Below are positions 1 through 56,493 of a DNA stretch of 56,493 nt, one piece after another. Below the pieces are notes generated by a model. It did no database searches. It was not told the DNA's origin and was given only the letters and a program-made list of their open reading frames with translations. Location of the stretch: contig JANWZV010000001.1 in NCBI GenBank assembly GCA_025061805.1, positions 60,498 through 116,990 on the forward strand, given 5' to 3'. How positions within the stretch are numbered: the first letter of the stretch is position 1; each line of letters starts with the position of its first letter. Position numbers and translations under genes: made by a program. This stretch comes from Candidatus Dojkabacteria bacterium. Lineage in GTDB: Bacteria > Patescibacteriota > Dojkabacteria > J137.

Positions 1-734
1 AAAGTTCTTTGTTTTGGTAATCTATTGAAGAAACATAATTTTCTTGTATAATCCTTCGTTAATACCAAAGAAATTCTATTTATTAGATATGGTATATCAT
101 ATCCCGTCGAGTTCCATCCGCTGATTACGTCTGCATCTTGAATTGCTTCTAAAAATGTTTTCAATAGAATTTTTTCGTTTTCACATATAAAAATATTTGT
201 AAAAGAATTGTTTATGTTTTCTATGTCTTTTTCTGTTATTTCTCTGACAATGTTTTCATTTTCATCAAGAATTGTCTTCGGTGGTATAACTAACGTAAAT
301 ATTTCTTCTATCCATGACATATAAAAAGATATGGATATTATTTTTGCAAAAGGATCCGAAGGCGATGCATATCCTTTTTCAGGATCCATATCTGCCTCTA
401 TGTCGAAGAATAAAACATTCAATTCTGGACAAGGAGAATTTTTATAGTTTTTTTCGAGGCATTTGAATACCGGATTTATGTCGGATTCATATGTTTTTAT
501 TCCTTTTGATTTCAAAAGTTCCAATTCTTGTTGAAACTTTTTTTTGGATTTGGTAGTAAAAAGCTGCACTCTATTTCCGAATATAGATATATTGTCTCCT
601 TTCGGATCATCATAATAAAAATAATAATCAATGGGATATTCAATTAAATGTTTTTCTCCTTTTTCATCTTTTTCGATGACAAAGATCGTATCGTTTTCGA
701 TAAATGAATTTATGTATGAATTTTTTTTTGTCAT
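1..734 (-). CDS. Family B DNA polymerase (T4 gp43-like), N-terminal and 3'-5' exonuclease region; the gene runs off the left edge
   Basis: My own minus-strand translation from ATG 734..732 gives MTKKNSYINSFIENDTIFVIEKDEKGEKHLIEY... It carries an ExoI-type NVLFFDIEAD and an ExoII-type ISGWNSTGYDIPYLINR. There is no stop before position 1, which is why the ORF track omits it. Its ATG overlaps the TGA of the upstream ORF (ATGA). Confidence 0.8.
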   Translation of the reverse strand, partial: MTKKNSYINSFIENDTIFVIEKDEKGEKHLIEYPIDYYFYYDDPKGDNISIFGNRVQLFTTKSKKKFQQELELLKSKGIKTYESDINPVFKCLEKNYKNSPCPELNVLFFDIEADMDPEKGYASPSDPFAKIISISFYMSWIEEIFTLVIPPKTILDENENIVREITEKDIENINNSFTNIFICENEKILLKTFLEAIQDADVISGWNSTGYDIPYLINRISLVLTKDYTRKLCFFNRLPKQRT

Positions 735-1063
735 TCTGCGTTTTTTGTTGTTTTTTCTCTATTCTGTAAAATATCCAAAACGGTTTCCAGGATATCTATT
801 TTATTTTTTTCGTTTTCGAAGTAATCTATTATTTTTCTTTTGTTGTATCCAGCTTTCAATAATTTTTGAAGTTCCGATTTTCTTATGTCCAGCATCATCG
901 ATTCTTCGTTCAACATATCCTTTAAAGATTCTTTTAATGTGTCGATCTGCTCTAATATTTCTATTCCGTGATTCAATGCTCTTTTCAATCTATTCTTTTT
1001 TTCTTCTTCATTTAGTATTTCGATGATCGTGTTTTTTTCTTTTTTCCTGAATTTTCTTTTCAT
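731..1063 (-). CDS. Hypothetical K/E-rich helical protein (110 aa) lying between two DNA polymerase gene pieces
   Basis: The ORF is preceded by GAAAGGAG plus a spacer and ATG (reverse complement of 1060-1078). Its stop overlaps the start of the polymerase N-terminal ORF. I recognised no motif. Confidence 0.55.
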   Translation of the reverse strand: MKRKFRKKEKNTIIEILNEEEKKNRLKRALNHGIEILEQIDTLKESLKDMLNEESMMLDIRKSELQKLLKAGYNKRKIIDYFENEKNKIDILETVLDILQNREKTTKNAE

Positions 1064-1078
1064 TTTTTTTCTCCTTTC

Positions 1079-1447
1079 TTAAATTTCCAATTTTATTAGA
1101 ATGTCGTTTTCTTTTATTTCACTCGGTTTTATTGTTAAAATTTCCCCTTCTCTCTTGATTATCAAAGAATGGTCTTCAGTTACTTTTATTTCATCTCCTT
1201 CCTCTGACACGATTTTATAAATTTTTTTATCTGTTTCATGAGAATATAGATATTCTATCTTTTTTTCTTCTATTTTGCGAGTTTTCTTATTGAAAGAAAA
1301 TGTTTTTATATCTTCATTAAAATTCAAAAAATATTGTTTTTGATTATATGAAATTTTATTTTTGAACAATTTTTCCAATTCAGATATTTTTATTTTTGAT
1401 ATGTGATCTTTGATCTTTATGTAAATTTCTGAATCTTCCGTAACTGA
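1079..1447 (-). mobile_element. Intein N-half (Hint blocks A and B) at the pol-c site YGDTD|S; apparently a split intein because the ORF terminates after block B
   Basis: From Ser121 (codon 1447..1445) the sequence reads SVTEDSEI, matching block A (C/S-x-x-x-D-S/T-x-I/V). Further on, KVTEDHSLII matches block B (TxxH). The ORF stops about 30 aa after block B, a similar distance to that in known naturally split IntN halves. No IntC or thumb domain follows. Confidence 0.65.
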
Positions 1448-1807
1448 ATCCGTGTCGCCGTAAATTATTGTTTTGCCATTATGGTTGTAGTTGTTCGTCA
1501 ATATTTCGTTTATTTTTGACATCATATGGTATATTATTTTTCTACCAGAAAACGTAACTGATTGTCCAATTCTTTCATCATATACTCTACAGCCCTTGTT
1601 CAATATAGAACCATATAATGAATTTAACAGTATTTTTCTTATGTATTGTTGTTTATCATAATATTCGTGTTGTTTTTCTATTATATTTTTATTATTGAAA
1701 ATCAATAGTTTATTTTCTTTATCCAAAGATATTTCCAAATTTTTCATTAATTCTAAGGTTTTTTCTTTATTTCTATTTTTGATATGATAAAGCAAATCTT
1801 TTATCAT
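1079..1807 (-). CDS. Family B DNA polymerase internal fragment (fingers plus palm motifs B and C) fused to an intein N-terminal half
   Basis: Motif B is YIRKILLNSLYG and motif C is IIYGDTD. They align with T4 gp43 NRKILINSLYG and AAGDTDS. The ORF starts near the beginning of the fingers region and ends with TAA at 1079-1081. Confidence 0.8.
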   Translation of the reverse strand: MIKDLLYHIKNRNKEKTLELMKNLEISLDKENKLLIFNNKNIIEKQHEYYDKQQYIRKILLNSLYGSILNKGCRVYDERIGQSVTFSGRKIIYHMMSKINEILTNNYNHNGKTIIYGDTDSVTEDSEIYIKIKDHISKIKISELEKLFKNKISYNQKQYFLNFNEDIKTFSFNKKTRKIEEKKIEYLYSHETDKKIYKIVSEEGDEIKVTEDHSLIIKREGEILTIKPSEIKENDILIKLEI

Positions 1808-1818
1808 CTGAATTTTTT

Positions 1819-1826
1819 AATAAATA
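1819..1826 (+). promoter_or_regulatory. AATAAATA motif (T4-type late promoter-like) upstream of the gp25-like gene
   Basis: Exact 8-mer located 19 nt before ATG 1846. Confidence 0.4.
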
Positions 1827-1845
1827 TTAGAATATAAAAATAATT

Positions 1846-2259
1846 ATGTCAATAAACATAAAATCCAAGAATAGATATTTTAAGGGAATAAGAACAAATG
1901 TAAGAACAGTTTCTGAAATGGTAATTTATGATATAGATCTCGTGAAACATGATTTATTGCTTCATTTACATACACCGAAAGGAAGCAGAGTCATGTTTCC
2001 GAAATTCGGCACTACGATATATGAAAAATTATTCGAACCATTTTCTCAATCCATTTTGAATCAAATAAAAGAAGAAGTGGAATTCGTCTTCAGCCAGGAA
2101 CCTAGGGTAAAGGTTTTGAATTTGGATGTTGGTATATTGAATAACAATACCGGAATTTTTGTAGAAGTAAATTGTGAATTTTTACCATTTAAAACTATTG
2201 ATACCATATATACCGAGTTCATAAATAATTCAAGAATATTGCAAATAGAAGAACAATAA
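1846..2259 (+). CDS. Baseplate wedge protein, GPW/gp25 family
   Basis: The segment HDLLLHLHTPKGSRVMFPKFGTTIYEKLFEP matches the gp25/GPW signature (T..G.R.m.P.fG..l..llFep). The size is 137 aa. Confidence 0.8.
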   Translation: MSINIKSKNRYFKGIRTNVRTVSEMVIYDIDLVKHDLLLHLHTPKGSRVMFPKFGTTIYEKLFEPFSQSILNQIKEEVEFVFSQEPRVKVLNLDVGILNNNTGIFVEVNCEFLPFKTIDTIYTEFINNSRILQIEEQ

Positions 2260-2260
2260 G

Positions 2261-5200
2261 ATGACACAAAGTATAAGACAAAGTGATCTTTTTGCCGGTG
2301 AAAGTTGGATAAGCATATATCAGGCTTTTACGCAGATAAATTTCAATGCATATGATTTCGATTCTATAAGAAATGCACTGATAGATTACATACGAGTTAA
2401 TTATTCGGAAAATTTCAATGACTGGGTAAATTCTTCCGAGTTTATTGCTTTTATAGATTTGGTCGCTTACTTAGGACAAAGCTTAGCGTATAGAATCGAT
2501 TTGAATTCAAGAGAAAATTTCATTGATATTGCGGAAAGAAAAGAAAGTGTCTTGAGGATAGCTCAAATGCTATCCTATAAACCAAAGAGAAATTTACCTT
2601 CGCGCGGACTTCTTAGAATAGAATCTATTTCAACTAATGATGATATAATAGATTCGTTCGGAAAAAATCTCAATAATATCAACATCATATGGAACGATCC
2701 GAATAATCCCGATTGGTTCGAACATTTTATTTTAATATTGAACAACGCTCTTGTTTTTTCCAATCTTTTTGGGCAGCCGGTATCCAAGAAAATAGTAAAT
2801 GGAGTCGAGTTGAGCACTTATACTTTAAATAATGTTCCATTTGGTTTCGGTATAAAAAGTTTTAATTCTACTGTAGATGGTATAAATTTGAATTTTGATG
2901 TTGTAGGGGTTTATTTGGACGAATTCGGTAATTTCGAAGAATCGGAACCTTCCGTGAATTCATCAATTTCTATACTTTACAGAAACGATAGAAATGGATT
3001 TTCTTCCCCGAATAATGGATTTTTTATGTATTTTAAGGAGGGAACACTGGGTTTTAGGGATTTCAGGATAGAGGAATCTCTCGAAAATCGAGTTATAGAT
3101 ATAAATGTAGAAAACATAAATGAATTGGATGTTTGGGTTCAAAGCATTGACGAATCCGGTGTCAAGATAAAATCTTGGAAAAAAGTTCCTTCTGTTTTCA
3201 GTTCCAATGTCATATATAATTCTATTTCGAGAAACGAAAGAGATTTATTTGAAGTCATAACCAGGGAAAACGATCAAATATCTTTAAGATTCGGGGATAA
3301 CAAATTCAGCAATTCTCCGAGCGGTCTTTTAAGAGTTTTCTATAGGGTTTCTTCTAATTTGACATATACGATAAACAAAGATGAAATACAGAATATATCT
3401 CTTGTTTACAACTATCTGAATAGAAAAAATCAAACAAAGCAATTGGTCTTGAAATTAAGTTTAACGGAAAATGTATCTAATGCAACCAGAAGCGAATCGA
3501 TAGCAGAAATAAGAAGAAATGCCCCTAGAGTATACTATACTCAAGATAGGATGGTCAATGGAGAAGATTATAATGTCTTTCCCTTGACTAATTTATCTGC
3601 GGTAAAAATAAAAGCAGTCAATAGGGTATATTCGGGGCAAAGCAGATATCTTGATATTCATGACCCCACATCTCGTTATCAAGATGTTAATGTTTTTGGT
3701 GATGATGGAATTCTTTTTTATAATTTTGATGTCGATTACAATGAAATTCCAGTCAATCAGAATTTATCTTCTGATGAAATAATATCTAGGTTCGTTCAAC
3801 CCTTGTTGTTCAACAAAGATTTAGAAAATTTTATTGTCAAAAAATTGTTGAATAACACTTATTTTCCTGTACATCCTGCACCACTCAATCCATCCGCAGC
3901 ACAATATAATCCTTTCCCGAATTCTCCTGTCATAAGATGGAAAGGTTCGACCAATTCTAATTTTTTATCGACAGGATATTTTTATATAGATACGTCTCCG
4001 TTATCGGACGATTCTAACCCGTTGGATAAAAACAATCCCTTGATCATAAACAACATACCGCCACAAAACATAACGGATTTGTTGTCACCTGGGACGATGA
4101 TCAAGTTTCAAAACAATAAATGGGTGACTATTAAAGAAGTAGATGGCAACGGCAATGGAGTTTTTTCTAATGGAAAAGGAAAGGTTCTGTTATCGGAATA
4201 TATCGAAACAGGACAAAGAGTCGTCAAATTGATACCTCCTTTCAGAAGGAAATTAAATCTTCAAGAAATTAATAACATAAAAAACATTTTAGATTCTTTG
4301 CCTCAACAATTTGCTTTGTATTGGAATTGGTTTACACAAACATGGGAAACATATTTCATAACCAATGAAACGCCGTCGTTTGATCATCAAAATTTCATAC
4401 TTTTGTCTTCTCCGACCGATACATCAATACAACAGAATAGGTTGAATGGTTGGTTATTGTTGTTTAATTTTGATTCTCAAACAGGAAAATTGATAACTAT
4501 AAGAAGCAGAAGTTTACAATACATATTCGAAAGCGAAAAAGAAGTTAGATTTTATTTCCCGAATTACAATAAAGATTTGTTCGAAAAAATTGGAAATGTA
4601 ACTGGAGATGAAATCGTATTTTTGACGGTGAATCCGGATTCATCCTTTACTACCAATCCTCCGGTTTTTGATTCCTGGAAGAAGAATAAAATAATAGGAA
4701 CGCCGTTGAATACGAAATATAATTCCTTTTTAGTATATGAACCTTTTGTTTATAGGGACGGGTATGTGGAACCTAGAAGAATAAAGTTGATTTATAGTGA
4801 TAAGGATTATGACGGATATCCTGATAATCCCGAATTGTTTGATGAATTAGTAAACGATAATTATTTTGTTTTTTGGGAAAAATATATAGATCAATATGGT
4901 TATAGATATTATAGACCGAAAAACGATATTAGAGTAAGATTAAATTTCATTAATTTGAATCCGCCCGGACTAGATCCAATAATGAAAGATGATATAGTTT
5001 TCATTTCCTCCACGTCTAAATTTTATAAATCTTTGGTAGACAATGCTACCTTGATAACTCATTTCGAAGAAATAACTGAAATAGATAAGTATGTTTTCAG
5101 AAAAGGAAGAGCAAATATCTATTTTCAATGGAAACACACTGCGCCTTTTGGTGAAAGAATAGATCCTGCAATAACAAATGTAATAGATATTTTCGTCCTA

Positions 5201-5743
5201 GATAAAGAATATGATAGAAACATCAGAGAATGGATAAAATCCGATCTTCCCTTGGAAAAAATGCCTCAAGCACCCTCTTCTTTTGCATTGAAACAAACAT
5301 TTGAAAATATGGAAAATTATAAAATGATATCTGATCAATTGATTTATCACCCGGTCAAATACAAATTATTGTTCGGAAAAAGAGCAAAAGAAGAACTTAG
5401 AGCAAAAATACTTGTCATAAAAATTCCACAAACAACTGTTACTGATGGAGAGATAAAATCGAATATAATTTCATTGATAAATGAATATTTTTCTGTTCAA
5501 AATTGGGATTTTGGCCAAAATTTCTATTTTTCCGAATTAGCTGCTTATATTCATTTGAAAATGGCGACGGTTGTTGCTTCTATTGTCATTGTTCCATTGA
5601 ATGAGGAAAGCGTTTTCGGCAACTTATATCAAATAAAAATGGAAGACGATGAAATGCCTTTGTCGGTAGCTACGGTAGATGATATTGAAATAGTAAAGAC
5701 ATTCAATGATAAGAATTTAAGAATGTTATTTAGAGTAAATTAA
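2261..5743 (+). CDS. Large baseplate wedge protein (gp6 / baseplate J-like), 1160 aa
   Basis: It starts 1 nt after the gp25-like stop. The N-terminal region FDSIRNALIDYIRVNYSENFNDWVNSSEFIAFIDLVAYLGQSLAYRIDLNSRENF resembles the N-terminus of the baseplate J/gp6 family. Confidence 0.5.
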   Translation: MTQSIRQSDLFAGESWISIYQAFTQINFNAYDFDSIRNALIDYIRVNYSENFNDWVNSSEFIAFIDLVAYLGQSLAYRIDLNSRENFIDIAERKESVLRIAQMLSYKPKRNLPSRGLLRIESISTNDDIIDSFGKNLNNINIIWNDPNNPDWFEHFILILNNALVFSNLFGQPVSKKIVNGVELSTYTLNNVPFGFGIKSFNSTVDGINLNFDVVGVYLDEFGNFEESEPSVNSSISILYRNDRNGFSSPNNGFFMYFKEGTLGFRDFRIEESLENRVIDINVENINELDVWVQSIDESGVKIKSWKKVPSVFSSNVIYNSISRNERDLFEVITRENDQISLRFGDNKFSNSPSGLLRVFYRVSSNLTYTINKDEIQNISLVYNYLNRKNQTKQLVLKLSLTENVSNATRSESIAEIRRNAPRVYYTQDRMVNGEDYNVFPLTNLSAVKIKAVNRVYSGQSRYLDIHDPTSRYQDVNVFGDDGILFYNFDVDYNEIPVNQNLSSDEIISRFVQPLLFNKDLENFIVKKLLNNTYFPVHPAPLNPSAAQYNPFPNSPVIRWKGSTNSNFLSTGYFYIDTSPLSDDSNPLDKNNPLIINNIPPQNITDLLSPGTMIKFQNNKWVTIKEVDGNGNGVFSNGKGKVLLSEYIETGQRVVKLIPPFRRKLNLQEINNIKNILDSLPQQFALYWNWFTQTWETYFITNETPSFDHQNFILLSSPTDTSIQQNRLNGWLLLFNFDSQTGKLITIRSRSLQYIFESEKEVRFYFPNYNKDLFEKIGNVTGDEIVFLTVNPDSSFTTNPPVFDSWKKNKIIGTPLNTKYNSFLVYEPFVYRDGYVEPRRIKLIYSDKDYDGYPDNPELFDELVNDNYFVFWEKYIDQYGYRYYRPKNDIRVRLNFINLNPPGLDPIMKDDIVFISSTSKFYKSLVDNATLITHFEEITEIDKYVFRKGRANIYFQWKHTAPFGERIDPAITNVIDIFVLDKEYDRNIREWIKSDLPLEKMPQAPSSFALKQTFENMENYKMISDQLIYHPVKYKLLFGKRAKEELRAKILVIKIPQTTVTDGEIKSNIISLINEYFSVQNWDFGQNFYFSELAAYIHLKMATVVASIVIVPLNEESVFGNLYQIKMEDDEMPLSVATVDDIEIVKTFNDKNLRMLFRVN

Positions 5744-5751
5744 AATAAATA
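5744..5751 (+). promoter_or_regulatory. AATAAATA motif upstream of ORF 5758
   Basis: Exact 8-mer located 6 nt before the ATG. Confidence 0.3.
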
Positions 5752-5757
5752 ATTTCG

Positions 5758-6375
5758 ATGCCTTTATATAATGATAATAATTATTTTCTGACTGCCATAG
5801 AAGCAAGGGTTGGAGCCAGAAAAAATCTGATAATATTCAATGAAGTCAGGGCAATAGAAGAGGGAATTCTCAATGCCATAGAATTAGGTCAATTGTCTGT
5901 TAATGTTGAAAACACTTATATGACGGATACAACGACAGTATTTCCAGTACAAAATATATCCTCAGTTAATATAACCACGAATGTTTTTAATACGGCAACG
6001 CCACACGGTTTATCGAATGGGGATATCGTGAGATTTCAATCTACGGGATTATATCCATCTCCGATAACATTTTCAAGAGTATATTATGTTAGAGTTGTAA
6101 CTCCGACTTCTTTTTCTTTGACATTGACTTTGCAGGATGCTTTATCTGGTACGAATATTATCGATATTTTGTCTACCGGAACAGGAACATTACAGTTCAG
6201 AAAACAATCCCAATCGATGTTATATTTTTTGGTATGGAAAGAAATATATAAAGATAGGGTCTTATTTGATCAAATGGAAGTTGTTATTAATTATTTCAAA
6301 AGATTAGGATATGGGATAAACAGAAAAACGAATCAATCAACCAATGTTACGTTTTACTGGGAAATTTTATGGTAA
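5758..6375 (+). CDS. Hypothetical protein of the virion module (205 aa)
   Basis: The ORF follows the gp6-like gene. Its T/S/V-rich composition resembles the structural genes. No motif recognised. Confidence 0.55.
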   Translation: MPLYNDNNYFLTAIEARVGARKNLIIFNEVRAIEEGILNAIELGQLSVNVENTYMTDTTTVFPVQNISSVNITTNVFNTATPHGLSNGDIVRFQSTGLYPSPITFSRVYYVRVVTPTSFSLTLTLQDALSGTNIIDILSTGTGTLQFRKQSQSMLYFLVWKEIYKDRVLFDQMEVVINYFKRLGYGINRKTNQSTNVTFYWEILW

Positions 6376-6391
6376 AAATTTTGTTTTCAAT

Positions 6392-6399
6392 AATAAATA
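6392..6399 (+). promoter_or_regulatory. AATAAATA motif upstream of ORF 6418
   Basis: Exact 8-mer located 18 nt before the ATG. Confidence 0.35.
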
Positions 6400-6417
6400 A
6401 GAAAAAAGAAAGAAAAA

Positions 6418-6984
6418 ATGATGAAAAGAAAAATATTTGAAAACAAAAGAAAAAATTTGAGGATAATTTTAGAAAACGAGCTAGATAAAGCAGAAACCAT
6501 TTTAGCTGTAAAATACATAAACGAACAATTGACGAAATTATCGCAACAAATTACCGATATAATGGGAAAAGATATAGTATCTGTATCGGACAAGATTTCT
6601 CAATTATGGTCTTCTAGTCATGCCGAAAAATTCAATGAAATTGTTTTAAGTGAGTCTGAAAACATACTGAATTGTTTACGTAAAGCTAGAACAAGAATAA
6701 ATGATTTCATGGAAACATTAGAAAATAAAGTTCGTGATAAAAATGAAAAATCCGGTGACTTCGAAAAATTGGATTTATTCAATAATACGGAGATCGAAGA
6801 TGATGTTTCAGTAAAAAATTTTGAAGATAAAAGCAGGGGAAAAAACCAAATAAAAAAGGTGGAAACGGATTATTCTTTTGAAGTGAGGAAAAGAAAAAAA
6901 GAAGATAATAAAACAAAAGTAGCTGAATCTTATTCAAGAAAAAGAAAAAAAGATACATTATTCAGAAAAATAAAAAAAAAATAA
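6418..6984 (+). CDS. Hypothetical K/E-rich protein (188 aa) ending in an A10 tract
   Basis: ORF from the track. Its last codons, AAA AAA AAA TAA, lie within the A10 run at 6972-6981. Confidence 0.6.
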   Translation: MMKRKIFENKRKNLRIILENELDKAETILAVKYINEQLTKLSQQITDIMGKDIVSVSDKISQLWSSSHAEKFNEIVLSESENILNCLRKARTRINDFMETLENKVRDKNEKSGDFEKLDLFNNTEIEDDVSVKNFEDKSRGKNQIKKVETDYSFEVRKRKKEDNKTKVAESYSRKRKKDTLFRKIKKK

Positions 6985-7063
6985 AATAGTAGAAAGTGTT
7001 TTAAAAACATTACCGAAAAAAAGAAGATTTTCTTTCGATGTAAATGGTGTAAATATAGAAGTT

Positions 7064-7393
7064 TTGCCAGAAGATTACAATAAATTCTTAAGCAATGAAA
7101 AATTAATGGAATATTGTTATCGTGAATTCAACAAAAACAAAGAATTTAGAAGATTGTCAAGATTTTTGAAAAATTTAGACGATAATGGCGTGATTCTTTC
7201 TGGAATATTATTGGAAAAAATTTTTCCAAGTAAAGTAAATTTGATTGAAGTTGCACCTCCTTCCAAGAAAATTGAAAAATTCATAAACGATAGCAAAGAA
7301 AGTTTTAGAAAAAGATATGGGAAAGCCTGGAAAAAAATATTATATGCTACTGCTTGGAAAAAATACAATATGATGAAAAATTCTAAAAAATGA
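7064..7393 (+). CDS. Hypothetical protein; it has no ATG start and may be a +1-frame continuation of ORF 6418
   Basis: The only start candidate is TTG at 7064. The same frame is open back to 6974, inside the A10 tract. Confidence 0.4.
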   Translation: MPEDYNKFLSNEKLMEYCYREFNKNKEFRRLSRFLKNLDDNGVILSGILLEKIFPSKVNLIEVAPPSKKIEKFINDSKESFRKRYGKAWKKILYATAWKKYNMMKNSKK

Positions 7394-7676
7394 TAATATC
7401 ATTCAAGCTAAAATTATTTGTTTCTTTTGGTTTTTCTTTGTTTTTTATGATTTTAACCCCGTTTTTCAATAATTTTATTTCTAATTTTTGAATAAAATTC
7501 ATTTCTCCTTTTAGGATTTTATCACGAATAGTTTCATAGTCTTCGTCGTTTTTATCAAGCAACAATTTACGAAATTTTTCGTTTTGCTTGATACCTGATA
7601 TTTCTTTTATAGTTTTTTTATCTTCGTCTAACGAAACATATATGGTGATTTCTGTTTCATTTTTTGAATTTTCCAT
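7383..7676 (-). CDS. Hypothetical protein (97 aa)
   Basis: ORF from the track, in tight packing with its neighbours. Confidence 0.5.
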   Translation of the reverse strand: MENSKNETEITIYVSLDEDKKTIKEISGIKQNEKFRKLLLDKNDEDYETIRDKILKGEMNFIQKLEIKLLKNGVKIIKNKEKPKETNNFSLNDIIIF

Positions 7677-9018
7677 ATTTTTGTTCTAGTAATTTTTTTA
7701 TTTCTTCTTTATTTATTTTCAAGAAGAATTCTTTTCTTATTTCTGTCAGATTTTTTTGTTCTCTGATGTCCTTTTCCAAATGAACTTGTGTGGGAGCTTG
7801 AACCGAAAGACCATTGTCCGTAAATTTGACATCTGTTTCATCTATGAATTTTTCCATGATTTCTTCTTTTGTTTTTAATTCTTGAAAATCTGAAAATCCA
7901 TTTTTCCAATCTACGATTATACAAGGAACATACCAATTGTTTTTTTGGCAAATATAAAGTCTGCTTCCTCCTAAAAATTCACAAAACAGCCTTTTTTCTT
8001 CCTTGAATTTCTTTATGTAAGATGTTTCGACTTCTTCAAATGATCTTACTCTTGGTAAATAAGAATTAACTATTATAGGATTTCGCAATCCATCTTTTCT
8101 TATGGATTCTTCCAACTTTTGATAGAATTTTATTTTTTTATTGAAATGATTGACATATAATTCTTCTATTTTTTTCTTTAAGATTTTGTTTTCTTTTTCT
8201 TCTTCATCCAATGGAAAAACATGTTCCGGCGAAGCCAAATTGTAGATATCTTTAGAAAATATCAAACCGAATCTTATCTTGTAAAGATGTTCAAATTCAT
8301 TTTTATTTGATTCCGAGATATATATTTTTTTAGGTCTTTTATAAACAGGAAGAAGAGTTTTTATGTCTATTGTCTTTAGAGATTCGAATTTTTTCTTTTC
8401 TTTTTTATTAAAATCATCGTCTATGAAATTTTTTATTATTAATCTTATCTTATTTTTTATGTTTTTTATTATTCTTTGTGATCCTAATTTTCTATTGAAA
8501 GTTTGTAAATTTTTTTGATATTGTAATAATTTTTCTTTAGATTTAATTTTTGTATCGAGTTCCTCTTTTGGTGTGAACGACTTCAATGATTCGTTGTTTT
8601 TTTGAATCGATACATTTGGACTTTCGTATGTTTTCTTGTACTGATCTAAATTTATATCTTTTTCTTTTATTCTGAATTTTTTAGTGTTATTTTTGATAAT
8701 TTCTTTTTGTATTTCTTCTTCTTTCTTTTCTTCGGTTATGTTTTCTATTTCAGTTTCTATTTTTTTGAATTTTTTCAAGATTATCTTTTCTTTGAAATCT
8801 TTTTTCTCTTCTAAGTTTTTTTCTATCGACTTCACTATATTTTTTATGTCTGTTTTTAATTCTTCGTAATTTTTGTTTTCAATATTTTGAATCAAATTTG
8901 AAAGTTTTAAGATATATTCTGGTATGTTTTTATCTTCTTTGACGTTTTCTTTTATGAAGTTATCTTGTTTTCTTTCATAAGAAAATTTATATTTTTTGTT
9001 CTTTGGACTGTAAAACAT
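7657..9018 (-). CDS. Protein with a long K/E-rich N-terminal region and a ParB/sulfiredoxin-like C-terminal domain
   Basis: LEESIRKDGLRNPIIVN ... LGGSRLYICQKNNWYVPCIIVD resembles the ParB N-terminal domain pattern (L..SI...G...PI.V ... G..R..A ... vP.iv.d). Confidence 0.35.
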   Translation of the reverse strand: MFYSPKNKKYKFSYERKQDNFIKENVKEDKNIPEYILKLSNLIQNIENKNYEELKTDIKNIVKSIEKNLEEKKDFKEKIILKKFKKIETEIENITEEKKEEEIQKEIIKNNTKKFRIKEKDINLDQYKKTYESPNVSIQKNNESLKSFTPKEELDTKIKSKEKLLQYQKNLQTFNRKLGSQRIIKNIKNKIRLIIKNFIDDDFNKKEKKKFESLKTIDIKTLLPVYKRPKKIYISESNKNEFEHLYKIRFGLIFSKDIYNLASPEHVFPLDEEEKENKILKKKIEELYVNHFNKKIKFYQKLEESIRKDGLRNPIIVNSYLPRVRSFEEVETSYIKKFKEEKRLFCEFLGGSRLYICQKNNWYVPCIIVDWKNGFSDFQELKTKEEIMEKFIDETDVKFTDNGLSVQAPTQVHLEKDIREQKNLTEIRKEFFLKINKEEIKKLLEQKYGKFKK

Positions 9019-9030
9019 AATAAATTTGTG

Positions 9031-9411
9031 TTATTGTTCTTCTATTTTGTTTCTATAGTAAAATTTCATTTTTTGATACAATAATACAGAAGCTACCATT
9101 GCCAAAATTTTGTTTTTGCTTCTTATCGGAAAGAAAAAAAGATTATCTTCCTTTATGAAAGAAACCCAATAATCAGGTTGTTTTTGATCTTTTTTTAGAA
9201 AAATTTTAGCTCTATTGATTGACCAGTATGATATTATTTCAATACATTTTTCAACTATTTTTTGTTCTTCTTCTTTTGTTGCATCTCTTTTACACAAATC
9301 TATTTTTAAATCAAAGAGAAAATTTTTTATTTCTTCCAAAAGTTCCTTTATATTGACTTTTAAATTATCCTTATCAGAATCCATAAAAATATTTATTTTT
9401 TGCTTTCCCAT
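9031..9411 (-). CDS. Hypothetical protein (126 aa)
   Basis: ORF from the track. Confidence 0.5.
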   Translation of the reverse strand: MGKQKINIFMDSDKDNLKVNIKELLEEIKNFLFDLKIDLCKRDATKEEEQKIVEKCIEIISYWSINRAKIFLKKDQKQPDYWVSFIKEDNLFFFPIRSKNKILAMVASVLLYQKMKFYYRNKIEEQ

Positions 9412-9416
9412 AAATA
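9409..9416 (+). promoter_or_regulatory. CATAAATA motif upstream of the radical SAM gene at 9432
   Basis: 8-mer located 15 nt before the ATG, in a divergent intergenic region. Confidence 0.3.
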
Positions 9417-9431
9417 CAAAATGAATTTTAC

Positions 9432-10523
9432 ATGTATTTGTCTTTTGAAGAAATTAAAGAAGTTCATTTAGAAATAACATCCAAATGTAATTTATTGTGC
9501 CCATCATGCGCAAGGACGATAACATTTTATGATGAGGGATATTTACAAAAACATTCTGATAAAAAAAACATAGATATAACGATTTCCGATATAAAAAAAA
9601 TTTTTTCGGTAAAATTTATTGATAACTTAGAATGTGTCATGTTTTGTGGAAATTATAGTGAACCTATTGCAAACAATGATATATTGGAAATATTGGAATA
9701 CTTCAAGATAAACAAAAATATAAAGATCATTCTTTTTACAAATGGAAGTTTAAGAAACAAGGATTTTTGGAAAAGTTTGTCTCGTTTTTTTTCTGATGAA
9801 AGAAGTGGGGTCATTTTTTCCATCGATGGTCTAAGCGATACCAACAAGATTTATAGGATAAATTCTAATTTTGAAAAAATAATGGAAAATGCAAAGACTT
9901 TCATAGAAAACGGCGGCTACGCTGTTTGGGATTTTTTGGTTTTTGAACACAATAAACATCAGATAGAAGAAGCCGAGAAATTGGCAAAGAAAATAGGATT
10001 CAAGCAAATAAGATTCAAACAATCTCATAGATTGATTTCAAAAAATTTGCAGAAAAGTAATATATTTAAGTATAAGGAAAATATAGAAAAAATAAAAACA
10101 GTCAAAATTGTCGATGATTATGAAGAAAAAATGAAAAAAATTGAAAAGATATATGGATCTTATGAAAATTACAAAAAAAATTGTCCCGTGAATTGTAAAA
10201 CAAGAAACAGAAAATCTATATATATAGATTTTTTGCAAAGAGTGTGGCCGTGTTGTTGGTTTGCTGCCAATTTCATGCACCACGATAATGTGGAAACAGA
10301 AGAACTGGAAAAATTATACTGTTATTATGATAATGATTATGATTTCAATTCTCTGAAGAAAAAATCATTAGAAGAAATATTGAATCATGATTTTTTCGTG
10401 AATTATCTCGAAAAATCCTGGATGGACAAAAATTTTAGACATTCTGTTTGCGGTAAAGTTTGTGGAAATATAGTAGAATTTTCTTCCAACGATAAAACCA
10501 ATAGAAAGGTTAAAGTTTTATGA
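9432..10523 (+). CDS. Radical SAM enzyme with a Cys-rich (SPASM/twitch-like) C-terminus
   Basis: CNLLCPSC is a CX3CX2C motif. The C-terminal cysteines are CPVNC...PCCW...C...SVCGKVCG. Confidence 0.8.
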   Translation: MYLSFEEIKEVHLEITSKCNLLCPSCARTITFYDEGYLQKHSDKKNIDITISDIKKIFSVKFIDNLECVMFCGNYSEPIANNDILEILEYFKINKNIKIILFTNGSLRNKDFWKSLSRFFSDERSGVIFSIDGLSDTNKIYRINSNFEKIMENAKTFIENGGYAVWDFLVFEHNKHQIEEAEKLAKKIGFKQIRFKQSHRLISKNLQKSNIFKYKENIEKIKTVKIVDDYEEKMKKIEKIYGSYENYKKNCPVNCKTRNRKSIYIDFLQRVWPCCWFAANFMHHDNVETEELEKLYCYYDNDYDFNSLKKKSLEEILNHDFFVNYLEKSWMDKNFRHSVCGKVCGNIVEFSSNDKTNRKVKVL

Positions 10524-10535
10524 TTGTTGTCGAAA

Positions 10536-10543
10536 AATAAATA
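10536..10543 (+). promoter_or_regulatory. AATAAATA motif upstream of ORF 10550
   Basis: Exact 8-mer located 6 nt before the ATG. Confidence 0.3.
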
Positions 10544-10549
10544 ATGTAA

Positions 10550-10951
10550 ATGATATTTTTTGAGATTTTTGACAAGAACATAGAAAACATAGTCGGTATA
10601 CAGAAGATATCCGAAGACGAATATGATTGTAATGGTGATTCTTTTTATGAGGTTTTCGGATGGATAAAAGAAACTTTAACTGAAGCAGAATATAAAGGAA
10701 AAAAAGTAAAATTGAACAAGCCTTTTAGAACTCCACAAGGGCCAAAAAAATTTGCAGTATATGTCAAAAATAAAGACGGAAAAGTAATAAAAGTGAATTT
10801 TGGTTATCCGGGGATGAAAATCAAGAAATATGACCCGAAAGCCAAAAAAAGTTTTGCAGCTAGACACAAATGTCATTTGGCCAAAGATAAGACAACGCCT
10901 AGATATTGGTCTTGTCGGGCACCATTGTCAAAAGGTTCGGGATATTGGTAA
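10550..10951 (+). CDS. Conserved small basic phage protein of unknown function (133 aa)
   Basis: The segment KKVKLNKPFRTPQGPKKFAVYVKNKDGKVIKVNFG...FAARHKC...PRYWSC recalls a family I have seen in marine T4-like phages and giant viruses. Its function is unknown. Confidence 0.55.
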   Translation: MIFFEIFDKNIENIVGIQKISEDEYDCNGDSFYEVFGWIKETLTEAEYKGKKVKLNKPFRTPQGPKKFAVYVKNKDGKVIKVNFGYPGMKIKKYDPKAKKSFAARHKCHLAKDKTTPRYWSCRAPLSKGSGYW

Positions 10952-11481
10952 TGGGAAATTTATTCAAATTTAAACCAAAATTCAATGTTGATTACCTCAA
11001 GAATATTGTTCTTGATTATACGAAAAATTTTGAATGGTTAAAATGGAAAGATGAAGATTGGTATCAATATATTCAAATTATGGAAAACAAGGATTATGTT
11101 TTGAATTCTGATTTGAATAAGGAAATAGATTACTATTTGAATTTTTTCGGAGTAACCCCCACAAAATGTAGAATTTCCAGAACTTTAAACAAAAAAGGTG
11201 AAATATGGCCAAGCAAAAGAGGGTGGCATAGGGATCCTCCGATATCAAAAGAAATAAGATTGTTGATTCCCATATCTGGTTGCGAAAATACTGGAATAGA
11301 ATTTGCTAACTCTCCTCCAGAAAAAATAGAATATGGATATGTGTATTTTTTTAACACACAAATTTATCATAGAATATGGTGCGATTCTTGTGATGTAGAA
11401 AGAATATGTCTGCTTATATGCTTTGAAAACAATTTCAAGGGAAATATCAATTTTTATAAGAAATATTTCAATAAGTTATAA
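10951..11481 (+). CDS. Putative 2OG-Fe(II)/cupin-type oxygenase-like protein
   Basis: The start was moved to ATG 10951, which forms a TAATG overlap with the previous stop. There is a candidate HxD...H iron triad (GWHRDP ... IYHRIW). Confidence 0.4.
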   Translation: MGNLFKFKPKFNVDYLKNIVLDYTKNFEWLKWKDEDWYQYIQIMENKDYVLNSDLNKEIDYYLNFFGVTPTKCRISRTLNKKGEIWPSKRGWHRDPPISKEIRLLIPISGCENTGIEFANSPPEKIEYGYVYFFNTQIYHRIWCDSCDVERICLLICFENNFKGNINFYKKYFNKL

Positions 11482-11493
11482 TTTCGATAACTT

Positions 11494-11766
11494 TTACACC
11501 GAATCTGGTCTTTTTCCGTAAACGGTCTTTGCTATTTGTTTTTTCAGGTGTGTATCTTTTATTTTTGCTATTTTTTGATTTTTTAAAATATTCAAATCTT
11601 TAAGAGATATGATTTTTTTAGTAGAATAAGGTTTATTTCTGGAACCTAATTTATCTCTCTCTATGCTGTAAAAATTTTCGTTTTTGAAATCAAATTTTCT
11701 TTCTACTTCTTTTTCTTGTTTACTGATTGTATTCATCTGATCGAATTCATTATCTTCTTTGATCAT
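11494..11766 (-). CDS. Hypothetical protein (90 aa)
   Basis: ORF from the track. Confidence 0.5.
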   Translation of the reverse strand: MIKEDNEFDQMNTISKQEKEVERKFDFKNENFYSIERDKLGSRNKPYSTKKIISLKDLNILKNQKIAKIKDTHLKKQIAKTVYGKRPDSV

Positions 11767-12118
11767 TTTTTTTCAATTTGTAATCCAAAATATTTTTTAA
11801 TGGATTATCTCCCGGCTTGGATATTTTGAATTCCGGAGTTAAACCACCAGAAAAAGTAAAAGCATCTATTATTTGTTTCTTTACTTTTTTTCTTATCGGG
11901 GTTGTTCCGTAATCATAATCATTCTCGTCGCCTCTTGTCTCATCGACCGTTTTTTTAATTCCAGATAACTTCAATATCTCTTTTATTTGTTTGTTGTGTT
12001 TTTTGCTTTTATTTTTTTCTTCTTTATTCTTTTTAATGATTTTTCCTTTTGTGATATCAAAGTTGAAATCCATTATTTCATTGTCTACGAGAAACTTTTT
12101 AAAATTTATGTCTTTCAT
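11750..12118 (-). CDS. Hypothetical basic protein (122 aa)
   Basis: ORF from the track. Confidence 0.5.
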   Translation of the reverse strand: MKDINFKKFLVDNEIMDFNFDITKGKIIKKNKEEKNKSKKHNKQIKEILKLSGIKKTVDETRGDENDYDYGTTPIRKKVKKQIIDAFTFSGGLTPEFKISKPGDNPLKNILDYKLKKNDQRR

Positions 12119-12119
12119 G

Positions 12120-12899
12120 TTACTTTTTTCCTATAGTTTTCTTCAGCGTTACTATTTTGTTGTCTTTATCGAGAAATTCTTTTTTCATTTCCGGAAAATC
12201 ATCATAGACATTTACCACTGGTCTTTTCAATAAATCTTCGTTTTTGGAGAATTTTTCTTTCGAAAATCTATGATAAGATTTCGGTGCATCTTTTATTGAT
12301 TTATTGAAATCGTTATCATCAAAATTTTTATTTATTTCGAAAGCAATTTCACTTGATAAAGCATATAAACCGTTTATTCTTTGTTTTTTAAGTTCTCTCA
12401 TGTAGAGTTTAAGATTTTCCACCTGTTCGTTGGAGAAATAATCTTTGCCGTTTTGTATTTTTTCAGATTCGGGATATTCTTCATTCGATGATAATTTTGG
12501 TAAAATATGATATTTGTTTTTTTCTGCTTCTTGTTCTATTTCTTCTTTTGAATTTATTATATCTGATTCCACATTCATTGGTTCCAATTTGCTTCTCACG
12601 ACCACATATTTTTCTGGTATGCAAAGCCAATTTTTTATTTCTTGCTCAAGAATATAACTAGATAAAGGTAAATGCGTCTTGAATGTCATTATGAATATTT
12701 CAGTGTTTTCTACATCGGGAAAGTCAAGCGGATTTTTTTGAATTATCGTTCTTTCAGGTTCGGTCAATTCGATTGGATCATACTTTTGAAGATATATTGC
12801 CAAAGTTTTGATCATTTCTTCGCTGGGTTCAAAGCAAAATTTGATTTTATATTCATATATTTTCAAAGATTCTATGAGATATGATATAAACTTTTTCAT
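12120..12899 (-). CDS. Hypothetical protein (259 aa)
   Basis: ORF from the track. Confidence 0.6.
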   Translation of the reverse strand: MKKFISYLIESLKIYEYKIKFCFEPSEEMIKTLAIYLQKYDPIELTEPERTIIQKNPLDFPDVENTEIFIMTFKTHLPLSSYILEQEIKNWLCIPEKYVVVRSKLEPMNVESDIINSKEEIEQEAEKNKYHILPKLSSNEEYPESEKIQNGKDYFSNEQVENLKLYMRELKKQRINGLYALSSEIAFEINKNFDDNDFNKSIKDAPKSYHRFSKEKFSKNEDLLKRPVVNVYDDFPEMKKEFLDKDNKIVTLKKTIGKK

Positions 12900-12944
12900 C
12901 GTTATTATTTATCTATTTTATCAAAAACATAAAAGACGATAAAT

Positions 12945-12952
12945 CATAAATA
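12945..12952 (+). promoter_or_regulatory. CATAAATA motif upstream of ORF 12963
   Basis: 8-mer located 10 nt before the ATG. Confidence 0.3.
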
Positions 12953-12962
12953 TTCAAGTAAA

Positions 12963-13781
12963 ATGATAAATTGGTCAAACAGTGATAAGAAAATCTTAGA
13001 TTTAATAAAAAAAGAATGTTCTCAAATATTGGATTTATATAAAAATCATAAGAAATATCTTTATAGAGGAGTAAAAAATTTCAACCTTATAACTGGAAAA
13101 ATCTATCCGAAAGAAGATAGAAAACCATTGGACATAGATAAATCTTTTCATGATTTTTTGGTAATGATTTTCGACAGATTGAATTTAGGAGTAAACAGAA
13201 ACAATTGTTTATTTTGTACAACAGACATGTGGTTTGCTTCTTCTTTTGGTAATGTTTTTGTCGTTTTTCCGAAAAATGATTTTAAATATGTGTGGTCTGA
13301 AAAGATATTCGATCTTTATACAGACATAGACGGTATTTGCAATAATATAACAAGAAATAACGATAATATCATATATTTGAAAGATAACATGGAAAGAATT
13401 AGAATTTTTGAAATAAAAAAAATATATTTGGATATATTTTACGAAGAAATATTGAAAATACTACATGAAGAATACAAAGATATTTCTGTCATTGACAAAG
13501 ATCGACGTACAAACAAAATCCACGATATCATAATTAACAATAAAAACATATTTAATTTTTCCAATAGTTCATTCAAAAATCTTTTGAATTTATATTGCTT
13601 GCCTTATCATAAAAGCGAATTCTTACATGATATATTCTTTAAAGAATTCAAAAAGTTATATAAAAACACTGAAATCGAAAAATGTTTATATTCTGGTCAT
13701 GAAATTATGTTGAGAGCAGAATATTTTTATTTGGTAAAATTCAAGAATTTCTTGGATGTGAAAAATTTTTTATTTAATTAG
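12963..13781 (+). CDS. Hypothetical protein (272 aa)
   Basis: ORF from the track. A weak YRG / TT / HE pattern was examined and not accepted (see rejected list). Confidence 0.6.
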   Translation: MINWSNSDKKILDLIKKECSQILDLYKNHKKYLYRGVKNFNLITGKIYPKEDRKPLDIDKSFHDFLVMIFDRLNLGVNRNNCLFCTTDMWFASSFGNVFVVFPKNDFKYVWSEKIFDLYTDIDGICNNITRNNDNIIYLKDNMERIRIFEIKKIYLDIFYEEILKILHEEYKDISVIDKDRRTNKIHDIIINNKNIFNFSNSSFKNLLNLYCLPYHKSEFLHDIFFKEFKKLYKNTEIEKCLYSGHEIMLRAEYFYLVKFKNFLDVKNFLFN

Positions 13782-14717
13782 TTCATATATATCTTTTATG
13801 TAGTTTTTATCGATTTTTTCTATTACAAATCCTTTTTCATAGTGGATCATTTTCAAAAGTATGTTCGCGTTATCGCTATTTGCGATGAATAAAAACATTT
13901 TATTTCCATATATAGAAATGAACTTTTTTTCGTTTTTTTGTAGATTGTCTATGAAAATTCTTTTTATTTGTTTTATCTTGTCTTTATTGTTGAATTCTTC
14001 TTCTGAAAAAATCAAATAAACGGTTTTACTTTTAATGTTTTCAATATTCAACATTTCCAACAAGATTTTCAATAAGATAAACCAGTAATGTTGATGATAA
14101 TTTTTTGATTTATCGAAAGTGTTCAAAGAATATTCATGAATGGAATTTACGTACAAGAAGTTTCCATAACTTATTGTTTTATATTTTTCATTTAAATCAT
14201 CGATTATATCAAAATATTTGATTATTTTTTCTTCTTGAAAAGATATCGGTTTACCATTTTTTGTCTTTATTGAAATTACTTCCATATCTTTAATAGTATC
14301 GAACAGTTTACCTCGAATATATTTTTCTTTATCAAATATTTCTTTCATCATTAATAAAGTTTTAAAAAAACAAGAAATATTTCGAATATATCCGTTTTTT
14401 AATATATTTTCTTGATAATTTTCTACTGAAGAAGATATTTTTAATATCCTATCTTTATATATTGTTCCGTAAAATGAGAATTTTTTCTGGTAATTATTTA
14501 ATTCTTTAAAATCTACTTTTTCTTGTTTTAAGATATAGTCGTTTTCCAAAGAGGTCAACAATGACAAATCACCCGATTTTAAGATTTTTTGTATCAAAAT
14601 CAACCCATTATCAAAACTATAATATATTACGGAATTATTCGGAATGAAAATATAATTTTCTTTTTTATTTTGAAAGATCTTGAAGGTTGTTTTTTGATCG
14701 AGGATTTTTAGAAACAT
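13770..14717 (-). CDS. Hypothetical protein (315 aa)
   Basis: ORF from the track. Confidence 0.6.
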   Translation of the reverse strand: MFLKILDQKTTFKIFQNKKENYIFIPNNSVIYYSFDNGLILIQKILKSGDLSLLTSLENDYILKQEKVDFKELNNYQKKFSFYGTIYKDRILKISSSVENYQENILKNGYIRNISCFFKTLLMMKEIFDKEKYIRGKLFDTIKDMEVISIKTKNGKPISFQEEKIIKYFDIIDDLNEKYKTISYGNFLYVNSIHEYSLNTFDKSKNYHQHYWFILLKILLEMLNIENIKSKTVYLIFSEEEFNNKDKIKQIKRIFIDNLQKNEKKFISIYGNKMFLFIANSDNANILLKMIHYEKGFVIEKIDKNYIKDIYELIK

Positions 14718-15621
14718 TTTTTTCGATTATATAAAATGTTTTTAAAAAGTCAATGTAAAATTTATTGTCATGTTCTTTTATAGAAATTTTCTTCAATTTA
14801 TAAAATTTAGACAGTAGTTCGATATCATAATGTTTCATATCGTTGTAATTTTTACAAAATATAATAAACTTGTTTTCATCGATATATACTTTTTTTAAAT
14901 TTGTGTTTTTAGAAAAAATGTCGTTTTTAGCAAAGTTTTTGAATTCGATTTCATCGAATTGGTCTTTATTTCGAATCATGATATATTTTTTATAATTGAA
15001 AATTTTTTCATTCAATTTCTTGTAGATGAAAGAAAGATAAAATAACTTGTTTTCATCTTCTATATCCTTTTCGTGCCCGATTTCTTCGAAAGAAAAATCA
15101 AATATTTTTTTATTTGACAATATTTCTTCTTTTATTTTTTCATATTTAAGTAGATTTTTGTTGAAATTATGGAGAAAAACCTTGAAAGGTATTTTTTCTA
15201 CATTTATTTTTTGTTTGTCTTTATAAAGAATACATATATTTGTTTTGGTATAAAGATCTTTTTTAATGGAAAAATTTCTATTATAGAATATTTTCAATAA
15301 AAAAAACATAAAATTGACATAGTTAAGATTTATTTTATGAAATTTTATTCCTTTACCTGTATTTTCATAAAATTTATAGATAAGTTCTTCTAGTTTTTTT
15401 GTATAAGTCGTATCATAGATATCATAAAAATCATCTTTTTTGCAAACGTGAAAAATTTTGAAGTTTTCTCTTTTCGATATGATGTATTTTAATAGATTTT
15501 CATGTTTAAATAGATCATCGTGTTTATAATTGATCGGATTTACAGTAATATTTTGTCTTAATGTAGTTTTTTCCGAAAACAGGAATATGTTTTCGTTTAT
15601 TTCGACGAAACGAAATATCAT
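14665..15621 (-). CDS. Hypothetical protein (about 318 aa)
   Basis: The start was moved to ATG 15621..15619 (MIFRFVEINEN...), which forms an ATGA overlap with the stop of the upstream nucleotidase gene. Confidence 0.6.
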   Translation of the reverse strand: MIFRFVEINENIFLFSEKTTLRQNITVNPINYKHDDLFKHENLLKYIISKRENFKIFHVCKKDDFYDIYDTTYTKKLEELIYKFYENTGKGIKFHKINLNYVNFMFFLLKIFYNRNFSIKKDLYTKTNICILYKDKQKINVEKIPFKVFLHNFNKNLLKYEKIKEEILSNKKIFDFSFEEIGHEKDIEDENKLFYLSFIYKKLNEKIFNYKKYIMIRNKDQFDEIEFKNFAKNDIFSKNTNLKKVYIDENKFIIFCKNYNDMKHYDIELLSKFYKLKKISIKEHDNKFYIDFLKTFYIIEKNVSKNPRSKNNLQDLSK

Positions 15622-16079
15622 AGACCGAGTTCTTTCAGTTTTTTTATCGTAGCATCGTAGTTTATGTGATGAATGCCTATTCCTCCTTGTTCTATCCAAT
15701 CTACGATATTTTTTTCATTGTCATCTATTAGTATGGAATTTTTCGATGAATATTTTTTTTTGTCTTTTGCATATAAAAGTATTACATTTACATTATCTCC
15801 TAAATTTTTTCTACACCATTCTTTTTTTTGTGGTATGGCCCAATCCCCAACCGGTATTCCCGATAAAATAATGGGGTTATATTTTTTTATGTAATTCCAT
15901 AAAAGTTTTCCATCTTTCAACCATTTTAAATTAGTGAAAAAATCTTTTTCGTTTTTTAATGTGTTCCAAAAAACTTTTTTAGGTAAATATTCATATTCTT
16001 TGTTTTTAAAGACTTTTTTTACTCCTGACAAGAAGTCTACTAATACTCCATCCAGATCTACATAGATTTCATATTTCAT
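15618..16079 (-). CDS. HAD-family 5'(3')-deoxyribonucleotidase-like protein (NT5C type)
   Basis: The N-terminal MKYEIYVDLDGVLVDF carries DxDGV (HAD motif I). A distal ILIDDNEKNI segment and the 153-aa size are typical of this family. Confidence 0.65.
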   Translation of the reverse strand: MKYEIYVDLDGVLVDFLSGVKKVFKNKEYEYLPKKVFWNTLKNEKDFFTNLKWLKDGKLLWNYIKKYNPIILSGIPVGDWAIPQKKEWCRKNLGDNVNVILLYAKDKKKYSSKNSILIDDNEKNIVDWIEQGGIGIHHINYDATIKKLKELGL

Positions 16080-16156
16080 TTTTTCATTATATCATATATC
16101 TGTTAAGTTCAAGAGTTTTTTTAAAATTTTTCTTTACACGAAAAAATAATATATTA

Positions 16157-16164
16157 AATAAATA
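16157..16164 (+). promoter_or_regulatory. AATAAATA motif upstream of ORF 16193
   Basis: Exact 8-mer located 28 nt before the ATG. Confidence 0.3.
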
Positions 16165-16192
16165 TATAAGTAGACAAAAACTTATTGTCAAA

Positions 16193-16921
16193 ATGCGTGA
16201 AGAAAATATCAATATACTATTTCAAACAAATAGGAATATCAAAAAATTGACATTAAGGGAACTTTTGGATTTGATTTATTTGTATTGTTTGGTATTTTTA
16301 GTTTTCCACAAAGCAGAAAAAAGCGGAAGAATACATTCTGCGTTGAGAAAATATTATGCTTATACAGTGGATGGTATTTTAAATAAGAGACCAAAAAACG
16401 ATCTTTCTCTTTTGGTTACTGTATTTTTTGATGTAGATCAATTTTTGAAACTAAAAAATTACAACGAAAACATAAAAATCGCTTCTCTAGTAAGAAAGTT
16501 TATTCCGGACTTGATTGCTTATTTAAAGGGATTATACAACAGAAACTTATCGGATGAGCAAATCAATTCGATTTTGATGCGTCTAGAATCTAAGTTGCTT
16601 ATAGATCAAGATTATAAGGATTTAAGAAGAGTTATGTTTTACTGGGATACGGAATGCACCATTCATGCAAAAAGAGTCATTTGTACTAGACTTATGCAAG
16701 CTGTTCAACATAAGGGCGAATCTTCGGGAAGAATGGATGTTTATTATTTATACAGAGATTGGCACAAAGGTAAAAACTATAGTATGAAAACAACATATAA
16801 TGCTGAATTTAATAAACCAGATGATAGTAGTTTTGGTAAAGTGAGCACACTTGGTGTCATATCCGGAATCTTATCTGCTATTGCTGGCTTTGCTGTTGGA
16901 TATAAATCCGGAAAAAATTAA
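16193..16921 (+). CDS. Hypothetical protein with a C-terminal hydrophobic (TM-like) segment
   Basis: ORF from the track. The C-terminus reads VSTLGVISGILSAIAGFAVGY. Confidence 0.6.
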   Translation: MREENINILFQTNRNIKKLTLRELLDLIYLYCLVFLVFHKAEKSGRIHSALRKYYAYTVDGILNKRPKNDLSLLVTVFFDVDQFLKLKNYNENIKIASLVRKFIPDLIAYLKGLYNRNLSDEQINSILMRLESKLLIDQDYKDLRRVMFYWDTECTIHAKRVICTRLMQAVQHKGESSGRMDVYYLYRDWHKGKNYSMKTTYNAEFNKPDDSSFGKVSTLGVISGILSAIAGFAVGYKSGKN

Positions 16922-16974
16922 AAAGCATTTTTAAAATTTGATATTTTCGTTAAAATGGTATTATAATAATTATT

Positions 16975-17160
16975 ATGACAGAGAATAATATTTTGTCTAA
17001 ATCCGATAAAAAATATAAAGTAAAAAATATCAAAAAAATGACTAACGAAGAACTAAAGGAGTTCTTGGATTGGTTTTTGAATCTTAATAAATTTTCAGAA
17101 AAAGCATATCTTTCTTGTCCAGAAAAATTGAAAAAATATTTCGAAGAATGCGAAAAATGA
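16975..17160 (+). CDS. Hypothetical small protein (61 aa)
   Basis: ORF from the track. Its stop overlaps the next start (ATGA). Confidence 0.45.
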   Translation: MTENNILSKSDKKYKVKNIKKMTNEELKEFLDWFLNLNKFSEKAYLSCPEKLKKYFEECEK

Positions 17161-17795
17161 AAAAAAGAATAATTCCTTTTTGGCTTATGCCTGGATCTTG
17201 GGGTTTGCGCGGGAAAACAAGAGAAATAGCAAAGATCGAGTATTATTATGATGGTGAAGAAAAAGAAAGAAAAATATTAGATATATTGTATGAAAATGAC
17301 GAAGAAAGAAAGAATTTGGAAAACCTTAAGTTGGATTTGAAATATGGAAAAATTTCAGAATATGATTATCAAAAAAGACTTTCTATAATAAAAAATAAGA
17401 ATGATGAAGATTTATTGAAACTAGAAATTCTTGAACTCAATTTCAAATACAAAAAAATATCAAAATATGATTATGAAAAGGAAAAAGCAGAAATATTGAA
17501 GAAACCTTGGGTCGGTGTTAGTCCTGAATCTGGTTTTGATGAAACTAAAGGCAAAAATGGATTTTTATTGTCTCTAGATTATAATTCTTACTTCATAGAA
17601 ATGTTGAGGGAAAGTGGATATACGGGAAAAAATGACAACGAAATTATTGACAATTGGTTTAAGGATGTTATGCTGTCCGTATTTTTGGAAGAAAGACCAG
17701 AAGAATTTGATGAAATAAATTTCAGAAGAAATCCCCCAAAATCAAATAAAAGAGAAATCGAGACAAAAATGGGAGAAAGAGAAATTTATTCATGA
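17157..17795 (+). CDS. Hypothetical protein (212 aa) with an internal KxSxYDYxK duplication
   Basis: The start was set at ATG 17157 (MKKRIIPFWLMPGSWGL). The internal repeats are LDLKYGKISEYDYQK and LNFKYKKISKYDYEK. Confidence 0.6.
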   Translation: MKKRIIPFWLMPGSWGLRGKTREIAKIEYYYDGEEKERKILDILYENDEERKNLENLKLDLKYGKISEYDYQKRLSIIKNKNDEDLLKLEILELNFKYKKISKYDYEKEKAEILKKPWVGVSPESGFDETKGKNGFLLSLDYNSYFIEMLRESGYTGKNDNEIIDNWFKDVMLSVFLEERPEEFDEINFRRNPPKSNKREIETKMGEREIYS

Positions 17796-17811
17796 AGGAG
17801 AATAAGAAAAA

Positions 17812-18822
17812 ATGAGAATAGAATATGAAAGAAAAATAGATTTTTCCGATGTCTTGATAAAACCGAAAAGATCGACATTATCGTCAAGAAAAGAAGTAGA
17901 TATTTATAGAGAATTTGTTTTTCCTCATTCGAATATAAAATATTTTGGCGTTCCTATATTAGCCTCGAACATGGATACCATAGGAACAATAGAAATGGCG
18001 AATTCTTTGGAAAAAGAAGGTTGTGGTGTTGTTCTTCATAAGTTCCATGATAACGATGTGTTGTATGATTTTCTAAAATCTAAATACGATCAAGGAATAT
18101 TTTATCATTGGGTTTGCACCGGTATAACCAATGATAATTTTGAAAAAATTAAGGAATTAAATTCGAGAATAAATTTAAAATATGTTTGTTTGGATGTTGC
18201 AAATGGATATCAAGAAACATTTGTAAAGGCTGTACAAAAATTTAGGGATTTATTGAAGGATTCAGTTATCATGGCCGGAAATGTGGTAACCGGAGATATG
18301 ACGGAAGCCTTGATTCTTGCTGGTGCGGATGTTGTTAAGGTAGGAATAGGTTCGGGAAAATGTTGCACTACCAGAAAGATGACGGGGGTTGGATATCCTC
18401 AATTGTCAGCCGTTATTGAATGTTCCGATGCAGCACATGGTTTGAGGGGCTTAATTTGTTCTGATGGTGGAATAAGAGAACCTTCTGATCTTGTAAAAGC
18501 ATTTTGTGCTGGTGCTGATTTTTGTATGATAGGAAGTTCTTTCGGCGGTCATGATGAATGTGGAGGTCAAATAATCGAAAGAGATGGAAAGAAATATATG
18601 CAAATTTATGGCATGAGTTCTGAGATTGCGCAAATAAAATATTATGGAGAAAAACCAAAATATAGAGCGTCGGAAGGTATATGTTTGGAAGTAGAGTACA
18701 AAGGAAAAGTTTTAGATACTTTGCGGGAATATTTAGGGGGTTTAAGATCTGCCATGACATATATTGGAGCAAGAAAATTAAAAGAAATGTCAAAAAGAGC
18801 AACATTTATTGTAATAACATAA
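17812..18822 (+). CDS. guaC: GMP reductase
   Basis: Colinear with E. coli GuaC across the full length: MRIE...DVLIKPKRSTL, CLDVANGY, GNVVTGDM, ADVVKVGIGSGKCCTTR, GVGYPQLSAVIEC, DGG, YGMSS, YRASEG and LGGLRSAMTY. Confidence 0.9.
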   Translation: MRIEYERKIDFSDVLIKPKRSTLSSRKEVDIYREFVFPHSNIKYFGVPILASNMDTIGTIEMANSLEKEGCGVVLHKFHDNDVLYDFLKSKYDQGIFYHWVCTGITNDNFEKIKELNSRINLKYVCLDVANGYQETFVKAVQKFRDLLKDSVIMAGNVVTGDMTEALILAGADVVKVGIGSGKCCTTRKMTGVGYPQLSAVIECSDAAHGLRGLICSDGGIREPSDLVKAFCAGADFCMIGSSFGGHDECGGQIIERDGKKYMQIYGMSSEIAQIKYYGEKPKYRASEGICLEVEYKGKVLDTLREYLGGLRSAMTYIGARKLKEMSKRATFIVIT

Positions 18823-18830
18823 ATGAAAAA

Positions 18831-18838
18831 AATAAATA
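18831..18838 (+). promoter_or_regulatory. AATAAATA motif upstream of ORF 18858
   Basis: Exact 8-mer located 19 nt before the ATG, with an AAGGAG SD between them. Confidence 0.4.
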
Positions 18839-18857
18839 AATAGTAAGGAGTAAAAAA

Positions 18858-19241
18858 ATGGCAACTACACCAAATTTCGCAAGCTCGCCCAGAGCATCTT
18901 TTGCAGTCATAAATACGGCTAACACAAACAGGGATGGGACCGGAACAATAGTAACCGTTTTCAATGCCGGTCCACAAGGCTCTAGAATAGAAACCATAGA
19001 AGTCATCGCTATTGGCGCGACAACTAACAACGTCGTTAGAATATTTCTAAATGACGGGACGAATACAAGATTATATGATGAAATACTTATTTCTGCTTCA
19101 ACACCTTCAACGACAGAAAAAGTCCAAAGACATTCTCTCGTCTTTACGTATAATTTCGTTTTACCACCTGGATGGAGCATAAGAGCTTCTACCAACAATG
19201 CAGAATCTTATGTTGTTCTAGTTACTGGCGGAGATTTCTAA
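18858..19241 (+). CDS. Small T/S/N/G-rich putative virion protein (127 aa)
   Basis: Its composition differs sharply from the K/E-rich neighbours and matches the other structural genes. It has a strong SD. Confidence 0.5.
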   Translation: MATTPNFASSPRASFAVINTANTNRDGTGTIVTVFNAGPQGSRIETIEVIAIGATTNNVVRIFLNDGTNTRLYDEILISASTPSTTEKVQRHSLVFTYNFVLPPGWSIRASTNNAESYVVLVTGGDF

Positions 19242-19579
19242 TGAATTCTGGATTATTCGGACATCCTTCCAATTTAAGCGCACAAGATAAGTTTAGTATT
19301 GTTAGGTCTCCAATAATTTGTCTATTGAGAAGGCAGAACATATTTCCTAATAATCATTATTCTATAGTTTATAATGTTCAAACTACTCTTGTTCTGCCTT
19401 CTATAACTAGACCCGGTGATATAATTTGGATAAGCAATAATTCCAATATTTTTACTCATGTCGTTGCCAGAAACGGAAAAAGAATAAATCAAGCCAATGA
19501 AGACTTAATTTTGGATGTCCCAGATAGAATAGTTTGTTTAAGATATGTAAATGATTCCATAGGCTGGTTGGTCACTTAA
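19241..19579 (+). CDS. Small putative tail-fibre/baseplate-associated protein (112 aa)
   Basis: The start was set at ATG 19241 (TAATG overlap). The pattern LPSITRPGDIIWISNN...ARNGKRINQANEDLILDVPDRIVCLRYVNDSIGWLV resembles a motif I recall from phage fibre proteins (P..GD.i.i.d...n.....rNG..I.g...dl.ld.....v.l.Y.d...GW). Confidence 0.4.
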   Translation: MNSGLFGHPSNLSAQDKFSIVRSPIICLLRRQNIFPNNHYSIVYNVQTTLVLPSITRPGDIIWISNNSNIFTHVVARNGKRINQANEDLILDVPDRIVCLRYVNDSIGWLVT

Positions 19580-19635
19580 AATAATAGATAAAAAAAATTT
19601 TGTTTTTTTTATTTTTTTAATATAAAATTAACAAA

Positions 19636-20994
19636 ATGGATTTAGAAAAAAAAGCAAAAATAGATTCCATATCAAAGAGTTTTTGTGCTGCAAAATGGAC
19701 ACAAGTGACCATACATCTTGGAAATGGTTATAATCATTCTTGTCACCATCCGGGATTACATAAAATAAGCATTGAAGAAATAAAGAATAATCCATCTGCT
19801 CTTCATAATACTAGATACAAGTTAGAGAGAAGAAGAGAAATGATGGAGGGTATAAGACCAAAAGAATGTGATTATTGTTGGAGAGTAGAAGATTCAAATG
19901 AAAAAAATGTTTCTGATAGATATCTTAAATCTTTTGAATCTTGGAGTTTCCCCTATATTGATGATATAATCGCCGATCCTTTAAACGAAAAATTCAATCC
20001 AAAATATGTAGAAGTTTCCTTTAGTAATCAATGTAATTTCAAATGTTCTTACTGTGCTCCTTATGTTTCATCGAAGTGGCAAGAAGAAATAAAAAAATAT
20101 GGTCCTTACCCCACATCAAAAAAATTCAATTCCATAAATCATTTGACAGAAGAAATAATTCCCAATAATTCATATAATCCGTATATTGATGTTTGGTGGA
20201 AATGGTTTCCTGATCTTGTTAAAAATCTTTTATATCTGAGGGTCACTGGTGGCGAACCTTTTTTGAATAAGAACACAATCATTCTTTTGGAGAAAATAAT
20301 AGAAAATCCGCAAAAAGAATTGACTTTGAGTTTAAATTCTAATTTTTGTGTTCCTGAAAAAAACATAAATCGTATTTTGGAGTTGTTGAAATACATAAAT
20401 GATAATAAATTGGTAAAAAACATAGAATTATATACTTCTTGTGAGGCGTACGGAGAAAAGGCGGAATATATAAGGTGGGGATTGAATTATGAAACATGGA
20501 AAAATACGGTAAGATTTTTCAATGAAAATTTGAGAAACATAAAAATTATAATAATGTCGACATTTAATTTATTATCCATATCCAGTTATGTGGATTTCCT
20601 CAGAGATGTATTGATCTTAAAAAAGAGTTTTAAGGAAGAATCACATCTTTTGATAGACACACCTTATTTGAGATATCCAACACATCAGACAGCTTGGTTA
20701 TATGATAGGGATTTAGCGGAAAAATATATAGACGATATTGATGATTATTTTTCCGAAAATTTAGCTGATTTCAGTGAAAAAAAATTTTTTGCTTATGAAT
20801 ATACGAAATTTAAACGTGTTGTGAATTTAATAAAATCAGAATGGAACAGAGAAAACTATGATCAGATGTATTTAGAAGACAAAAAAGACTTCATCAGATT
20901 CGTGGATGAACATGATCGAAGAAGAGGATCGAATTTTTTGAAGACTTTTCCGGAAATGGAAACTTTTTATAATAGATACAAAGAAAAATTGTAA
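19636..20994 (+). CDS. Radical SAM enzyme (452 aa) with a Cys-containing N-terminal extension
   Basis: CNFKCSYC is a CX3CX2C motif. VTGGEPFL is a GGEP SAM-binding motif. The N-terminal FCAAKW...SCHHP and CDYCW cysteines suggest auxiliary clusters. Confidence 0.8.
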   Translation: MDLEKKAKIDSISKSFCAAKWTQVTIHLGNGYNHSCHHPGLHKISIEEIKNNPSALHNTRYKLERRREMMEGIRPKECDYCWRVEDSNEKNVSDRYLKSFESWSFPYIDDIIADPLNEKFNPKYVEVSFSNQCNFKCSYCAPYVSSKWQEEIKKYGPYPTSKKFNSINHLTEEIIPNNSYNPYIDVWWKWFPDLVKNLLYLRVTGGEPFLNKNTIILLEKIIENPQKELTLSLNSNFCVPEKNINRILELLKYINDNKLVKNIELYTSCEAYGEKAEYIRWGLNYETWKNTVRFFNENLRNIKIIIMSTFNLLSISSYVDFLRDVLILKKSFKEESHLLIDTPYLRYPTHQTAWLYDRDLAEKYIDDIDDYFSENLADFSEKKFFAYEYTKFKRVVNLIKSEWNRENYDQMYLEDKKDFIRFVDEHDRRRGSNFLKTFPEMETFYNRYKEKL

Positions 20995-21064
20995 TTTTTT
21001 ATCAAATATGCTTTACCATACGATGTAATTTGACATTTTTTTATTATTACAATATCATAATACT

Positions 21065-21838
21065 ATGACTTCTTATAAACTTACAGAAAATTTCTTGTTA
21101 TATGACCAAAAAGATCTAAAAAACATGGCAGTATTTAGGAAAAATAACTTACATTTTTTGTTCAAAGATATTTTTTTCGATATTTTAGACGATCAACAAT
21201 CAGAAAAGTTCATAGTATTGAATGATAAAAGATTGAATATAGAAGATTTCGACGATCCTAGTTATTTTAATATCGTTGGTTTTTTGAAGGACAGAAATTT
21301 TGAAAATGTAGTTTCTTTTACTAGCTGTATAAGAAAAATAGATAATATTCTGATGAAATCAAAAAATAAACCTCTTTTTCATTTGAATTTTGGCAGATTT
21401 TTCAATCCTTGGGAAAATCAAGATTATTATAATAACACTTTATCTTTCAATTTGAGAGAATTCAATATTTTATATGATAAAAATGATATATTTCTCGTTA
21501 TTTCGAATTATTTGGAAAAATGCAAAGAAAACAAAAATTTTGTATTTTATGTCGATTTATCGATATTCGAGAATATAATTCCATATTATATTTTTAATGA
21601 TAGCTTCGATGATGATAAGAAATATAAATATTCGGATATTTACAGAAAATTGAATTTAGAAAAATTCATAAACGTTTTACATTGCTTTAAAGTTTTAAGA
21701 AAGAACAACGAATTTTATTATATTAAGCCGAATTTACAAGGTGTCATTTTGGATTCTTCAAATGTGATGGATTATGATAAAAAAACTGTTGAAAATATAT
21801 TTTTCGAGATTAAAGTATTGTTGGATGAAAGGATTTGA
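21065..21838 (+). CDS. Hypothetical protein (257 aa)
   Basis: ORF from the track. Confidence 0.6.
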   Translation: MTSYKLTENFLLYDQKDLKNMAVFRKNNLHFLFKDIFFDILDDQQSEKFIVLNDKRLNIEDFDDPSYFNIVGFLKDRNFENVVSFTSCIRKIDNILMKSKNKPLFHLNFGRFFNPWENQDYYNNTLSFNLREFNILYDKNDIFLVISNYLEKCKENKNFVFYVDLSIFENIIPYYIFNDSFDDDKKYKYSDIYRKLNLEKFINVLHCFKVLRKNNEFYYIKPNLQGVILDSSNVMDYDKKTVENIFFEIKVLLDERI

Positions 21839-21841
21839 AAA

Positions 21842-22210
21842 ATGATGGATTTTTTAGAGAAGAAAATTTCTGCTTATGTTTACTTATTTTATGATGATTC
21901 GGATAATTTCGATAAAAAAACAAAAAATTTAGATTATTATCGAATTTTATCGAAAAAATTAACTCCTGCTGTTTTGGATTTTATTTCTTACTTGGAAAAC
22001 AATAATGATCCCACGGAGGAAGAAATACAGTTCAATTCCTATGAAATTGCAAAAAAATATTTGAACAAAGATGAAATAAGAATGTTTTTCAGTGTACTTT
22101 ACATACTTTCTCTAAAGCAAAAAGAAGGTCCAAGATTTGCTTCTATGGTAAAGTTTATGGGGGTTGATAGGTTTTTATCTTCCTTAAAAGAAAATTTATA
22201 TAGTAATTGA
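21842..22210 (+). CDS. Hypothetical protein (122 aa)
   Basis: ORF from the track. Confidence 0.55.
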   Translation: MMDFLEKKISAYVYLFYDDSDNFDKKTKNLDYYRILSKKLTPAVLDFISYLENNNDPTEEEIQFNSYEIAKKYLNKDEIRMFFSVLYILSLKQKEGPRFASMVKFMGVDRFLSSLKENLYSN

Positions 22211-22218
22211 TCAGAGGA

Positions 22219-22611
22219 TTAAAATCTTTTTTGTATATTTTTTCTTTTTTGATTCTTGATTTTTACGTTTTTTACATTTTTTATCGGATAAATTGATTTC
22301 CAAGTATCTTCTGGGTTGAAAGCACTTATTGAACTTGCTACTGAACCCGAGGTAGTAGATTCTTTTATTTCGTCTATATGTACTGTTTTTTTATTTGGTT
22401 TTCCTAGTTTATTATAATACCAAGTTACAGGATCGAGACTAAAATATTCTTCAAAAAATCTCACAATATCTATTTTTTTTATATTGAATAAGGAACTAAC
22501 ATCTTCTAAAGCTCTTTCCAGCTCTTCGTTGATATTTTCATTCGAATCTTTTTCTGATACCAACGATAAAAATTTTTTTACAAATTCATTTACAATAAAA
22601 TACTTTAGCAT
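22219..22611 (-). CDS. Hypothetical protein (130 aa)
   Basis: ORF from the track. Confidence 0.55.
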   Translation of the reverse strand: MLKYFIVNEFVKKFLSLVSEKDSNENINEELERALEDVSSLFNIKKIDIVRFFEEYFSLDPVTWYYNKLGKPNKKTVHIDEIKESTTSGSVASSISAFNPEDTWKSIYPIKNVKNVKIKNQKRKNIQKRF

Positions 22612-22638
22612 AAAAATATTTATTTTACTTGTTAAAAA

Positions 22639-23001
22639 TTAATAAGTTTTAATATATTTGTCTATATTTTCAACTTTTGGTTTTCTTCCTCTTTTTCTTT
22701 TTTGTGTCATCGGTGTGCCATCTATATTCAATCCATAAACCTTGGCTATTTTTTCTAATTCCATTCCATCTATTTTTTTGATATCAGTTGAATTTATATA
22801 GTATTGTTTATTATCTTTTACACATAATCCTAGTATCTTTATTTCATCGTTTTCTGTTTTTATGCATCTTATTACAAACAAATCTTTATTGAAATGACTG
22901 ACAAGATTATTGGTCGAATAATCTTTTACTGTACATGTTATTATGGTATTTCTTTTGATAACTTTTTTTTCTATAAGAATTTCTATCAAGTTTTTGTTCA
23001 T
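22639..23001 (-). CDS. Hypothetical protein with a basic AT-hook-like tail (KRKRGRKPK)
   Basis: ORF from the track. Confidence 0.5.
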   Translation of the reverse strand: MNKNLIEILIEKKVIKRNTIITCTVKDYSTNNLVSHFNKDLFVIRCIKTENDEIKILGLCVKDNKQYYINSTDIKKIDGMELEKIAKVYGLNIDGTPMTQKRKRGRKPKVENIDKYIKTY

Positions 23002-23047
23002 TTACGAATAATTATAGCATCTTGTTAGTATTTTTCAAGTATAAAAT

Positions 23048-25360
23048 TTATAAAATAACTATTTGATCGTTCTTAATATCTAAAATGATATTTTCTTTTT
23101 TGTTATTTCCTAAAATCAAATATTTACTCAAAGGAATCTTTATTTTTCTATCGATTATTCTATTTATATTTCTTGCACCGTATTTTTCTTCAAAACTTTG
23201 TTCCGCAATATTTTTCATTAGGTTATCCGTAATTGATATTTTTATGTTTTTTTCTGCCAAAAGTTCATTAATTTCTTTTATTCTTTTTTCTATGATCTTT
23301 TCTACTATATTTTTATTGATTTTATTGAATAAAAGTATATCATCCAATCTGTTTCTGAACTCTGGTGAAAAATAATCCATTAAGATATTTTCCAGTTTTT
23401 CTTCTTTTTGGTCATGAAAGAATCCAACATTTTGTTTTTCATATCTGTCTGAACCAGCATTCGATGTCATAACAAGAACAATGTTCGAAAAATTTACTTT
23501 TTTTCCCTTTGATGAGGTTAGTACACCATCATCCATGATTTGCAAAAGAATATTCAAAATATCTGGATGTGCTTTTTCTATTTCGTCTAAAAGTAGTACA
23601 GCACACGGATTTTTTTCTATTTCAAATATCAATTTTCCTTCAGATTCATGACCTATATAACCAGGAGGAGAACCTATCAACTTTGATACCGAATGTTGTT
23701 CCATATATTCACTCATATCGAATTTTATCAAAGGACAATTCAAAATTTTTGCTATATTTCTAGCTGTTTCTGTTTTACCTACTCCAGTAGGACCCAAAAA
23801 TAATAAAGAACAATAAGTTTTGTTTTTCTCTCTTAATCCAGCTTTTGATACCAATAAATTTTCATATATTCTTTCTAATATTTCGTCTTGACCGAAGATA
23901 TTTTCTTTTAATTTTTCTAGACATTGATCAAAATGAATATCTTGATTTCTTATGGAACTGGAAGGAATTCTTAAAATCTTCGCCAATTCATCTATGATGT
24001 GATCTTCTGTGATTATGATTTTGTTTTTGCTTGTATGAAAAGTAGATATGCTTGAACAGGTTTGATCCAACAAATCAAAAGCTTTATCTGGAAATAATTT
24101 ATTGTGCATGAATTTTTTACTGTAATATACTATTTTGGATATTATTTCTTTTGTCAAAACAACATTATGATGTTTTTCATATAAATGTTTTAATTTCAAT
24201 AATATTTCTTCTGTTTCTTTTTCCGATGGCTCAAGAATGTCTATTTTTTGAAATCTTCTCAGAAAGGCTTTATCTTTTTCCATATAACGATGAAACTCTT
24301 CATCTGTCGTAGCACCAATGTTTTTTATCTTTCCATTCAATAGATATGGTTTTATCATATTTGATATGTCCTGGGAATTTGGACCAGAAGATGAATAGCC
24401 TATTAAGTTATGTATTTCATCAACAAAAAGTATTATATTTTCATTCTTTTCGAGTTCTTGAAATATGTTTTTTATTCTTTCTTCGAGTTCTCCCCTATAT
24501 TTGGAACCAGAGATGAGAGAAATCAAATCTAGGCTTGCTATTATTTTATTTCTCAATTTTTGTGAGCATTTTTTATTTACTATTTTATAAGCTAACCCTT
24601 CCACAAGTGCCGTTTTCCCTACTCCCGGCGGTCCGACCAAAATTACGTTTGATTTTTTTCTTTTATTCAAGATTATCTCCATTTGCTTTATTTCTTCTTC
24701 TCTACCTATTATCGGATCTATTTTTTTGGCTTTGACCAGATCGTTCAAATTTGTGCAATATTTCCATATTTTAGATTGATTTGTCTGATCTTTTTTTGTT
24801 CTTTTATTTTCTATTTCTTCTATGAATTTAAGAGCAGATTCATAAGTTAAATTTTCTAAGCTTATTTTTTCATTTTCGGCTTTGTTTTTATCTATATGAT
24901 TCAAAATATGTTCTTTACTTAAGCCATATTTTTTCAGCAAACGTGAAGAAAAAGTTTCTTCCATTTGAAGTATGGAATTTAATATTTCCAACAAGACATA
25001 ATCTTTTGTGAAATTTATATTAGAAAAAAAATGAATGAGAGTAATCATTCTTTGAAAATGAAATTTGAAATTATTGGAAAAAATGATTATTTTTGCTTTG
25101 TTTTCTTCGTTTTGTTTTATATGTTTGAAATACTCTTCCAGTTCTTTTTTTAGTTCTTCGGTATTTGCATTTACCTCTTTTTTAAAGAAAGAATCTATTT
25201 CATTGAATTTAAGAATCGTATACAAAAGGTGTTCCGAACTTATGGAATAATTTTCGAAATGAGTGGCAACCATAAGAGAATTCTTGACTAATTTATCCAA
25301 GAATTCAAAACAATCTAAGTTTTCGAATTCTTTCAAGCTTAGATTATTTGTTATCGTCAT
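23048..25360 (-). CDS. clpA: ClpA-type Clp/Hsp100 double AAA+ unfoldase (770 aa)
   Basis: Colinear with E. coli ClpA. Walker A motifs are VGPPGVGKTALVEGLA (D1) and LGPTGVGKTE (D2). Other matches are KYRGELEER, RRFQKIDI, PDKAFDLLD, SPPGYIGH, LLLDEIEKAHPDI and FRNRLD. There is no long ClpB-type middle domain. Confidence 0.85.
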   Translation of the reverse strand: MTITNNLSLKEFENLDCFEFLDKLVKNSLMVATHFENYSISSEHLLYTILKFNEIDSFFKKEVNANTEELKKELEEYFKHIKQNEENKAKIIIFSNNFKFHFQRMITLIHFFSNINFTKDYVLLEILNSILQMEETFSSRLLKKYGLSKEHILNHIDKNKAENEKISLENLTYESALKFIEEIENKRTKKDQTNQSKIWKYCTNLNDLVKAKKIDPIIGREEEIKQMEIILNKRKKSNVILVGPPGVGKTALVEGLAYKIVNKKCSQKLRNKIIASLDLISLISGSKYRGELEERIKNIFQELEKNENIILFVDEIHNLIGYSSSGPNSQDISNMIKPYLLNGKIKNIGATTDEEFHRYMEKDKAFLRRFQKIDILEPSEKETEEILLKLKHLYEKHHNVVLTKEIISKIVYYSKKFMHNKLFPDKAFDLLDQTCSSISTFHTSKNKIIITEDHIIDELAKILRIPSSSIRNQDIHFDQCLEKLKENIFGQDEILERIYENLLVSKAGLREKNKTYCSLLFLGPTGVGKTETARNIAKILNCPLIKFDMSEYMEQHSVSKLIGSPPGYIGHESEGKLIFEIEKNPCAVLLLDEIEKAHPDILNILLQIMDDGVLTSSKGKKVNFSNIVLVMTSNAGSDRYEKQNVGFFHDQKEEKLENILMDYFSPEFRNRLDDILLFNKINKNIVEKIIEKRIKEINELLAEKNIKISITDNLMKNIAEQSFEEKYGARNINRIIDRKIKIPLSKYLILGNNKKENIILDIKNDQIVIL

Positions 25361-25829
25361 TTTTTTCCTCTTTATTTTGAATTAAATCCAAAATTTTGTT
25401 TCGTTCCACAATCAACAGGCCATCGTTTTTGAAATCTTTGTTTTGTTTCGAAATAGCTTCATTTTTTTCTTTATATAATTCCAGCTTTGCAATCGATAAC
25501 TTTTGTTCTATGAATTTTTGTTTATTGTCTAAAATAGTTTTCAATAATTCTACAGCTGGTTCAAGTATTTGTCCACTTATTTTAGGTTCAGAAGAAAAAG
25601 CTAGAAACATTATTTTTTTATAATCTTCTATTGCTTCTTCTAATATCTTATCTATTTCATATTTGTTTTTCAAAATATCATCTCTTAATTTTTTTAAGTT
25701 ATCTATTTTTTCCGTTATATCATTAGATATTTCATATTCCAGATCGAGATTTTTGTTGTTTTCTTTTTGTTTTTCTAATGATTCCAGTAAATCAGGTAAA
25801 TTCAGTTCTTCGTCTAATTTTTTTGTCAT
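25344..25829 (-). CDS. Hypothetical coiled-coil protein (161 aa)
   Basis: ORF from the track. It overlaps the clpA-like start by 17 nt. Confidence 0.55.
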   Translation of the reverse strand: MTKKLDEELNLPDLLESLEKQKENNKNLDLEYEISNDITEKIDNLKKLRDDILKNKYEIDKILEEAIEDYKKIMFLAFSSEPKISGQILEPAVELLKTILDNKQKFIEQKLSIAKLELYKEKNEAISKQNKDFKNDGLLIVERNKILDLIQNKEEKNDDNK

Positions 25830-25867
25830 TATCTATATAAAATATTTATATTTTATTTTATTACTAA

Positions 25868-25875
25868 AATAAATA
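25868..25875 (+). promoter_or_regulatory. AATAAATA motif upstream of ORF 25908
   Basis: Exact 8-mer located 32 nt before the ATG. Confidence 0.3.
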
Positions 25876-25907
25876 AATTTTGTCAATCACTTAAAAAAAT
25901 ATAAAAA

Positions 25908-26291
25908 ATGAAGGATCAAGATATTTCAGAATATATAAAAATTCTTTCCAATAAATATCCGTTTTTGACTTTTTTTAATTATGCAGAGAATGATTATATC
26001 GGAATAATTCAAGGATATGAAGAAAAATTCTTATCTTTTTATGTTTATAATTACATAAACGACGACAAATTAAAAAAATTGTTTTTGAAATTCGGCGAAA
26101 TATGGTGGTGGGAATCTTCAAGAAATTATCCGATAAATTTGTTTTTGAAGGGAAAATTCGACATTTTCAATCAATATTTGAAGATTTTTAATAAAAAAGG
26201 TGTAAATTTCATTTGTGGTCCCACCTTTTTAGATATTAAGATTTTCGGAAAACCATCAAAAAGAAAACAAATCATATTTTTGAAAAGATAG
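25908..26291 (+). CDS. Hypothetical protein (127 aa)
   Basis: ORF from the track. Confidence 0.55.
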   Translation: MKDQDISEYIKILSNKYPFLTFFNYAENDYIGIIQGYEEKFLSFYVYNYINDDKLKKLFLKFGEIWWWESSRNYPINLFLKGKFDIFNQYLKIFNKKGVNFICGPTFLDIKIFGKPSKRKQIIFLKR

Positions 26292-26297
26292 AACAAT

Positions 26298-27110
26298 TCA
26301 ATATTTAAGATAATATACGCTTTTCCCTTCTATGGGTTTGTCTATTTTTATTAGTTTATAATTCAGTTCATGGAAAAACTTATTCAAAAATGCTTCATCA
26401 AAATAGTATAAATGTTCTATTTTTCTCCAATGGTGTTTAGCTTTCTTGTGAAAAAAATCTGGAACATCGATAATAATATATGATTCTGGTTCTAATATCT
26501 TTTTTAGATTGTTCATGAAAATAAATGGATATGATAAATGTTCAAAAACATCATATAATATGATTGTTTTGAATTTTTTTAAATTCAAATCTTTTTTCAT
26601 TTCAGAAACAAATTTTTTTAATTCTTTCAAGTTTTCAAGATTGCAAAAATAAAAAGGACTTTTTCCTGTATAAATTTTTCTTATATCTATACCTACTGCA
26701 AATATATCTATTGAATTTAAAAAGTCGATATTGGCTCCATTCGCGCAGCCGATGTCCAACACAGGATATGGTGGTTCTTCTCCTAGTATTCGTTTATGTC
26801 TTTTCCATCTTATTTGAGCTATCATATGATCATGTTCATATCTATCGAAATAAGGAATATCTCCTCTTTTTTTTATGAAATTATCATAATTTTGATACCA
26901 ATTTATATAATCGTCATAAGTCATGTTCACGCATTGTTTTATTACACCGCAATTTAAACATTTTTTGACAAATATATCATTTATTTGAATGGTCTTGGAA
27001 AAAATATTCTTAAAACAAAAACCACATATTTCGTCTAAATTTACTTGTCGATAGTCATCAAGATTGAAATTGTCGGTTATTTTTTTATCAAAAATGTCTT
27101 TTTTCGCCAT
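26298..27110 (-). CDS. Class I SAM-dependent methyltransferase with an N-terminal Cys4 zinc-ribbon-like motif
   Basis: Motif I is VLDIGCANGANIDFL. A post-I acidic residue (AVGIDI) and YDVFEHLSYP are also present. The N-terminal cysteines read CGFC...CLNC. The substrate is unknown. Confidence 0.7.
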   Translation of the reverse strand: MAKKDIFDKKITDNFNLDDYRQVNLDEICGFCFKNIFSKTIQINDIFVKKCLNCGVIKQCVNMTYDDYINWYQNYDNFIKKRGDIPYFDRYEHDHMIAQIRWKRHKRILGEEPPYPVLDIGCANGANIDFLNSIDIFAVGIDIRKIYTGKSPFYFCNLENLKELKKFVSEMKKDLNLKKFKTIILYDVFEHLSYPFIFMNNLKKILEPESYIIIDVPDFFHKKAKHHWRKIEHLYYFDEAFLNKFFHELNYKLIKIDKPIEGKSVYYLKY

Positions 27111-27115
27111 TTTTA

Positions 27116-27577
27116 TTATGATTCTTCCTTAAATTCAAAAACATCTATTTCTGCTTCTGTAAACATCGTTTTCGAATAATTTTCGAATTCTTTTCTTCTG
27201 AAGTCTTCTATGAGCGTTTCTTTGGGAATTCTGAAATAAATTTTTTTTATTCCTGATTGAATTATCGCTTTGGAACATTCTATGCACGGAAAAAGTCCAT
27301 GAATGAAAATGGAACAATTGTTTAATGAACTTCCTATTCTTGCTGCGTTGTAAATGGCATTTCTTTCAGCGTGTTCTGTCCATTTTAATTTTTCTTCTCT
27401 AGTATGATATCTTTCTTCGAATTCAATCACTTTTCTTGGAAATCCATTATAACCCGTAGATCTTATTTCGTTGTCTGGGCCAACAACAACACAACCTATT
27501 TTTTTAGACGGATCTTTGCTTTTTGTTGCTACTGTTTCCGCCAAAGAAAAGAAATAATTTATCCAATCCTTTTTCAT
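27116..27577 (-). CDS. dCMP deaminase (cytidine/deoxycytidylate deaminase family)
   Basis: Zinc motifs HAERNAI and PCIECSKAI are present. The size is 153 aa. Confidence 0.85.
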   Translation of the reverse strand: MKKDWINYFFSLAETVATKSKDPSKKIGCVVVGPDNEIRSTGYNGFPRKVIEFEERYHTREEKLKWTEHAERNAIYNAARIGSSLNNCSIFIHGLFPCIECSKAIIQSGIKKIYFRIPKETLIEDFRRKEFENYSKTMFTEAEIDVFEFKEES

Positions 27578-27580
27578 TTT

Positions 27581-27709
27581 TCAAAATAAATGAAATATTT
27601 TGTTGATGTTTTTATTAAGAAATATTTTGTTGATGTTTTTATTAAAGAAATCAAAAAAGATATAGAAGTTATATAACATGTAATTTTTTTCAGTCTCTCC
27701 TAAAAACAT
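27581..27709 (-). CDS. Possible 42-aa mini-ORF containing the 27-bp tandem repeat
   Basis: My own translation is MFLGETEKNYMLYNFYIFFDFFNKNINKIFLNKNINKIFHLF. An AAGGAG lies 7 nt upstream (27722..27717). The stop is 3 nt before the dCMP deaminase ATG. It is below the ORF-track size cutoff. Confidence 0.3.
   Translation of the reverse strand: MFLGETEKNYMLYNFYIFFDFFNKNINKIFLNKNINKIFHLF
27592..27645. repeat. Perfect 27-bp direct tandem repeat, two copies
   Basis: GAAATATTTTGTTGATGTTTTTATTAA at 27592-27618 is repeated exactly at 27619-27645. Confidence 0.95.
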
Positions 27710-27919
27710 GGTTTTTCTCCTTTTGTGAAAAATTTTTCATTTATTTTTAAACATTCACAAAAATGATTATATAAAAAACAAGTAAGAACTTCAATATAAT
27801 TTTCAATTCTTTTCTTAATTTCACTTCGTTATTTTTAGCAATCATTTCACTAAAAACATGATGAAAATTTTTATTTTCCATATCTAATACTTATCATTAA
27901 TTTTATAAAAATCAAGTTT

Positions 27920-28444
27920 TTACAAAAATTCGAGTTTATACCAGATACCGCCCCATAAAGAATCTGGATATAAGAAAGGAAAAATATTTTCTATATTTAA
28001 GAAATGGATTCCACTTGAATTTGTTCTTATCAAAATTTCATCCCAAGCTTGATCTAAATTTCCTGGTCTACAATATATAGAATTATCTAGTTTTGGATCT
28101 GGCATATATTGTGGTCCACAAATACGTATTTTTGTATTCCATTTGACTCTAATTCTTTTTTGTCCATCTTTTGTTTTTATTTCGGGAACACTCCATGGAT
28201 CTTTAGAACACCAAATAATCAAGTCAAGAAATTCTCTTGGTGCCCAGAAAGTATCTATGTCTATATTGGGATATATGCTAAGCAATCTTTTTCTAAATTC
28301 GTTGTATTTGTAACCGCCCAAACTTATCAGGACAAAACTGCTATTGTTGATGAGATTGATTTGCCAAACATGTCCGACTCCATTTAAAAAATACAAGTTG
28401 TCTGGAGAAACAGAAGGAATGATAACATTCGGCGGCAACATCAT
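27920..28444 (-). CDS. Hypothetical protein (174 aa) adjacent to the gp4-like gene
   Basis: ORF from the track. Confidence 0.6.
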   Translation of the reverse strand: MMLPPNVIIPSVSPDNLYFLNGVGHVWQINLINNSSFVLISLGGYKYNEFRKRLLSIYPNIDIDTFWAPREFLDLIIWCSKDPWSVPEIKTKDGQKRIRVKWNTKIRICGPQYMPDPKLDNSIYCRPGNLDQAWDEILIRTNSSGIHFLNIENIFPFLYPDSLWGGIWYKLEFL

Positions 28445-28478
28445 GTTAAATTTTATTTAACTTTTTTAAAATATTTTT

Positions 28479-28898
28479 TCAAAAAGAAAAAATTTGTTTT
28501 TCTGTTATTATTTTAAATTCAATGTTATAAATTTTACACCAAACTTCTGCTGCTTTCCATTTTGCTTGATTTATCAAATTTTGCATTTTGTCATTTTTTG
28601 ATTTTGCTTCTGTGATTACTGATTGCGAAAGAGGTTTTATTTCAATTAAATAATTTCTTTTTTTTCCATTTTTGTCGATGACAGAAACAAAAAAATCTGG
28701 AATATATATCGTGTATTTTCCCGTCAATGGACTTCTATATGGTATTTTTATCGATTCGGAAGCCCAATTTATGACATTTGGATGCATATCCAAATATCTC
28801 ATGAAATTGTATTCCCATGAACTTCTGTATATCGGTTCATTTTTTCCTATATATTTTTTCTTGTTTATGATTACGTATTTTCCCTTGAATGTTTTCAT
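28479..28898 (-). CDS. Head completion protein, T4 gp4-like (PD-(D/E)XK-type fold)
   Basis: YRSSWEYNFMRYLDMHPNVINWASESIKIPY...YIPDFFV...YLIEIKP matches the gp4-like pattern (S.WE....LD....V..W..E...IpY...Y.PDF...liEvKP). Confidence 0.55.
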   Translation of the reverse strand: MKTFKGKYVIINKKKYIGKNEPIYRSSWEYNFMRYLDMHPNVINWASESIKIPYRSPLTGKYTIYIPDFFVSVIDKNGKKRNYLIEIKPLSQSVITEAKSKNDKMQNLINQAKWKAAEVWCKIYNIEFKIITEKQIFSF

Positions 28899-30676
28899 TA
28901 TATGTTGTTGGTATTCAATAATGATTGTATTACGTTATAATCGATAGAATTATTCGAATCCAACCAAGAAACTTGACCTTTGTTTGGATTTATTTTTAAT
29001 TTTGGTTTGTTTTCGTCCTTGACATTCACTATCTTTTTACCGGATTCGTGTATAGGATATCCTTCTATATCTATATTTTGATCATCTATGTTTGTGGGTT
29101 TTCCTCCTATATCATATTTGTAAAATTGATTTCCTAGAGATATTTCCATATTGAAACTATAATCCGATTCTTCTTGTCCCAACACACCCTGTTGAACAGA
29201 ATAATTTACGTAAGATTTGTTTATTTGATCTAATGATATGACATTTATCTTGTTTTTTTGCGATTCTGGAACCAAATTATATCTATTTACTACATCTATA
29301 GGAGATAATCCGGTTATTTTCGATATTTCGGAAATTTTATTGGCAACGATATACATCATTTTTTTGTCTTTTATTCCTAAATTACTGACCAATCCTATTA
29401 TCAAATCGTGTTCATTTCCTAATTTGGAAGATACATTTTTTTCTTCAGCATATTTTTCATGTATGATTTCTTTTTTTATATCATTGAGAATCGGGTTTGT
29501 CCCTGGAATTCTGAAATTTCCTATTCTTCCGGCTATTCCATTAACTTCCAGGTTATTTATTCTGGGAACATTTCTTAAAGAAGAAAAAGGACCGTTAAAT
29601 AAGCTTGTTATTCCTGTTCTAAATCTATTATCGCTAAGAGAACTGCCATAATTTACGCCGCCTATTAAGTTAGTTGTTTTTTCAAGAGATAAAATATCTT
29701 TTGATACATTTTCTATGGTATTTGCTTCTGATAAATTCGGTCTGAATCTATCTAATCCTGTTTTTTGAACTATATTGAAATCTTCCTTTATGTTTACGTT
29801 TTTTTTCTTGAAAGGATAGTTTTTGACTTTTATTCTTTCTTCTTCTGGAAGATAGGCAGAATCTTTTGAATCTGGATTTTCTCCGTTTAATATGAGGGAT
29901 CCGATATCAGATCTTTCTATTAAATCTGTTTGCAAGACAAAATCTTCTGGCCAAATAACAGCTTCATAATCTACCGTTATTGTTGTCGTAGATATCGAGT
30001 TTGTGTCTGTGGCATCCAAATCCGAAGGCTCGAATCTGGAAATTATAGGATTTACCAATCTATAACACGATGCGACGTTACAACCAAAAGTTATTATGTC
30101 AATAGAATTGAAATGTCTGAAGGAACTTGCCGATTTATAGGGATTAGATGGGTTTATTCCAGATAATGGAGGATTGAAACCAAACCATTTCAAGACATCG
30201 GATCTTCTTATTCTCGAATTAATATCTATTATACCAGAAAAATCCGAATTTATTTTTTCGAAAACTTCTTCTATACTTTCTCCGTCCCAATCTTTTCTAC
30301 TTGTTGCTGTTGGTTCCCCATAATACCATTTGTAATAATCGATGAAATATGCAATGACTCTATCATCGTAAGTATCATAAAAGGTTATGGAAACAGGTTC
30401 AAATCTATGTGTTTTTTGTACGATTCTTTTTTTATTATATTGGGATAAGGTTTCTATATCGAAATTTATTCTTGGTCTGTCTACTCTTTGAACCAAAAAA
30501 GATATTCCTTTTTCCATGTCATTTATTTCATTGATTGGATCCGATTTTATTGGAACATATCCCGGGTTGAATTTAACGAAATAAAGAAATTTCGCTTTAG
30601 GAAATCTATTTAAAATTTCGTTTTTTGTTCCGAAATTTTTCGAAGCAAATCTAGGATCTCTTAAAAATGTAGACAT
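28898..30676 (-). CDS. Baseplate/tail-tube-associated protein with a gp54/gp48/gp19-type tube-fold N-terminus (about 592 aa)
   Basis: The start was moved to ATG 30676 (MSTFLRDPRFASKNF...) to avoid overlapping the divergent fibre gene. FLYFVKFN...VQRVDRPRINFDIETLSQYNKKRIV...FEPVSITFYD follows the tube-fold pattern seen in T4 gp54. Confidence 0.4.
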   Translation of the reverse strand: MSTFLRDPRFASKNFGTKNEILNRFPKAKFLYFVKFNPGYVPIKSDPINEINDMEKGISFLVQRVDRPRINFDIETLSQYNKKRIVQKTHRFEPVSITFYDTYDDRVIAYFIDYYKWYYGEPTATSRKDWDGESIEEVFEKINSDFSGIIDINSRIRRSDVLKWFGFNPPLSGINPSNPYKSASSFRHFNSIDIITFGCNVASCYRLVNPIISRFEPSDLDATDTNSISTTTITVDYEAVIWPEDFVLQTDLIERSDIGSLILNGENPDSKDSAYLPEEERIKVKNYPFKKKNVNIKEDFNIVQKTGLDRFRPNLSEANTIENVSKDILSLEKTTNLIGGVNYGSSLSDNRFRTGITSLFNGPFSSLRNVPRINNLEVNGIAGRIGNFRIPGTNPILNDIKKEIIHEKYAEEKNVSSKLGNEHDLIIGLVSNLGIKDKKMMYIVANKISEISKITGLSPIDVVNRYNLVPESQKNKINVISLDQINKSYVNYSVQQGVLGQEESDYSFNMEISLGNQFYKYDIGGKPTNIDDQNIDIEGYPIHESGKKIVNVKDENKPKLKINPNKGQVSWLDSNNSIDYNVIQSLLNTNNI

Positions 30677-30687
30677 CTTTATTTTAA

Positions 30688-30695
30688 TATTTATT
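30688..30695 (-). promoter_or_regulatory. AATAAATA motif upstream of the gene starting at 30676
   Basis: The plus strand reads TATTTATT. The motif lies 11 nt before the ATG. Confidence 0.35.
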
Positions 30696-30735
30696 AATAT
30701 TTTTTTCATGTTTTTTGTTATATTTTTTTTCAAAA

Positions 30736-30743
30736 AATAAATA
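30736..30743 (+). promoter_or_regulatory. AATAAATA motif upstream of the fibre gene at 30767
   Basis: Exact 8-mer located 23 nt before the ATG. Confidence 0.4.
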
Positions 30744-30766
30744 AAATACGTAAGATAAAAAATACG

Positions 30767-33520
30767 ATGAGTACTAGACATGGAAGAATAACATTCGAAG
30801 GAGAAAATAGGACACGCGATGGTATTGAAGTTTCTCCAGGATCTCCTGGTAAGGATTTTGTACTAATAACGGGAATAGGTGATTCTGGTTCTGTTTCTGG
30901 CTCTGTATTTATATCTTCTGGTAATAATACTTCGGGCGGAGATTCCGGAACTGTTGTTTTAAGAACGGGCAATGCGAACAATGCAACCAGCGGCTCCTTA
31001 TTCTTAATAACTGGTGCTGGAATTAATGCAAATTCAGGAAATATATCAATAAGAACATCAGATACATCAGCTTCGAATCAATCGGGTAATATAAATATAA
31101 TAACTGGAAATTCCGGACAATCCGGTGAAATTGTCATAAGAACTGGGATATCTTCTTCCGGAAGTTCGGGAAATATTGATATTGCTACTGGCCTCAGCAC
31201 GACAAATGTAGGAAATATAAACATATCGACTCCTGCAAAACAAACTGCTCTAGGCGGAAACATAAATTTGAATTCTTCCGATGCTATCGGGGCGGGTTTA
31301 CCAGGAAACATAGAAATACAAGCGGGGTCATCTCTTCCTTCATCTTTTTCCCCTGGTGGTGAAGTTCTGATAAGAGGCGGAAATTCAGATTTGAATAACG
31401 GTGGTAGAGTAAGAATCATTGCTGGAGATACTACAGGGTCTAATGGTGGAAATGTAGAAATAAGAAGCGGTAATGCTTTACAGCCATTTCCTACAAATGG
31501 AGGGAGTATATTTTTAATTAGTGGCGGAACAGAATCTGTTTCTTTTTCTAATTCAACAGGATCGATATTAATAAGAACAGAGAGCACTTCTTTATCTTTT
31601 CCTAATCCTTCAACCGGAAATATAACAATAGAAACCGGATCGACATTTTCGTCTAATGCTCCGACAGGAAGAATAGTATTAAGAACCGGAGATACTTTTT
31701 TTGATAATTTTGCAAATACAGGAGAAATAGAAATTTCTACAGGAAACGCGAATTTGGATGGAACAACAGGAAATCTGTTGTTTAGTACGGGTTCTGCTGT
31801 TTCTTTGGGCGGAGAATCCGGTAGTATTTTGATATTTACAGGAGATGCATTTGATGATGTCGGATCTATTTCAATATTAGGTGGAAGCACTGGGAATGGA
31901 ACTTCATTAGGATCAGCAGGTGATTTATTTTTATATGCGGGTTCTGCATTCTCGACATCTTTGTCAAGAGGAGGAGAAATACAAATTTCCGGCGGTTATT
32001 CCCAAAATAGATCGGGAGGAGATATTTTTATTTCTGGCGGAACTTCTGATTCTTCATTTTTTAGTGATAACGGAGGAAATATTGAAATTAGATCTGGTAT
32101 ATCAACGAACAATGCATCAGGTGGAAGCATCTCAATAATAACAGGTTATTCTCAAAATTACATTTCTGGTTCAATTGAGATAAGAACTGGTAATTCACTG
32201 GCTTCTACTGTATCAGATTCAGGCAATATAAGTATATCTACGGGAAACATAACAGATGGTAATTTTTCGGGAAATGTTACTATTACAACTGGTGATGTTA
32301 CCGGCCCAAACGGTTTTCCTGGAAATGTTATCATATCTACGGGCACTGCGAACAATTTTAATCCATCCGGAAACATTTTTATTTCAAGTGGAGATTCGTT
32401 TTCTAGTTCGAGTGGGACAACAACGATAAGAACTGGTTCTTCTGCGGTAAGTGCAGGAACTCTAAGAATAATTTCTGGAGATGCAATAACAAATTCAAGC
32501 GCTGTTCCGGGAGGCGTCATTATACAGGGAGGACAATCCGTTACGCCATCGAATTCTCCTGGAGGTAATGTAGAAATATCTGGAGGAAATTCCTTTAATT
32601 CTGATGGTGGTTCCGTTTCTATAACTGGCGGACAAACTTTCTCTAATTCAGTATTAAATTATGGTGGAAATGTTGGAATAGTTGGTGGTTCCGGTAGTTT
32701 TTTCGGAAATGGAGGAAATGTCGATATTATTGGAGGGCCCGGCGGAACAATAAGTGGTAATGGAGGAAATATAAATATACTTTCTGGTTTTACTTTAGGA
32801 GGAACAACAACAGGAAATATAACAATATCTACTGCAACACCGTTTTCTTCTAATGCTGATAGTGGTTCTATATCGATAATAGCGGGGAATAGAACTGGAT
32901 CTGGAACTGCTGGTAGTATAAATTTAGTTACACATCAGGGTTCACCTGTTAGAATTTATTCTTTAACTGCCAATAACCCAGAGCTTAGAATTTATGATTC
33001 AAACGGTTTGACAAATTATATTGGGTTGAGAACCCCTGCCTTATTAGGTGTTTCCAGAACTTATGTGTTGCCGCCCGATTATCCACTAAATAGTGGCCAA
33101 GGTTTAACTTGTGATACATCCGGTATTTTGGAATGGAGATTCCTTGGATTTTTTGACGATGGGACGTTCCATACCAGCGAACAGATTTATACTATAACTA
33201 CAACCACTGCTACAACCGCAGATTTATATACTTTTCCGGCAGCTACCAATAGAGTCATTTTTGTTGAAACATTTGTTATAGCTAGGGAAATCACGCCGAC
33301 TCCAGTAAATTCAGCAGCATATATTAGAAGAGCTAGAATAGCTTATGATGGCGTAGGAAATCCTACGGTAAATGGTTTGGTTGCGGAATATACGAACGAG
33401 GCAGTTGCTGCTTGGGATCATACTATAGCGGTTGTTGCTGGCTTAGCGAGATTAAGAGTCACTGGAGCCGCTGGTGCAACTATACGATGGTTCGGTAGAG
33501 TAAAAATATCTTACACTTAA
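30767..33520 (+). CDS. Large G/S/N/T/I-rich repeat protein (917 aa), probable beta-helical tail fibre or adhesin
   Basis: It has dozens of degenerate roughly 17-22-aa units of the form GG(N/S)(I/V)xIx(S/T)G, for example GGNIEIRSGIS, SGNISIRTSD and GNINIITGNSG. The last roughly 200 aa are non-repetitive (...LTCDTSGILEWRFLG...). Confidence 0.55.
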   Translation: MSTRHGRITFEGENRTRDGIEVSPGSPGKDFVLITGIGDSGSVSGSVFISSGNNTSGGDSGTVVLRTGNANNATSGSLFLITGAGINANSGNISIRTSDTSASNQSGNINIITGNSGQSGEIVIRTGISSSGSSGNIDIATGLSTTNVGNINISTPAKQTALGGNINLNSSDAIGAGLPGNIEIQAGSSLPSSFSPGGEVLIRGGNSDLNNGGRVRIIAGDTTGSNGGNVEIRSGNALQPFPTNGGSIFLISGGTESVSFSNSTGSILIRTESTSLSFPNPSTGNITIETGSTFSSNAPTGRIVLRTGDTFFDNFANTGEIEISTGNANLDGTTGNLLFSTGSAVSLGGESGSILIFTGDAFDDVGSISILGGSTGNGTSLGSAGDLFLYAGSAFSTSLSRGGEIQISGGYSQNRSGGDIFISGGTSDSSFFSDNGGNIEIRSGISTNNASGGSISIITGYSQNYISGSIEIRTGNSLASTVSDSGNISISTGNITDGNFSGNVTITTGDVTGPNGFPGNVIISTGTANNFNPSGNIFISSGDSFSSSSGTTTIRTGSSAVSAGTLRIISGDAITNSSAVPGGVIIQGGQSVTPSNSPGGNVEISGGNSFNSDGGSVSITGGQTFSNSVLNYGGNVGIVGGSGSFFGNGGNVDIIGGPGGTISGNGGNINILSGFTLGGTTTGNITISTATPFSSNADSGSISIIAGNRTGSGTAGSINLVTHQGSPVRIYSLTANNPELRIYDSNGLTNYIGLRTPALLGVSRTYVLPPDYPLNSGQGLTCDTSGILEWRFLGFFDDGTFHTSEQIYTITTTTATTADLYTFPAATNRVIFVETFVIAREITPTPVNSAAYIRRARIAYDGVGNPTVNGLVAEYTNEAVAAWDHTIAVVAGLARLRVTGAAGATIRWFGRVKISYT

Positions 33521-33541
33521 TGTTTTTTTATTGTTTCTTAA

Positions 33542-34411
33542 ATGTTTAGAACAGATTATATAAAAGTTTCCAACCATAAAAAAAATTTTTTTTGAATATA
33601 AAATAAATTCTAGAATATTGGACAGATGTAATTTCGATTGTATTTATTGTACAAATGATATTAAGAAAAAAGAAAATATTAAATATATTTTTTATGATTT
33701 TATGAGTAATTTCATAGATTTCGTTAAAAAAACATTTGTGAAAAAATAATTTTGAATTTTACTGGAGGTGAACCACTTTTACATCCAGAAATAGAAAAAT
33801 TTTTGCAATTGGATGTTTCCTGGATGTCAATAAATACCAATTTTTCTAAAAATGTACATTTGTTAGGAAAATATTTGGATAAAATAAGTTTAATATATAT
33901 TGGTTTTCATAAGCCTTATTGGAAAAAATGGCAATTTTTGTTCAAAAAATAGAATATTTTAAAATAGATCCAAAAAAGTTGTATTGAATATAATGGCTCA
34001 ACTACAAGATACGGTAATGAAAATAAAAAAATTTACAGAAAAAAATTTCTCATAAGAGGGTTATTATTGAAAAGAATAAGAACCAAAAATTTATCGAATG
34101 AACAAGAACGATATGATGAAAAAGACATAGATTTTTTGATCAATAATTCCAGAAAAATAAACTATATAAACGATTTAAAAATAACATATCCTGATAATTC
34201 AGAAGTTTTAATAAATGTAAATGAAATGTTAACCAGAAAATTGTGGAATTTTAGAGGATGGAAATGTTATAGTTTTTTTGAAGGGTATCTTCTTTTACCC
34301 AGTAATCTTATAGCTAATGCAAATTGTAATCAAGAAATTTTGGATTTCGACGGTTTCGTAAATTTCATAAAAAATAACAAATATTTGATTTGTAAAAAAA
34401 TAAATCAGTAA
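33542..34411 (+). pseudogene. Decayed radical SAM gene, a paralog of 37832..39019 and 39000..39941
   Basis: Homologous pieces lie in different frames: MFRTDYIKVSNHKKNFF*, then ILDRCNFDCIYCTND...VKK*, then NFTGGEPLLHPEIEKF...KK*, then NIMAQLQDTVMKIKKFTEKNF, then ...NFRGWKCYSFFEG... The first frame break falls at the A8T8 run at 33578-33593. Confidence 0.8.
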
Positions 34412-36816
34412 ACTAAGATTTCATAGGGGACTCCGAGATTTATTAATCTCGTTGCTTTTAGTTTTTGTGTAAATTTGCCCCCGGAAAAAGTTGATTCCAC
34501 ATTAGTCACGAAATATATTCCATTATAAAAATTTTCATATTGATCTATTGACAGATCCGTATTGTATATATTTTCAAAATTTTCGGGCAGACCAACTCGC
34601 AATAAAAACATGACGTATGAAGAATAATAATCCGAATTTACCGTTGAAAATCTGTTTTCTCCTCTATTTGGCCTAGAATTCCTATAATTGAAATCATCTA
34701 CTCCTAGCCAAAAAGGGTCTCCTCTTATTTCTAAATCTATAGAAATCAAATCTACGACCGAGTTCATTTCATTCAAAAGATTGGCAAAAATCAATTTTTC
34801 TCTACCATAAGAACCCGGAGAAGGACCTTCCGTGTTGTTCGATGTTTGTGATCTATTATCAAATATAGAAGGAACCACCGGTACTAAATATTTTCTGTTA
34901 TTTTTTTCTATGATTTTTTTAGATCTCAATCTACTTGATAATTCTATGTAATTTCTATCCAATAAATTTTGATCCAATCCTTTTGTTCTTCTTCTTATTT
35001 CAATCAAATTCTTGTTGAAATCGTTTGTTACCGCTCTGATAAATTTTTCCTTTACTGTTTCTTCTGAAGAAATAAATTGTGAAAGTATGTTGTTGATATC
35101 ATCGGAAAAATTGTTCAAGACTCTTCTGCCTGAATTAATTATTATTTCTCTTACGTCTTGCCTTGAAAAATCAATTGTTTTTGTTATGTTTTCAACGAAA
35201 GATGAACCAAAATTTGTCTTCCTTAATGAATTTTCAACGTTTCTTCTTATTAATTCCAAATCCAGAATCTCTTTTTCTGATTTTTCTATTTCATCTTTGA
35301 CTTCGTTGGTAATGACTATTGAAGGTTCAGCCGAATTCAATCGGTTTCTTGAATCGTATAATGGAACAGTGGATGCCCACATGTTGTTGAAATTAAGATT
35401 CAAATTCAAAACCTCTGTATTTAATCCAGTATATAGATAGTCATATCGTTTTACCAAAAGATTTCTTCTGTTTAGGTTTTTCAAAAAATCCAGATCCTTG
35501 ATTTTGTCGATTTTCTGAGCAGAATATTCTCTTATTATATATTTCGGTACTTTTTGAGGTATTATATGATATGTTATCGAGAAATTATATACATTTCTTT
35601 CTTGATCGTAATTGAGTATATCTATTTCTGATCTTATTATCCAAGTTATGAAGAAATCGGAATCATTTATTTCTGGTAATTTTCTTAAAATTTTTGCTTC
35701 TTCTGTTGAATTTATGACTTCTAGTATTATGGAAGAAATGTTTGCCCCTTTTTGTGCATGAACTGCTGTTGCATTTTTGTCTGCCATGGAAGAAGCTCTG
35801 ATATTTCTGTATGCATCAGAAGGGGGAACTATTTGCCAATTTTTTACATTTTTATCTATACTAGGAATTTTATCACCTAACTGTTCTATTTTTATATTAT
35901 TGTCTATGACGAATTCTATTCTATGGCCTTCGTTGTTTTCCAAAAACTGTTTATTAAGTGCTCTTTTGTATTCTTCTAAGAAGTCACCGAATGTTTTTAC
36001 CGGTTCTATCGTAAGATGTGCTTTATGTAGAAAAACGTTATTCCTGAAACCCATGTCATTGAATGGGATTAAATCAACGTTATAGATTGTTCCGCTTTGA
36101 TCGAAGTCTATCTCAAAATTTGTTATGGCAACTTTCCATAGCCAAGAATAAAAATTTCCTTTTAATAATTCGAAATTTTGTGTAGTGACCAAATCGGAAA
36201 TATCGAAGACTATTTCTTCTTCTCCATCGTCTCTTATTCCTACGAAATCCAAAAGTAGGAAGTATGGACATCTGGCGAAATTTTTCACTTTTAAAAGATC
36301 TGCGGCTTCTATGAGATAATCCAAAAGAGATATACCTATTGGTTCAAATATCTTTAGAGTAAATTTCGTTACGAATGTATTCGAATTCCAGAATCCGCTA
36401 TTCACAAGATTTTCGGTTGTTACTTCTTTTATATTCAGACTAGTAGATCCTGTTTCGCATATTATTATGCCTTTGTTGGTTAAAACCGAATTTATTATCG
36501 TGTTTTTATCTACAAAAGGATCACTGAATAAATCTTCGGAAGTCATGAAAAAACGCCATCTATAAGTATAGGAATTATACTTTATGAAAGGATTATTTTT
36601 CCAAACGAATTTAGTTTTCGATTTGTTCAATTCTTTCTCTAAGAGATCGTTTCTTATGTTGTTTCTTATTTCTTCTCTTCTAAAATCTTCTTCTCTTCCG
36701 AATGGAACAATCTCCGGTATGGGATCGTTGTTTATTATGTTTGATCTATATCTTCGTATCAAATCTTCACTATCAAAATTCAAATTTCTTAATCTGTCGT
36801 TGAAATTTATAGCCAT
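34405..36816 (-). CDS. Large protein of the baseplate module (803 aa); function unassigned, possibly hub-like
   Basis: It lies immediately downstream of the gp48/54-like and gp53-like genes in one operon. The C-terminus YFVTNVESTFSGGKFTQKLKATR resembles the end of a tube or hub fold. Confidence 0.5.
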   Translation of the reverse strand: MAINFNDRLRNLNFDSEDLIRRYRSNIINNDPIPEIVPFGREEDFRREEIRNNIRNDLLEKELNKSKTKFVWKNNPFIKYNSYTYRWRFFMTSEDLFSDPFVDKNTIINSVLTNKGIIICETGSTSLNIKEVTTENLVNSGFWNSNTFVTKFTLKIFEPIGISLLDYLIEAADLLKVKNFARCPYFLLLDFVGIRDDGEEEIVFDISDLVTTQNFELLKGNFYSWLWKVAITNFEIDFDQSGTIYNVDLIPFNDMGFRNNVFLHKAHLTIEPVKTFGDFLEEYKRALNKQFLENNEGHRIEFVIDNNIKIEQLGDKIPSIDKNVKNWQIVPPSDAYRNIRASSMADKNATAVHAQKGANISSIILEVINSTEEAKILRKLPEINDSDFFITWIIRSEIDILNYDQERNVYNFSITYHIIPQKVPKYIIREYSAQKIDKIKDLDFLKNLNRRNLLVKRYDYLYTGLNTEVLNLNLNFNNMWASTVPLYDSRNRLNSAEPSIVITNEVKDEIEKSEKEILDLELIRRNVENSLRKTNFGSSFVENITKTIDFSRQDVREIIINSGRRVLNNFSDDINNILSQFISSEETVKEKFIRAVTNDFNKNLIEIRRRTKGLDQNLLDRNYIELSSRLRSKKIIEKNNRKYLVPVVPSIFDNRSQTSNNTEGPSPGSYGREKLIFANLLNEMNSVVDLISIDLEIRGDPFWLGVDDFNYRNSRPNRGENRFSTVNSDYYSSYVMFLLRVGLPENFENIYNTDLSIDQYENFYNGIYFVTNVESTFSGGKFTQKLKATRLINLGVPYEILVY

Positions 36817-36818
36817 TT

Positions 36819-37148
36819 TTATCCTTTTAGATATATTGATAGTCTTGATTTTGTCGGATAAAAAATTTCCAAACCAGGTTTAAAATCAAATATTGGATCT
36901 TTTATCTTATCCATATTTCTGTTAACGAATACCCACCATAATCTTGAATCGCCATATAGATCAAATGCCAATAAATCTGGTCTATTTTCGTATTTCGATG
37001 AAAGTATGATCGATTGATCGCTGTCATCTATGGGTATTTTTCTGAAATTAAAATAAGTCAAAAAAAATTCGTTTTGTTCTGATTCATAATAAGGCGACGT
37101 AGGGGGATAATTCACTATTGCCATGTTATCTATATCCTTTCTTGACAA
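36819..37148 (-). CDS. Baseplate wedge gp53-like / LysM-like tail protein (109 aa)
   Basis: YENRPDLLAFDLYGDSRLWWVFVNRNMDKIKDPIFDFKPGLEIFYP matches the pattern RpDllA..lYgd..lWWvi...N...DPi.df..G..i..P. Confidence 0.45.
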   Translation of the reverse strand: MSRKDIDNMAIVNYPPTSPYYESEQNEFFLTYFNFRKIPIDDSDQSIILSSKYENRPDLLAFDLYGDSRLWWVFVNRNMDKIKDPIFDFKPGLEIFYPTKSRLSIYLKG

Positions 37149-37752
37149 GCTCTCCTGATTTGAATTTTTCCAAATTGAATTCGACCAAATAATCTATTGG
37201 TTTTCTTTGAACTTTTAAAACTAAAACATAATTAACCACAGAAGGCAAATAACCCAAAACTTCGTCTATGTTATATGTATTTATGACTTCTATGACATCT
37301 ACATTATTGGAAAAATTTACATTGAAAGATTCGACAATAACTGGAACACCATTGAACACATATTTGCCATATCCGTAAAAATATAGAATAGGAGGAGGAG
37401 TTCCTCTTAATGGATCATTTGCTCCGAATCTCATCATCGTCAAAGATGTCAGACAATGAAAAACCGCCAAAGCATAATGAGCCTCTCTTGATGTTTGACA
37501 ACTATAGATTCCATCTATGTTTATCGATAAATTGCTTCTTTTGTTGAAAAAATTTTGAACATCGTTAACATGTGTCAAATCCATAGTTCCATATTCTGCA
37601 CTAAAAGTTAAATTTATATTAGGTGTGTAAGGGAAAATTATCCCTTTCGAATTCTCTACCAATGGTCTAGTCAAATCTCCCGAACCATATACTTTTAATT
37701 CTTGGCCCGGTGCTGCCAATAATCTAAACCTATGATCTTTTTGTTCCGCCAT
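37126..37752 (-). CDS. Baseplate tail-tube cap/initiator-like protein (T4 gp48/gp54 family)
   Basis: GIIFPYTPNINLTFSAEY...THVN...INIDGIY...REAHYALAVFHCL...MRFGANDPLRGTPPPILYFYGYGKYVFNGVPVIVESF fits the tube-cap family pattern. Confidence 0.45.
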   Translation of the reverse strand: MAEQKDHRFRLLAAPGQELKVYGSGDLTRPLVENSKGIIFPYTPNINLTFSAEYGTMDLTHVNDVQNFFNKRSNLSINIDGIYSCQTSREAHYALAVFHCLTSLTMMRFGANDPLRGTPPPILYFYGYGKYVFNGVPVIVESFNVNFSNNVDVIEVINTYNIDEVLGYLPSVVNYVLVLKVQRKPIDYLVEFNLEKFKSGELVKKGYR

Positions 37753-37761
37753 ACTTTAAAT

Positions 37762-37769
37762 TATTTATT
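37762..37769 (-). promoter_or_regulatory. AATAAATA motif upstream of the baseplate operon (start 37752)
   Basis: The plus strand reads TATTTATT. The motif lies 9 nt before the ATG. Confidence 0.35.
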
Positions 37770-37816
37770 AACAATTTTTTCGCTTATTTTTCTAAAAAAT
37801 CAAGCTTTTATTGTTA

Positions 37817-37824
37817 TATAAATA
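37817..37824 (+). promoter_or_regulatory. TATAAATA motif upstream of the radical SAM gene at 37832
   Basis: Exact T4 late consensus located 7 nt before the ATG. Confidence 0.35.
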
Positions 37825-37831
37825 TTTTTCA

Positions 37832-39019
37832 ATGATAAAGAAAAACAACATAATTTCTGTTGAATACAGATATAATCCGAAAAATAGTATGAGTGTAGAC
37901 TGGTATATCGGAAGAAGATGCAATTACGATTGTTCTTATTGTTCTGCTTTTTTACATGACAATAAAAGTCCACACATGAATATAGAAGTCATGAAGAATT
38001 TCGTGGATGTGGTTTATAATAAATTCGAAAAAAATGTATTATGGAGTTTAACTGGAGGAGAACCAACCGTTCATCCGAAATTTCATGAACTTATCGAATA
38101 TATAAAAATAAAAAAAGGCTGTGAACATCTATCCATAACGACAAATGGCTCTATACCTGTATCGAAATTTCTTGAATATTATGAAATATTGGATTCTATT
38201 ACTTTTAGTTTACATTTTGAATATATTCATGACAAGATAGAAGAATATTATGAAAAAGTAATTAAGTTAGAAGAGTTTAGATTAAGACATAATGAAAAAT
38301 CAAACAATTACAAGAATTTGATCGTAAGATTCATGGTTCTGAATAAATATTTCGATAAAATAATGTATTTCTATGATAAGATAAAAGGAAAGATAAACAC
38401 CATAGAATTGAGATATATCAGATTACCCGCCATAGAAGAAAGAACAAAACCCAAACAAATAAATTTTATACAAAATTATCATAAAATAAAATCAAGAAAT
38501 AACGAAATATACGAAAAAATAAAAGATTTTGAATTTGAGGTAAAAGACAATAAGGAAATAATAGTTACTAGTGAAGATTATCAGAATGATCAGATAAAAG
38601 AAGATAACATAATTTATACGGAAGAACAAAAAGCAGAAATAAATAAAAAATATAATGAAATTCCGGAAGATCAAAAAAAATTGAATGTTTTTTACGAAGA
38701 AAACGGAGAAATAAAGAAAACAAACATGCATTACAATTACTTTTGTTTTAATAGGTATAATAATTTCAAAAATTGGTTATGCTATGCGGGTTCGCGACAT
38801 ATAAAAATAGATCCAGATGGAAATATTTTTGTTGGTTCATGTCATTTCGGAGGAAAATTGGGAAATATAAAAAACGGAGATATAAGAATATTAGATTATC
38901 CGATTAGATGTAAAAGAAACAAATGCACGGATAATTTGGATCTTAAAATTCTTAAGATCAAAGATTGGAAATATTCAGAAATAGTAGAAAGAATGAAAAA
39001 TGAGTGCAGTCAAATATGA
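37832..39019 (+). CDS. Radical SAM enzyme (paralog family C)
   Basis: The start was set at ATG 37832 (MIKKNNIIS). Motifs are CNYDCSYC and LTGGEPTVHP. The C-terminus reads WLCYAGSRHIKIDPDGNIFVGSCHFGGKLGNI...CKRNKC. Confidence 0.8.
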   Translation: MIKKNNIISVEYRYNPKNSMSVDWYIGRRCNYDCSYCSAFLHDNKSPHMNIEVMKNFVDVVYNKFEKNVLWSLTGGEPTVHPKFHELIEYIKIKKGCEHLSITTNGSIPVSKFLEYYEILDSITFSLHFEYIHDKIEEYYEKVIKLEEFRLRHNEKSNNYKNLIVRFMVLNKYFDKIMYFYDKIKGKINTIELRYIRLPAIEERTKPKQINFIQNYHKIKSRNNEIYEKIKDFEFEVKDNKEIIVTSEDYQNDQIKEDNIIYTEEQKAEINKKYNEIPEDQKKLNVFYEENGEIKKTNMHYNYFCFNRYNNFKNWLCYAGSRHIKIDPDGNIFVGSCHFGGKLGNIKNGDIRILDYPIRCKRNKCTDNLDLKILKIKDWKYSEIVERMKNECSQI

Positions 39020-39941
39020 TTATAAAAAATTAACGACAAATATCGATAATTTTTTATACATATCTTGGGAAGTAACCACGTTTTGTAATTATTCTTGTAG
39101 TTATTGTTGGCCTGAATCACATGATAATGTAAATAAATGGCCCACTGATTTCAATAAAATTGTTATTTTTTTCAATAAATTAAGAAAAGCTTACGAAAAC
39201 AAAAAAATTTTTATTGAAATAATGGGGGGTGAACCTACGCTTTGGCCTGATTTGAAGAATTTCATAAGATTTTTTAATAATAATTTTTTTATTAATTTGG
39301 TTACTAATTTTACTAAGAATAAAAGATACTGGGAAGATTTTCCTAGAGTTTGTCTTTTTTCTTTATCTTTTCATCCCGAAAGAGCATCTGTTGATAATTT
39401 TTTAGAAAAATTAGATATATTATGTAAAAAACAAGAAAATATAGCTATATCGTTTATGTATTTACCGCAATACAAAGAAAAAAACTTCGAAATGATAAAA
39501 AAAATAAAAGAAAAAAATTACAAAGTTTTTTTTGTTTCAAAAATAATCAAAAATTATGAAACTGGAATGCACTTGGAATCATATACAAAAGAGGATTTCG
39601 ATAATATTAAAAGAAATAATTTTTATAATAGTAATAATTTGAATTTAATTTTTCCTAGTAAATTCGTATTAGATGGAAAAGAACAGAACATTAATTTTTG
39701 GAAAGAAATTCAGGAAAAGAAACAAAATTCTTGGGTCGGATGGAAATGTTATATAGGTAGCAAAAGATTGTTCATAAAAGCAAACGGTGATATATATAAA
39801 GCTACATGCAGAGTCGGGGGGAAAATAGGAAATATTTATGATGAAAATTTTTTCAAACTAGAAAAAGAATATGAAATATGTACTAAAAAGATTTGTGAAT
39901 GTAAAGTAGATGCTTTTATAGAAAAAGAATTCGTTGAATAA
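39000..39941 (+). CDS. Radical SAM enzyme (paralog family C)
   Basis: Motifs are CNYSCSYC and IMGGEPTLWP. The C-terminus reads GWKCYIGSKRLFIKANGDIYKATCRVGGKIGNI...CTKKICEC. It overlaps the previous gene by 20 nt. Confidence 0.8.
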   Translation: MSAVKYDYKKLTTNIDNFLYISWEVTTFCNYSCSYCWPESHDNVNKWPTDFNKIVIFFNKLRKAYENKKIFIEIMGGEPTLWPDLKNFIRFFNNNFFINLVTNFTKNKRYWEDFPRVCLFSLSFHPERASVDNFLEKLDILCKKQENIAISFMYLPQYKEKNFEMIKKIKEKNYKVFFVSKIIKNYETGMHLESYTKEDFDNIKRNNFYNSNNLNLIFPSKFVLDGKEQNINFWKEIQEKKQNSWVGWKCYIGSKRLFIKANGDIYKATCRVGGKIGNIYDENFFKLEKEYEICTKKICECKVDAFIEKEFVE

Positions 39942-40001
39942 TGTTTTTTGTGATGAATTATGATTTATATAATATGCTTTATGCTTTTTATTGTAAAATA
40001 T

Positions 40002-40009
40002 GATAAATA
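40002..40009 (+). promoter_or_regulatory. GATAAATA motif upstream of ORF 40038
   Basis: 8-mer located 28 nt before the ATG. Confidence 0.3.
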
Positions 40010-40037
40010 TATTAAATAAAAACACATCATTAAAAAA

Positions 40038-40430
40038 ATGAAATACTATATTAAATTTTCTTCCGTAGAATCTGAAATTTTTGATGAATTAGAATCAGAT
40101 GAAGAAAAAAGAAAAATTCCAATAAAAATATATAGACATATTTTTGACGGTCTATATACGGAAAAAATAGATTCTTCATTTGAAGAAATAAACGGAGATG
40201 AAATAGAAAAAAATAATTTTTGCTATATTTTGTATTGCATATGTGTTAACGAAGAAAAAAAGGAAATAGTTAAACCTTTGTATATTTTAAAGGATGAGGA
40301 TGGTAATGTTCTTTCTGAATTATATCAATTATATGAAAAAGACAAAAAAATTATTTTTCGAAATCATGAAATAGATTTAAAAAATTACGAATTGAAAAAC
40401 ATAGGTTTAAAAAAGATTTTCTTAAGATGA
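40038..40430 (+). CDS. Hypothetical protein (130 aa)
   Basis: ORF from the track. Confidence 0.55.
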   Translation: MKYYIKFSSVESEIFDELESDEEKRKIPIKIYRHIFDGLYTEKIDSSFEEINGDEIEKNNFCYILYCICVNEEKKEIVKPLYILKDEDGNVLSELYQLYEKDKKIIFRNHEIDLKNYELKNIGLKKIFLR

Positions 40431-40864
40431 AATTTTATGAATTTTTTTGTTTCAAGATAGAAGAACTGAAAAATTATACATCCATTGCGTTTGATTTGGA
40501 CGGAACCTTAATAGGAGACAACTATTACAAGCATTGTTTTTGGGATTTTATTTCAAAAAATAAAAATATAGATTATTTTATTGTCACTTTTAGAGAAAGA
40601 AAAGAGTGTGTTTCTTTATGGGAAGAAATAGAAAAAGAATCGAATGGCCTCTTGACAAAAAATAATTTCAAAACTCATGATTTTTTTATTGACAATTTTG
40701 TAAAACAAAATAATAATGAACTAAAATTATGGAAAGGATTTGTCTGTGCAAATATAGGCGCACAGATCTTGGTTGATGATATGCAAGAATTGGTCATAGA
40801 AGGATGTAAAAAGTATGGAATTGACTTTTTCAACTCCAAGACGTTGTCTTTAAGAAAATTTTAA
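40427..40864 (+). CDS. HAD-superfamily phosphatase-like protein
   Basis: IAFDLDGTLIGD is DxDGT (HAD motif I). A distal ILVDDMQE segment is present. The start forms an ATGA overlap with the previous gene. Confidence 0.45.
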   Translation: MKFYEFFCFKIEELKNYTSIAFDLDGTLIGDNYYKHCFWDFISKNKNIDYFIVTFRERKECVSLWEEIEKESNGLLTKNNFKTHDFFIDNFVKQNNNELKLWKGFVCANIGAQILVDDMQELVIEGCKKYGIDFFNSKTLSLRKF

Positions 40865-40866
40865 AA

Positions 40867-40947
40867 ATGAAAGAAGGAATATTCAAATTTATTATTATTT
40901 TATTAATTTTATTTGGTATGTTACATTATTTTGGACTTCTTTTTTAA
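40867..40947 (+). CDS. Possible 26-aa hydrophobic mini-protein
   Basis: My own translation is MKEGIFKFIIILLILFGMLHYFGLLF*. It starts 2 nt after the previous stop and is below the ORF-track cutoff. Confidence 0.25.
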   Translation: MKEGIFKFIIILLILFGMLHYFGLLF

Positions 40948-40996
40948 TTGTTTTGATTGACAAAATACTTTTTTTATCATAGAACAATGATAAATA

Positions 40997-41377
40997 ATGG
41001 AAGAAGGAAAAATGGAAAAAGACACCATTTCTGATGTCTTTTTGATTGCGATCCCGGCAGGATCAGAAATTCTTAAGATGAATTCTTCAAATAAATCTAT
41101 CGAATTTTTTCAAAATAAGAATGCCATAACCGTGAATGGCGTGGTCATTAAAGAAATTTACCTGAAGCCTTATAATTTTGATGAAAATTCAAGAAAAATT
41201 TTGGATGATTTGTACAATTATCGTTCGGTTTTCGACTCTTTGTCTGAACAAGAAAAAAAGGAATTCATGTTTGTGGATAGATTTCCAAAGGTTTGCTGGA
41301 CAGATGGCGAAGATTTATACTTCACCAATTTTGATCAATTTGTTGCAGCTTTCAACAATCAAAAATATCTTCATTAA
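40997..41377 (+). CDS. Hypothetical protein (126 aa; the start may be ATG 41012)
   Basis: ORF from the track. A GATAAATA at 40989-40996 abuts the first ATG, so the second ATG (MEKD...) is an alternative start. Confidence 0.55.
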   Translation: MEEGKMEKDTISDVFLIAIPAGSEILKMNSSNKSIEFFQNKNAITVNGVVIKEIYLKPYNFDENSRKILDDLYNYRSVFDSLSEQEKKEFMFVDRFPKVCWTDGEDLYFTNFDQFVAAFNNQKYLH

Positions 41378-41422
41378 TTTTTTGATTTGAAAATAATGAT
41401 TGTAAAAATCAACATCTTTTTC

Positions 41423-43804
41423 TTATAACCAGCGCCAGTTGTTGTGCAAATCTAGGTCAAAATCGAAAATTCTTATATTTTTGTTTGTACTGGTTGTCTT
41501 ATAATATCTATCGACAATGAAGCTTTTTCCATAGAAATTGTTTTTCCAGAAATTATTCAAAAGAGATAAAACTTGAAAACCGAGATTCGGTTTAGCAAAA
41601 ATTATTTCCATGGTTAAACTATATTTTTCTTCATCTAACATATGCCATGGAAAAAATTCTTTTTTTGCGTAACCAACATTGTTTAGAAAATCTTTTCTTA
41701 TGTTTGAAATCGTGTTAGGATAAATCTCTTGATACGGATGTGAAGGTATAGGATTGATTACTGGATCTAAAATGTTATTTTTCCAACCTCCGGGCCCGAA
41801 TGTTTTGTTTTGTCTTTTTATTTCGGAATTATCGAACAATTCGACATAAACAACATCACAAATATGAATTTTTTCAAGATTGAATATTTTTTTAAATTTT
41901 AAGTTTCCAAAAACAAGTTCGAAAGGAAGATGAAAAGTACTTAATTTATCCGAAGTATTTTTTCTTTTGATGAATTCGAATGTTTGTTGGTCATTCAATT
42001 CTTTATTTCCGCCAGAAATAAGAAGTTTTGGTTTCATGACCAATCCGAAATCAGGATTGAATGGCCTATATATGAGACTATCATCTATTGATTGTAATTT
42101 TTCATTCAATAGTTTCAATTTATCCTTGCCCGTCAATCTTACCCAATAATTTTCACTCGGTTCATTTGAAAATCTTTTTACTACTTTTATTTGAAAATTC
42201 TTGTCCGAAAAAATATTCGGATTATTTATGACCGTTGCTCTTATGGTGAAAGTAAATACCGTATCTTGATTTATCGGTTCTAACCAGCCTATCAAGTCTC
42301 CAGTATATTTGTTTATTTGAAGACCCGGTGGCAGTGGATTCGAGCCAGGAGCCAATGAATATTCTAAATCATCTCCGGTCGAAGTTTGTGCTTCGACATA
42401 AAAATAGCTCGGATATCTTTCGTAAATTGATCCCAAAAACGTTGTCGATGTTAACCAATTTATGGATATCGTAAAAACAGAGCTTAAAGAAAATGGATTT
42501 ACTGTAAGAGTAAAAATTTTTTCTACTGGATTGTTATAACCATCATAAGCAGTAACTAAAAATTGATATGTTTTAGGTTCTGCATCCATAGATATTGTTC
42601 CAAATATTTTTCCATCTTCGGAAAGGCTCAATCCTAAAGGAAGAGACCCTCCTCCTACTGGAGGAGGCGGTGATTCTATAAGAACAACCGGTGGATATAA
42701 ATATCCGGTTCCTCCATTGTTCACTATTATGCCTTTTATTTCTCCATTGTTGATAACTGGTGTTGCAGAGGCTGATGTAATGAACGTTTGTGTCGAAACG
42801 GTGGGAGGTGAAGTATATCCTAAACCTCCGGAAATCTGCGTTGTCGATTGAATAGAGCCACCAAAGATATTTGCGGTGAAATTTGCTCCGCTACCTCCAC
42901 CGCCCGAAAAAATTAAATTTGGCGGAAGTTTGAAGTTATATCCCCCGTTGACTATCGTCAGTGATTGAACAGAACCGCCGGATATATTGGCGTTTATTAC
43001 AGCGCCACCCCCCATGAAAAAATTTATCAATGGCGGATTCGATTGTTTATAATCTTTGCCAGGATCCGTTACTTGAATTGACAATACTGAACCATAGTAC
43101 ATATTTGCAAATGCTTTTGCTCCTTGCCCAAACGGCATTTTATATATTATCGGATCGTTGTCGTTATTCTGTGCATTAAGTTGAATATTTATGTTTTGTC
43201 CTTGAGTAAAATTACCGAGATTTGATGGTGTAAACCAAACCGGCGCAGTTTTTGTTTTTAAAAAGTTATATCTGAATATTATGGTAGAAGAAAAATCATT
43301 GTTGGATGCTGTAACAGAAAAATAATTTATTCCTTTGGGGTTAGAAGACAAAAATGTTCCCTGTAAAGTAGAACCTTGAATAGATATACCATTTGGTAAA
43401 TTATTGGAAGAGTAAGAAATCGTTCCGCTTCCTGTGCCAGGGTCAACATTCAATTGCAAGTAAAAATTTTGATTTTCATAAATGTTTCCTAAGTCTGGAT
43501 CATTTAACCATTTTATAGGTACCGGTTTCTTTTTTACTTCTATGGAAAAGGTTTTTTGAGAAGAAATAAAAGGCGTTTTTGCCAAAACATCAAAAGTAAA
43601 AATTGTAGTTGCATTAACTTGAGTTAAAATACCGTATATTCTTCCGTTGGAAAAAAAGTCTGTCGGACAAACACCCCCGATTAATTCGAAAACTACTGGT
43701 CCTGGACTATTTGTCAAAATTTCTAGCTTGACATCTATTGCCTCATTTTCAAAAGCGGAAACAAGAATACCAGATGGAGTTTTCCAATTTAAATAATAAC
43801 TCAT
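41423..43804 (-). CDS. Virion fibre/baseplate protein with Ig-like (putative-Ig / He_PIG-type) repeats and GY-type repeats (793 aa)
   Basis: LPNGISIQGSTLQGTF, LPLGLSLSEDGKIFGTIS and LPPGLQINKYTGDLIGWL fit the G.LP.GL.l...G.i.Gt pattern. The central repeats read GGSVQSLTIVNGGYNFKLPP, GGSIQSTTQISGGLGYTSPP and GEIKGIIVNNGGTGYLYPP. Confidence 0.5.
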   Translation of the reverse strand: MSYYLNWKTPSGILVSAFENEAIDVKLEILTNSPGPVVFELIGGVCPTDFFSNGRIYGILTQVNATTIFTFDVLAKTPFISSQKTFSIEVKKKPVPIKWLNDPDLGNIYENQNFYLQLNVDPGTGSGTISYSSNNLPNGISIQGSTLQGTFLSSNPKGINYFSVTASNNDFSSTIIFRYNFLKTKTAPVWFTPSNLGNFTQGQNINIQLNAQNNDNDPIIYKMPFGQGAKAFANMYYGSVLSIQVTDPGKDYKQSNPPLINFFMGGGAVINANISGGSVQSLTIVNGGYNFKLPPNLIFSGGGGSGANFTANIFGGSIQSTTQISGGLGYTSPPTVSTQTFITSASATPVINNGEIKGIIVNNGGTGYLYPPVVLIESPPPPVGGGSLPLGLSLSEDGKIFGTISMDAEPKTYQFLVTAYDGYNNPVEKIFTLTVNPFSLSSVFTISINWLTSTTFLGSIYERYPSYFYVEAQTSTGDDLEYSLAPGSNPLPPGLQINKYTGDLIGWLEPINQDTVFTFTIRATVINNPNIFSDKNFQIKVVKRFSNEPSENYWVRLTGKDKLKLLNEKLQSIDDSLIYRPFNPDFGLVMKPKLLISGGNKELNDQQTFEFIKRKNTSDKLSTFHLPFELVFGNLKFKKIFNLEKIHICDVVYVELFDNSEIKRQNKTFGPGGWKNNILDPVINPIPSHPYQEIYPNTISNIRKDFLNNVGYAKKEFFPWHMLDEEKYSLTMEIIFAKPNLGFQVLSLLNNFWKNNFYGKSFIVDRYYKTTSTNKNIRIFDFDLDLHNNWRWL

Positions 43805-43809
43805 GAAAA

Positions 43810-43817
43810 TATTTATG
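43810..43817 (-). promoter_or_regulatory. CATAAATA motif upstream of the gene starting at 43804
   Basis: The plus strand reads TATTTATG. The motif lies 5 nt before the ATG. Confidence 0.25.
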
Positions 43818-43860
43818 AATTATTATCTTTGATATGCTTGAAAAATTTCAATTAAAACTG

Positions 43861-45471
43861 TTAATAGATTCCGTAATCTTTCCTGAAAAAGTCTTTTGTT
43901 ATGAATATATCTCTGTAAATTTTTCTCATATCATCGATATCGTGTTTTCTTTTACCTATTTCTGGTATTTTTCCTTTTATCGTCAAATTGGACATGATGT
44001 ATTTTCTGATAGCATCTTCGAAAATATTCTTGAATTTATCACTGAATATGATCGTTTCTCTTTCTGGGCGCATCCAATGTTCCATAGATAAAATAATTTT
44101 CGGATTGCTGATGATTATTTTTTCTATATCTTTCTCTGTAAAGAATTTCTCTATCAAATCATATCTTCCTTTACTTCCAAAAAAATCCAAAATATACCAT
44201 GGAGATCTTTTTATTAATTCTCGCATGAATTTTTCATCATTCATAAAATTAAATATTATTTTTTCAAGATTGCCTTGTATTGATTTTTTATAGGACAAAT
44301 CATCTGCTATTATTTCTACTAATTTTTCCTTGAATTTATCCAAGAATTTAAAATCCACTATTTCATATATTACTTTGAATATTTCGTCATTCAAAAGCAT
44401 TCTATGTATTATCTTATCGCTAATTTTTCTTAAATGTTTTTCCGTCATATGCAGTCTTAGAAAATTAATAAATCTTTCGTTGGAAAGATTCATTCTTAAG
44501 AAAATCAATATATCATCTGGAGTCATTTCTTTTCCGGACAATATCATATTTGAAAATACTTGTCCTATTTCGTAACTTCCTGTTTTTTCAAAAACTCGAA
44601 CTAAATTTTCGATTGATATATCCCCTCTTTCCAGTAAATGCTCGATTTCTAGTTGCTTTAGATTCTCTATTTCATCATCGGTAAAAGATTTTTTTTCTTC
44701 TTTTGCTTTTTTTATTTTTTCTTCATATTTTGATAATACGTCAGAAACTTTCGGATACTTTTGCAAGAAAATCTTGATGTCTATAGTATTTTTATTTTCA
44801 TCGCTGAAATAATCATGATTATATTCATAAAAATATTTTTTATTTTTATCTTTTAATACTATACAATATATGGGATATTTATCTAATGATGATATTCTTC
44901 TGGAATAGACAAATGCATCCCATTGTGTATTCTTAAATATATAATAGAGATGATTGATATTTTTTGGTCTTAAGATCAATAATTCGTTATCTTCATATAA
45001 AGTAAATTCTCGTAAAAATTCCTTTATTCTTTGTCTTCCTTTTTCAAAACTATCGGAATTATATTTTTTCATCATTTCATAAAAATCAGAAATTTTATAT
45101 ATATACTGTATTCTTTCGTCTTGCGGTTCTAGACTTTTCGTTTTTAATAGATAGTTGTATCTTGATAAAAGAGGTATGACTTTTCTTTTTATCTCTTCAT
45201 AAGTCAAATTATCTTCTTTCAGATAAATATCGAGAATCCAATCAAAATAAGTTCTTATATATATAAATTTATCGCCTGCCAAAGTTTTCAATGATTTATA
45301 AAAATCGCTTATTTTTTCATAAGGATTTGTGTTATCTTTTGCGATTTTTCTTGAATAAGCCTTTTTATTATCTTCCGAAAAATAATCATCATTCAAAAGA
45401 TTCATATCTATTTTGTATAAATTCTCTTTTAATGTTGTTCGATGTCTATATATTATCTCTTTTGCTTTCAT
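43861..45471 (-). CDS. Divergent fourth member of the NTRWC-module paralog family (536 aa)
   Basis: It aligns with the N-terminal module of 50484.., 52863.. and 54917... KFIYIRTYFDWILDIYL..LTYEEIKRKVIPLLSRY matches KFQFIDPYVKWIVQKYV..LYEDILGKVIPGLLRY. FKNTQWDAF occupies the position of GRNTRWCTA. YPIYCIVLKDKNKKYFYEY matches GPLYIILDKKKNKRFQFHF. Confidence 0.6.
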   Translation of the reverse strand: MKAKEIIYRHRTTLKENLYKIDMNLLNDDYFSEDNKKAYSRKIAKDNTNPYEKISDFYKSLKTLAGDKFIYIRTYFDWILDIYLKEDNLTYEEIKRKVIPLLSRYNYLLKTKSLEPQDERIQYIYKISDFYEMMKKYNSDSFEKGRQRIKEFLREFTLYEDNELLILRPKNINHLYYIFKNTQWDAFVYSRRISSLDKYPIYCIVLKDKNKKYFYEYNHDYFSDENKNTIDIKIFLQKYPKVSDVLSKYEEKIKKAKEEKKSFTDDEIENLKQLEIEHLLERGDISIENLVRVFEKTGSYEIGQVFSNMILSGKEMTPDDILIFLRMNLSNERFINFLRLHMTEKHLRKISDKIIHRMLLNDEIFKVIYEIVDFKFLDKFKEKLVEIIADDLSYKKSIQGNLEKIIFNFMNDEKFMRELIKRSPWYILDFFGSKGRYDLIEKFFTEKDIEKIIISNPKIILSMEHWMRPERETIIFSDKFKNIFEDAIRKYIMSNLTIKGKIPEIGKRKHDIDDMRKIYRDIFITKDFFRKDYGIY

Positions 45472-45717
45472 GTTGATTGTCCAAAAAAGGATTTGTTATT
45501 TTTTTGCTTCACGATTTCAATCTGTATTTATTTTTTGGAAGAAAAACCAACAAAGAAAAGATAAACGAGTCCATGTCCAAATTGTAAAGTTTTTTATATT
45601 TAAATTCTATGGTATTGATAAAAATTTTCTTGTTCATGAAGAAGTTATTTAAGTTCAAGAAGTTTCTACGAATTCTATAACAATAGAAACCCTGATTGCA
45701 GATGTCAATATCTTAAT

Positions 45718-46611
45718 TTAATAATGTTCCAAAACTGAAAATATTTTTTTTATTTCGCGAAAATCAAAAAAATCATAAAAGTATGTTTCTCCCGTAAGTT
45801 TCGTGTATAATAAAAAATCTTCTTTCTTGTTTGGATCAATCAGAAAAAAGGTATATCTGTTTATTCTGAATACTTCGTTTTTGTTTTTATGATTTTTTAT
45901 CGAAAAATCCTTGAAATATTCCAAATCCAGATTGTTGTTCGTAAACAACACGCATAAGCAAAAATTTTTATTGAAAAATTCTTCATCATTAAAATTTTTA
46001 TAATTAAAAATCATCGTGTCGTGAAAAATTTTAAGTATTGATATCGGAATCAAAAGTTTGTCATCGGTTTTTCTTCTATTGTTGAAAATCGTGGAAATAT
46101 TATTGAATATTTTCAAATCAACTATGTTTAGGTTTTCAATGAATTGTATATTGTATCTGAGTGTATCTAAATCTTCGAAGTAAAATTCCTTTTCTTTTGT
46201 ATTTTTGTAAAAAAATTTGTATATTTTTATATTATCTATGAAATTTTGATTGATTATTTTGTAATAATTTTTCGTTAAAATCAGCAAAAACGTATATAAA
46301 AATAGTTTTGATAGTTGAGGACTTACGTGAGGGGAATTTTTAAAAATTTTGAATATATCGATTAGATTTTCTTTTTCATCTTTTTCTTTGGCATAAAATA
46401 AAAATCTATTTTCGTCTATATATTTTTTGTATATCTTCATTTCGTTTAATACAAAAGGACCAAAATAACCCAACAAAGACAAATTTTTGTTATATATATT
46501 TTTGAAATCTTCTTCTTTTTCATTAAAGGTAAAACTTATATCCAAATCACTGAACAAACTTAATAAATTATTTTTTTCGTCATATAATCCGAAAAAATTG
46601 TTATATTTCAT
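45718..46611 (-). CDS. Hypothetical protein (297 aa)
   Basis: ORF from the track. Confidence 0.6.
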   Translation of the reverse strand: MKYNNFFGLYDEKNNLLSLFSDLDISFTFNEKEEDFKNIYNKNLSLLGYFGPFVLNEMKIYKKYIDENRFLFYAKEKDEKENLIDIFKIFKNSPHVSPQLSKLFLYTFLLILTKNYYKIINQNFIDNIKIYKFFYKNTKEKEFYFEDLDTLRYNIQFIENLNIVDLKIFNNISTIFNNRRKTDDKLLIPISILKIFHDTMIFNYKNFNDEEFFNKNFCLCVLFTNNNLDLEYFKDFSIKNHKNKNEVFRINRYTFFLIDPNKKEDFLLYTKLTGETYFYDFFDFREIKKIFSVLEHY

Positions 46612-46686
46612 TTTTTATATTTAGAAATTTTTTGTCGATAATGCCCGAAACTTAACTTAAATGATATCTAGTTCTTGAATAATTGT

Positions 46687-47823
46687 TTATAACCTGACAT
46701 CACTGAAAATATCGTCAGTAAGATCGTTTTCTATGGCACCGATAGTATAGCTGCTTATTTCTGTTTCTTGTGGCGCAACTTGGACTTCGGAACCAGCTAT
46801 CCATCTTGATGTCCACGGCAAGGGATTGGATGAAACTTTATATGGAGACTTTAGTCCAACGCTATTCATTCTTTTGGTTGTGATCCATTCGACATAATCA
46901 CAAAGAACCATTTCATTTAGTCCTAACATACTTCCATCCTTAAACAAGTATTTTGCCCAAGCTTTTTCTTGTTCTGCAGCTTGAAGATAAAGTTCTTCGG
47001 CTTCTTTTACTGAATTTTCTTTTATTTCCGCAAAATCTTCATCATCATTAGGTAACATTTTTAACAATGTTTGAGTAGAAGCAAGATGAACGTTTTCGTC
47101 TCTGCAAATGAATTTTATTATTTTTGCATTTCCTTCCATAACTTTTTTAGATTCTGCAAATGCCCAAGAACAAGCAAAAGATACGTAGAATCTTATTCCT
47201 TCCAAAACATTTACGCTCATTATTGTCAACCATAATAGCTTTTTTATTTCTTTTAAAGATACAACTATTTCTTCGCCATTTACGATATGTCTACCTTCTC
47301 CTAATAAATTATACCATTGTACTTTTTCTATGAGTTGATCATAATATTTTGTTATATCTTTTGCACAATCTACAATTTCTTGTATTTCTGTCAATTCGTC
47401 GAAAATAATAGAAGGATCAGGATAAACATTTCTTATGATATGAGTATAAGATCTCGAATGAATTGTTTCATTGAATGCCCAAGTTTGAACCCATATTTCT
47501 AATTCTGGAACCGAAACTATGGGAAGAAAAGCCAAATTCGGAGATCTTCCTTGAACAGAATCCAAGAGTATTTGTCTTTTTAGATTTGACGTAAAGATAT
47601 GTTTTTCGTGTTCTGGAAGTTGTTTGAAATCCTTAGCGTCTCGCAAAATATCTACTTCTTCGGGACGCCAAAAGAAACCCAATTGCTTGTCTGTCAGTTT
47701 ATCGAAATACGGATATTTTAATTTATCATATCTTTGTATTACAACTCCCCCACCTGGGTCCAAGAATAATTTTGCTTTTGTGTGGTCAGTTTTGTTTTCT
47801 AAATTGAATACTGATATTGTCAT
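46687..47823 (-). CDS. nrdB: Ribonucleotide reductase class Ia beta subunit
   Basis: Colinear with E. coli NrdB: FFWRPEEVD, LPEHEKHIF, LLDSVQGRSPN, WAFNETIHSRSYTHIIRN, LEGIRFYVSFACS, EGNAKII, RDENVHL and a C-terminal acidic tail. Confidence 0.92.
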   Translation of the reverse strand: MTISVFNLENKTDHTKAKLFLDPGGGVVIQRYDKLKYPYFDKLTDKQLGFFWRPEEVDILRDAKDFKQLPEHEKHIFTSNLKRQILLDSVQGRSPNLAFLPIVSVPELEIWVQTWAFNETIHSRSYTHIIRNVYPDPSIIFDELTEIQEIVDCAKDITKYYDQLIEKVQWYNLLGEGRHIVNGEEIVVSLKEIKKLLWLTIMSVNVLEGIRFYVSFACSWAFAESKKVMEGNAKIIKFICRDENVHLASTQTLLKMLPNDDEDFAEIKENSVKEAEELYLQAAEQEKAWAKYLFKDGSMLGLNEMVLCDYVEWITTKRMNSVGLKSPYKVSSNPLPWTSRWIAGSEVQVAPQETEISSYTIGAIENDLTDDIFSDVRL

Positions 47824-47870
47824 TTTTCTTTCTTTATTATATGAAATTCGATGTTAAAAAGCAAGTTTTT

Positions 47871-49133
47871 TTAGGTAAACATATATACTCTTCTATTTAT
47901 ATTCCCGGGTCCTATATTGAATAAATCCATTCTTAATACATATTGTTGATTAACACTTCCTGGAACAAAATAAACATCTCCATTACCGGCAACAACAGCG
48001 TCGGTGAAAGCACCAGAACCTGGAGCATTACCAAATGGTATAACTGTGTTAGTTACCGGGTCATAAATTTCAAATATAGTTGAATTGAAAGGAACGAGGA
48101 GTATTCTTCCATTCGGCAGTACGACTGAAGAAAAATAAGAATCGGCAGATGTATTGTTGACTGCTGGCCCGGTTGTTATCGTATTTGTCTGTGGATCAAA
48201 AATTCTTATGTTTGTTGCGCCTCTAGGAGTTAAAAATATTCTTCCGTCTGGCATTAAAGTGAGTTTTCCTATATCATCTGTAAAAGGTGGAGTAACATCA
48301 GAAAAAGTAGTAGAATTCGTTATCGGAAGGTTCGCTACGGTTATGACACAGTTTGTTGCAGAAACAGGATTTTTTATTATGATTCTTTCATTATCTAGTG
48401 TTGAACATGCCGTTCTTCTAGGCAAAAGAGATGGAGTAAGTCCAAATGGAGAAAAATATGATGGACCGACTTGTTGATATTTTGGTGAAGCATTTTCATC
48501 GAAAAAAATAAATCTAGAAAAATTTTGTGGGATAAAATAATGTATTATATTACTTGTAGATCCATTAATCTTTACGAAATATTTTACCATTAATGCGCTT
48601 TTTTCTGTTCCTGGTATTGATGTAGATTCTAATATAGATTGATTATTTTGTAAATTATAAGCTTGTGAAAAATTATGAGAAACTAATACACTCATGGGAG
48701 AATAATTTTCTGTTATACATCCGCCATAAAAATCTAACGGAGAAGAAGCAAAAGTAAAAATTCCTGTTATAAATGTTTTTGTTTCTGGTTCTATCATACA
48801 TGTATTGTTAAACGTAAGATTCGCTGCAAAATATATTATATTACCATTTAAACATGCACCATTAGAATATTTCAATGGTGTCGTTATTCCACCAGGAAAA
48901 GTTATTGATGGTAATATTTGTATATAATAACTTGTTCCGAAAAAACGATAACTTTCGTATAAAATAGTATTGTTCGATGTTTCTCCGGGTCTATCATAGA
49001 CTCTTGCTTGTTTTCCTTTATAAAGCCTAGATATGGGAAAAACAGTTCTAACAAGATTTATGTTTGTTTCTTTACTCCTTATTATTATACTAGTTTTTCT
49101 CTCAGAAAGTATAGATGATATGGATCTTGACAT
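47871..49133 (-). CDS. Repeat-containing (beta-propeller-like) putative virion protein, paralog A (420 aa)
   Basis: It has repeated blades such as LMPDGRIFLTPRGATNIRIFDPQTNTITTG, VLPNGRILLVPFNSTIFEIYDPVTNTV and VAGNGDVYFVPGS. Confidence 0.45.
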   Translation of the reverse strand: MSRSISSILSERKTSIIIRSKETNINLVRTVFPISRLYKGKQARVYDRPGETSNNTILYESYRFFGTSYYIQILPSITFPGGITTPLKYSNGACLNGNIIYFAANLTFNNTCMIEPETKTFITGIFTFASSPLDFYGGCITENYSPMSVLVSHNFSQAYNLQNNQSILESTSIPGTEKSALMVKYFVKINGSTSNIIHYFIPQNFSRFIFFDENASPKYQQVGPSYFSPFGLTPSLLPRRTACSTLDNERIIIKNPVSATNCVITVANLPITNSTTFSDVTPPFTDDIGKLTLMPDGRIFLTPRGATNIRIFDPQTNTITTGPAVNNTSADSYFSSVVLPNGRILLVPFNSTIFEIYDPVTNTVIPFGNAPGSGAFTDAVVAGNGDVYFVPGSVNQQYVLRMDLFNIGPGNINRRVYMFT

Positions 49134-49141
49134 TTATTGAT

Positions 49142-49149
49142 TATTTATT
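49142..49149 (-). promoter_or_regulatory. AATAAATA motif upstream of the gene starting at 49133
   Basis: The plus strand reads TATTTATT. The motif lies 8 nt before the ATG and overlaps the stop of the upstream paralog. Confidence 0.3.
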
Positions 49150-50386
49150 AATCTGTATTCAAAAAGGGACTAGTTAAGATATGTATATTTGATTTTAAGT
49201 TATAGCTATTGAAGAAAAACGATAGTATTCTGGAGTTTGTAATAATAATTAATTGATTTTTGTCTGTTACTTTTACACTTAATAAAAATTCTAACGGAAC
49301 TTTGGTAAAAGATAAATTAGATGAATTATATTCTATTATGTTTGATTTTATGATAGGATGCGACACTTGGAAAATAATATTATTTGCATCTTCAGAAATT
49401 CCTATATTAGTAAAAATTCCTGGTATAGTAGCTATTTTGAAAATATTACCTATAAAAGACGGATCTATGGGGAAATTTGGAGTTCTGAATCTTTTGTTGA
49501 TGTAATCATAAATTCTCATATTCGAAGCAGAACTACTTAAGATAAAAAGATTTCCTCCTTCTAAAGGAGAAAAAAACGATGTTCTATAATTCTGTCCTGG
49601 TGGGAGAGATATGTTTGGTGTCGTAAGTGTATCGTTTATTGGATCATAAATCAAAAAATAATTATGTATCGTTGTGTTGTTTGAAAAAAATATAACCTCT
49701 CCTGTTGGCAAAAGTTGACTATTTATGAATGGGTGTGGTGTTGGAAACGTAACAGACGGCGTAGAATAAGCATTAGTGAAAGGATTATAAATCAATAATC
49801 TGTCGTTTAATCTAGGACAATGCAATACTCTTCCATCCAATAAAAGAATTCCTTTTACAAATGAATTAAACGGTGCGGCAAAAGTATAAGATGGAGTAAA
49901 AACTGTGTTATTGAATGGGTTATATATTACGGAATATGAAGATTGATTGGGAACGTTATATACTCTTCCGTCTTTCAATAAAACAGTAGAAGAAAATCCG
50001 TCTGTTCCGAAATAAGAACCACTGGGAGTAGATAATGTATAAGTTGTTGTATCGAAAATGAGAGCATTTGTGTTGGAACCTGGCCCAATGAATATATTGC
50101 CATTTTTTAATAAAACACTGCTTCTGTAGTTCCCGAATGTTCCAGATATTTGTCTGTTTAAATCTGGAATACAATTAAATCGACCTAAATTATCTACAAA
50201 TAAAGAATCAAAATTAAAATAATTGCTTGAACAAATTGCTCCCTTATCGTATAGGGATGATGCAAAAGATGCGGCAAAATTATTATATATTCTAGGATTA
50301 TTGGAATCCCAACCAAAAATGGCATGGCCATTCCATTTGTCGTAAAATACAGTAGAATAATTCAAAAAAGTATTCGCTGTTGTCAC
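49148..50386 (-). CDS. Repeat-containing (beta-propeller-like) putative virion protein, paralog B (412 aa, GTG start)
   Basis: It has the same blade motif: LLKNGNIFIGPGSNTNALIFD, LLKDGRVYNVPNQSSYSVIYNPFNNTV, LLLDGRVLHCPRLNDRLLIYNPFTN and LLPTGEVIFFS...LIYDPINDT. Confidence 0.45.
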   Translation of the reverse strand: MTTANTFLNYSTVFYDKWNGHAIFGWDSNNPRIYNNFAASFASSLYDKGAICSSNYFNFDSLFVDNLGRFNCIPDLNRQISGTFGNYRSSVLLKNGNIFIGPGSNTNALIFDTTTYTLSTPSGSYFGTDGFSSTVLLKDGRVYNVPNQSSYSVIYNPFNNTVFTPSYTFAAPFNSFVKGILLLDGRVLHCPRLNDRLLIYNPFTNAYSTPSVTFPTPHPFINSQLLPTGEVIFFSNNTTIHNYFLIYDPINDTLTTPNISLPPGQNYRTSFFSPLEGGNLFILSSSASNMRIYDYINKRFRTPNFPIDPSFIGNIFKIATIPGIFTNIGISEDANNIIFQVSHPIIKSNIIEYNSSNLSFTKVPLEFLLSVKVTDKNQLIIITNSRILSFFFNSYNLKSNIHILTSPFLNTD

Positions 50387-50392
50387 AAAATA

Positions 50393-50400
50393 TATTTATA
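50393..50400 (-). promoter_or_regulatory. TATAAATA motif upstream of the gene starting at 50386
   Basis: The plus strand reads TATTTATA. The motif lies 6 nt before the GTG. Confidence 0.25.
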
Positions 50401-50468
50401 ATAAAATAAGTTGTAGATGGCTTTTGTCTGAATTCAAAAATTTCTTTATTGGTGATTTATTGACAAAA

Positions 50469-50476
50469 AATAAATA
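50469..50476 (+). promoter_or_regulatory. AATAAATA motif upstream of paralog 1 (ATG 50484)
   Basis: Exact 8-mer located 7 nt before the ATG. It is conserved at the same offset in paralogs 2 and 3. Confidence 0.4.
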
Positions 50477-50483
50477 TATCAAA

Positions 50484-52436
50484 ATGCTCATAAAAGAAAT
50501 ACTTCTTGAATATAATTTACAGAATCTTTTGTCTTTGTTTTCTGAAAAATACGAATTGATCCAAAGAAGGGATTTTTCTAATAAACATAAAACATTGGAA
50601 AATTTTTTAAAATCTATAGAAGATTTTCTTAGAAAAGAAAATAAGTTTCAATTTATTGATCCATATGTGAAATGGATAGTACAGAAATATGTAACCAATA
50701 ATCTTGGATTGTATGAAGATATTTTAGGTAAAGTCATACCGGGATTACTAAGATATGATTCCTTGAAAAGAAAAAACAAACTGAAATCCGAACACAAGGA
50801 TATTAATCAGATAAAAAATATAAATCAATTGTTAGATATTTTAGATGAATATAAAGAAGAAGAAACAAAAAGTATATCTGAAAAAGAAAAAGAAATTGAA
50901 CAAAATTTTTATAAGAATGGGGAAGCTATTTTGATATATAATGATAATAATTTGAAAGTTGTCGTTCCCAAATCAAAAGCAGCGTCTTGTTTTTTTGGAA
51001 GAAACACCAGATGGTGCACTGCTGCTTCTACTTCAAAAAATTATTTTAACTTCTATAATAAAAAAGGGCCTTTATATATAATATTGGATAAGAAGAAGAA
51101 TAAAAGATTTCAATTTCATTTCGAAACGAAACAATTCATGGACGAAAAAGATCAACCAATAAGAATAGAAGATTTCAAGACAAATTATCCGATATTATCT
51201 AATATCTTTCGTGAAATCGAGAAAAAGAACTATAAAACTAAAGTTTTTTACGATATATCGGAATTGACATCCAGTGATATTGCTCGTATGTTAACTGATA
51301 CTTGGACAATGTCTATTTCTGATTATGCATTGAGTATTCTAAAAAAAGATTCTAGCTTCATAGATGATATTTTCATAAAAACTTTTTATAAAACACTAAA
51401 AAGTAAGAAACATAATGATGAAAAAAGTGTATCTTTTCGAAAATTTCTTGGTTTTTTGCTCGAAGGAGATACAACAATAAAACAAGAGCAAGAAGATTTA
51501 TTTCTTAGACTTTTTTTTACTGATGGAGATTTTATCAATGAATTGATCAAAAATTCAAATTTTTTATCACAAATATTGAAAAAATATGAACATTTTTTCA
51601 AAAAAGAAGAAATAAAGGAAAAAATAAAAAAAATTAGTCTTGATGCTTATCTTAAAATATATTTGTATGAATATGATTCATCAAGAAAAAGTGAAATAGA
51701 AAAGATAGTGAACGATAATGAGTTATTGTCAACGCCCGCTTTACAATTTTACGTCATAAAAACTTCTATTTTTAGGGACATGTTTGTCGATAATTTGGAC
51801 ATTTTTATTAAATTTTGTGAAAATTTGTTGAAATGGAATGATACATACTTAATAAACAAATATATAGAACTCATTTTTTCTGTTTATGATGAATATAATA
51901 AAAAAAGAGTAAATAGTCAAAAATTGGATAAAATTTTTTCTGAGCTGTTGAAGATATCGTTTAACACCAGTCATAAAGAAAAAATTTTTCAACAAGTTAA
52001 AGATATGGAGTTCTTTAGGAAAAATTTCGAAAGTATATTTTTTGATTTATTGAAGGATTTCAAATTCATGCTTTTATTTGATTATGATTTTTCCAAGAAT
52101 GAATTTTTTAGAATTCTCAAAAAAGCAGCTAAAACTCCTGAAATGTTCGATAATATTTTAGGAATAGTAGATATTGTAAAAGTTTTTATGAAAATAAACA
52201 GAGAAAAAAAATTTACTAAAAAAGAGAAATTTTCTTTTATTGATACTTTATTTAAAATGAATCCGAATTTTCATAATAACGTTTTAAAAAATATAGTAGA
52301 GGCAAACGAAAAAGAAAATGTTTTTGAAGATTTGTTTAAAACAGATACTTTCAAGGATTATTTGAAAAATAAAATTTTTGTCGGAGATCATAAAAATAAA
52401 ATAAATCCATATTATATAAATTATTTCAATCAGTAA
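50484..52436 (+). CDS. NTRWC-module family protein, paralog 1 (650 aa)
   Basis: The start was set at ATG 50484 by homology with paralogs 2 and 3 (MLIKEILLEYNLQNLLSLFSEKY). The module motif is SCFFGRNTRWCTAA...GPLYIILDKKKNKRFQFHFETKQFMDEKDQPI. Confidence 0.7.
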   Translation: MLIKEILLEYNLQNLLSLFSEKYELIQRRDFSNKHKTLENFLKSIEDFLRKENKFQFIDPYVKWIVQKYVTNNLGLYEDILGKVIPGLLRYDSLKRKNKLKSEHKDINQIKNINQLLDILDEYKEEETKSISEKEKEIEQNFYKNGEAILIYNDNNLKVVVPKSKAASCFFGRNTRWCTAASTSKNYFNFYNKKGPLYIILDKKKNKRFQFHFETKQFMDEKDQPIRIEDFKTNYPILSNIFREIEKKNYKTKVFYDISELTSSDIARMLTDTWTMSISDYALSILKKDSSFIDDIFIKTFYKTLKSKKHNDEKSVSFRKFLGFLLEGDTTIKQEQEDLFLRLFFTDGDFINELIKNSNFLSQILKKYEHFFKKEEIKEKIKKISLDAYLKIYLYEYDSSRKSEIEKIVNDNELLSTPALQFYVIKTSIFRDMFVDNLDIFIKFCENLLKWNDTYLINKYIELIFSVYDEYNKKRVNSQKLDKIFSELLKISFNTSHKEKIFQQVKDMEFFRKNFESIFFDLLKDFKFMLLFDYDFSKNEFFRILKKAAKTPEMFDNILGIVDIVKVFMKINREKKFTKKEKFSFIDTLFKMNPNFHNNVLKNIVEANEKENVFEDLFKTDTFKDYLKNKIFVGDHKNKINPYYINYFNQ

Positions 52437-52556
52437 TTAAATTTTTTTCATTTGTTGCTTTATGATGTTTTTTCATGATAATTTTTTTATTGTTATGATC
52501 AAGTAATATCGAATAAAAAACTTATCTTGTTTTTCGTTCAAAAACAATAGTATATA

Positions 52557-52585
52557 TTGCTTTTAATCACAATATCGCCTATATA
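52557..52585 (+). promoter_or_regulatory. Sigma70-like promoter candidate pointing into the GC-rich island
   Basis: TTGCTT (52557-62), a 17-nt spacer and TATATA (52580-85). The predicted start near 52592 coincides with the left edge of the island. Such matches are common in AT-rich DNA. Confidence 0.2.
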
Positions 52586-52590
52586 TACAT

Positions 52591-52846
52591 CAAGCCATGA
52601 AGCTGCATACCTTACTGTGAAAATTTAACACCAACAACGCATGTCGCTCGTACCTGAAATCGGTACATTGGCCGCATTGACCTCGTATGCGATCATTGCG
52701 GCTCCGTAGACAACGCCACTCCTGTCAAGGGACGCACCGGATTCTGGCGCTGCCGTGCCTGCGACAAGCAGTTCAGGGTCGCGGCGGTTCACTTCCGAGT
52801 GTTGCTCACGGTTGCATCTGGCTACTAAAAGCGATAAGCGCGAGAA
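52591..52846. other. GC-rich compositional island of unknown nature (candidate structured RNA/5' leader, foreign DNA fragment, or assembly artefact)
   Basis: By my hand count, 52631-52850 has 125 G+C of 220 nt (about 57%). The 100 nt at 52441-52540 have 20 of 100 (20%). Nothing else in the window has this composition. Confidence 0.5.
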
Positions 52847-52847
52847 C

Positions 52848-52855
52848 AATAAATA
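52848..52855 (+). promoter_or_regulatory. AATAAATA motif upstream of paralog 2 (ATG 52863)
   Basis: Exact 8-mer located 7 nt before the ATG, immediately after the GC island. Confidence 0.4.
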
Positions 52856-52862
52856 CATTAAA

Positions 52863-54818
52863 ATGCGCATAAAAGAAATACTTCTTGAATATAATTTACA
52901 GAATCTTTTATCTTTATTTTCTGAAAAATACAAGTCAATACAAAAAAAAGACAGTTCTAACAAATATGAATCATTAGAAGAATTCATTAAATCTATTGAA
53001 GAACCACTTAGAAAAGAAAATAAGTTTCAATTTATCGAACCATATATGAAATGGATAGTACAAAGATATGTAACCAATAATCTTGGATTGTATGAAGATA
53101 TGTTCGGTAAAACTGTTCCTGGATTATTAAAGTACGATATTCTGAAAAGAAAAAACAAACTTAAACAAGAGCATAAAGATGTGAATAAAATAAAAAATTT
53201 AAATCATCTGCTAGATATATTGAATGAATATCAGAGTGAAGATACGAGAAGCAATACCGAAAAAGAAAAAGAAATTGAACAAAATTTTTATGACAATGGA
53301 GAAGCTGAATTGATTTATAATGATAGCAATTTCAAGATTGTTATTCCTAAATCGGAAAGAGCGTCTTGTTTTTTTGGAAAAAATACCAGATGGTGTACTG
53401 CGGCAACCGAGTCGGAAAATTTATTCAATAGATATAATGAAATGGGAAATTTGTATATATTGATTGATAAAAAAAATAAAAGAAAATTTCAATTTCATTT
53501 CGAGGCAGCGCAATTTATGGATGAAAAAGATGAACCAATAGATCTAATAGATTTTGAAAAAAATTATAATTACACAGTTCCTATTTTATCAAAATTGGCA
53601 AAAAAACATAATAGCTTTTTCTTTGTTCCTTTAAAAGATTTAAATGAAAAACAATTAGAAGAATTATGTGCCAATTATACATGGTATTTTGTCGAAAAAA
53701 TAAATTTAGAAAAATATAAACATAAGAATTTAGAACATATCATAATCAAAAGTATTCCTGTTCTCATTGATTCCGATTATGTGTTTTTGTTATTGAAAAA
53801 TTTTCCAGATTTGCTTAAAAATGAAATGTTTGTAACCAGGGCTATAAAAAAACTTACCCGTAAAAGTGATATAAACAAATTCATAAAAAAGATAAATTTA
53901 ACTTTTGAAGAAGCGGTCAAATTTATTATAAAGGACGAAGATGTTTATTTGGCATTGAAGGATTTTTTTCCTGAGTTAAAAAAAGACAAAGTTGTTGAAT
54001 TTTTATTGGAAAAAAATCCTAGAGTGATTGATTTTATCGACATAAGTGAACTATCAGAAAATATGATCAAAAAAATATTGAAGAAAAATGAAAAAAAGAT
54101 AAAAAGTTATTTGTTCGATTTGCAAATGAAATCGAATCTTCGTTCTTTTTTATTAAAAATAGAAGATAAAGAATTATTAAAGAGTTTTTTTAATTTATTT
54201 CCATCTTATGAATATCTTTATGTGCTTGAACCTGGATATTTAGATGATAGAAAGGTTTATGATTTCATAATCAATACAGATTTACCAAATGATACTCAAA
54301 TAAATTCAAATGTCATACAATATTTTCAAAGATACATAGATGATTTCATCAAAAATTCTTTTTATAAACCTTTTGTATATATGGATGTTTCTGATTTTAT
54401 GGAAGACCAACTATTCAAGATAATAACAAATGATAAAGTAGAGGATTCTTATGCGATATATTATTTCGGCAGAATAAAGAATATTGAAAAAATAACCGAT
54501 AAAAACATTTATAATAAGATATTGAATTATCTTATAGATAATAATATATCTAGGTTTTTTCAACTTATGAATTTCACAAGATATTCCGCGCGCTATGAAG
54601 AATATGATCCTCTTTCTTATCGTTTTCTGAATTTTGAAAATAATATTGAAATATTGAAAAAATTAACTAAAACAAATGAAGAAAGTCTTCAAAAAGTAAA
54701 AAAAGATTACATAATAAAGTTTTTAAAATTATTGAAAAAGTCTAACAAAAAATCTTTTGATTATTTGATAAACAACAATGAGTATTTCTCGGAAATTTAT
54801 GAAAATTTTCTTGTTTGA
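52863..54818 (+). CDS. NTRWC-module family protein, paralog 2 (651 aa)
   Basis: The start was set at ATG 52863 (MRIKEILLEYNLQNLLSLFSEKY) by homology. The track's GTG start at 52755 would add 36 aa encoded by the GC island. The module motif is SCFFGKNTRWCTAA...GNLYILIDKKNKRKFQFHFEAAQFMDEKDEPI. Confidence 0.7.
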   Translation: MRIKEILLEYNLQNLLSLFSEKYKSIQKKDSSNKYESLEEFIKSIEEPLRKENKFQFIEPYMKWIVQRYVTNNLGLYEDMFGKTVPGLLKYDILKRKNKLKQEHKDVNKIKNLNHLLDILNEYQSEDTRSNTEKEKEIEQNFYDNGEAELIYNDSNFKIVIPKSERASCFFGKNTRWCTAATESENLFNRYNEMGNLYILIDKKNKRKFQFHFEAAQFMDEKDEPIDLIDFEKNYNYTVPILSKLAKKHNSFFFVPLKDLNEKQLEELCANYTWYFVEKINLEKYKHKNLEHIIIKSIPVLIDSDYVFLLLKNFPDLLKNEMFVTRAIKKLTRKSDINKFIKKINLTFEEAVKFIIKDEDVYLALKDFFPELKKDKVVEFLLEKNPRVIDFIDISELSENMIKKILKKNEKKIKSYLFDLQMKSNLRSFLLKIEDKELLKSFFNLFPSYEYLYVLEPGYLDDRKVYDFIINTDLPNDTQINSNVIQYFQRYIDDFIKNSFYKPFVYMDVSDFMEDQLFKIITNDKVEDSYAIYYFGRIKNIEKITDKNIYNKILNYLIDNNISRFFQLMNFTRYSARYEEYDPLSYRFLNFENNIEILKKLTKTNEESLQKVKKDYIIKFLKLLKKSNKKSFDYLINNNEYFSEIYENFLV

Positions 54819-54900
54819 TGGACATATAAAAAAACAACCGAACGAATGTTATTTTTATTGAATTTATAAATCTTAGTTATTAGAATAAAAAAATAGAAGA

Positions 54901-54908
54901 AATAAATA
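54901..54908 (+). promoter_or_regulatory. AATAAATA motif upstream of paralog 3 (ATG 54917)
   Basis: Exact 8-mer located 8 nt before the ATG. Confidence 0.4.
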
Positions 54909-54916
54909 TAATTTAA

Positions 54917-56493
54917 ATGTTAATAAGAAAAATACTTCTAAAATTTAACTTACGAAGTCTTTTGTTGTTTTTTTCCGAAAAATATAAGCAAGTACAACAA
55001 AAAGATCATTCCAACAAATATAAATCACTTGAAGAATTTATTAAGTCAATCGAAGAACTGCTTAGAAAAGAAAATAAATTCCAATTCATAGAACCATACA
55101 TAAAATGGATAGTACAGAGATATGTAACTAATAATCTTGGATTGTATGAAGATGTGGTAAGTAGAGTCATACCAAGATTATTGAAGTATGATTCTTTGAA
55201 AAGAAAGAATAAATTAAGACCGAATCACAAAGACATAAGTCAAATAAAAAACATAGATCAGTTATTGGATGTCTTAGACGAATATCAAGAAGAGAAAACC
55301 GATTCAAAGAGTGAAGAAGAAAAAAGGATAGAACAAGAATTTTATTCATCTGGCGAAGCAGAATTGATTTATGATGATCATGAAATAAAAATAGTAATTC
55401 CTAAGACAGAAAGAGCAAATTGTTATTTTGGAAGAAATACAAGATGGCGCACTGCTGTCAAATATTCTAATAATTATTTTAGTGATTATAATAAAAAAGG
55501 ACCTTTATATATTATATTAATTAAAAAAGAAAACAAAAGATATCAATTTCATTTTGCAACAGATCAATTTAGAAATGAACAAGACAAATCCATAAATCCT
55601 AATTTATTGGCAGATAAATATCCTATATTATGGGAAATATTCACTCCTATAGCAGAAAAGTACAAGACGATATTTTTGAACAAAAATCCCTCGGAAGAAT
55701 CACAAATAAAAAGCATAAAAAGATGGCCCTATGATTTCATTTACATAAAAAATCCAAGCGAAGGAGCTCAATTGGAAGCAATTGAACATTCTCCCTATTT
55801 TATTAGACATATAAAAAATCCGAGTGAAAAAGTTCAATTAGCAGCAGTAAGAAAAAATGGTCTTACTATAAAATTCATAAAAAACCCATCTGAAGATATT
55901 CAATTGGAAGCAGTCAGAAACAATGGACTTGCTTTGCAATATATAAGAAATCCATCTGAAAAAGTTCAATTAGAAGCAATTAGAAAAAATCCATATGCTA
56001 TAGAATTTATAGAAAATCCAAGCGAAGAATTTCAGTTGGAAGCAATAAATAAAACGCCGTATGTTTTAAAATATATTGAAAATCCATCTGAAAAAGTTCA
56101 ATTAAAAGCAGTCAGGCAAAATAGTTCTTTTATCAAGATTATAAGAAACTCAAGTGAAAAAGTACAATTGACGGCAATAAATGATAATCCAATTGCTATA
56201 GTATTTATTAAAAATCCGATGGAAAAAGTTCAATTGGAAGCAGTTAAAAAAGATGCAACTGTCATAAGATATATCGAAAATCCTAGTGAAAAAGTTCAAT
56301 TGGAAGCAGTTAAACGGGATGAAGCTTTCATAAGATATATCAAAAATCCGAGTGAAAAAGTTCAGCTGGAGGCAGTCAAAAAATATGGAACTCTCATAAA
56401 ATATATTAAAAATCCGAGCGAAGAAGTTCAACTAGAAGCAGTAAAACAAAACAAAGATGCAATAAAATACATCGAAAACCCGTCAAAAAAGGT
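54917..56493 (+). CDS. NTRWC-module family protein, paralog 3, with a C-terminal array of 22-aa NPSExVQLEAV repeats; the gene runs off the right edge
   Basis: My own translation is MLIRKILLKFNLRSLLLFFSEKYKQVQQ...NCYFGRNTRWRTAV...GPLYIILIKKENKRYQFHFATDQF..., followed by (I/Y)IKNPSEKVQLEAVKxxxxxIxY repeated many times. It is absent from the ORF track because it is open at the edge. Confidence 0.7.
   Translation, partial: MLIRKILLKFNLRSLLLFFSEKYKQVQQKDHSNKYKSLEEFIKSIEELLRKENKFQFIEPYIKWIVQRYVTNNLGLYEDVVSRVIPRLLKYDSLKRKNKLRPNHKDISQIKNIDQLLDVLDEYQEEKTDSKSEEEKRIEQEFYSSGEAELIYDDHEIKIVIPKTERANCYFGRNTRWRTAVKYSNNYFSDYNKKGPLYIILIKKENKRYQFHFATDQFRNEQDKSINPNLLADKYPILWEIFTPIAEKYKTIFLNKNPSEESQIKSIKRWPYDFIYIKNPSEGAQLEAIEHSPYFIRHIKNPSEKVQLAAVRKNGLTIKFIKNPSEDIQLEAVRNNGLALQYIRNPSEKVQLEAIRKNPYAIEFIENPSEEFQLEAINKTPYVLKYIENPSEKVQLKAVRQNSSFIKIIRNSSEKVQLTAINDNPIAIVFIKNPMEKVQLEAVKKDATVIRYIENPSEKVQLEAVKRDEAFIRYIKNPSEKVQLEAVKKYGTLIKYIKNPSEEVQLEAVKQNKDAIKYIENPSKK
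55685..56493 (+). repeat. In-frame tandem coding repeats with a 66-nt (22-aa) period, at least 12 units, reminiscent of DUF4116-type repeats
   Basis: AATCC(N)AG(C/T)GAA (NPSE) recurs at 55685, 55751, 55817 and onward with a 66-nt spacing. The repeat continues to the window edge. Confidence 0.85.

Follow-up and report, generated by a model that had tools for sequence, protein, structure and literature searches.

A family B DNA polymerase of a jumbo-phage relative, probably encoded in at least three genes out of order, one of them ending in a split-intein half

The window analysed here, a stretch of 56,493 nucleotides, starts in the replication locus of an AT-rich (~27% GC) phage that is related to PA5oct/Rak2-type jumbo phages. 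In this phage, a T4 gp43-like family B DNA polymerase (PolB) is quite probably encoded in at least three genes of scrambled order, the products of which would be assembled non-covalently and by trans-splicing. The genes at hand follow one another on one strand as middle piece, small ORF and N piece, that is, with the middle piece upstream of the N piece (Table 1). The initial annotation had already proposed a replicase made of at least three polypeptides in permuted gene order; the distribution of the polymerase motifs and the recurrence of the order support this part of the proposal, and the part that concerns trans-splicing is derived from homologues.

Table 1. Features at the left end of the window, with the evidence or remark for each
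Feature	Position	Strand	Evidence or remark
PolB N piece, first 244 of 588 codons	1..734	-	motifs and Pfam; remainder lies left of the window
K/E-rich ORF of 110 aa, family phrog_12534	731..1063	-	PHROGs, 1.5e-11
GGAG Shine-Dalgarno site of the small ORF	1071..1074	-	sequence reading; 7 nt ahead of the ATG at 1063
Middle-piece gene, 242 aa	1079..1807	-	ORF reading, Pfam, PHROGs, 19-sequence alignment
IntN, 122 aa, cysteine-less	1082..1447	-	9HTH homology, AF2 model, 19-sequence alignment
Intein block B, VTEDHSL	1183-1163	-	
N-extein part, middle-piece residues 1-120	1448..1807	-	RB69 gp43 alignment, 19 homologues
Motif C, Y116-D120	1462-1448	-	
Motif B, KILLNSLYG, K58-G66	1636-1610	-	
Divergent intergenic region, 38 nt	1808..1845	.	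between gp25-like baseplate gene and middle piece
gp25-like baseplate gene	1846-2259	+	

The middle piece opens with a fingertip head, continues with the second finger helix, which contains motif B, and with the motif C strands of the palm, and ends in the N-terminal half of a split intein (IntN). Motif C passes directly into intein block A, reading IYGDTD/SVTEDSEI with the intein Ser1 after the slash, and the TAA stop at 1081-1079 leaves the C-terminus ...KLEI, 27 aa past block B. The motifs B and C, the switch at YGDTD/S and block B had all been noticed in this frame at the outset, and each was found where it had been placed. The Pfam profiles DNA_pol_B (1.6e-11) and Intein_splicing (3.4e-9) both match past their cut-offs, phrog_27191, a 230-position PHROGs family of identical architecture, matches at 1.1e-22, and residues 53-127 align to residues 555-630 of RB69 gp43. 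In an alignment of 19 middle-piece homologues, K58, N62, S63, Y65, G66 and D120 are invariant on the polymerase side, and so are S121, T210, D212 and H213 in the intein. Furthermore, stand-alone middle pieces form a recurrent class, with ~33 of them among the best 150 representatives.

Judging from its sequence, the IntN of the window is an Aes123 PolB1-like PolB motif-C split-intein half. It matches the Aes123 PolB1 split intein (PDB 9HTH) with E 1.4e-11 and PI-PkoII with 2.4e-8, and it has the features of a class 1 split intein, namely a Ser directly after the N-extein at a known insertion point and a TxxH block B. The junction is identical to that of the PA5oct/MIJ3 intein. An AF2 model of the middle piece reaches pLDDT ~80-88 across residues 121-240, and its intein part is matched in Foldseek by mini-inteins, by 9HTH and by NeqN/NeqC, the intein of Nanoarchaeum equitans PolB. 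Published IntN lengths are 115-120 aa, and trans-splicing in vitro was shown for the homologues Aes123, CP21 and LCGC14 (PMC11923092, PMC12707363). The IntN of the window terminates at the canonical split site, level with about residue 123 of 9HTH and with 18 homologues. The TAA stop, for which a sequencing error had been considered, is no such error: 18 homologous middle pieces and the Aes123 PolB1 IntN have the same endpoint, and the stop is also kept in the clade members P0002 and P0003.

The small ORF follows the middle piece after a gap of 15 nt and is a conserved upstream neighbour of PolB within this phage lineage: members of its family lie directly upstream of PolB in PA5oct, KP13-7, SCTP-2 and the diverged relative L004, and two genes upstream in L005. 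Its stop overlaps the start of the N piece as ATGA. The portion of the N piece that lies in the window carries the family B 3'-5' exonuclease motifs Exo I (FDIEAD) and Exo II (GWNSTGYDIPY) and matches DNA_pol_B_exo1 of Pfam (4.1e-15); the N piece also matches RB69 gp43 (1e-31). The initial annotation was right about the GGAG site, the K/E-rich ORF and the PolB N-terminus that heads out of the window. It had also asked whether this leftward ORF stops before the fingers, and extension through the identical Logan contig L003 shows that it does stop short of the fingers motif B: the complete N piece (L003:9041-10807, 588 aa) contains motif A, DINSLYPS, aligns with its residues 524-556 to RB69 456-488, and ends as ...ILDENKI. 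Since the N ORF ends before motif B, it is not a complete polymerase, and the middle-piece gene is no relic copy beside an intact gene. With motif A on the N piece and motifs B and C on the middle piece, the PolB motifs are thus split over two genes.

The stop of the N piece, ahead of motif B, falls inside a fingertip insertion of 80-90 residues that is contiguous in PA5oct and absent from intein-less relatives. N and middle pieces are separated at one and the same aligned position in the window and in L004, L005 and L006, as they are in colinear three-piece relatives. By analogy with the published gp43A/gp43B split of Aeromonas phages, the pair of finger helices and the divided fingertip module of the present polymerase would associate non-covalently.

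The scrambled order is present in three assemblies, namely the window, L003 and L004, the last from a diverged relative whose proteins are 65-75% identical to those of the window, with order, start and stop kept. The upstream placement of the middle piece that had been read from the window thus holds there and recurs in a relative; the clade members that carry the locus are the window, P0002 and P0003/L004. The order is colinear in ~130 related loci. Purifying selection acts on all pieces: dN/dS against L004 is lowest in the N piece (0.07), followed by the middle extein (0.10) and IntN (0.27). These values are approximate because synonymous divergence between the two members of the clade has reached saturation (dS 1.1-2.6). 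Positions 1-2400 contain no terminator-like site, which makes joint transcription of the three genes probable, and we infer that middle piece, small ORF and N piece form one operon; a minus-strand match to TTGACA-17-TAATAT lies in the divergent intergenic region, the match count of the promoter scan being not above chance. No meaningful repeats flank the middle-piece gene as marks of transposition. The closest relatives of the clade in IMG/VR are at most 49% identical and JGI metagenomes gave none; the search of GTDB genomes yielded one irrelevant archaeal match only, and an exact 69-mer of L003 was absent from IMG/VR, JGI metagenomes and GTDB genomes.

So where is the remainder of the polymerase? 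The initial annotation had stated that the window holds neither an IntC nor a thumb domain, and both kinds of search bear this out: tblastn with the PA5oct C piece gave a best E of 4, and when six-frame translations of the window were searched with --max, using an HMM built from 120 C pieces, the best E was 1.4. The C-terminal palm (KKRY) and thumb were not found by tblastn or HMM --max in the window, L003 or L004, nor was an IntC/thumb gene found within +/-10 kb of the L004 locus. Among the 120 C-piece matches listed, none lies on the window's own contig (116,990 nt) or on the 73,019-nt Logan contig SRR27730049_529698, and a synthetic AT-shifted query, simulated on middle pieces, did not raise the rank of the clade. 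Stand-alone IntC-thumb homologues are common in metagenomes, a profile of four C pieces having matched 3424 clusters at E<=1e-10. Of the IMG/VR loci that bear the intein and have sufficient flanking sequence, all 41 carry the C piece no more than ~2 kb downstream of IntN. Homologous C pieces end their IntC as ...HN/S-x-YF, in related phages as ...ILVHN/S-x-YF, and HN followed by S or T is kept in the 30 C pieces that were read, those of most extreme composition among the 120 retrieved. P0120 belongs to an unrelated two-piece locus; a weak IntN-like tblastn match at 23936-24031 lies inside a ClpB-like AAA+ gene and is due to chance; and a 248-aa ORF downstream of the L004 N piece is not a divergent thumb because it has no match to the C-piece HMM.

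As the searches recovered no IntC-thumb piece of this genome, we infer trans-splicing here from the homologues. In the scenario that we favour, the N piece (588 aa) would contribute the N-terminal domain together with the 3'-5' exonuclease, motif A of the palm and the first of the two finger helices; the middle piece would bring the other finger helix, which contains motif B, and palm motif C, fused at YGDTD/S to the 122-aa IntN; and a predicted third piece would start with IntC and go on to what remains of the palm (KKRY) and to the thumb. The N and middle pieces would join at the fingertip without a covalent bond, and IntN would capture the IntC of the remote piece, such that trans-splicing restores YGDTD-S-x-YF. 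The mature enzyme would therefore comprise two chains derived from three translation products. As for the origin of this layout, the middle-piece gene may have been relocated and the homing-endonuclease genes that once fractured the polymerase lost, an outcome that would match the end-state which the fractured-gene model calls 'genomic uncoupling'.

Three other explanations have to be weighed. An assembly or binning artefact, that is, a chimeric contig or a collapsed duplication that conceals a colinear genome, might be suspected from the metagenomic source and from the paralogues and tandem repeats that are also present in the window. It is nevertheless extremely improbable: the three junctions (gp25 to middle piece, middle piece to small ORF, small ORF to N piece) are identical in the independent Logan assembly L003, they are conserved in the relative from a different sample despite its protein divergence, and the small ORF and the N piece overlap. 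Could the pieces instead be decaying remnants of a polymerase that was broken by mobile elements, with replication carried out by another polymerase or by the host? The disrupted gene order, the lack of a C piece in the 56-kb window and up to 10 kb from the locus of the relative, and the additional minimal Pol III alpha of the related group 2.2 jumbo phages (PMC7824862) are compatible with such decay. However, both ORFs are intact in two lineages near synonymous saturation, with dN/dS of 0.07-0.27; the catalytic motifs, the intein Ser1 and TxxH are all retained, as are the start and stop positions; and the stand-alone middle piece recurs among the best representatives. We consider decay very unlikely.

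Somewhat less improbable, though still unlikely, is the possibility that no splicing takes place, in which case IntN and a remote IntC would serve only as a high-affinity dimerisation module and the polymerase would be a three-chain complex. There is a precedent in the fragmented Aeh1 NrdA, a split phage enzyme that is assembled through mobile-element-derived interaction domains without splicing (PMC3045599). No partner IntC with its terminal Asn and +1 Ser was found in the sequences searched, and IntN is under weaker constraint than the extein. Against this, Ser1 and the T-x-x-H of block B are invariant in 19 of 19 middle pieces, the PolB split inteins homologous to IntN splice in vitro, the 30 compositionally extreme C pieces retain the splice-site residues, and an unspliced Hint domain would interrupt motif C at the catalytic aspartates.

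The ingredients of this arrangement have precedents. The PolB of Aes508 is annotated as gp43A, gp43B-1 (N-intein) and gp43B-2 (C-intein), and the Aeromonas T4-like phages (Aes508, Aes123 and relatives) share with the present system a three-polypeptide PolB, a Ser1 split intein at YGDTD/S, a non-intein fingers break between motifs A and B, and an IntN of ~115-122 aa (tblastn, 29-30% identity). In Aes508, however, the genes are colinear and adjacent, with Seg-like and VSR-like endonuclease genes between them, whereas in the window the middle piece precedes the N piece, an endonuclease gene is lacking, and the predicted C piece would lie no closer than 10 kb, the distance on one side being >56 kb. 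Thus, the window has the break position of a gp43A/gp43B-type split PolB but not its colinear order, with A upstream of B. The nearest cultured relatives, PA5oct/MIJ3, KP13-7 (Alcyoneusvirus), Campylobacter phage F379 and SCTP-2 (36-43% identity), have the intein insertion site and blocks A, N2, B and N4 in common with the window, and in PA5oct/MIJ3, KP13-7 and Campylobacter phages the intein is this same split one; PA5oct, KP13-7 and SCTP-2 also share the upstream phrog_12534 ORF, and PA5oct the fingertip insertion. Their polymerases, unlike that of the window, are always colinear, being encoded in two pieces in PA5oct/MIJ3, KP13-7 and F379 (N...IntN, then an endonuclease gene or small ORFs, then IntC...C) and in a single ORF with a contiguous mini-intein in SCTP-2.

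The fractured-gene model predicts that a locus which has lost its endonuclease will become genomically uncoupled (step IV), for which N. equitans PolB and cyanobacterial DnaE are the examples (PMC2677866). The window resembles the fractured genes of Dassa et al. 2009 in that split-intein halves reside on separate genes. It departs from their layout, in which the halves flank an endonuclease gene in one locus, in that neither an endonuclease gene nor a C half adjoins the middle piece; that layout is, by contrast, present in the relatives L005, L095 and L097 as well as in PA5oct and Aes508 among cultured phages. The uncoupled precedents named in that study are cellular and two-piece (PMC2677866), whereas the present one belongs to a virus and comprises three pieces, two of them neighbours whose order is reversed. 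The initial statement that no such case had been described therefore has to be narrowed: a three-polypeptide PolB, which combines a non-covalent split with a split intein, is already annotated in Aes508, and the homologous intein is biochemically characterised, so that novelty is confined to the scrambled order of the genes and the uncoupling of the C piece. On balance we lean towards regarding the clade of the window, P0002 and P0003/L004 as the first viral instance of a fully uncoupled, order-scrambled essential replicase, encoded by three genes that are out of order and partly dispersed over >10 kb, with an active site rebuilt by a non-covalent fingertip zipper and by trans-splicing with a partner encoded far away; it would be a natural end-state of a fractured gene.

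If so, invasion by homing endonucleases and inteins can go beyond the splitting of an essential phage replicase: once the endonuclease genes are lost, the replicase pieces can become shuffled and dispersed and yet stay under selection. The 'genomic uncoupling' stage, exemplified by cellular genes in the fractured-genes paper (PMC2677866), would thereby be extended to viruses. Such genes will be mistaken for fragments or pseudogenes by annotation pipelines and in PolB-based phylogenies. Furthermore, the clade would offer another natural cysteine-less IntN, a kind that is rare and wanted in protein engineering, once its IntC partner is located.

The three catalytic segments of the T4 gp43-like family B DNA polymerase (PolB) are spread over separate genes, and those present in the window lie in permuted order. 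In the middle piece, motif B (KILLNSLYG) precedes motif C (IIYGDTD), which is abutted by the intein sequence SVTEDSEI; VTEDHSL comes further on, and the ORF ends KLEI-TAA. The Pfam matches of this piece, DNA_pol_B (1.6e-11) and Intein_splicing (3.4e-9), both exceed the curated cut-offs, and phrog_27191 ('DNA polymerase', 230 positions) matches it almost end to end. Given the spacing to the small ORF (15 nt) and from there to the N-terminal piece (-4 nt, the TGA and the start sharing an ATGA overlap), with no terminator-like site within window positions 1-2400, the three genes are probably co-transcribed. The ORFs, motifs, intein blocks, GGAG and N-terminus read in the initial annotation are all as written there, judging from sequence, Pfam and PHROGs; likewise, neither tblastn nor an HMM of 120 C pieces (genes for the C-terminal half-intein, IntC, and the thumb), run with --max in all six frames, found IntC or thumb in the window.

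Coordinates of the polymerase genes and of other features in the window and in two metagenomic contigs
Feature	Position	Strand	Description
Middle-piece ORF	1807->1079	-	242 aa; motif B, motif C and intein blocks read from sequence
GGAG	1074-1071	-	precedes ATG (1063) of the 110-aa ORF
Small K/E-rich ORF	1063->731	-	110 aa; phrog_12534 (PHROGs match)
PolB N-terminus	start 734, exits window	-	FDIEAD, GWNSTGYDIPY
Radical-SAM proteins (two, one with SPASM) and IMPDH/GMP-reductase-like gene	9432-10523, 19636-20994, 17812-18822	+	
ClpB/ClpA-like phage chaperone	23048-25360	-	double AAA+; AAA_2 2.6e-57, ClpB_D2-small
Adjacent paralogous ORFs	47871-49133, 49148-50386	-	412-420 aa; weak Kelch-like repeats
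Three tandem paralogues	50424-52436, 52863-54818, about 55300-56493	+	common N-terminal domain (…GRNTRWCTA…QFHF…)
GC-rich stretch	52590-52850		about 260 nt
66-nt tandem array	55809-56451		9.7 copies
L097, split PolB	9046-11269	+	293-aa piece, 422-aa palm-fingers-IntN gene
L006, intein-bearing ORF	19114-19872	+	intein C-terminal region (...LASHN|T)

A Logan contig (SRR15826902_5912, L003; 10,963 nt) encodes an identical 242-aa protein; it matches the window exactly across the overlap and reaches 1.2 kb further left. There the N piece is complete at 588 aa, with motif A (DINSLYPS) and the C-terminal end ...RWYKERKEMQNIAKICQNIYVNGSMKLSDEDFEWLNSILDENKI. Its residues 524-556 align with residues 456-488 of RB69 gp43, the first finger helix, and middle-piece residues 53-127 align with 555-630, which corresponds to motifs B and C plus the second finger helix. 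The ORF to the left thus carries neither motif B nor motif C itself, so that the reading of a fragmented polymerase passes the main refuting check set in advance. In a multiple alignment, the break falls inside an 80-90-residue fingertip insertion that is contiguous in phage PA5oct and missing from intein-less relatives, at an equal position in the window and in the metagenomic contigs L004, L005 and L006.

The N-terminal half-intein (IntN; middle-piece residues 121-242, 122 aa, without cysteine) is intact, its end coinciding with the canonical split point. Among solved structures, its best relative is 9HTH (E 1.4e-11), the fused cysteine-less split intein of Aes123 PolB1 from an Aeromonas T4-like phage polymerase, followed by the archaeal PolB intein PI-PkoII (2.4e-8); the end of the middle-piece ORF is level with the IntN end in 9HTH. 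Trans-splicing has been published for split inteins of this type from Aes123 PolB1, CP21 PolB1 and metagenomic PolB, with lengths of 115-120 aa for IntN and 39-46 aa for IntC (PMC11923092, PMC12707363). The AlphaFold model of the middle piece (mean pLDDT 71.8) is confident over IntN (about 80-88) and the fingertip head and poor over the palm strands, which are without their partners; with this model, Foldseek retrieved mini-inteins, 9HTH and the NeqN/NeqC complex. Across 19 aligned stand-alone middle pieces, the polymerase residues K58, N62, S63, Y65, G66 and D120 are invariant, as are the intein residues S121 (intein residue 1), T210, D212 and H213 (block B), and purifying selection conserves both sets.

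So which piece moved, and could the order be a relic or an assembly artefact? The phrog_12534 gene lies directly upstream of PolB in PA5oct (EST35_0310), KP13-7, SCTP-2 and L004, and two genes upstream in L005, so its pairing with the PolB N-terminus is ancestral; the middle-piece gene now sits between this pair and divergently transcribed baseplate genes. A homologue search yielded only two close relatives, P0002 and P0003 (65-66% identity). The latter is encoded on L004, a 73-kb Logan contig from a different sample with the same layout: middle piece (242 aa), 99-aa ORF, N piece (582 aa), 248-aa ORF and glycosyltransferases, preceded on the other strand by a gp25-like gene and a wedge gene (1160 aa), with no C piece inside 10 kb to either side. 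Between the two lineages dN/dS (Nei-Gojobori) is 0.07 for the N piece, 0.10 for the middle-piece extein, 0.27 for IntN and 0.46 for the small ORF, with dS near saturation. Selection thus keeps the genes in the scrambled order, and they represent neither relics nor an artefact of assembly. The clade was not found in IMG/VR, JGI metagenomes or GTDB genomes. The initial proposal of a PolB encoded in separate, permuted pieces is upheld by the L003 extension, the L004 layout and dN/dS, and the arrangement is genuine and under selection.

Both the split intein and the three-piece design are widespread and already known, as cultured phages, metagenomic loci and gene abundance attest. PolB is in two pieces in PA5oct/MIJ3 (an IntN-bearing piece of 804 aa, a Hef-like endonuclease and an IntC-thumb piece of 379 aa; the MIJ3 split intein and its blocks are described in PMC6892783), KP13-7 and Campylobacter F379, has a contiguous mini-intein in SCTP-2, and is in three pieces in Aes508 (gp43A, Seg-like, gp43B-1 with N-intein, VSR-like, gp43B-2 with C-intein). 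The three-piece metagenomic loci (L005, L009/L010, L095/L096, L097, L098) are all colinear with an adjoining C piece, the first break in L097 falling elsewhere, after the exonuclease; L006-L008 have the order N to middle piece and no C piece inside 10 kb. In 80 intein-less IMG/VR loci, picked by N-piece similarity (47-49% identity), the N, middle and C segments are colinear wherever the contig extends far enough. N is upstream of the middle segment in 47/47 intein-bearing IMG/VR loci, and the C piece begins at most about 2 kb past the IntN end in all 41 with enough downstream sequence, six of them stand-alone middle pieces. Stand-alone middle pieces account for about 33 of the best 150 representatives (50% identity), and stand-alone IntC-thumb genes form 3424 clusters at E<=1e-10. 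Among the loci compared, the reversed gene order is restricted to the window's clade, and the uncoupled C piece to this clade and L006.

Several other features of these loci deserve mention. In L097, the two PolB genes are followed by an endonuclease-like gene (DUF723) and then the C piece (315 aa), a layout which indicates that fission points are diverse in this polymerase family. The stand-alone IntC-thumb genes read among P0075-P0194 have two neighbouring junctions, ...HN|S-x-YF and ...HN|TDS-x-YF, the latter implying that motif C has a second intein insertion point, two residues before the first (YGD|TDS). The L006 ORF fuses its intein region to a segment resembling, by eye, a terminase-large-subunit-type ATPase, so this phage, whose C piece is uncoupled, may hold a second intein. 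Clp genes similar to that of the window lie near PolB in two related loci from metagenomes, L097 and the P0120 locus. The Kelch-like ORFs, comparable to the 'kelch-like' structural protein that adjoins PolB in PA5oct, may be fibre or adhesin components, and the radical-SAM and IMPDH/GMP-reductase-like genes are putative auxiliary metabolic genes. The N-terminal domain of the tandem paralogues has no Pfam match; the third exits the right end of the window and carries DUF4116-type 22-aa repeats, encoded by the 66-nt array. The GC-rich stretch, in a 27% GC genome, is just upstream of a paralogous gene's second copy; it has no Rfam match and a predicted folding no better than shuffled (z about -0.8, both strands).

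In functional terms, the tail of the N piece and the head of the middle piece, each of them one half of the fingertip insertion, would hold the two finger helices together, for which the published Aeromonas-phage gp43A/gp43B split offers a precedent (PMC2677866); IntN would then capture a remotely encoded IntC and trans-splice to yield YGDTD-S-x-YF. Endonuclease genes, the probable cause of both fissions, persist in L005, L009 (N/middle gap only), L095, L097, Aes508 and PA5oct. We infer that they were lost from the window's phage, a loss that would have permitted the rearrangement and corresponds to step IV in the fractured-gene model (PMC2677866). Phage gp43-type PolB that has been fragmented by inserted endonucleases and a cysteine-less split intein is already known; new here is the scrambled and uncoupled gene order. 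The split itself is unsurprising, and it is the order and dispersal of the pieces that are notable to specialists in inteins and phage replication.

What the first reader, a model, noticed from the sequence alone, without database searches (positions are those of the whole stretch)
52591..52846. Isolated ~57% GC island in ~20% GC DNA, immediately upstream of one paralog
Seen in the sequence: about 260 bp of 52591-52846 has a composition found nowhere else in the window. By hand count it is 125/220 G+C, against 20/100 just upstream. It ends 1 nt before the conserved AATAAATA-N7-ATG that starts paralog 2. The equivalent spacers of paralogs 1 and 3 have no such insert. A TTGCTT-N17-TATATA lies just upstream, so a plus-strand transcript could begin at the island edge. 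No intrinsic terminator follows, so the island could be a long structured leader of gene 52863. Short helices are possible, for example GTACC/GGTAC at 52650-54/52662-66, GCGAC/GTCGC at 52761-65/52778-82, and GCCGC..GACC with GGTC.GCGGC at 52671-82/52777-85. One plus frame runs from ATG 52641 (MSLVPEIGTLAALTSYAIIAAP), through a single TAG at 52707-09, straight into the paralog-2 ORF. A minus-strand frame is also open (...DPELLVAGTAAPESGASLDRSGVVYGAAMIAYEVNAANVPISGTSDM). Established knowledge: in AT-rich genomes, GC-rich islands often mark structured RNAs. Alternatives are a horizontally acquired fragment from a GC-richer genome or an assembly or vector chimera. I could not identify the sequence.
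Basis: partly seen in the sequence, partly recalled or inferred. Interest (0 to 1): 0.7.

Follow-up and report, generated by a model that had tools for sequence, protein, structure and literature searches.

The report
Decayed mini insertion sequence in phage
The GC-rich island is the dead, internally deleted remnant of a bacterial jumping gene (an IS1595-family insertion sequence) that landed between two phage genes; it is neither a structured RNA nor an assembly error, and it is an ordinary kind of feature that is uncommon in phages.

Summary
Positions 52591-52846 are 54% GC in a 28% GC window, the most extreme 200-nt composition in 56 kb. The structured-RNA interpretation is not supported: Rfam gives no hit and the folding z-scores are -1.1 and -0.8.

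This stretch carries one nonsense codon and one +1 frameshift. The repaired translation scores 40.9 bits against Pfam PF12760 (cut-off 25.4) and is 67% identical to a metagenomic transposase.

At DNA level, 52550-52787 matches the left end of full-length relatives (71% identity, E 3e-36). That match includes the inverted repeat and promoter. Positions 52782-52843 match their right end (81% identity, E 2e-10).

The feature is therefore a ~294-bp element (52550-52843). It has both ends but has lost about 870 bp, including the catalytic domain, between short direct repeats. It is flanked by a 7/8 to 8/9 target-site duplication. Removing it restores collinearity with the upstream region of paralog 1.

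Relatives sit in 63-74% GC DNA, including Crenalkalicoccus roseus. Changes specific to the window copy are GC-to-AT 29 times and AT-to-GC 5 times. It is most likely an old, immobile fossil: a new member of a known kind, of low to moderate interest.

The parts
52542..52549 (.). Left copy of the flanking direct repeat (target-site duplication), AAACAATA. The 9-nt version is 52541-52549, AAAACAATA.
   Evidence: it matches 52844-52851 GAACAATA at 7/8, or 52843-52851 at 8/9. The empirical null is 3.4% (at least 7/8 or 8/9) and 1.3% (at least 8/9) when the termini are allowed +-2 nt of slop.
52550..52570 (+). Left end with the left inverted repeat. The core TATTGCTTTTAATCAC is at 52555-52570. The terminus is uncertain by about 2 nt.
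   Evidence: it aligns with the L010 left end GTAGTTATTGCTTTCAGTCAC. L010 has a perfect 17-nt IR, TTATTGCTTTCAGTCAC, at both ends. The window IR core matches its right partner at 12/16.
52557..52585 (+). The IS's own sigma-70-like promoter, TTGCTT-N17-TATATA. The -35 element lies inside the left inverted repeat.
   Evidence: Seen directly in the sequence. L010 has TTGCTT-N17-TAACCA at the same place. Activity was not tested, and the consensus scan did not list it.
52597..52787 (+). Pseudogene remnant: codons 1-63 of an IS1595-family transposase, covering the N-terminal zinc-ribbon domain.
   Evidence: Repaired translation against PF12760: 40.9 bits, E 1.9e-10, profile 2-46/46. HMMER against 1.84e9 proteins: P0004 at 74% identity over the ribbon, E 2.2e-8. 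42/63 residues identical to P0004. blastn to L010 553-785: 71% identity, E 3e-36.
52618..52620 (+). Nonsense codon TGA at codon 8, where relatives have CGG (Arg).
52675..52678 (+). One-nucleotide insertion (+1 frameshift) between WPH and VCDHCG. It creates the in-frame TGA at 52678.
   Evidence: window GCCGCATTGACC aligns with relatives' GCCGCA-CGGCC.
52778..52787 (+). Internal deletion junction, GTCGCGGCGG.
   Evidence: the left homology ends here and the right homology begins here. L010 carries CACGGCGGGC at both deletion end-points, 870 bp apart. L011 carries GTCACGGC at both, about 1.1 kb apart.
52788..52843 (+). Right end of the IS with the right inverted repeat. The core GCTACTAAAAGCGATA is at 52821-52836, and the terminus ...AAGCGCG(A) is at 52842/52843.
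   Evidence: blastn identity is 81% to L010 1656-1716 (E 2e-10), 74% to L011, 79% to Crenalkalicoccus roseus L017 and 78% to L018. All five sequences diverge right after GCGCG.
52844..52851 (.). Right copy of the direct repeat, GAACAATA.
52849..52865 (+). Phage promoter-like motif ATAAATA (52849-52855) and the start codon of paralog 2 (ATG 52863). Both were left intact by the insertion.
   Evidence: ATAAATA lies within 40 nt upstream of 15 of 32 long ORFs, against a background of 0.5 per kb per strand; the same motif stands before paralogs 1 and 3.

Best explanation
The island is the GC-rich core of a ~294-bp, non-autonomous, internally deleted insertion sequence of the IS1595 family (window ~52550-52843, plus strand).

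Inferred history:
1. An IS from a GC-rich (~65%) bacterial lineage transposed into the spacer between phage paralogs 1 and 2, at the 5' edge of the ATAAATA promoter-like motif of paralog 2. It duplicated 8 (or 9) bp of target.
2. Either before or after insertion, about 870 bp were lost by recombination or slippage between two ~10-bp direct repeats inside the element. The lost DNA encoded the rest of the transposase, including the DDE domain. Both ends remained.
3. The remnant has since decayed under the AT-biased mutation of its 28% GC carrier: one nonsense codon, one frameshift, degenerate inverted repeats, and GC falling towards 54%.

Today it most likely has no function and cannot move. It persists because the duplication kept the signals immediately upstream of paralog 2 intact.

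Shown: homology of both ends, the family of the encoded domain, the disabling lesions, the flanking repeat, the paralogous empty site, and the AT-biased substitutions.

Inferred: the order of insertion and deletion, the deletion mechanism, neutrality, and immobility.
For: 1. Protein level.
- The single uninterrupted frame 52658-52825 finds IS1595-type transposase N-termini among 1.84e9 proteins. P0004 is 74% identical over residues 30-63 (E 2.2e-8), followed by P0005, P0006, P0029, P0037 and P0049.
- The repaired 63-codon translation scores 40.9 bits on PF12760 Zn_ribbon_IS1595, against a cut-off of 25.4.
- A frameshift-aware alignment to P0004 starts at residue 1 = ATG 52597, with 42/63 identical residues.
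- tblastn against plasmids returns only loci where the annotation, if any, is a (mostly IS1595-family) transposase.
- Relatives P0055 and P0004 pass NCBIfam NF033547, IS1595 family transposase (85 bits against 75). P0055 also passes PF12762 (33.2 against 27), while P0004 falls just short of it (26.7).

2. DNA level.
- 52550-52787 matches L010 553-785 (71% identity, E 3e-36), including 47 nt upstream of the ATG.
- 52782-52843 matches L010 1656-1716 (81% identity, E 2e-10), which is the other end of a 1164-bp element with perfect 17-nt inverted repeats.
- The right ends of five sequences stop being similar at the same base.

3. Flanking direct repeat of 7/8 or 8/9, with a null of 1.3-3.4%. IS1595-family members make 8-bp (7-9 bp), often A/T-rich duplications (PMC12561309).

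4. Deleting the element plus one repeat copy restores an alignment with the upstream region of paralog 1 that runs across the insertion point.

5. The deletion end-points coincide with direct repeats in the full-length relatives.

6. At columns where all relatives agree, the window copy differs by 29 GC-to-AT changes and 5 AT-to-GC changes.

7. No DDE part and no second copy exist anywhere in the window.
Against: - The closest relatives are only 71-81% identical at DNA level and come from 63-74% GC bacteria or metagenomes. The donor is therefore unknown, and a GC-rich IS in a 28% GC phage is an odd pairing.
- The target-site duplication is imperfect, and its exact frame depends on termini known only to about 2 nt. 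It could not be verified in the relatives.
- The inverted-repeat core is only 12/16.
- No related phage genome was found, so there is no true empty site, only a paralogous one.
- No read-level evidence is available for the two junctions.
- Part of the AT bias could reflect an unsampled, less GC-rich donor rather than decay in place.
Confidence: 0.9

Rival explanations
1. Structured non-coding RNA, or a long structured 5' leader or riboswitch of paralog 2.
For: The segment is GC-rich in an AT-rich genome. A promoter-like TTGCTT-N17-TATATA lies upstream, and no terminator precedes gene 52863.
Against: - No Rfam family reaches threshold; the best sub-threshold hit has E 0.96.
- Fold z-scores are -1.13 and -0.75.
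- The sequence is homologous, codon by codon, to a transposase gene and to the two ends of an IS.
- Paralogs 1 and 3 lack it.
- Its substitutions relative to relatives are AT-biased decay, which does not suggest conservation.
Confidence: 0.02
2. A foreign DNA fragment captured without transposition. In this reading, illegitimate recombination or repair pasted in a piece of host or co-resident DNA that happened to contain an already deleted IS. The flanking repeat would then be microhomology or chance.
For: The direct repeat is imperfect and AT-rich, with a 1-3% chance level. No transposase is present in the window.
Against: The homology to relatives begins and ends at the IS termini (to within about 2 nt at the left end). 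No extra foreign flank is present on either side, and all right ends diverge at the same base. A random capture would not be expected to be cut at both IS ends.
Confidence: 0.05
3. Assembly chimera or contaminant/vector sequence.
For: The composition is completely unlike the rest of the contig. The region lies in a tandem paralog array, where assemblers struggle. The independent Logan contig L002 stops at 49808 and does not reach it.
Against: - There are no nucleotide matches in E. coli genomes and only chance-level ones in plasmids and phages.
- Both flanks belong to the same phage and are collinear with the paralog-1 spacer once the element is removed.
- The element has both IS ends plus a flanking repeat.
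- It is AT-shifted relative to all relatives, which is not expected of fresh contaminant reads.
Confidence: 0.02
4. Exapted remnant. The IS fossil is retained because its outward-reading promoter, or the ~270-nt leader it creates, now contributes to the expression of paralog 2 and so differentiates it from paralogs 1 and 3.
For: TTGCTT-N17-TATATA points towards paralog 2, and no terminator lies between them. The window -10 element (TATATA) is closer to consensus than the relative's TAACCA.
Against: Paralog 2 keeps its own ATAAATA motif, as the other paralogs do. The drift towards TATATA is what AT-biased decay would produce anyway. There are no expression data and no conservation data.
Confidence: 0.08

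Closest known systems
IS1595-family insertion sequences (Siguier, Gagnevin & Chandler 2009, as cited in PMC12561309). The nearest sequenced relatives are the elements on Logan contig SRR28335996_50670 (L010) and JGI Ga0496059_000594 (L011), and a right end in Crenalkalicoccus roseus YIM 78023 (L017).
   Same: - The N-terminal transposase zinc ribbon (PF12760).
- Left and right terminal inverted repeats homologous to those of full-length elements.
- A promoter in the left end.
- A flanking 8-9-bp A/T-rich duplication.
   Different: - It lacks the HTH and DDE parts, about 870 bp.
- The coding remnant carries a stop codon and a frameshift.
- The inverted repeats are degenerate.
- It is 54% GC instead of 63-74%.
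- It resides in a 28% GC jumbo-type phage.
- Its ISfinder subgroup was not determined.
MITEs / internally deleted non-autonomous IS derivatives
   Same: It is small (~294 bp). It has both terminal repeats and a target-site duplication, lacks a transposase, and derives from a full-length IS by internal deletion between short direct repeats.
   Different: Only one copy is known. There is none elsewhere in the window, and the deletion-junction pattern does not occur in IMG/VR. It is therefore not shown to be a multi-copy, trans-mobilised family, and it may simply be an in-situ deletion.
IS insertions in phage genomes (Leclercq & Cordaux 2011; commentary PMC3429520)
   Same: It is an IS-derived sequence sitting in an intergenic, apparently harmless site of a phage genome. 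This is consistent with strong selection against disruptive insertions.
   Different: Here it is a long-decayed fossil and not an intact IS. That implies long-term vertical persistence in a phage lineage.

Membership tests
IS1595 family insertion sequence | Transposase with an N-terminal IS1595-type zinc ribbon (Pfam PF12760) | tested here: met
   The repaired 63-aa translation scores 40.9 bits, E 1.9e-10, profile 2-46/46, against a cut-off of 25.4. The unrepaired single frame alone scores 21.8 bits. It is 67% identical over 63 codons to P0004, which itself hits PF12760 and NF033547.
IS1595 family insertion sequence | DDE-type catalytic domain (PF12762 / NCBIfam NF033547) | tested here: not met
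   It is absent from the element and from the whole window. tblastn with three full-length transposases finds only the zinc-ribbon region. It is present in the nearest relatives (P0055: NF033547 85 bits against 75; PF12762 33.2 against 27). The element is therefore a deletion derivative of a family member and not an autonomous member.
IS1595 family insertion sequence | Terminal inverted repeats at both ends | tested here: met
   The left core 52555-52570 matches the reverse complement of 52821-52836 at 12/16. Each arm is homologous to the perfect 17-nt IR of L010.
IS1595 family insertion sequence | 8-bp (7-9 bp) target-site duplication | tested here: met
   AAACAATA / GAACAATA match at 7/8, or AAAACAATA / AGAACAATA at 8/9, directly abutting the homology boundaries. 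The empirical null is 1.3-3.4%. The family property is taken from PMC12561309. The repeat is imperfect, and the terminus is known only to about 2 nt.
IS1595 family insertion sequence | Assignment to an ISfinder subgroup (ISPna2, ISH4, IS1016, IS1595, ISSod11, ISNwi1, ISNha5) by end sequence and catalytic motif | not testable with these tools
   ISfinder is not available. The catalytic motif is deleted in the window copy, and the closest relatives appear frameshifted.
MITE (multi-copy non-autonomous element) | Several dispersed copies with the same internal deletion | tested here: not met
   It is single-copy in the window. The junction-specific pattern has 0 hits in IMG/VR.
Structured RNA (Rfam families; generic cis-regulatory leader) | A match to a covariance model, or a fold more stable than shuffles with covariation | tested here: not met
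   No hits at gathering score. The best E-value is 0.96, for Moco-II. z-scores are -1.13 and -0.75. Covariation was not assessed, because the only homologues are transposase genes.

The most novel reading that the evidence does not exclude
The remnant is not inert. It has been kept for a long time in the phage lineage because its IS-derived promoter or leader now gives paralog 2 an expression programme distinct from paralogs 1 and 3. That would be an IS-to-regulatory-element exaptation in a jumbo phage. The same remnant would also record past contact between a 28% GC phage lineage and an IS otherwise seen only in 63-74% GC Alphaproteobacteria-like DNA, which would bear on phage-mediated, long-range IS traffic.
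Probability: 0.07. Interest if true: 0.5.

Novelty: new member of a known kind. Interest (0 to 1): 0.25.

Why it matters
The result mainly closes a question. A striking compositional anomaly turns out to be a transposable-element fossil, so it should not be pursued as a new RNA or flagged as a misassembly.

It has modest wider value:
- IS-derived DNA is scarce in phage genomes. About one IS per 346 kb was reported (PMC3429520).
- This copy documents a tolerated insertion site, at the edge of a promoter motif that the duplication regenerated.
- It shows a clean microhomology-mediated route from an IS to a mini-element.
- It shows measurable AT-biased amelioration of foreign DNA in a 28% GC phage.
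- It hints that the phage lineage, or its host, once met an IS whose known relatives live in very GC-rich bacteria.

Tried and rejected
- Rfam at gathering and at permissive threshold, ARAGORN, and RNA folding of both strands gave nothing beyond chance.
- blastn of the island gave no match in E. coli genomes and only chance-level short hits in plasmids and phages. An exact 30-mer had no hit in IMG/VR.
tblastn against phages found none.
- A degenerate WRCRACDKQF pattern had 0 hits in GTDB genomes.
- Looking for close relatives of the phage to obtain a true empty site failed. IMG/VR and JGI metagenomes hold only 30-38% identical homologues of the paralog, and megablast of 16 kb against phages found none.
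- Looking for independent assemblies across the junctions failed. Five exact-protein look-ups (paralog 1 in two versions, paralog 2 in two versions, and the minus ORF) found nothing on record. Only L002 exists, and it ends at 49808.
- My early guess that the 3' third of the island continued the transposase in another frame (GSLPSVAHGCIWLLKAISAR as the HTH) was wrong. That part is the IS right end.
- A 24-nt match of the left end to 20724-20747 lies inside a radical-SAM ORF and was dismissed as chance.
- A search for the run accession SRR15826902 in the literature found nothing.

Full report
**1.
Positions 52591-52846 are 54.3% GC in a window averaging 28.3% (sd 5.6% for 200-nt windows). The richest 200-nt window of all 56 kb lies here, at 57.5% GC (52631). 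Nothing elsewhere exceeds 47%.

- AATAAATA-N7-ATG 52863;
- TTGCTT-N17-TATATA at 52557-52585;
- a plus frame from 52641 broken only by TAG 52707;
- an open minus frame.

The spacers before paralogs 1 and 3 have no insert.

**2. Context.**
The window is a tailed-phage genome of the jumbo-myovirus type.
- The baseplate wedge protein matches phrog_10646 at 1103 bits, and there are tail-tube and virion structural proteins.
- The RNR beta subunit is about 60% identical to those of the 350-380-kb phages CBB, GAP32 and XbC2.

The island sits in the 426-nt spacer between two members of a tandem array of at least three paralogs. These run 50484-52436, 52863-54818 and 54917 onward, and their N-terminal 300 aa are about 60% identical.

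**3. It is not a recognisable structured RNA.**
- Rfam has no hit at gathering thresholds anywhere in the window. A permissive scan gives only a Moco-II match at E 0.96.
- ARAGORN finds nothing.
- The minimum free energies of both strands are within about one sd of dinucleotide shuffles, with z-scores of -1.13 and -0.75.

**4. It is not vector or contaminant.**
- blastn against all complete E. coli genomes returns nothing, and PLSDB plasmids and INPHARED phages return only chance-level hits.

**5. What it encodes.**
Just upstream, in the neighbouring frame, it reads MKLHTLL*KFNTNNACRSYLKSVHWPH.

- Joined, these hit Pfam PF12760 (Zn_ribbon_IS1595) over the whole profile at 39.8-40.9 bits, against a cut-off of 25.4.
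- The join was made by hand, so I also searched the uninterrupted frame alone (52658-52825, 56 aa) with HMMER against 1.84 billion representative proteins. Its single-stretch hits are transposase N-termini. P0004 is 74% identical at its residues 30-63 (E 2.2e-8), followed by P0005, P0006, P0029, P0037 and P0049.
- The sources call these proteins transposase-like.
- P0055 and P0004 pass NCBIfam NF033547, IS1595 family transposase (85 bits against 75). P0055 also passes PF12762, while P0004 falls just short of it (26.7 bits against 27).
- A frameshift-aware alignment to P0004 starts at residue 1, which equals ATG 52597. It runs to codon 63 with 42/63 identities.
- The alignment exposes two lesions. 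One is TGA 52618, where relatives have CGG. The other is a 1-nt insertion near 52676.
- tblastn of the conceptual protein against plasmids returns only loci where the annotation, if any, is a (mostly IS1595-family) transposase, at 33-40% identity.
- tblastn of three full-length transposases against the window finds only this spot, with no DDE domain anywhere.

**6. Both ends of an IS are present.**
I fetched the DNA of the relatives: L010 (68% GC) and L011-L016 (67% GC).

- blastn shows that 52550-52787 aligns with L010 553-785 at 71% identity (E 3e-36). This includes 47 nt upstream of the start codon.
- 52782-52843 aligns with L010 1656-1716 at 81% identity (E 2e-10), and with L011 7304-7366.
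- In L010 those two places are the ends of a 1164-bp element bounded by a perfect 17-nt inverted repeat, TTATTGCTTTCAGTCAC.
- A pattern built from the right end found two further copies. One is in Crenalkalicoccus roseus YIM 78023 (74% GC; the contig starts inside the IS). The other is in a 63% GC IMG/VR contig.
- In the five-way alignment, all right ends stay similar up to ...GCAATAAGCGCG and diverge immediately after it.

The true feature is therefore a ~294-bp element at 52550-52843. Its parts are:
- the left inverted repeat (core 52555-52570);
- the IS promoter, TTGCTT-N17-TATATA (L010 has TTGCTT-N17-TAACCA at the same place);
- 63 transposase codons;
- a deletion junction;
- 56 nt of right end with the right inverted repeat (core 52821-52836, matching the left core at 12/16).

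**7. The deletion.**
The left homology ends and the right homology begins within GTCGCGGCGG (52778-52787). Full-length relatives carry the same short sequence at both end-points. L010 has CACGGCGGGC twice, 870 bp apart. L011 has GTCACGGC twice, about 1.1 kb apart.

A deletion between these direct repeats, by slippage or microhomology recombination, explains the structure. This mechanism is inferred. Whether the deletion happened before or after the element entered the phage cannot be told.

**8. Insertion signature.**
Directly outside the homology boundaries lie AAACAATA (52542-52549) and GAACAATA (52844-52851), which match at 7/8. Read as 9 nt, they match at 8/9. Random positions in the window reach this in 1.3-3.4% of trials when the same +-2-nt slop is allowed.

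IS1595-family elements make 8-bp (7-9 bp), preferentially A/T-rich duplications (PMC12561309).

Removing the element and one repeat copy gives ...GTTTTTCGTTCAAAAACAATAAATACATTAAAATG. This aligns with the upstream region of paralog 1 continuously across the insertion point, so paralog 1 serves as a paralogous empty site.

The insertion lies at the 5' edge of ATAAATA. That motif occurs within 40 nt upstream of 15 of 32 long ORFs, against a background of 0.5 per kb per strand. It resembles the T4 late-promoter consensus TATAAATA, as I recall it. The duplication left the motif intact in front of paralog 2, which plausibly explains why the insertion was tolerated.

**9. Age and origin.**
At alignment columns where all relatives agree, the window copy differs 34 times. 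Of these, 29 are GC-to-AT, 5 are AT-to-GC, and one further change is a G-to-C transversion. Together with the stop codon, the frameshift and the degraded repeats, this indicates long neutral decay in an AT-biased genome.

An unsampled, less GC-rich donor could account for part of this bias. The donor is unknown. The best relatives are metagenomic or from a very GC-rich alphaproteobacterium, and are only 71-81% identical.

**10. What could not be done.**
- No close relative of the phage exists in IMG/VR, JGI metagenomes or INPHARED.
- The only independent assembly, Logan SRR15826902_2376, is 99.92% identical but covers 37910-49808, stopping 2.7 kb short of the island.
- The deletion-junction pattern is absent from IMG/VR, so a multi-copy MITE family is not shown.
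- Read support for the two junctions and transcription from the IS promoter remain untested.

**11. Verdict.**
The anomaly is real and is now explained. It is a decayed, internally deleted IS1595-family element with both ends and a target-site duplication, and it most likely has no function.

It is a new member of a known kind. It is somewhat unusual because IS-derived DNA is scarce in phages (PMC3429520), and because of the GC-rich ancestry of an element found in a 28% GC phage. It is not a new type of feature.

Noticed in passing
window 50484-52436, 52863-54818, 54917-56493 (+): A tandem array of at least three paralogous ~650-aa proteins. Their N-terminal ~300 aa are about 60% identical and include an invariant NTRW-TA motif. 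They match only the unknown-function families phrog_17056 and phrog_28193. The C-terminal halves differ, and paralog 3 carries DUF4116 repeats (PF13475, 70.7 bits). Only 30-38% identical relatives exist in IMG/VR and JGI contigs.
   Followed up: partly
window-wide; e.g. 50469-50475, 52849-52855, 54901-54907: The heptamer ATAAATA lies within 40 nt upstream of 15 of 32 long-ORF start codons, against a background of 0.5 per kb per strand. This is probably the phage's own promoter motif, similar to the T4 late promoter TATAAATA as I recall it.
   Followed up: partly
window 47871-49133 and 49148-50386 (-): Two adjacent ORFs of 420 and 412 aa are rich in N, P, T and S. One has a weak Kelch_6 match (E 7.7e-5, below cut-off). 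They look like another local duplication of beta-propeller-like proteins. No PHROG match.
   Followed up: no
L002 (Logan SRR15826902_2376) = window 37910-49808: An independent public sequencing run holds a 99.92% identical stretch of this phage (9 mismatches in 11,899 nt). The contig breaks inside the 412-aa paralog, 2.7 kb before the island.
   Followed up: yes
L010 1-585; L011 6922-7425 (also L012-L016): The relatives' loci are themselves mosaic. L010 has a second IS1595-like zinc-ribbon ORF directly upstream of the element. In L011-L016, an ORF with a PF07282 (TnpB/Cas12f-type zinc ribbon) hit lies between the transposase and the right end, which makes that element 1410 bp instead of 1164 bp.
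   Followed up: no
L018 4212-4968 (IMGVR_UViG_3300044960_000297, 63% GC): A viral contig carries the same IS group, with the left part and the right end only about 780 bp apart. This is shorter than the 1164-bp L010 element, so it may be another deletion derivative. It sits at the edge of the fetched locus.
   Followed up: partly
window 18.2-18.9 kb, 30.8-33.3 kb, 42.6-42.9 kb: These are the next-highest GC stretches of the window (45-47%). All lie inside long ORFs, e.g. the Gly-rich 917-aa ORF 30767-33520 and the He_PIG protein 41423-43804. They look like amino-acid-composition effects and not foreign DNA.
   Followed up: no
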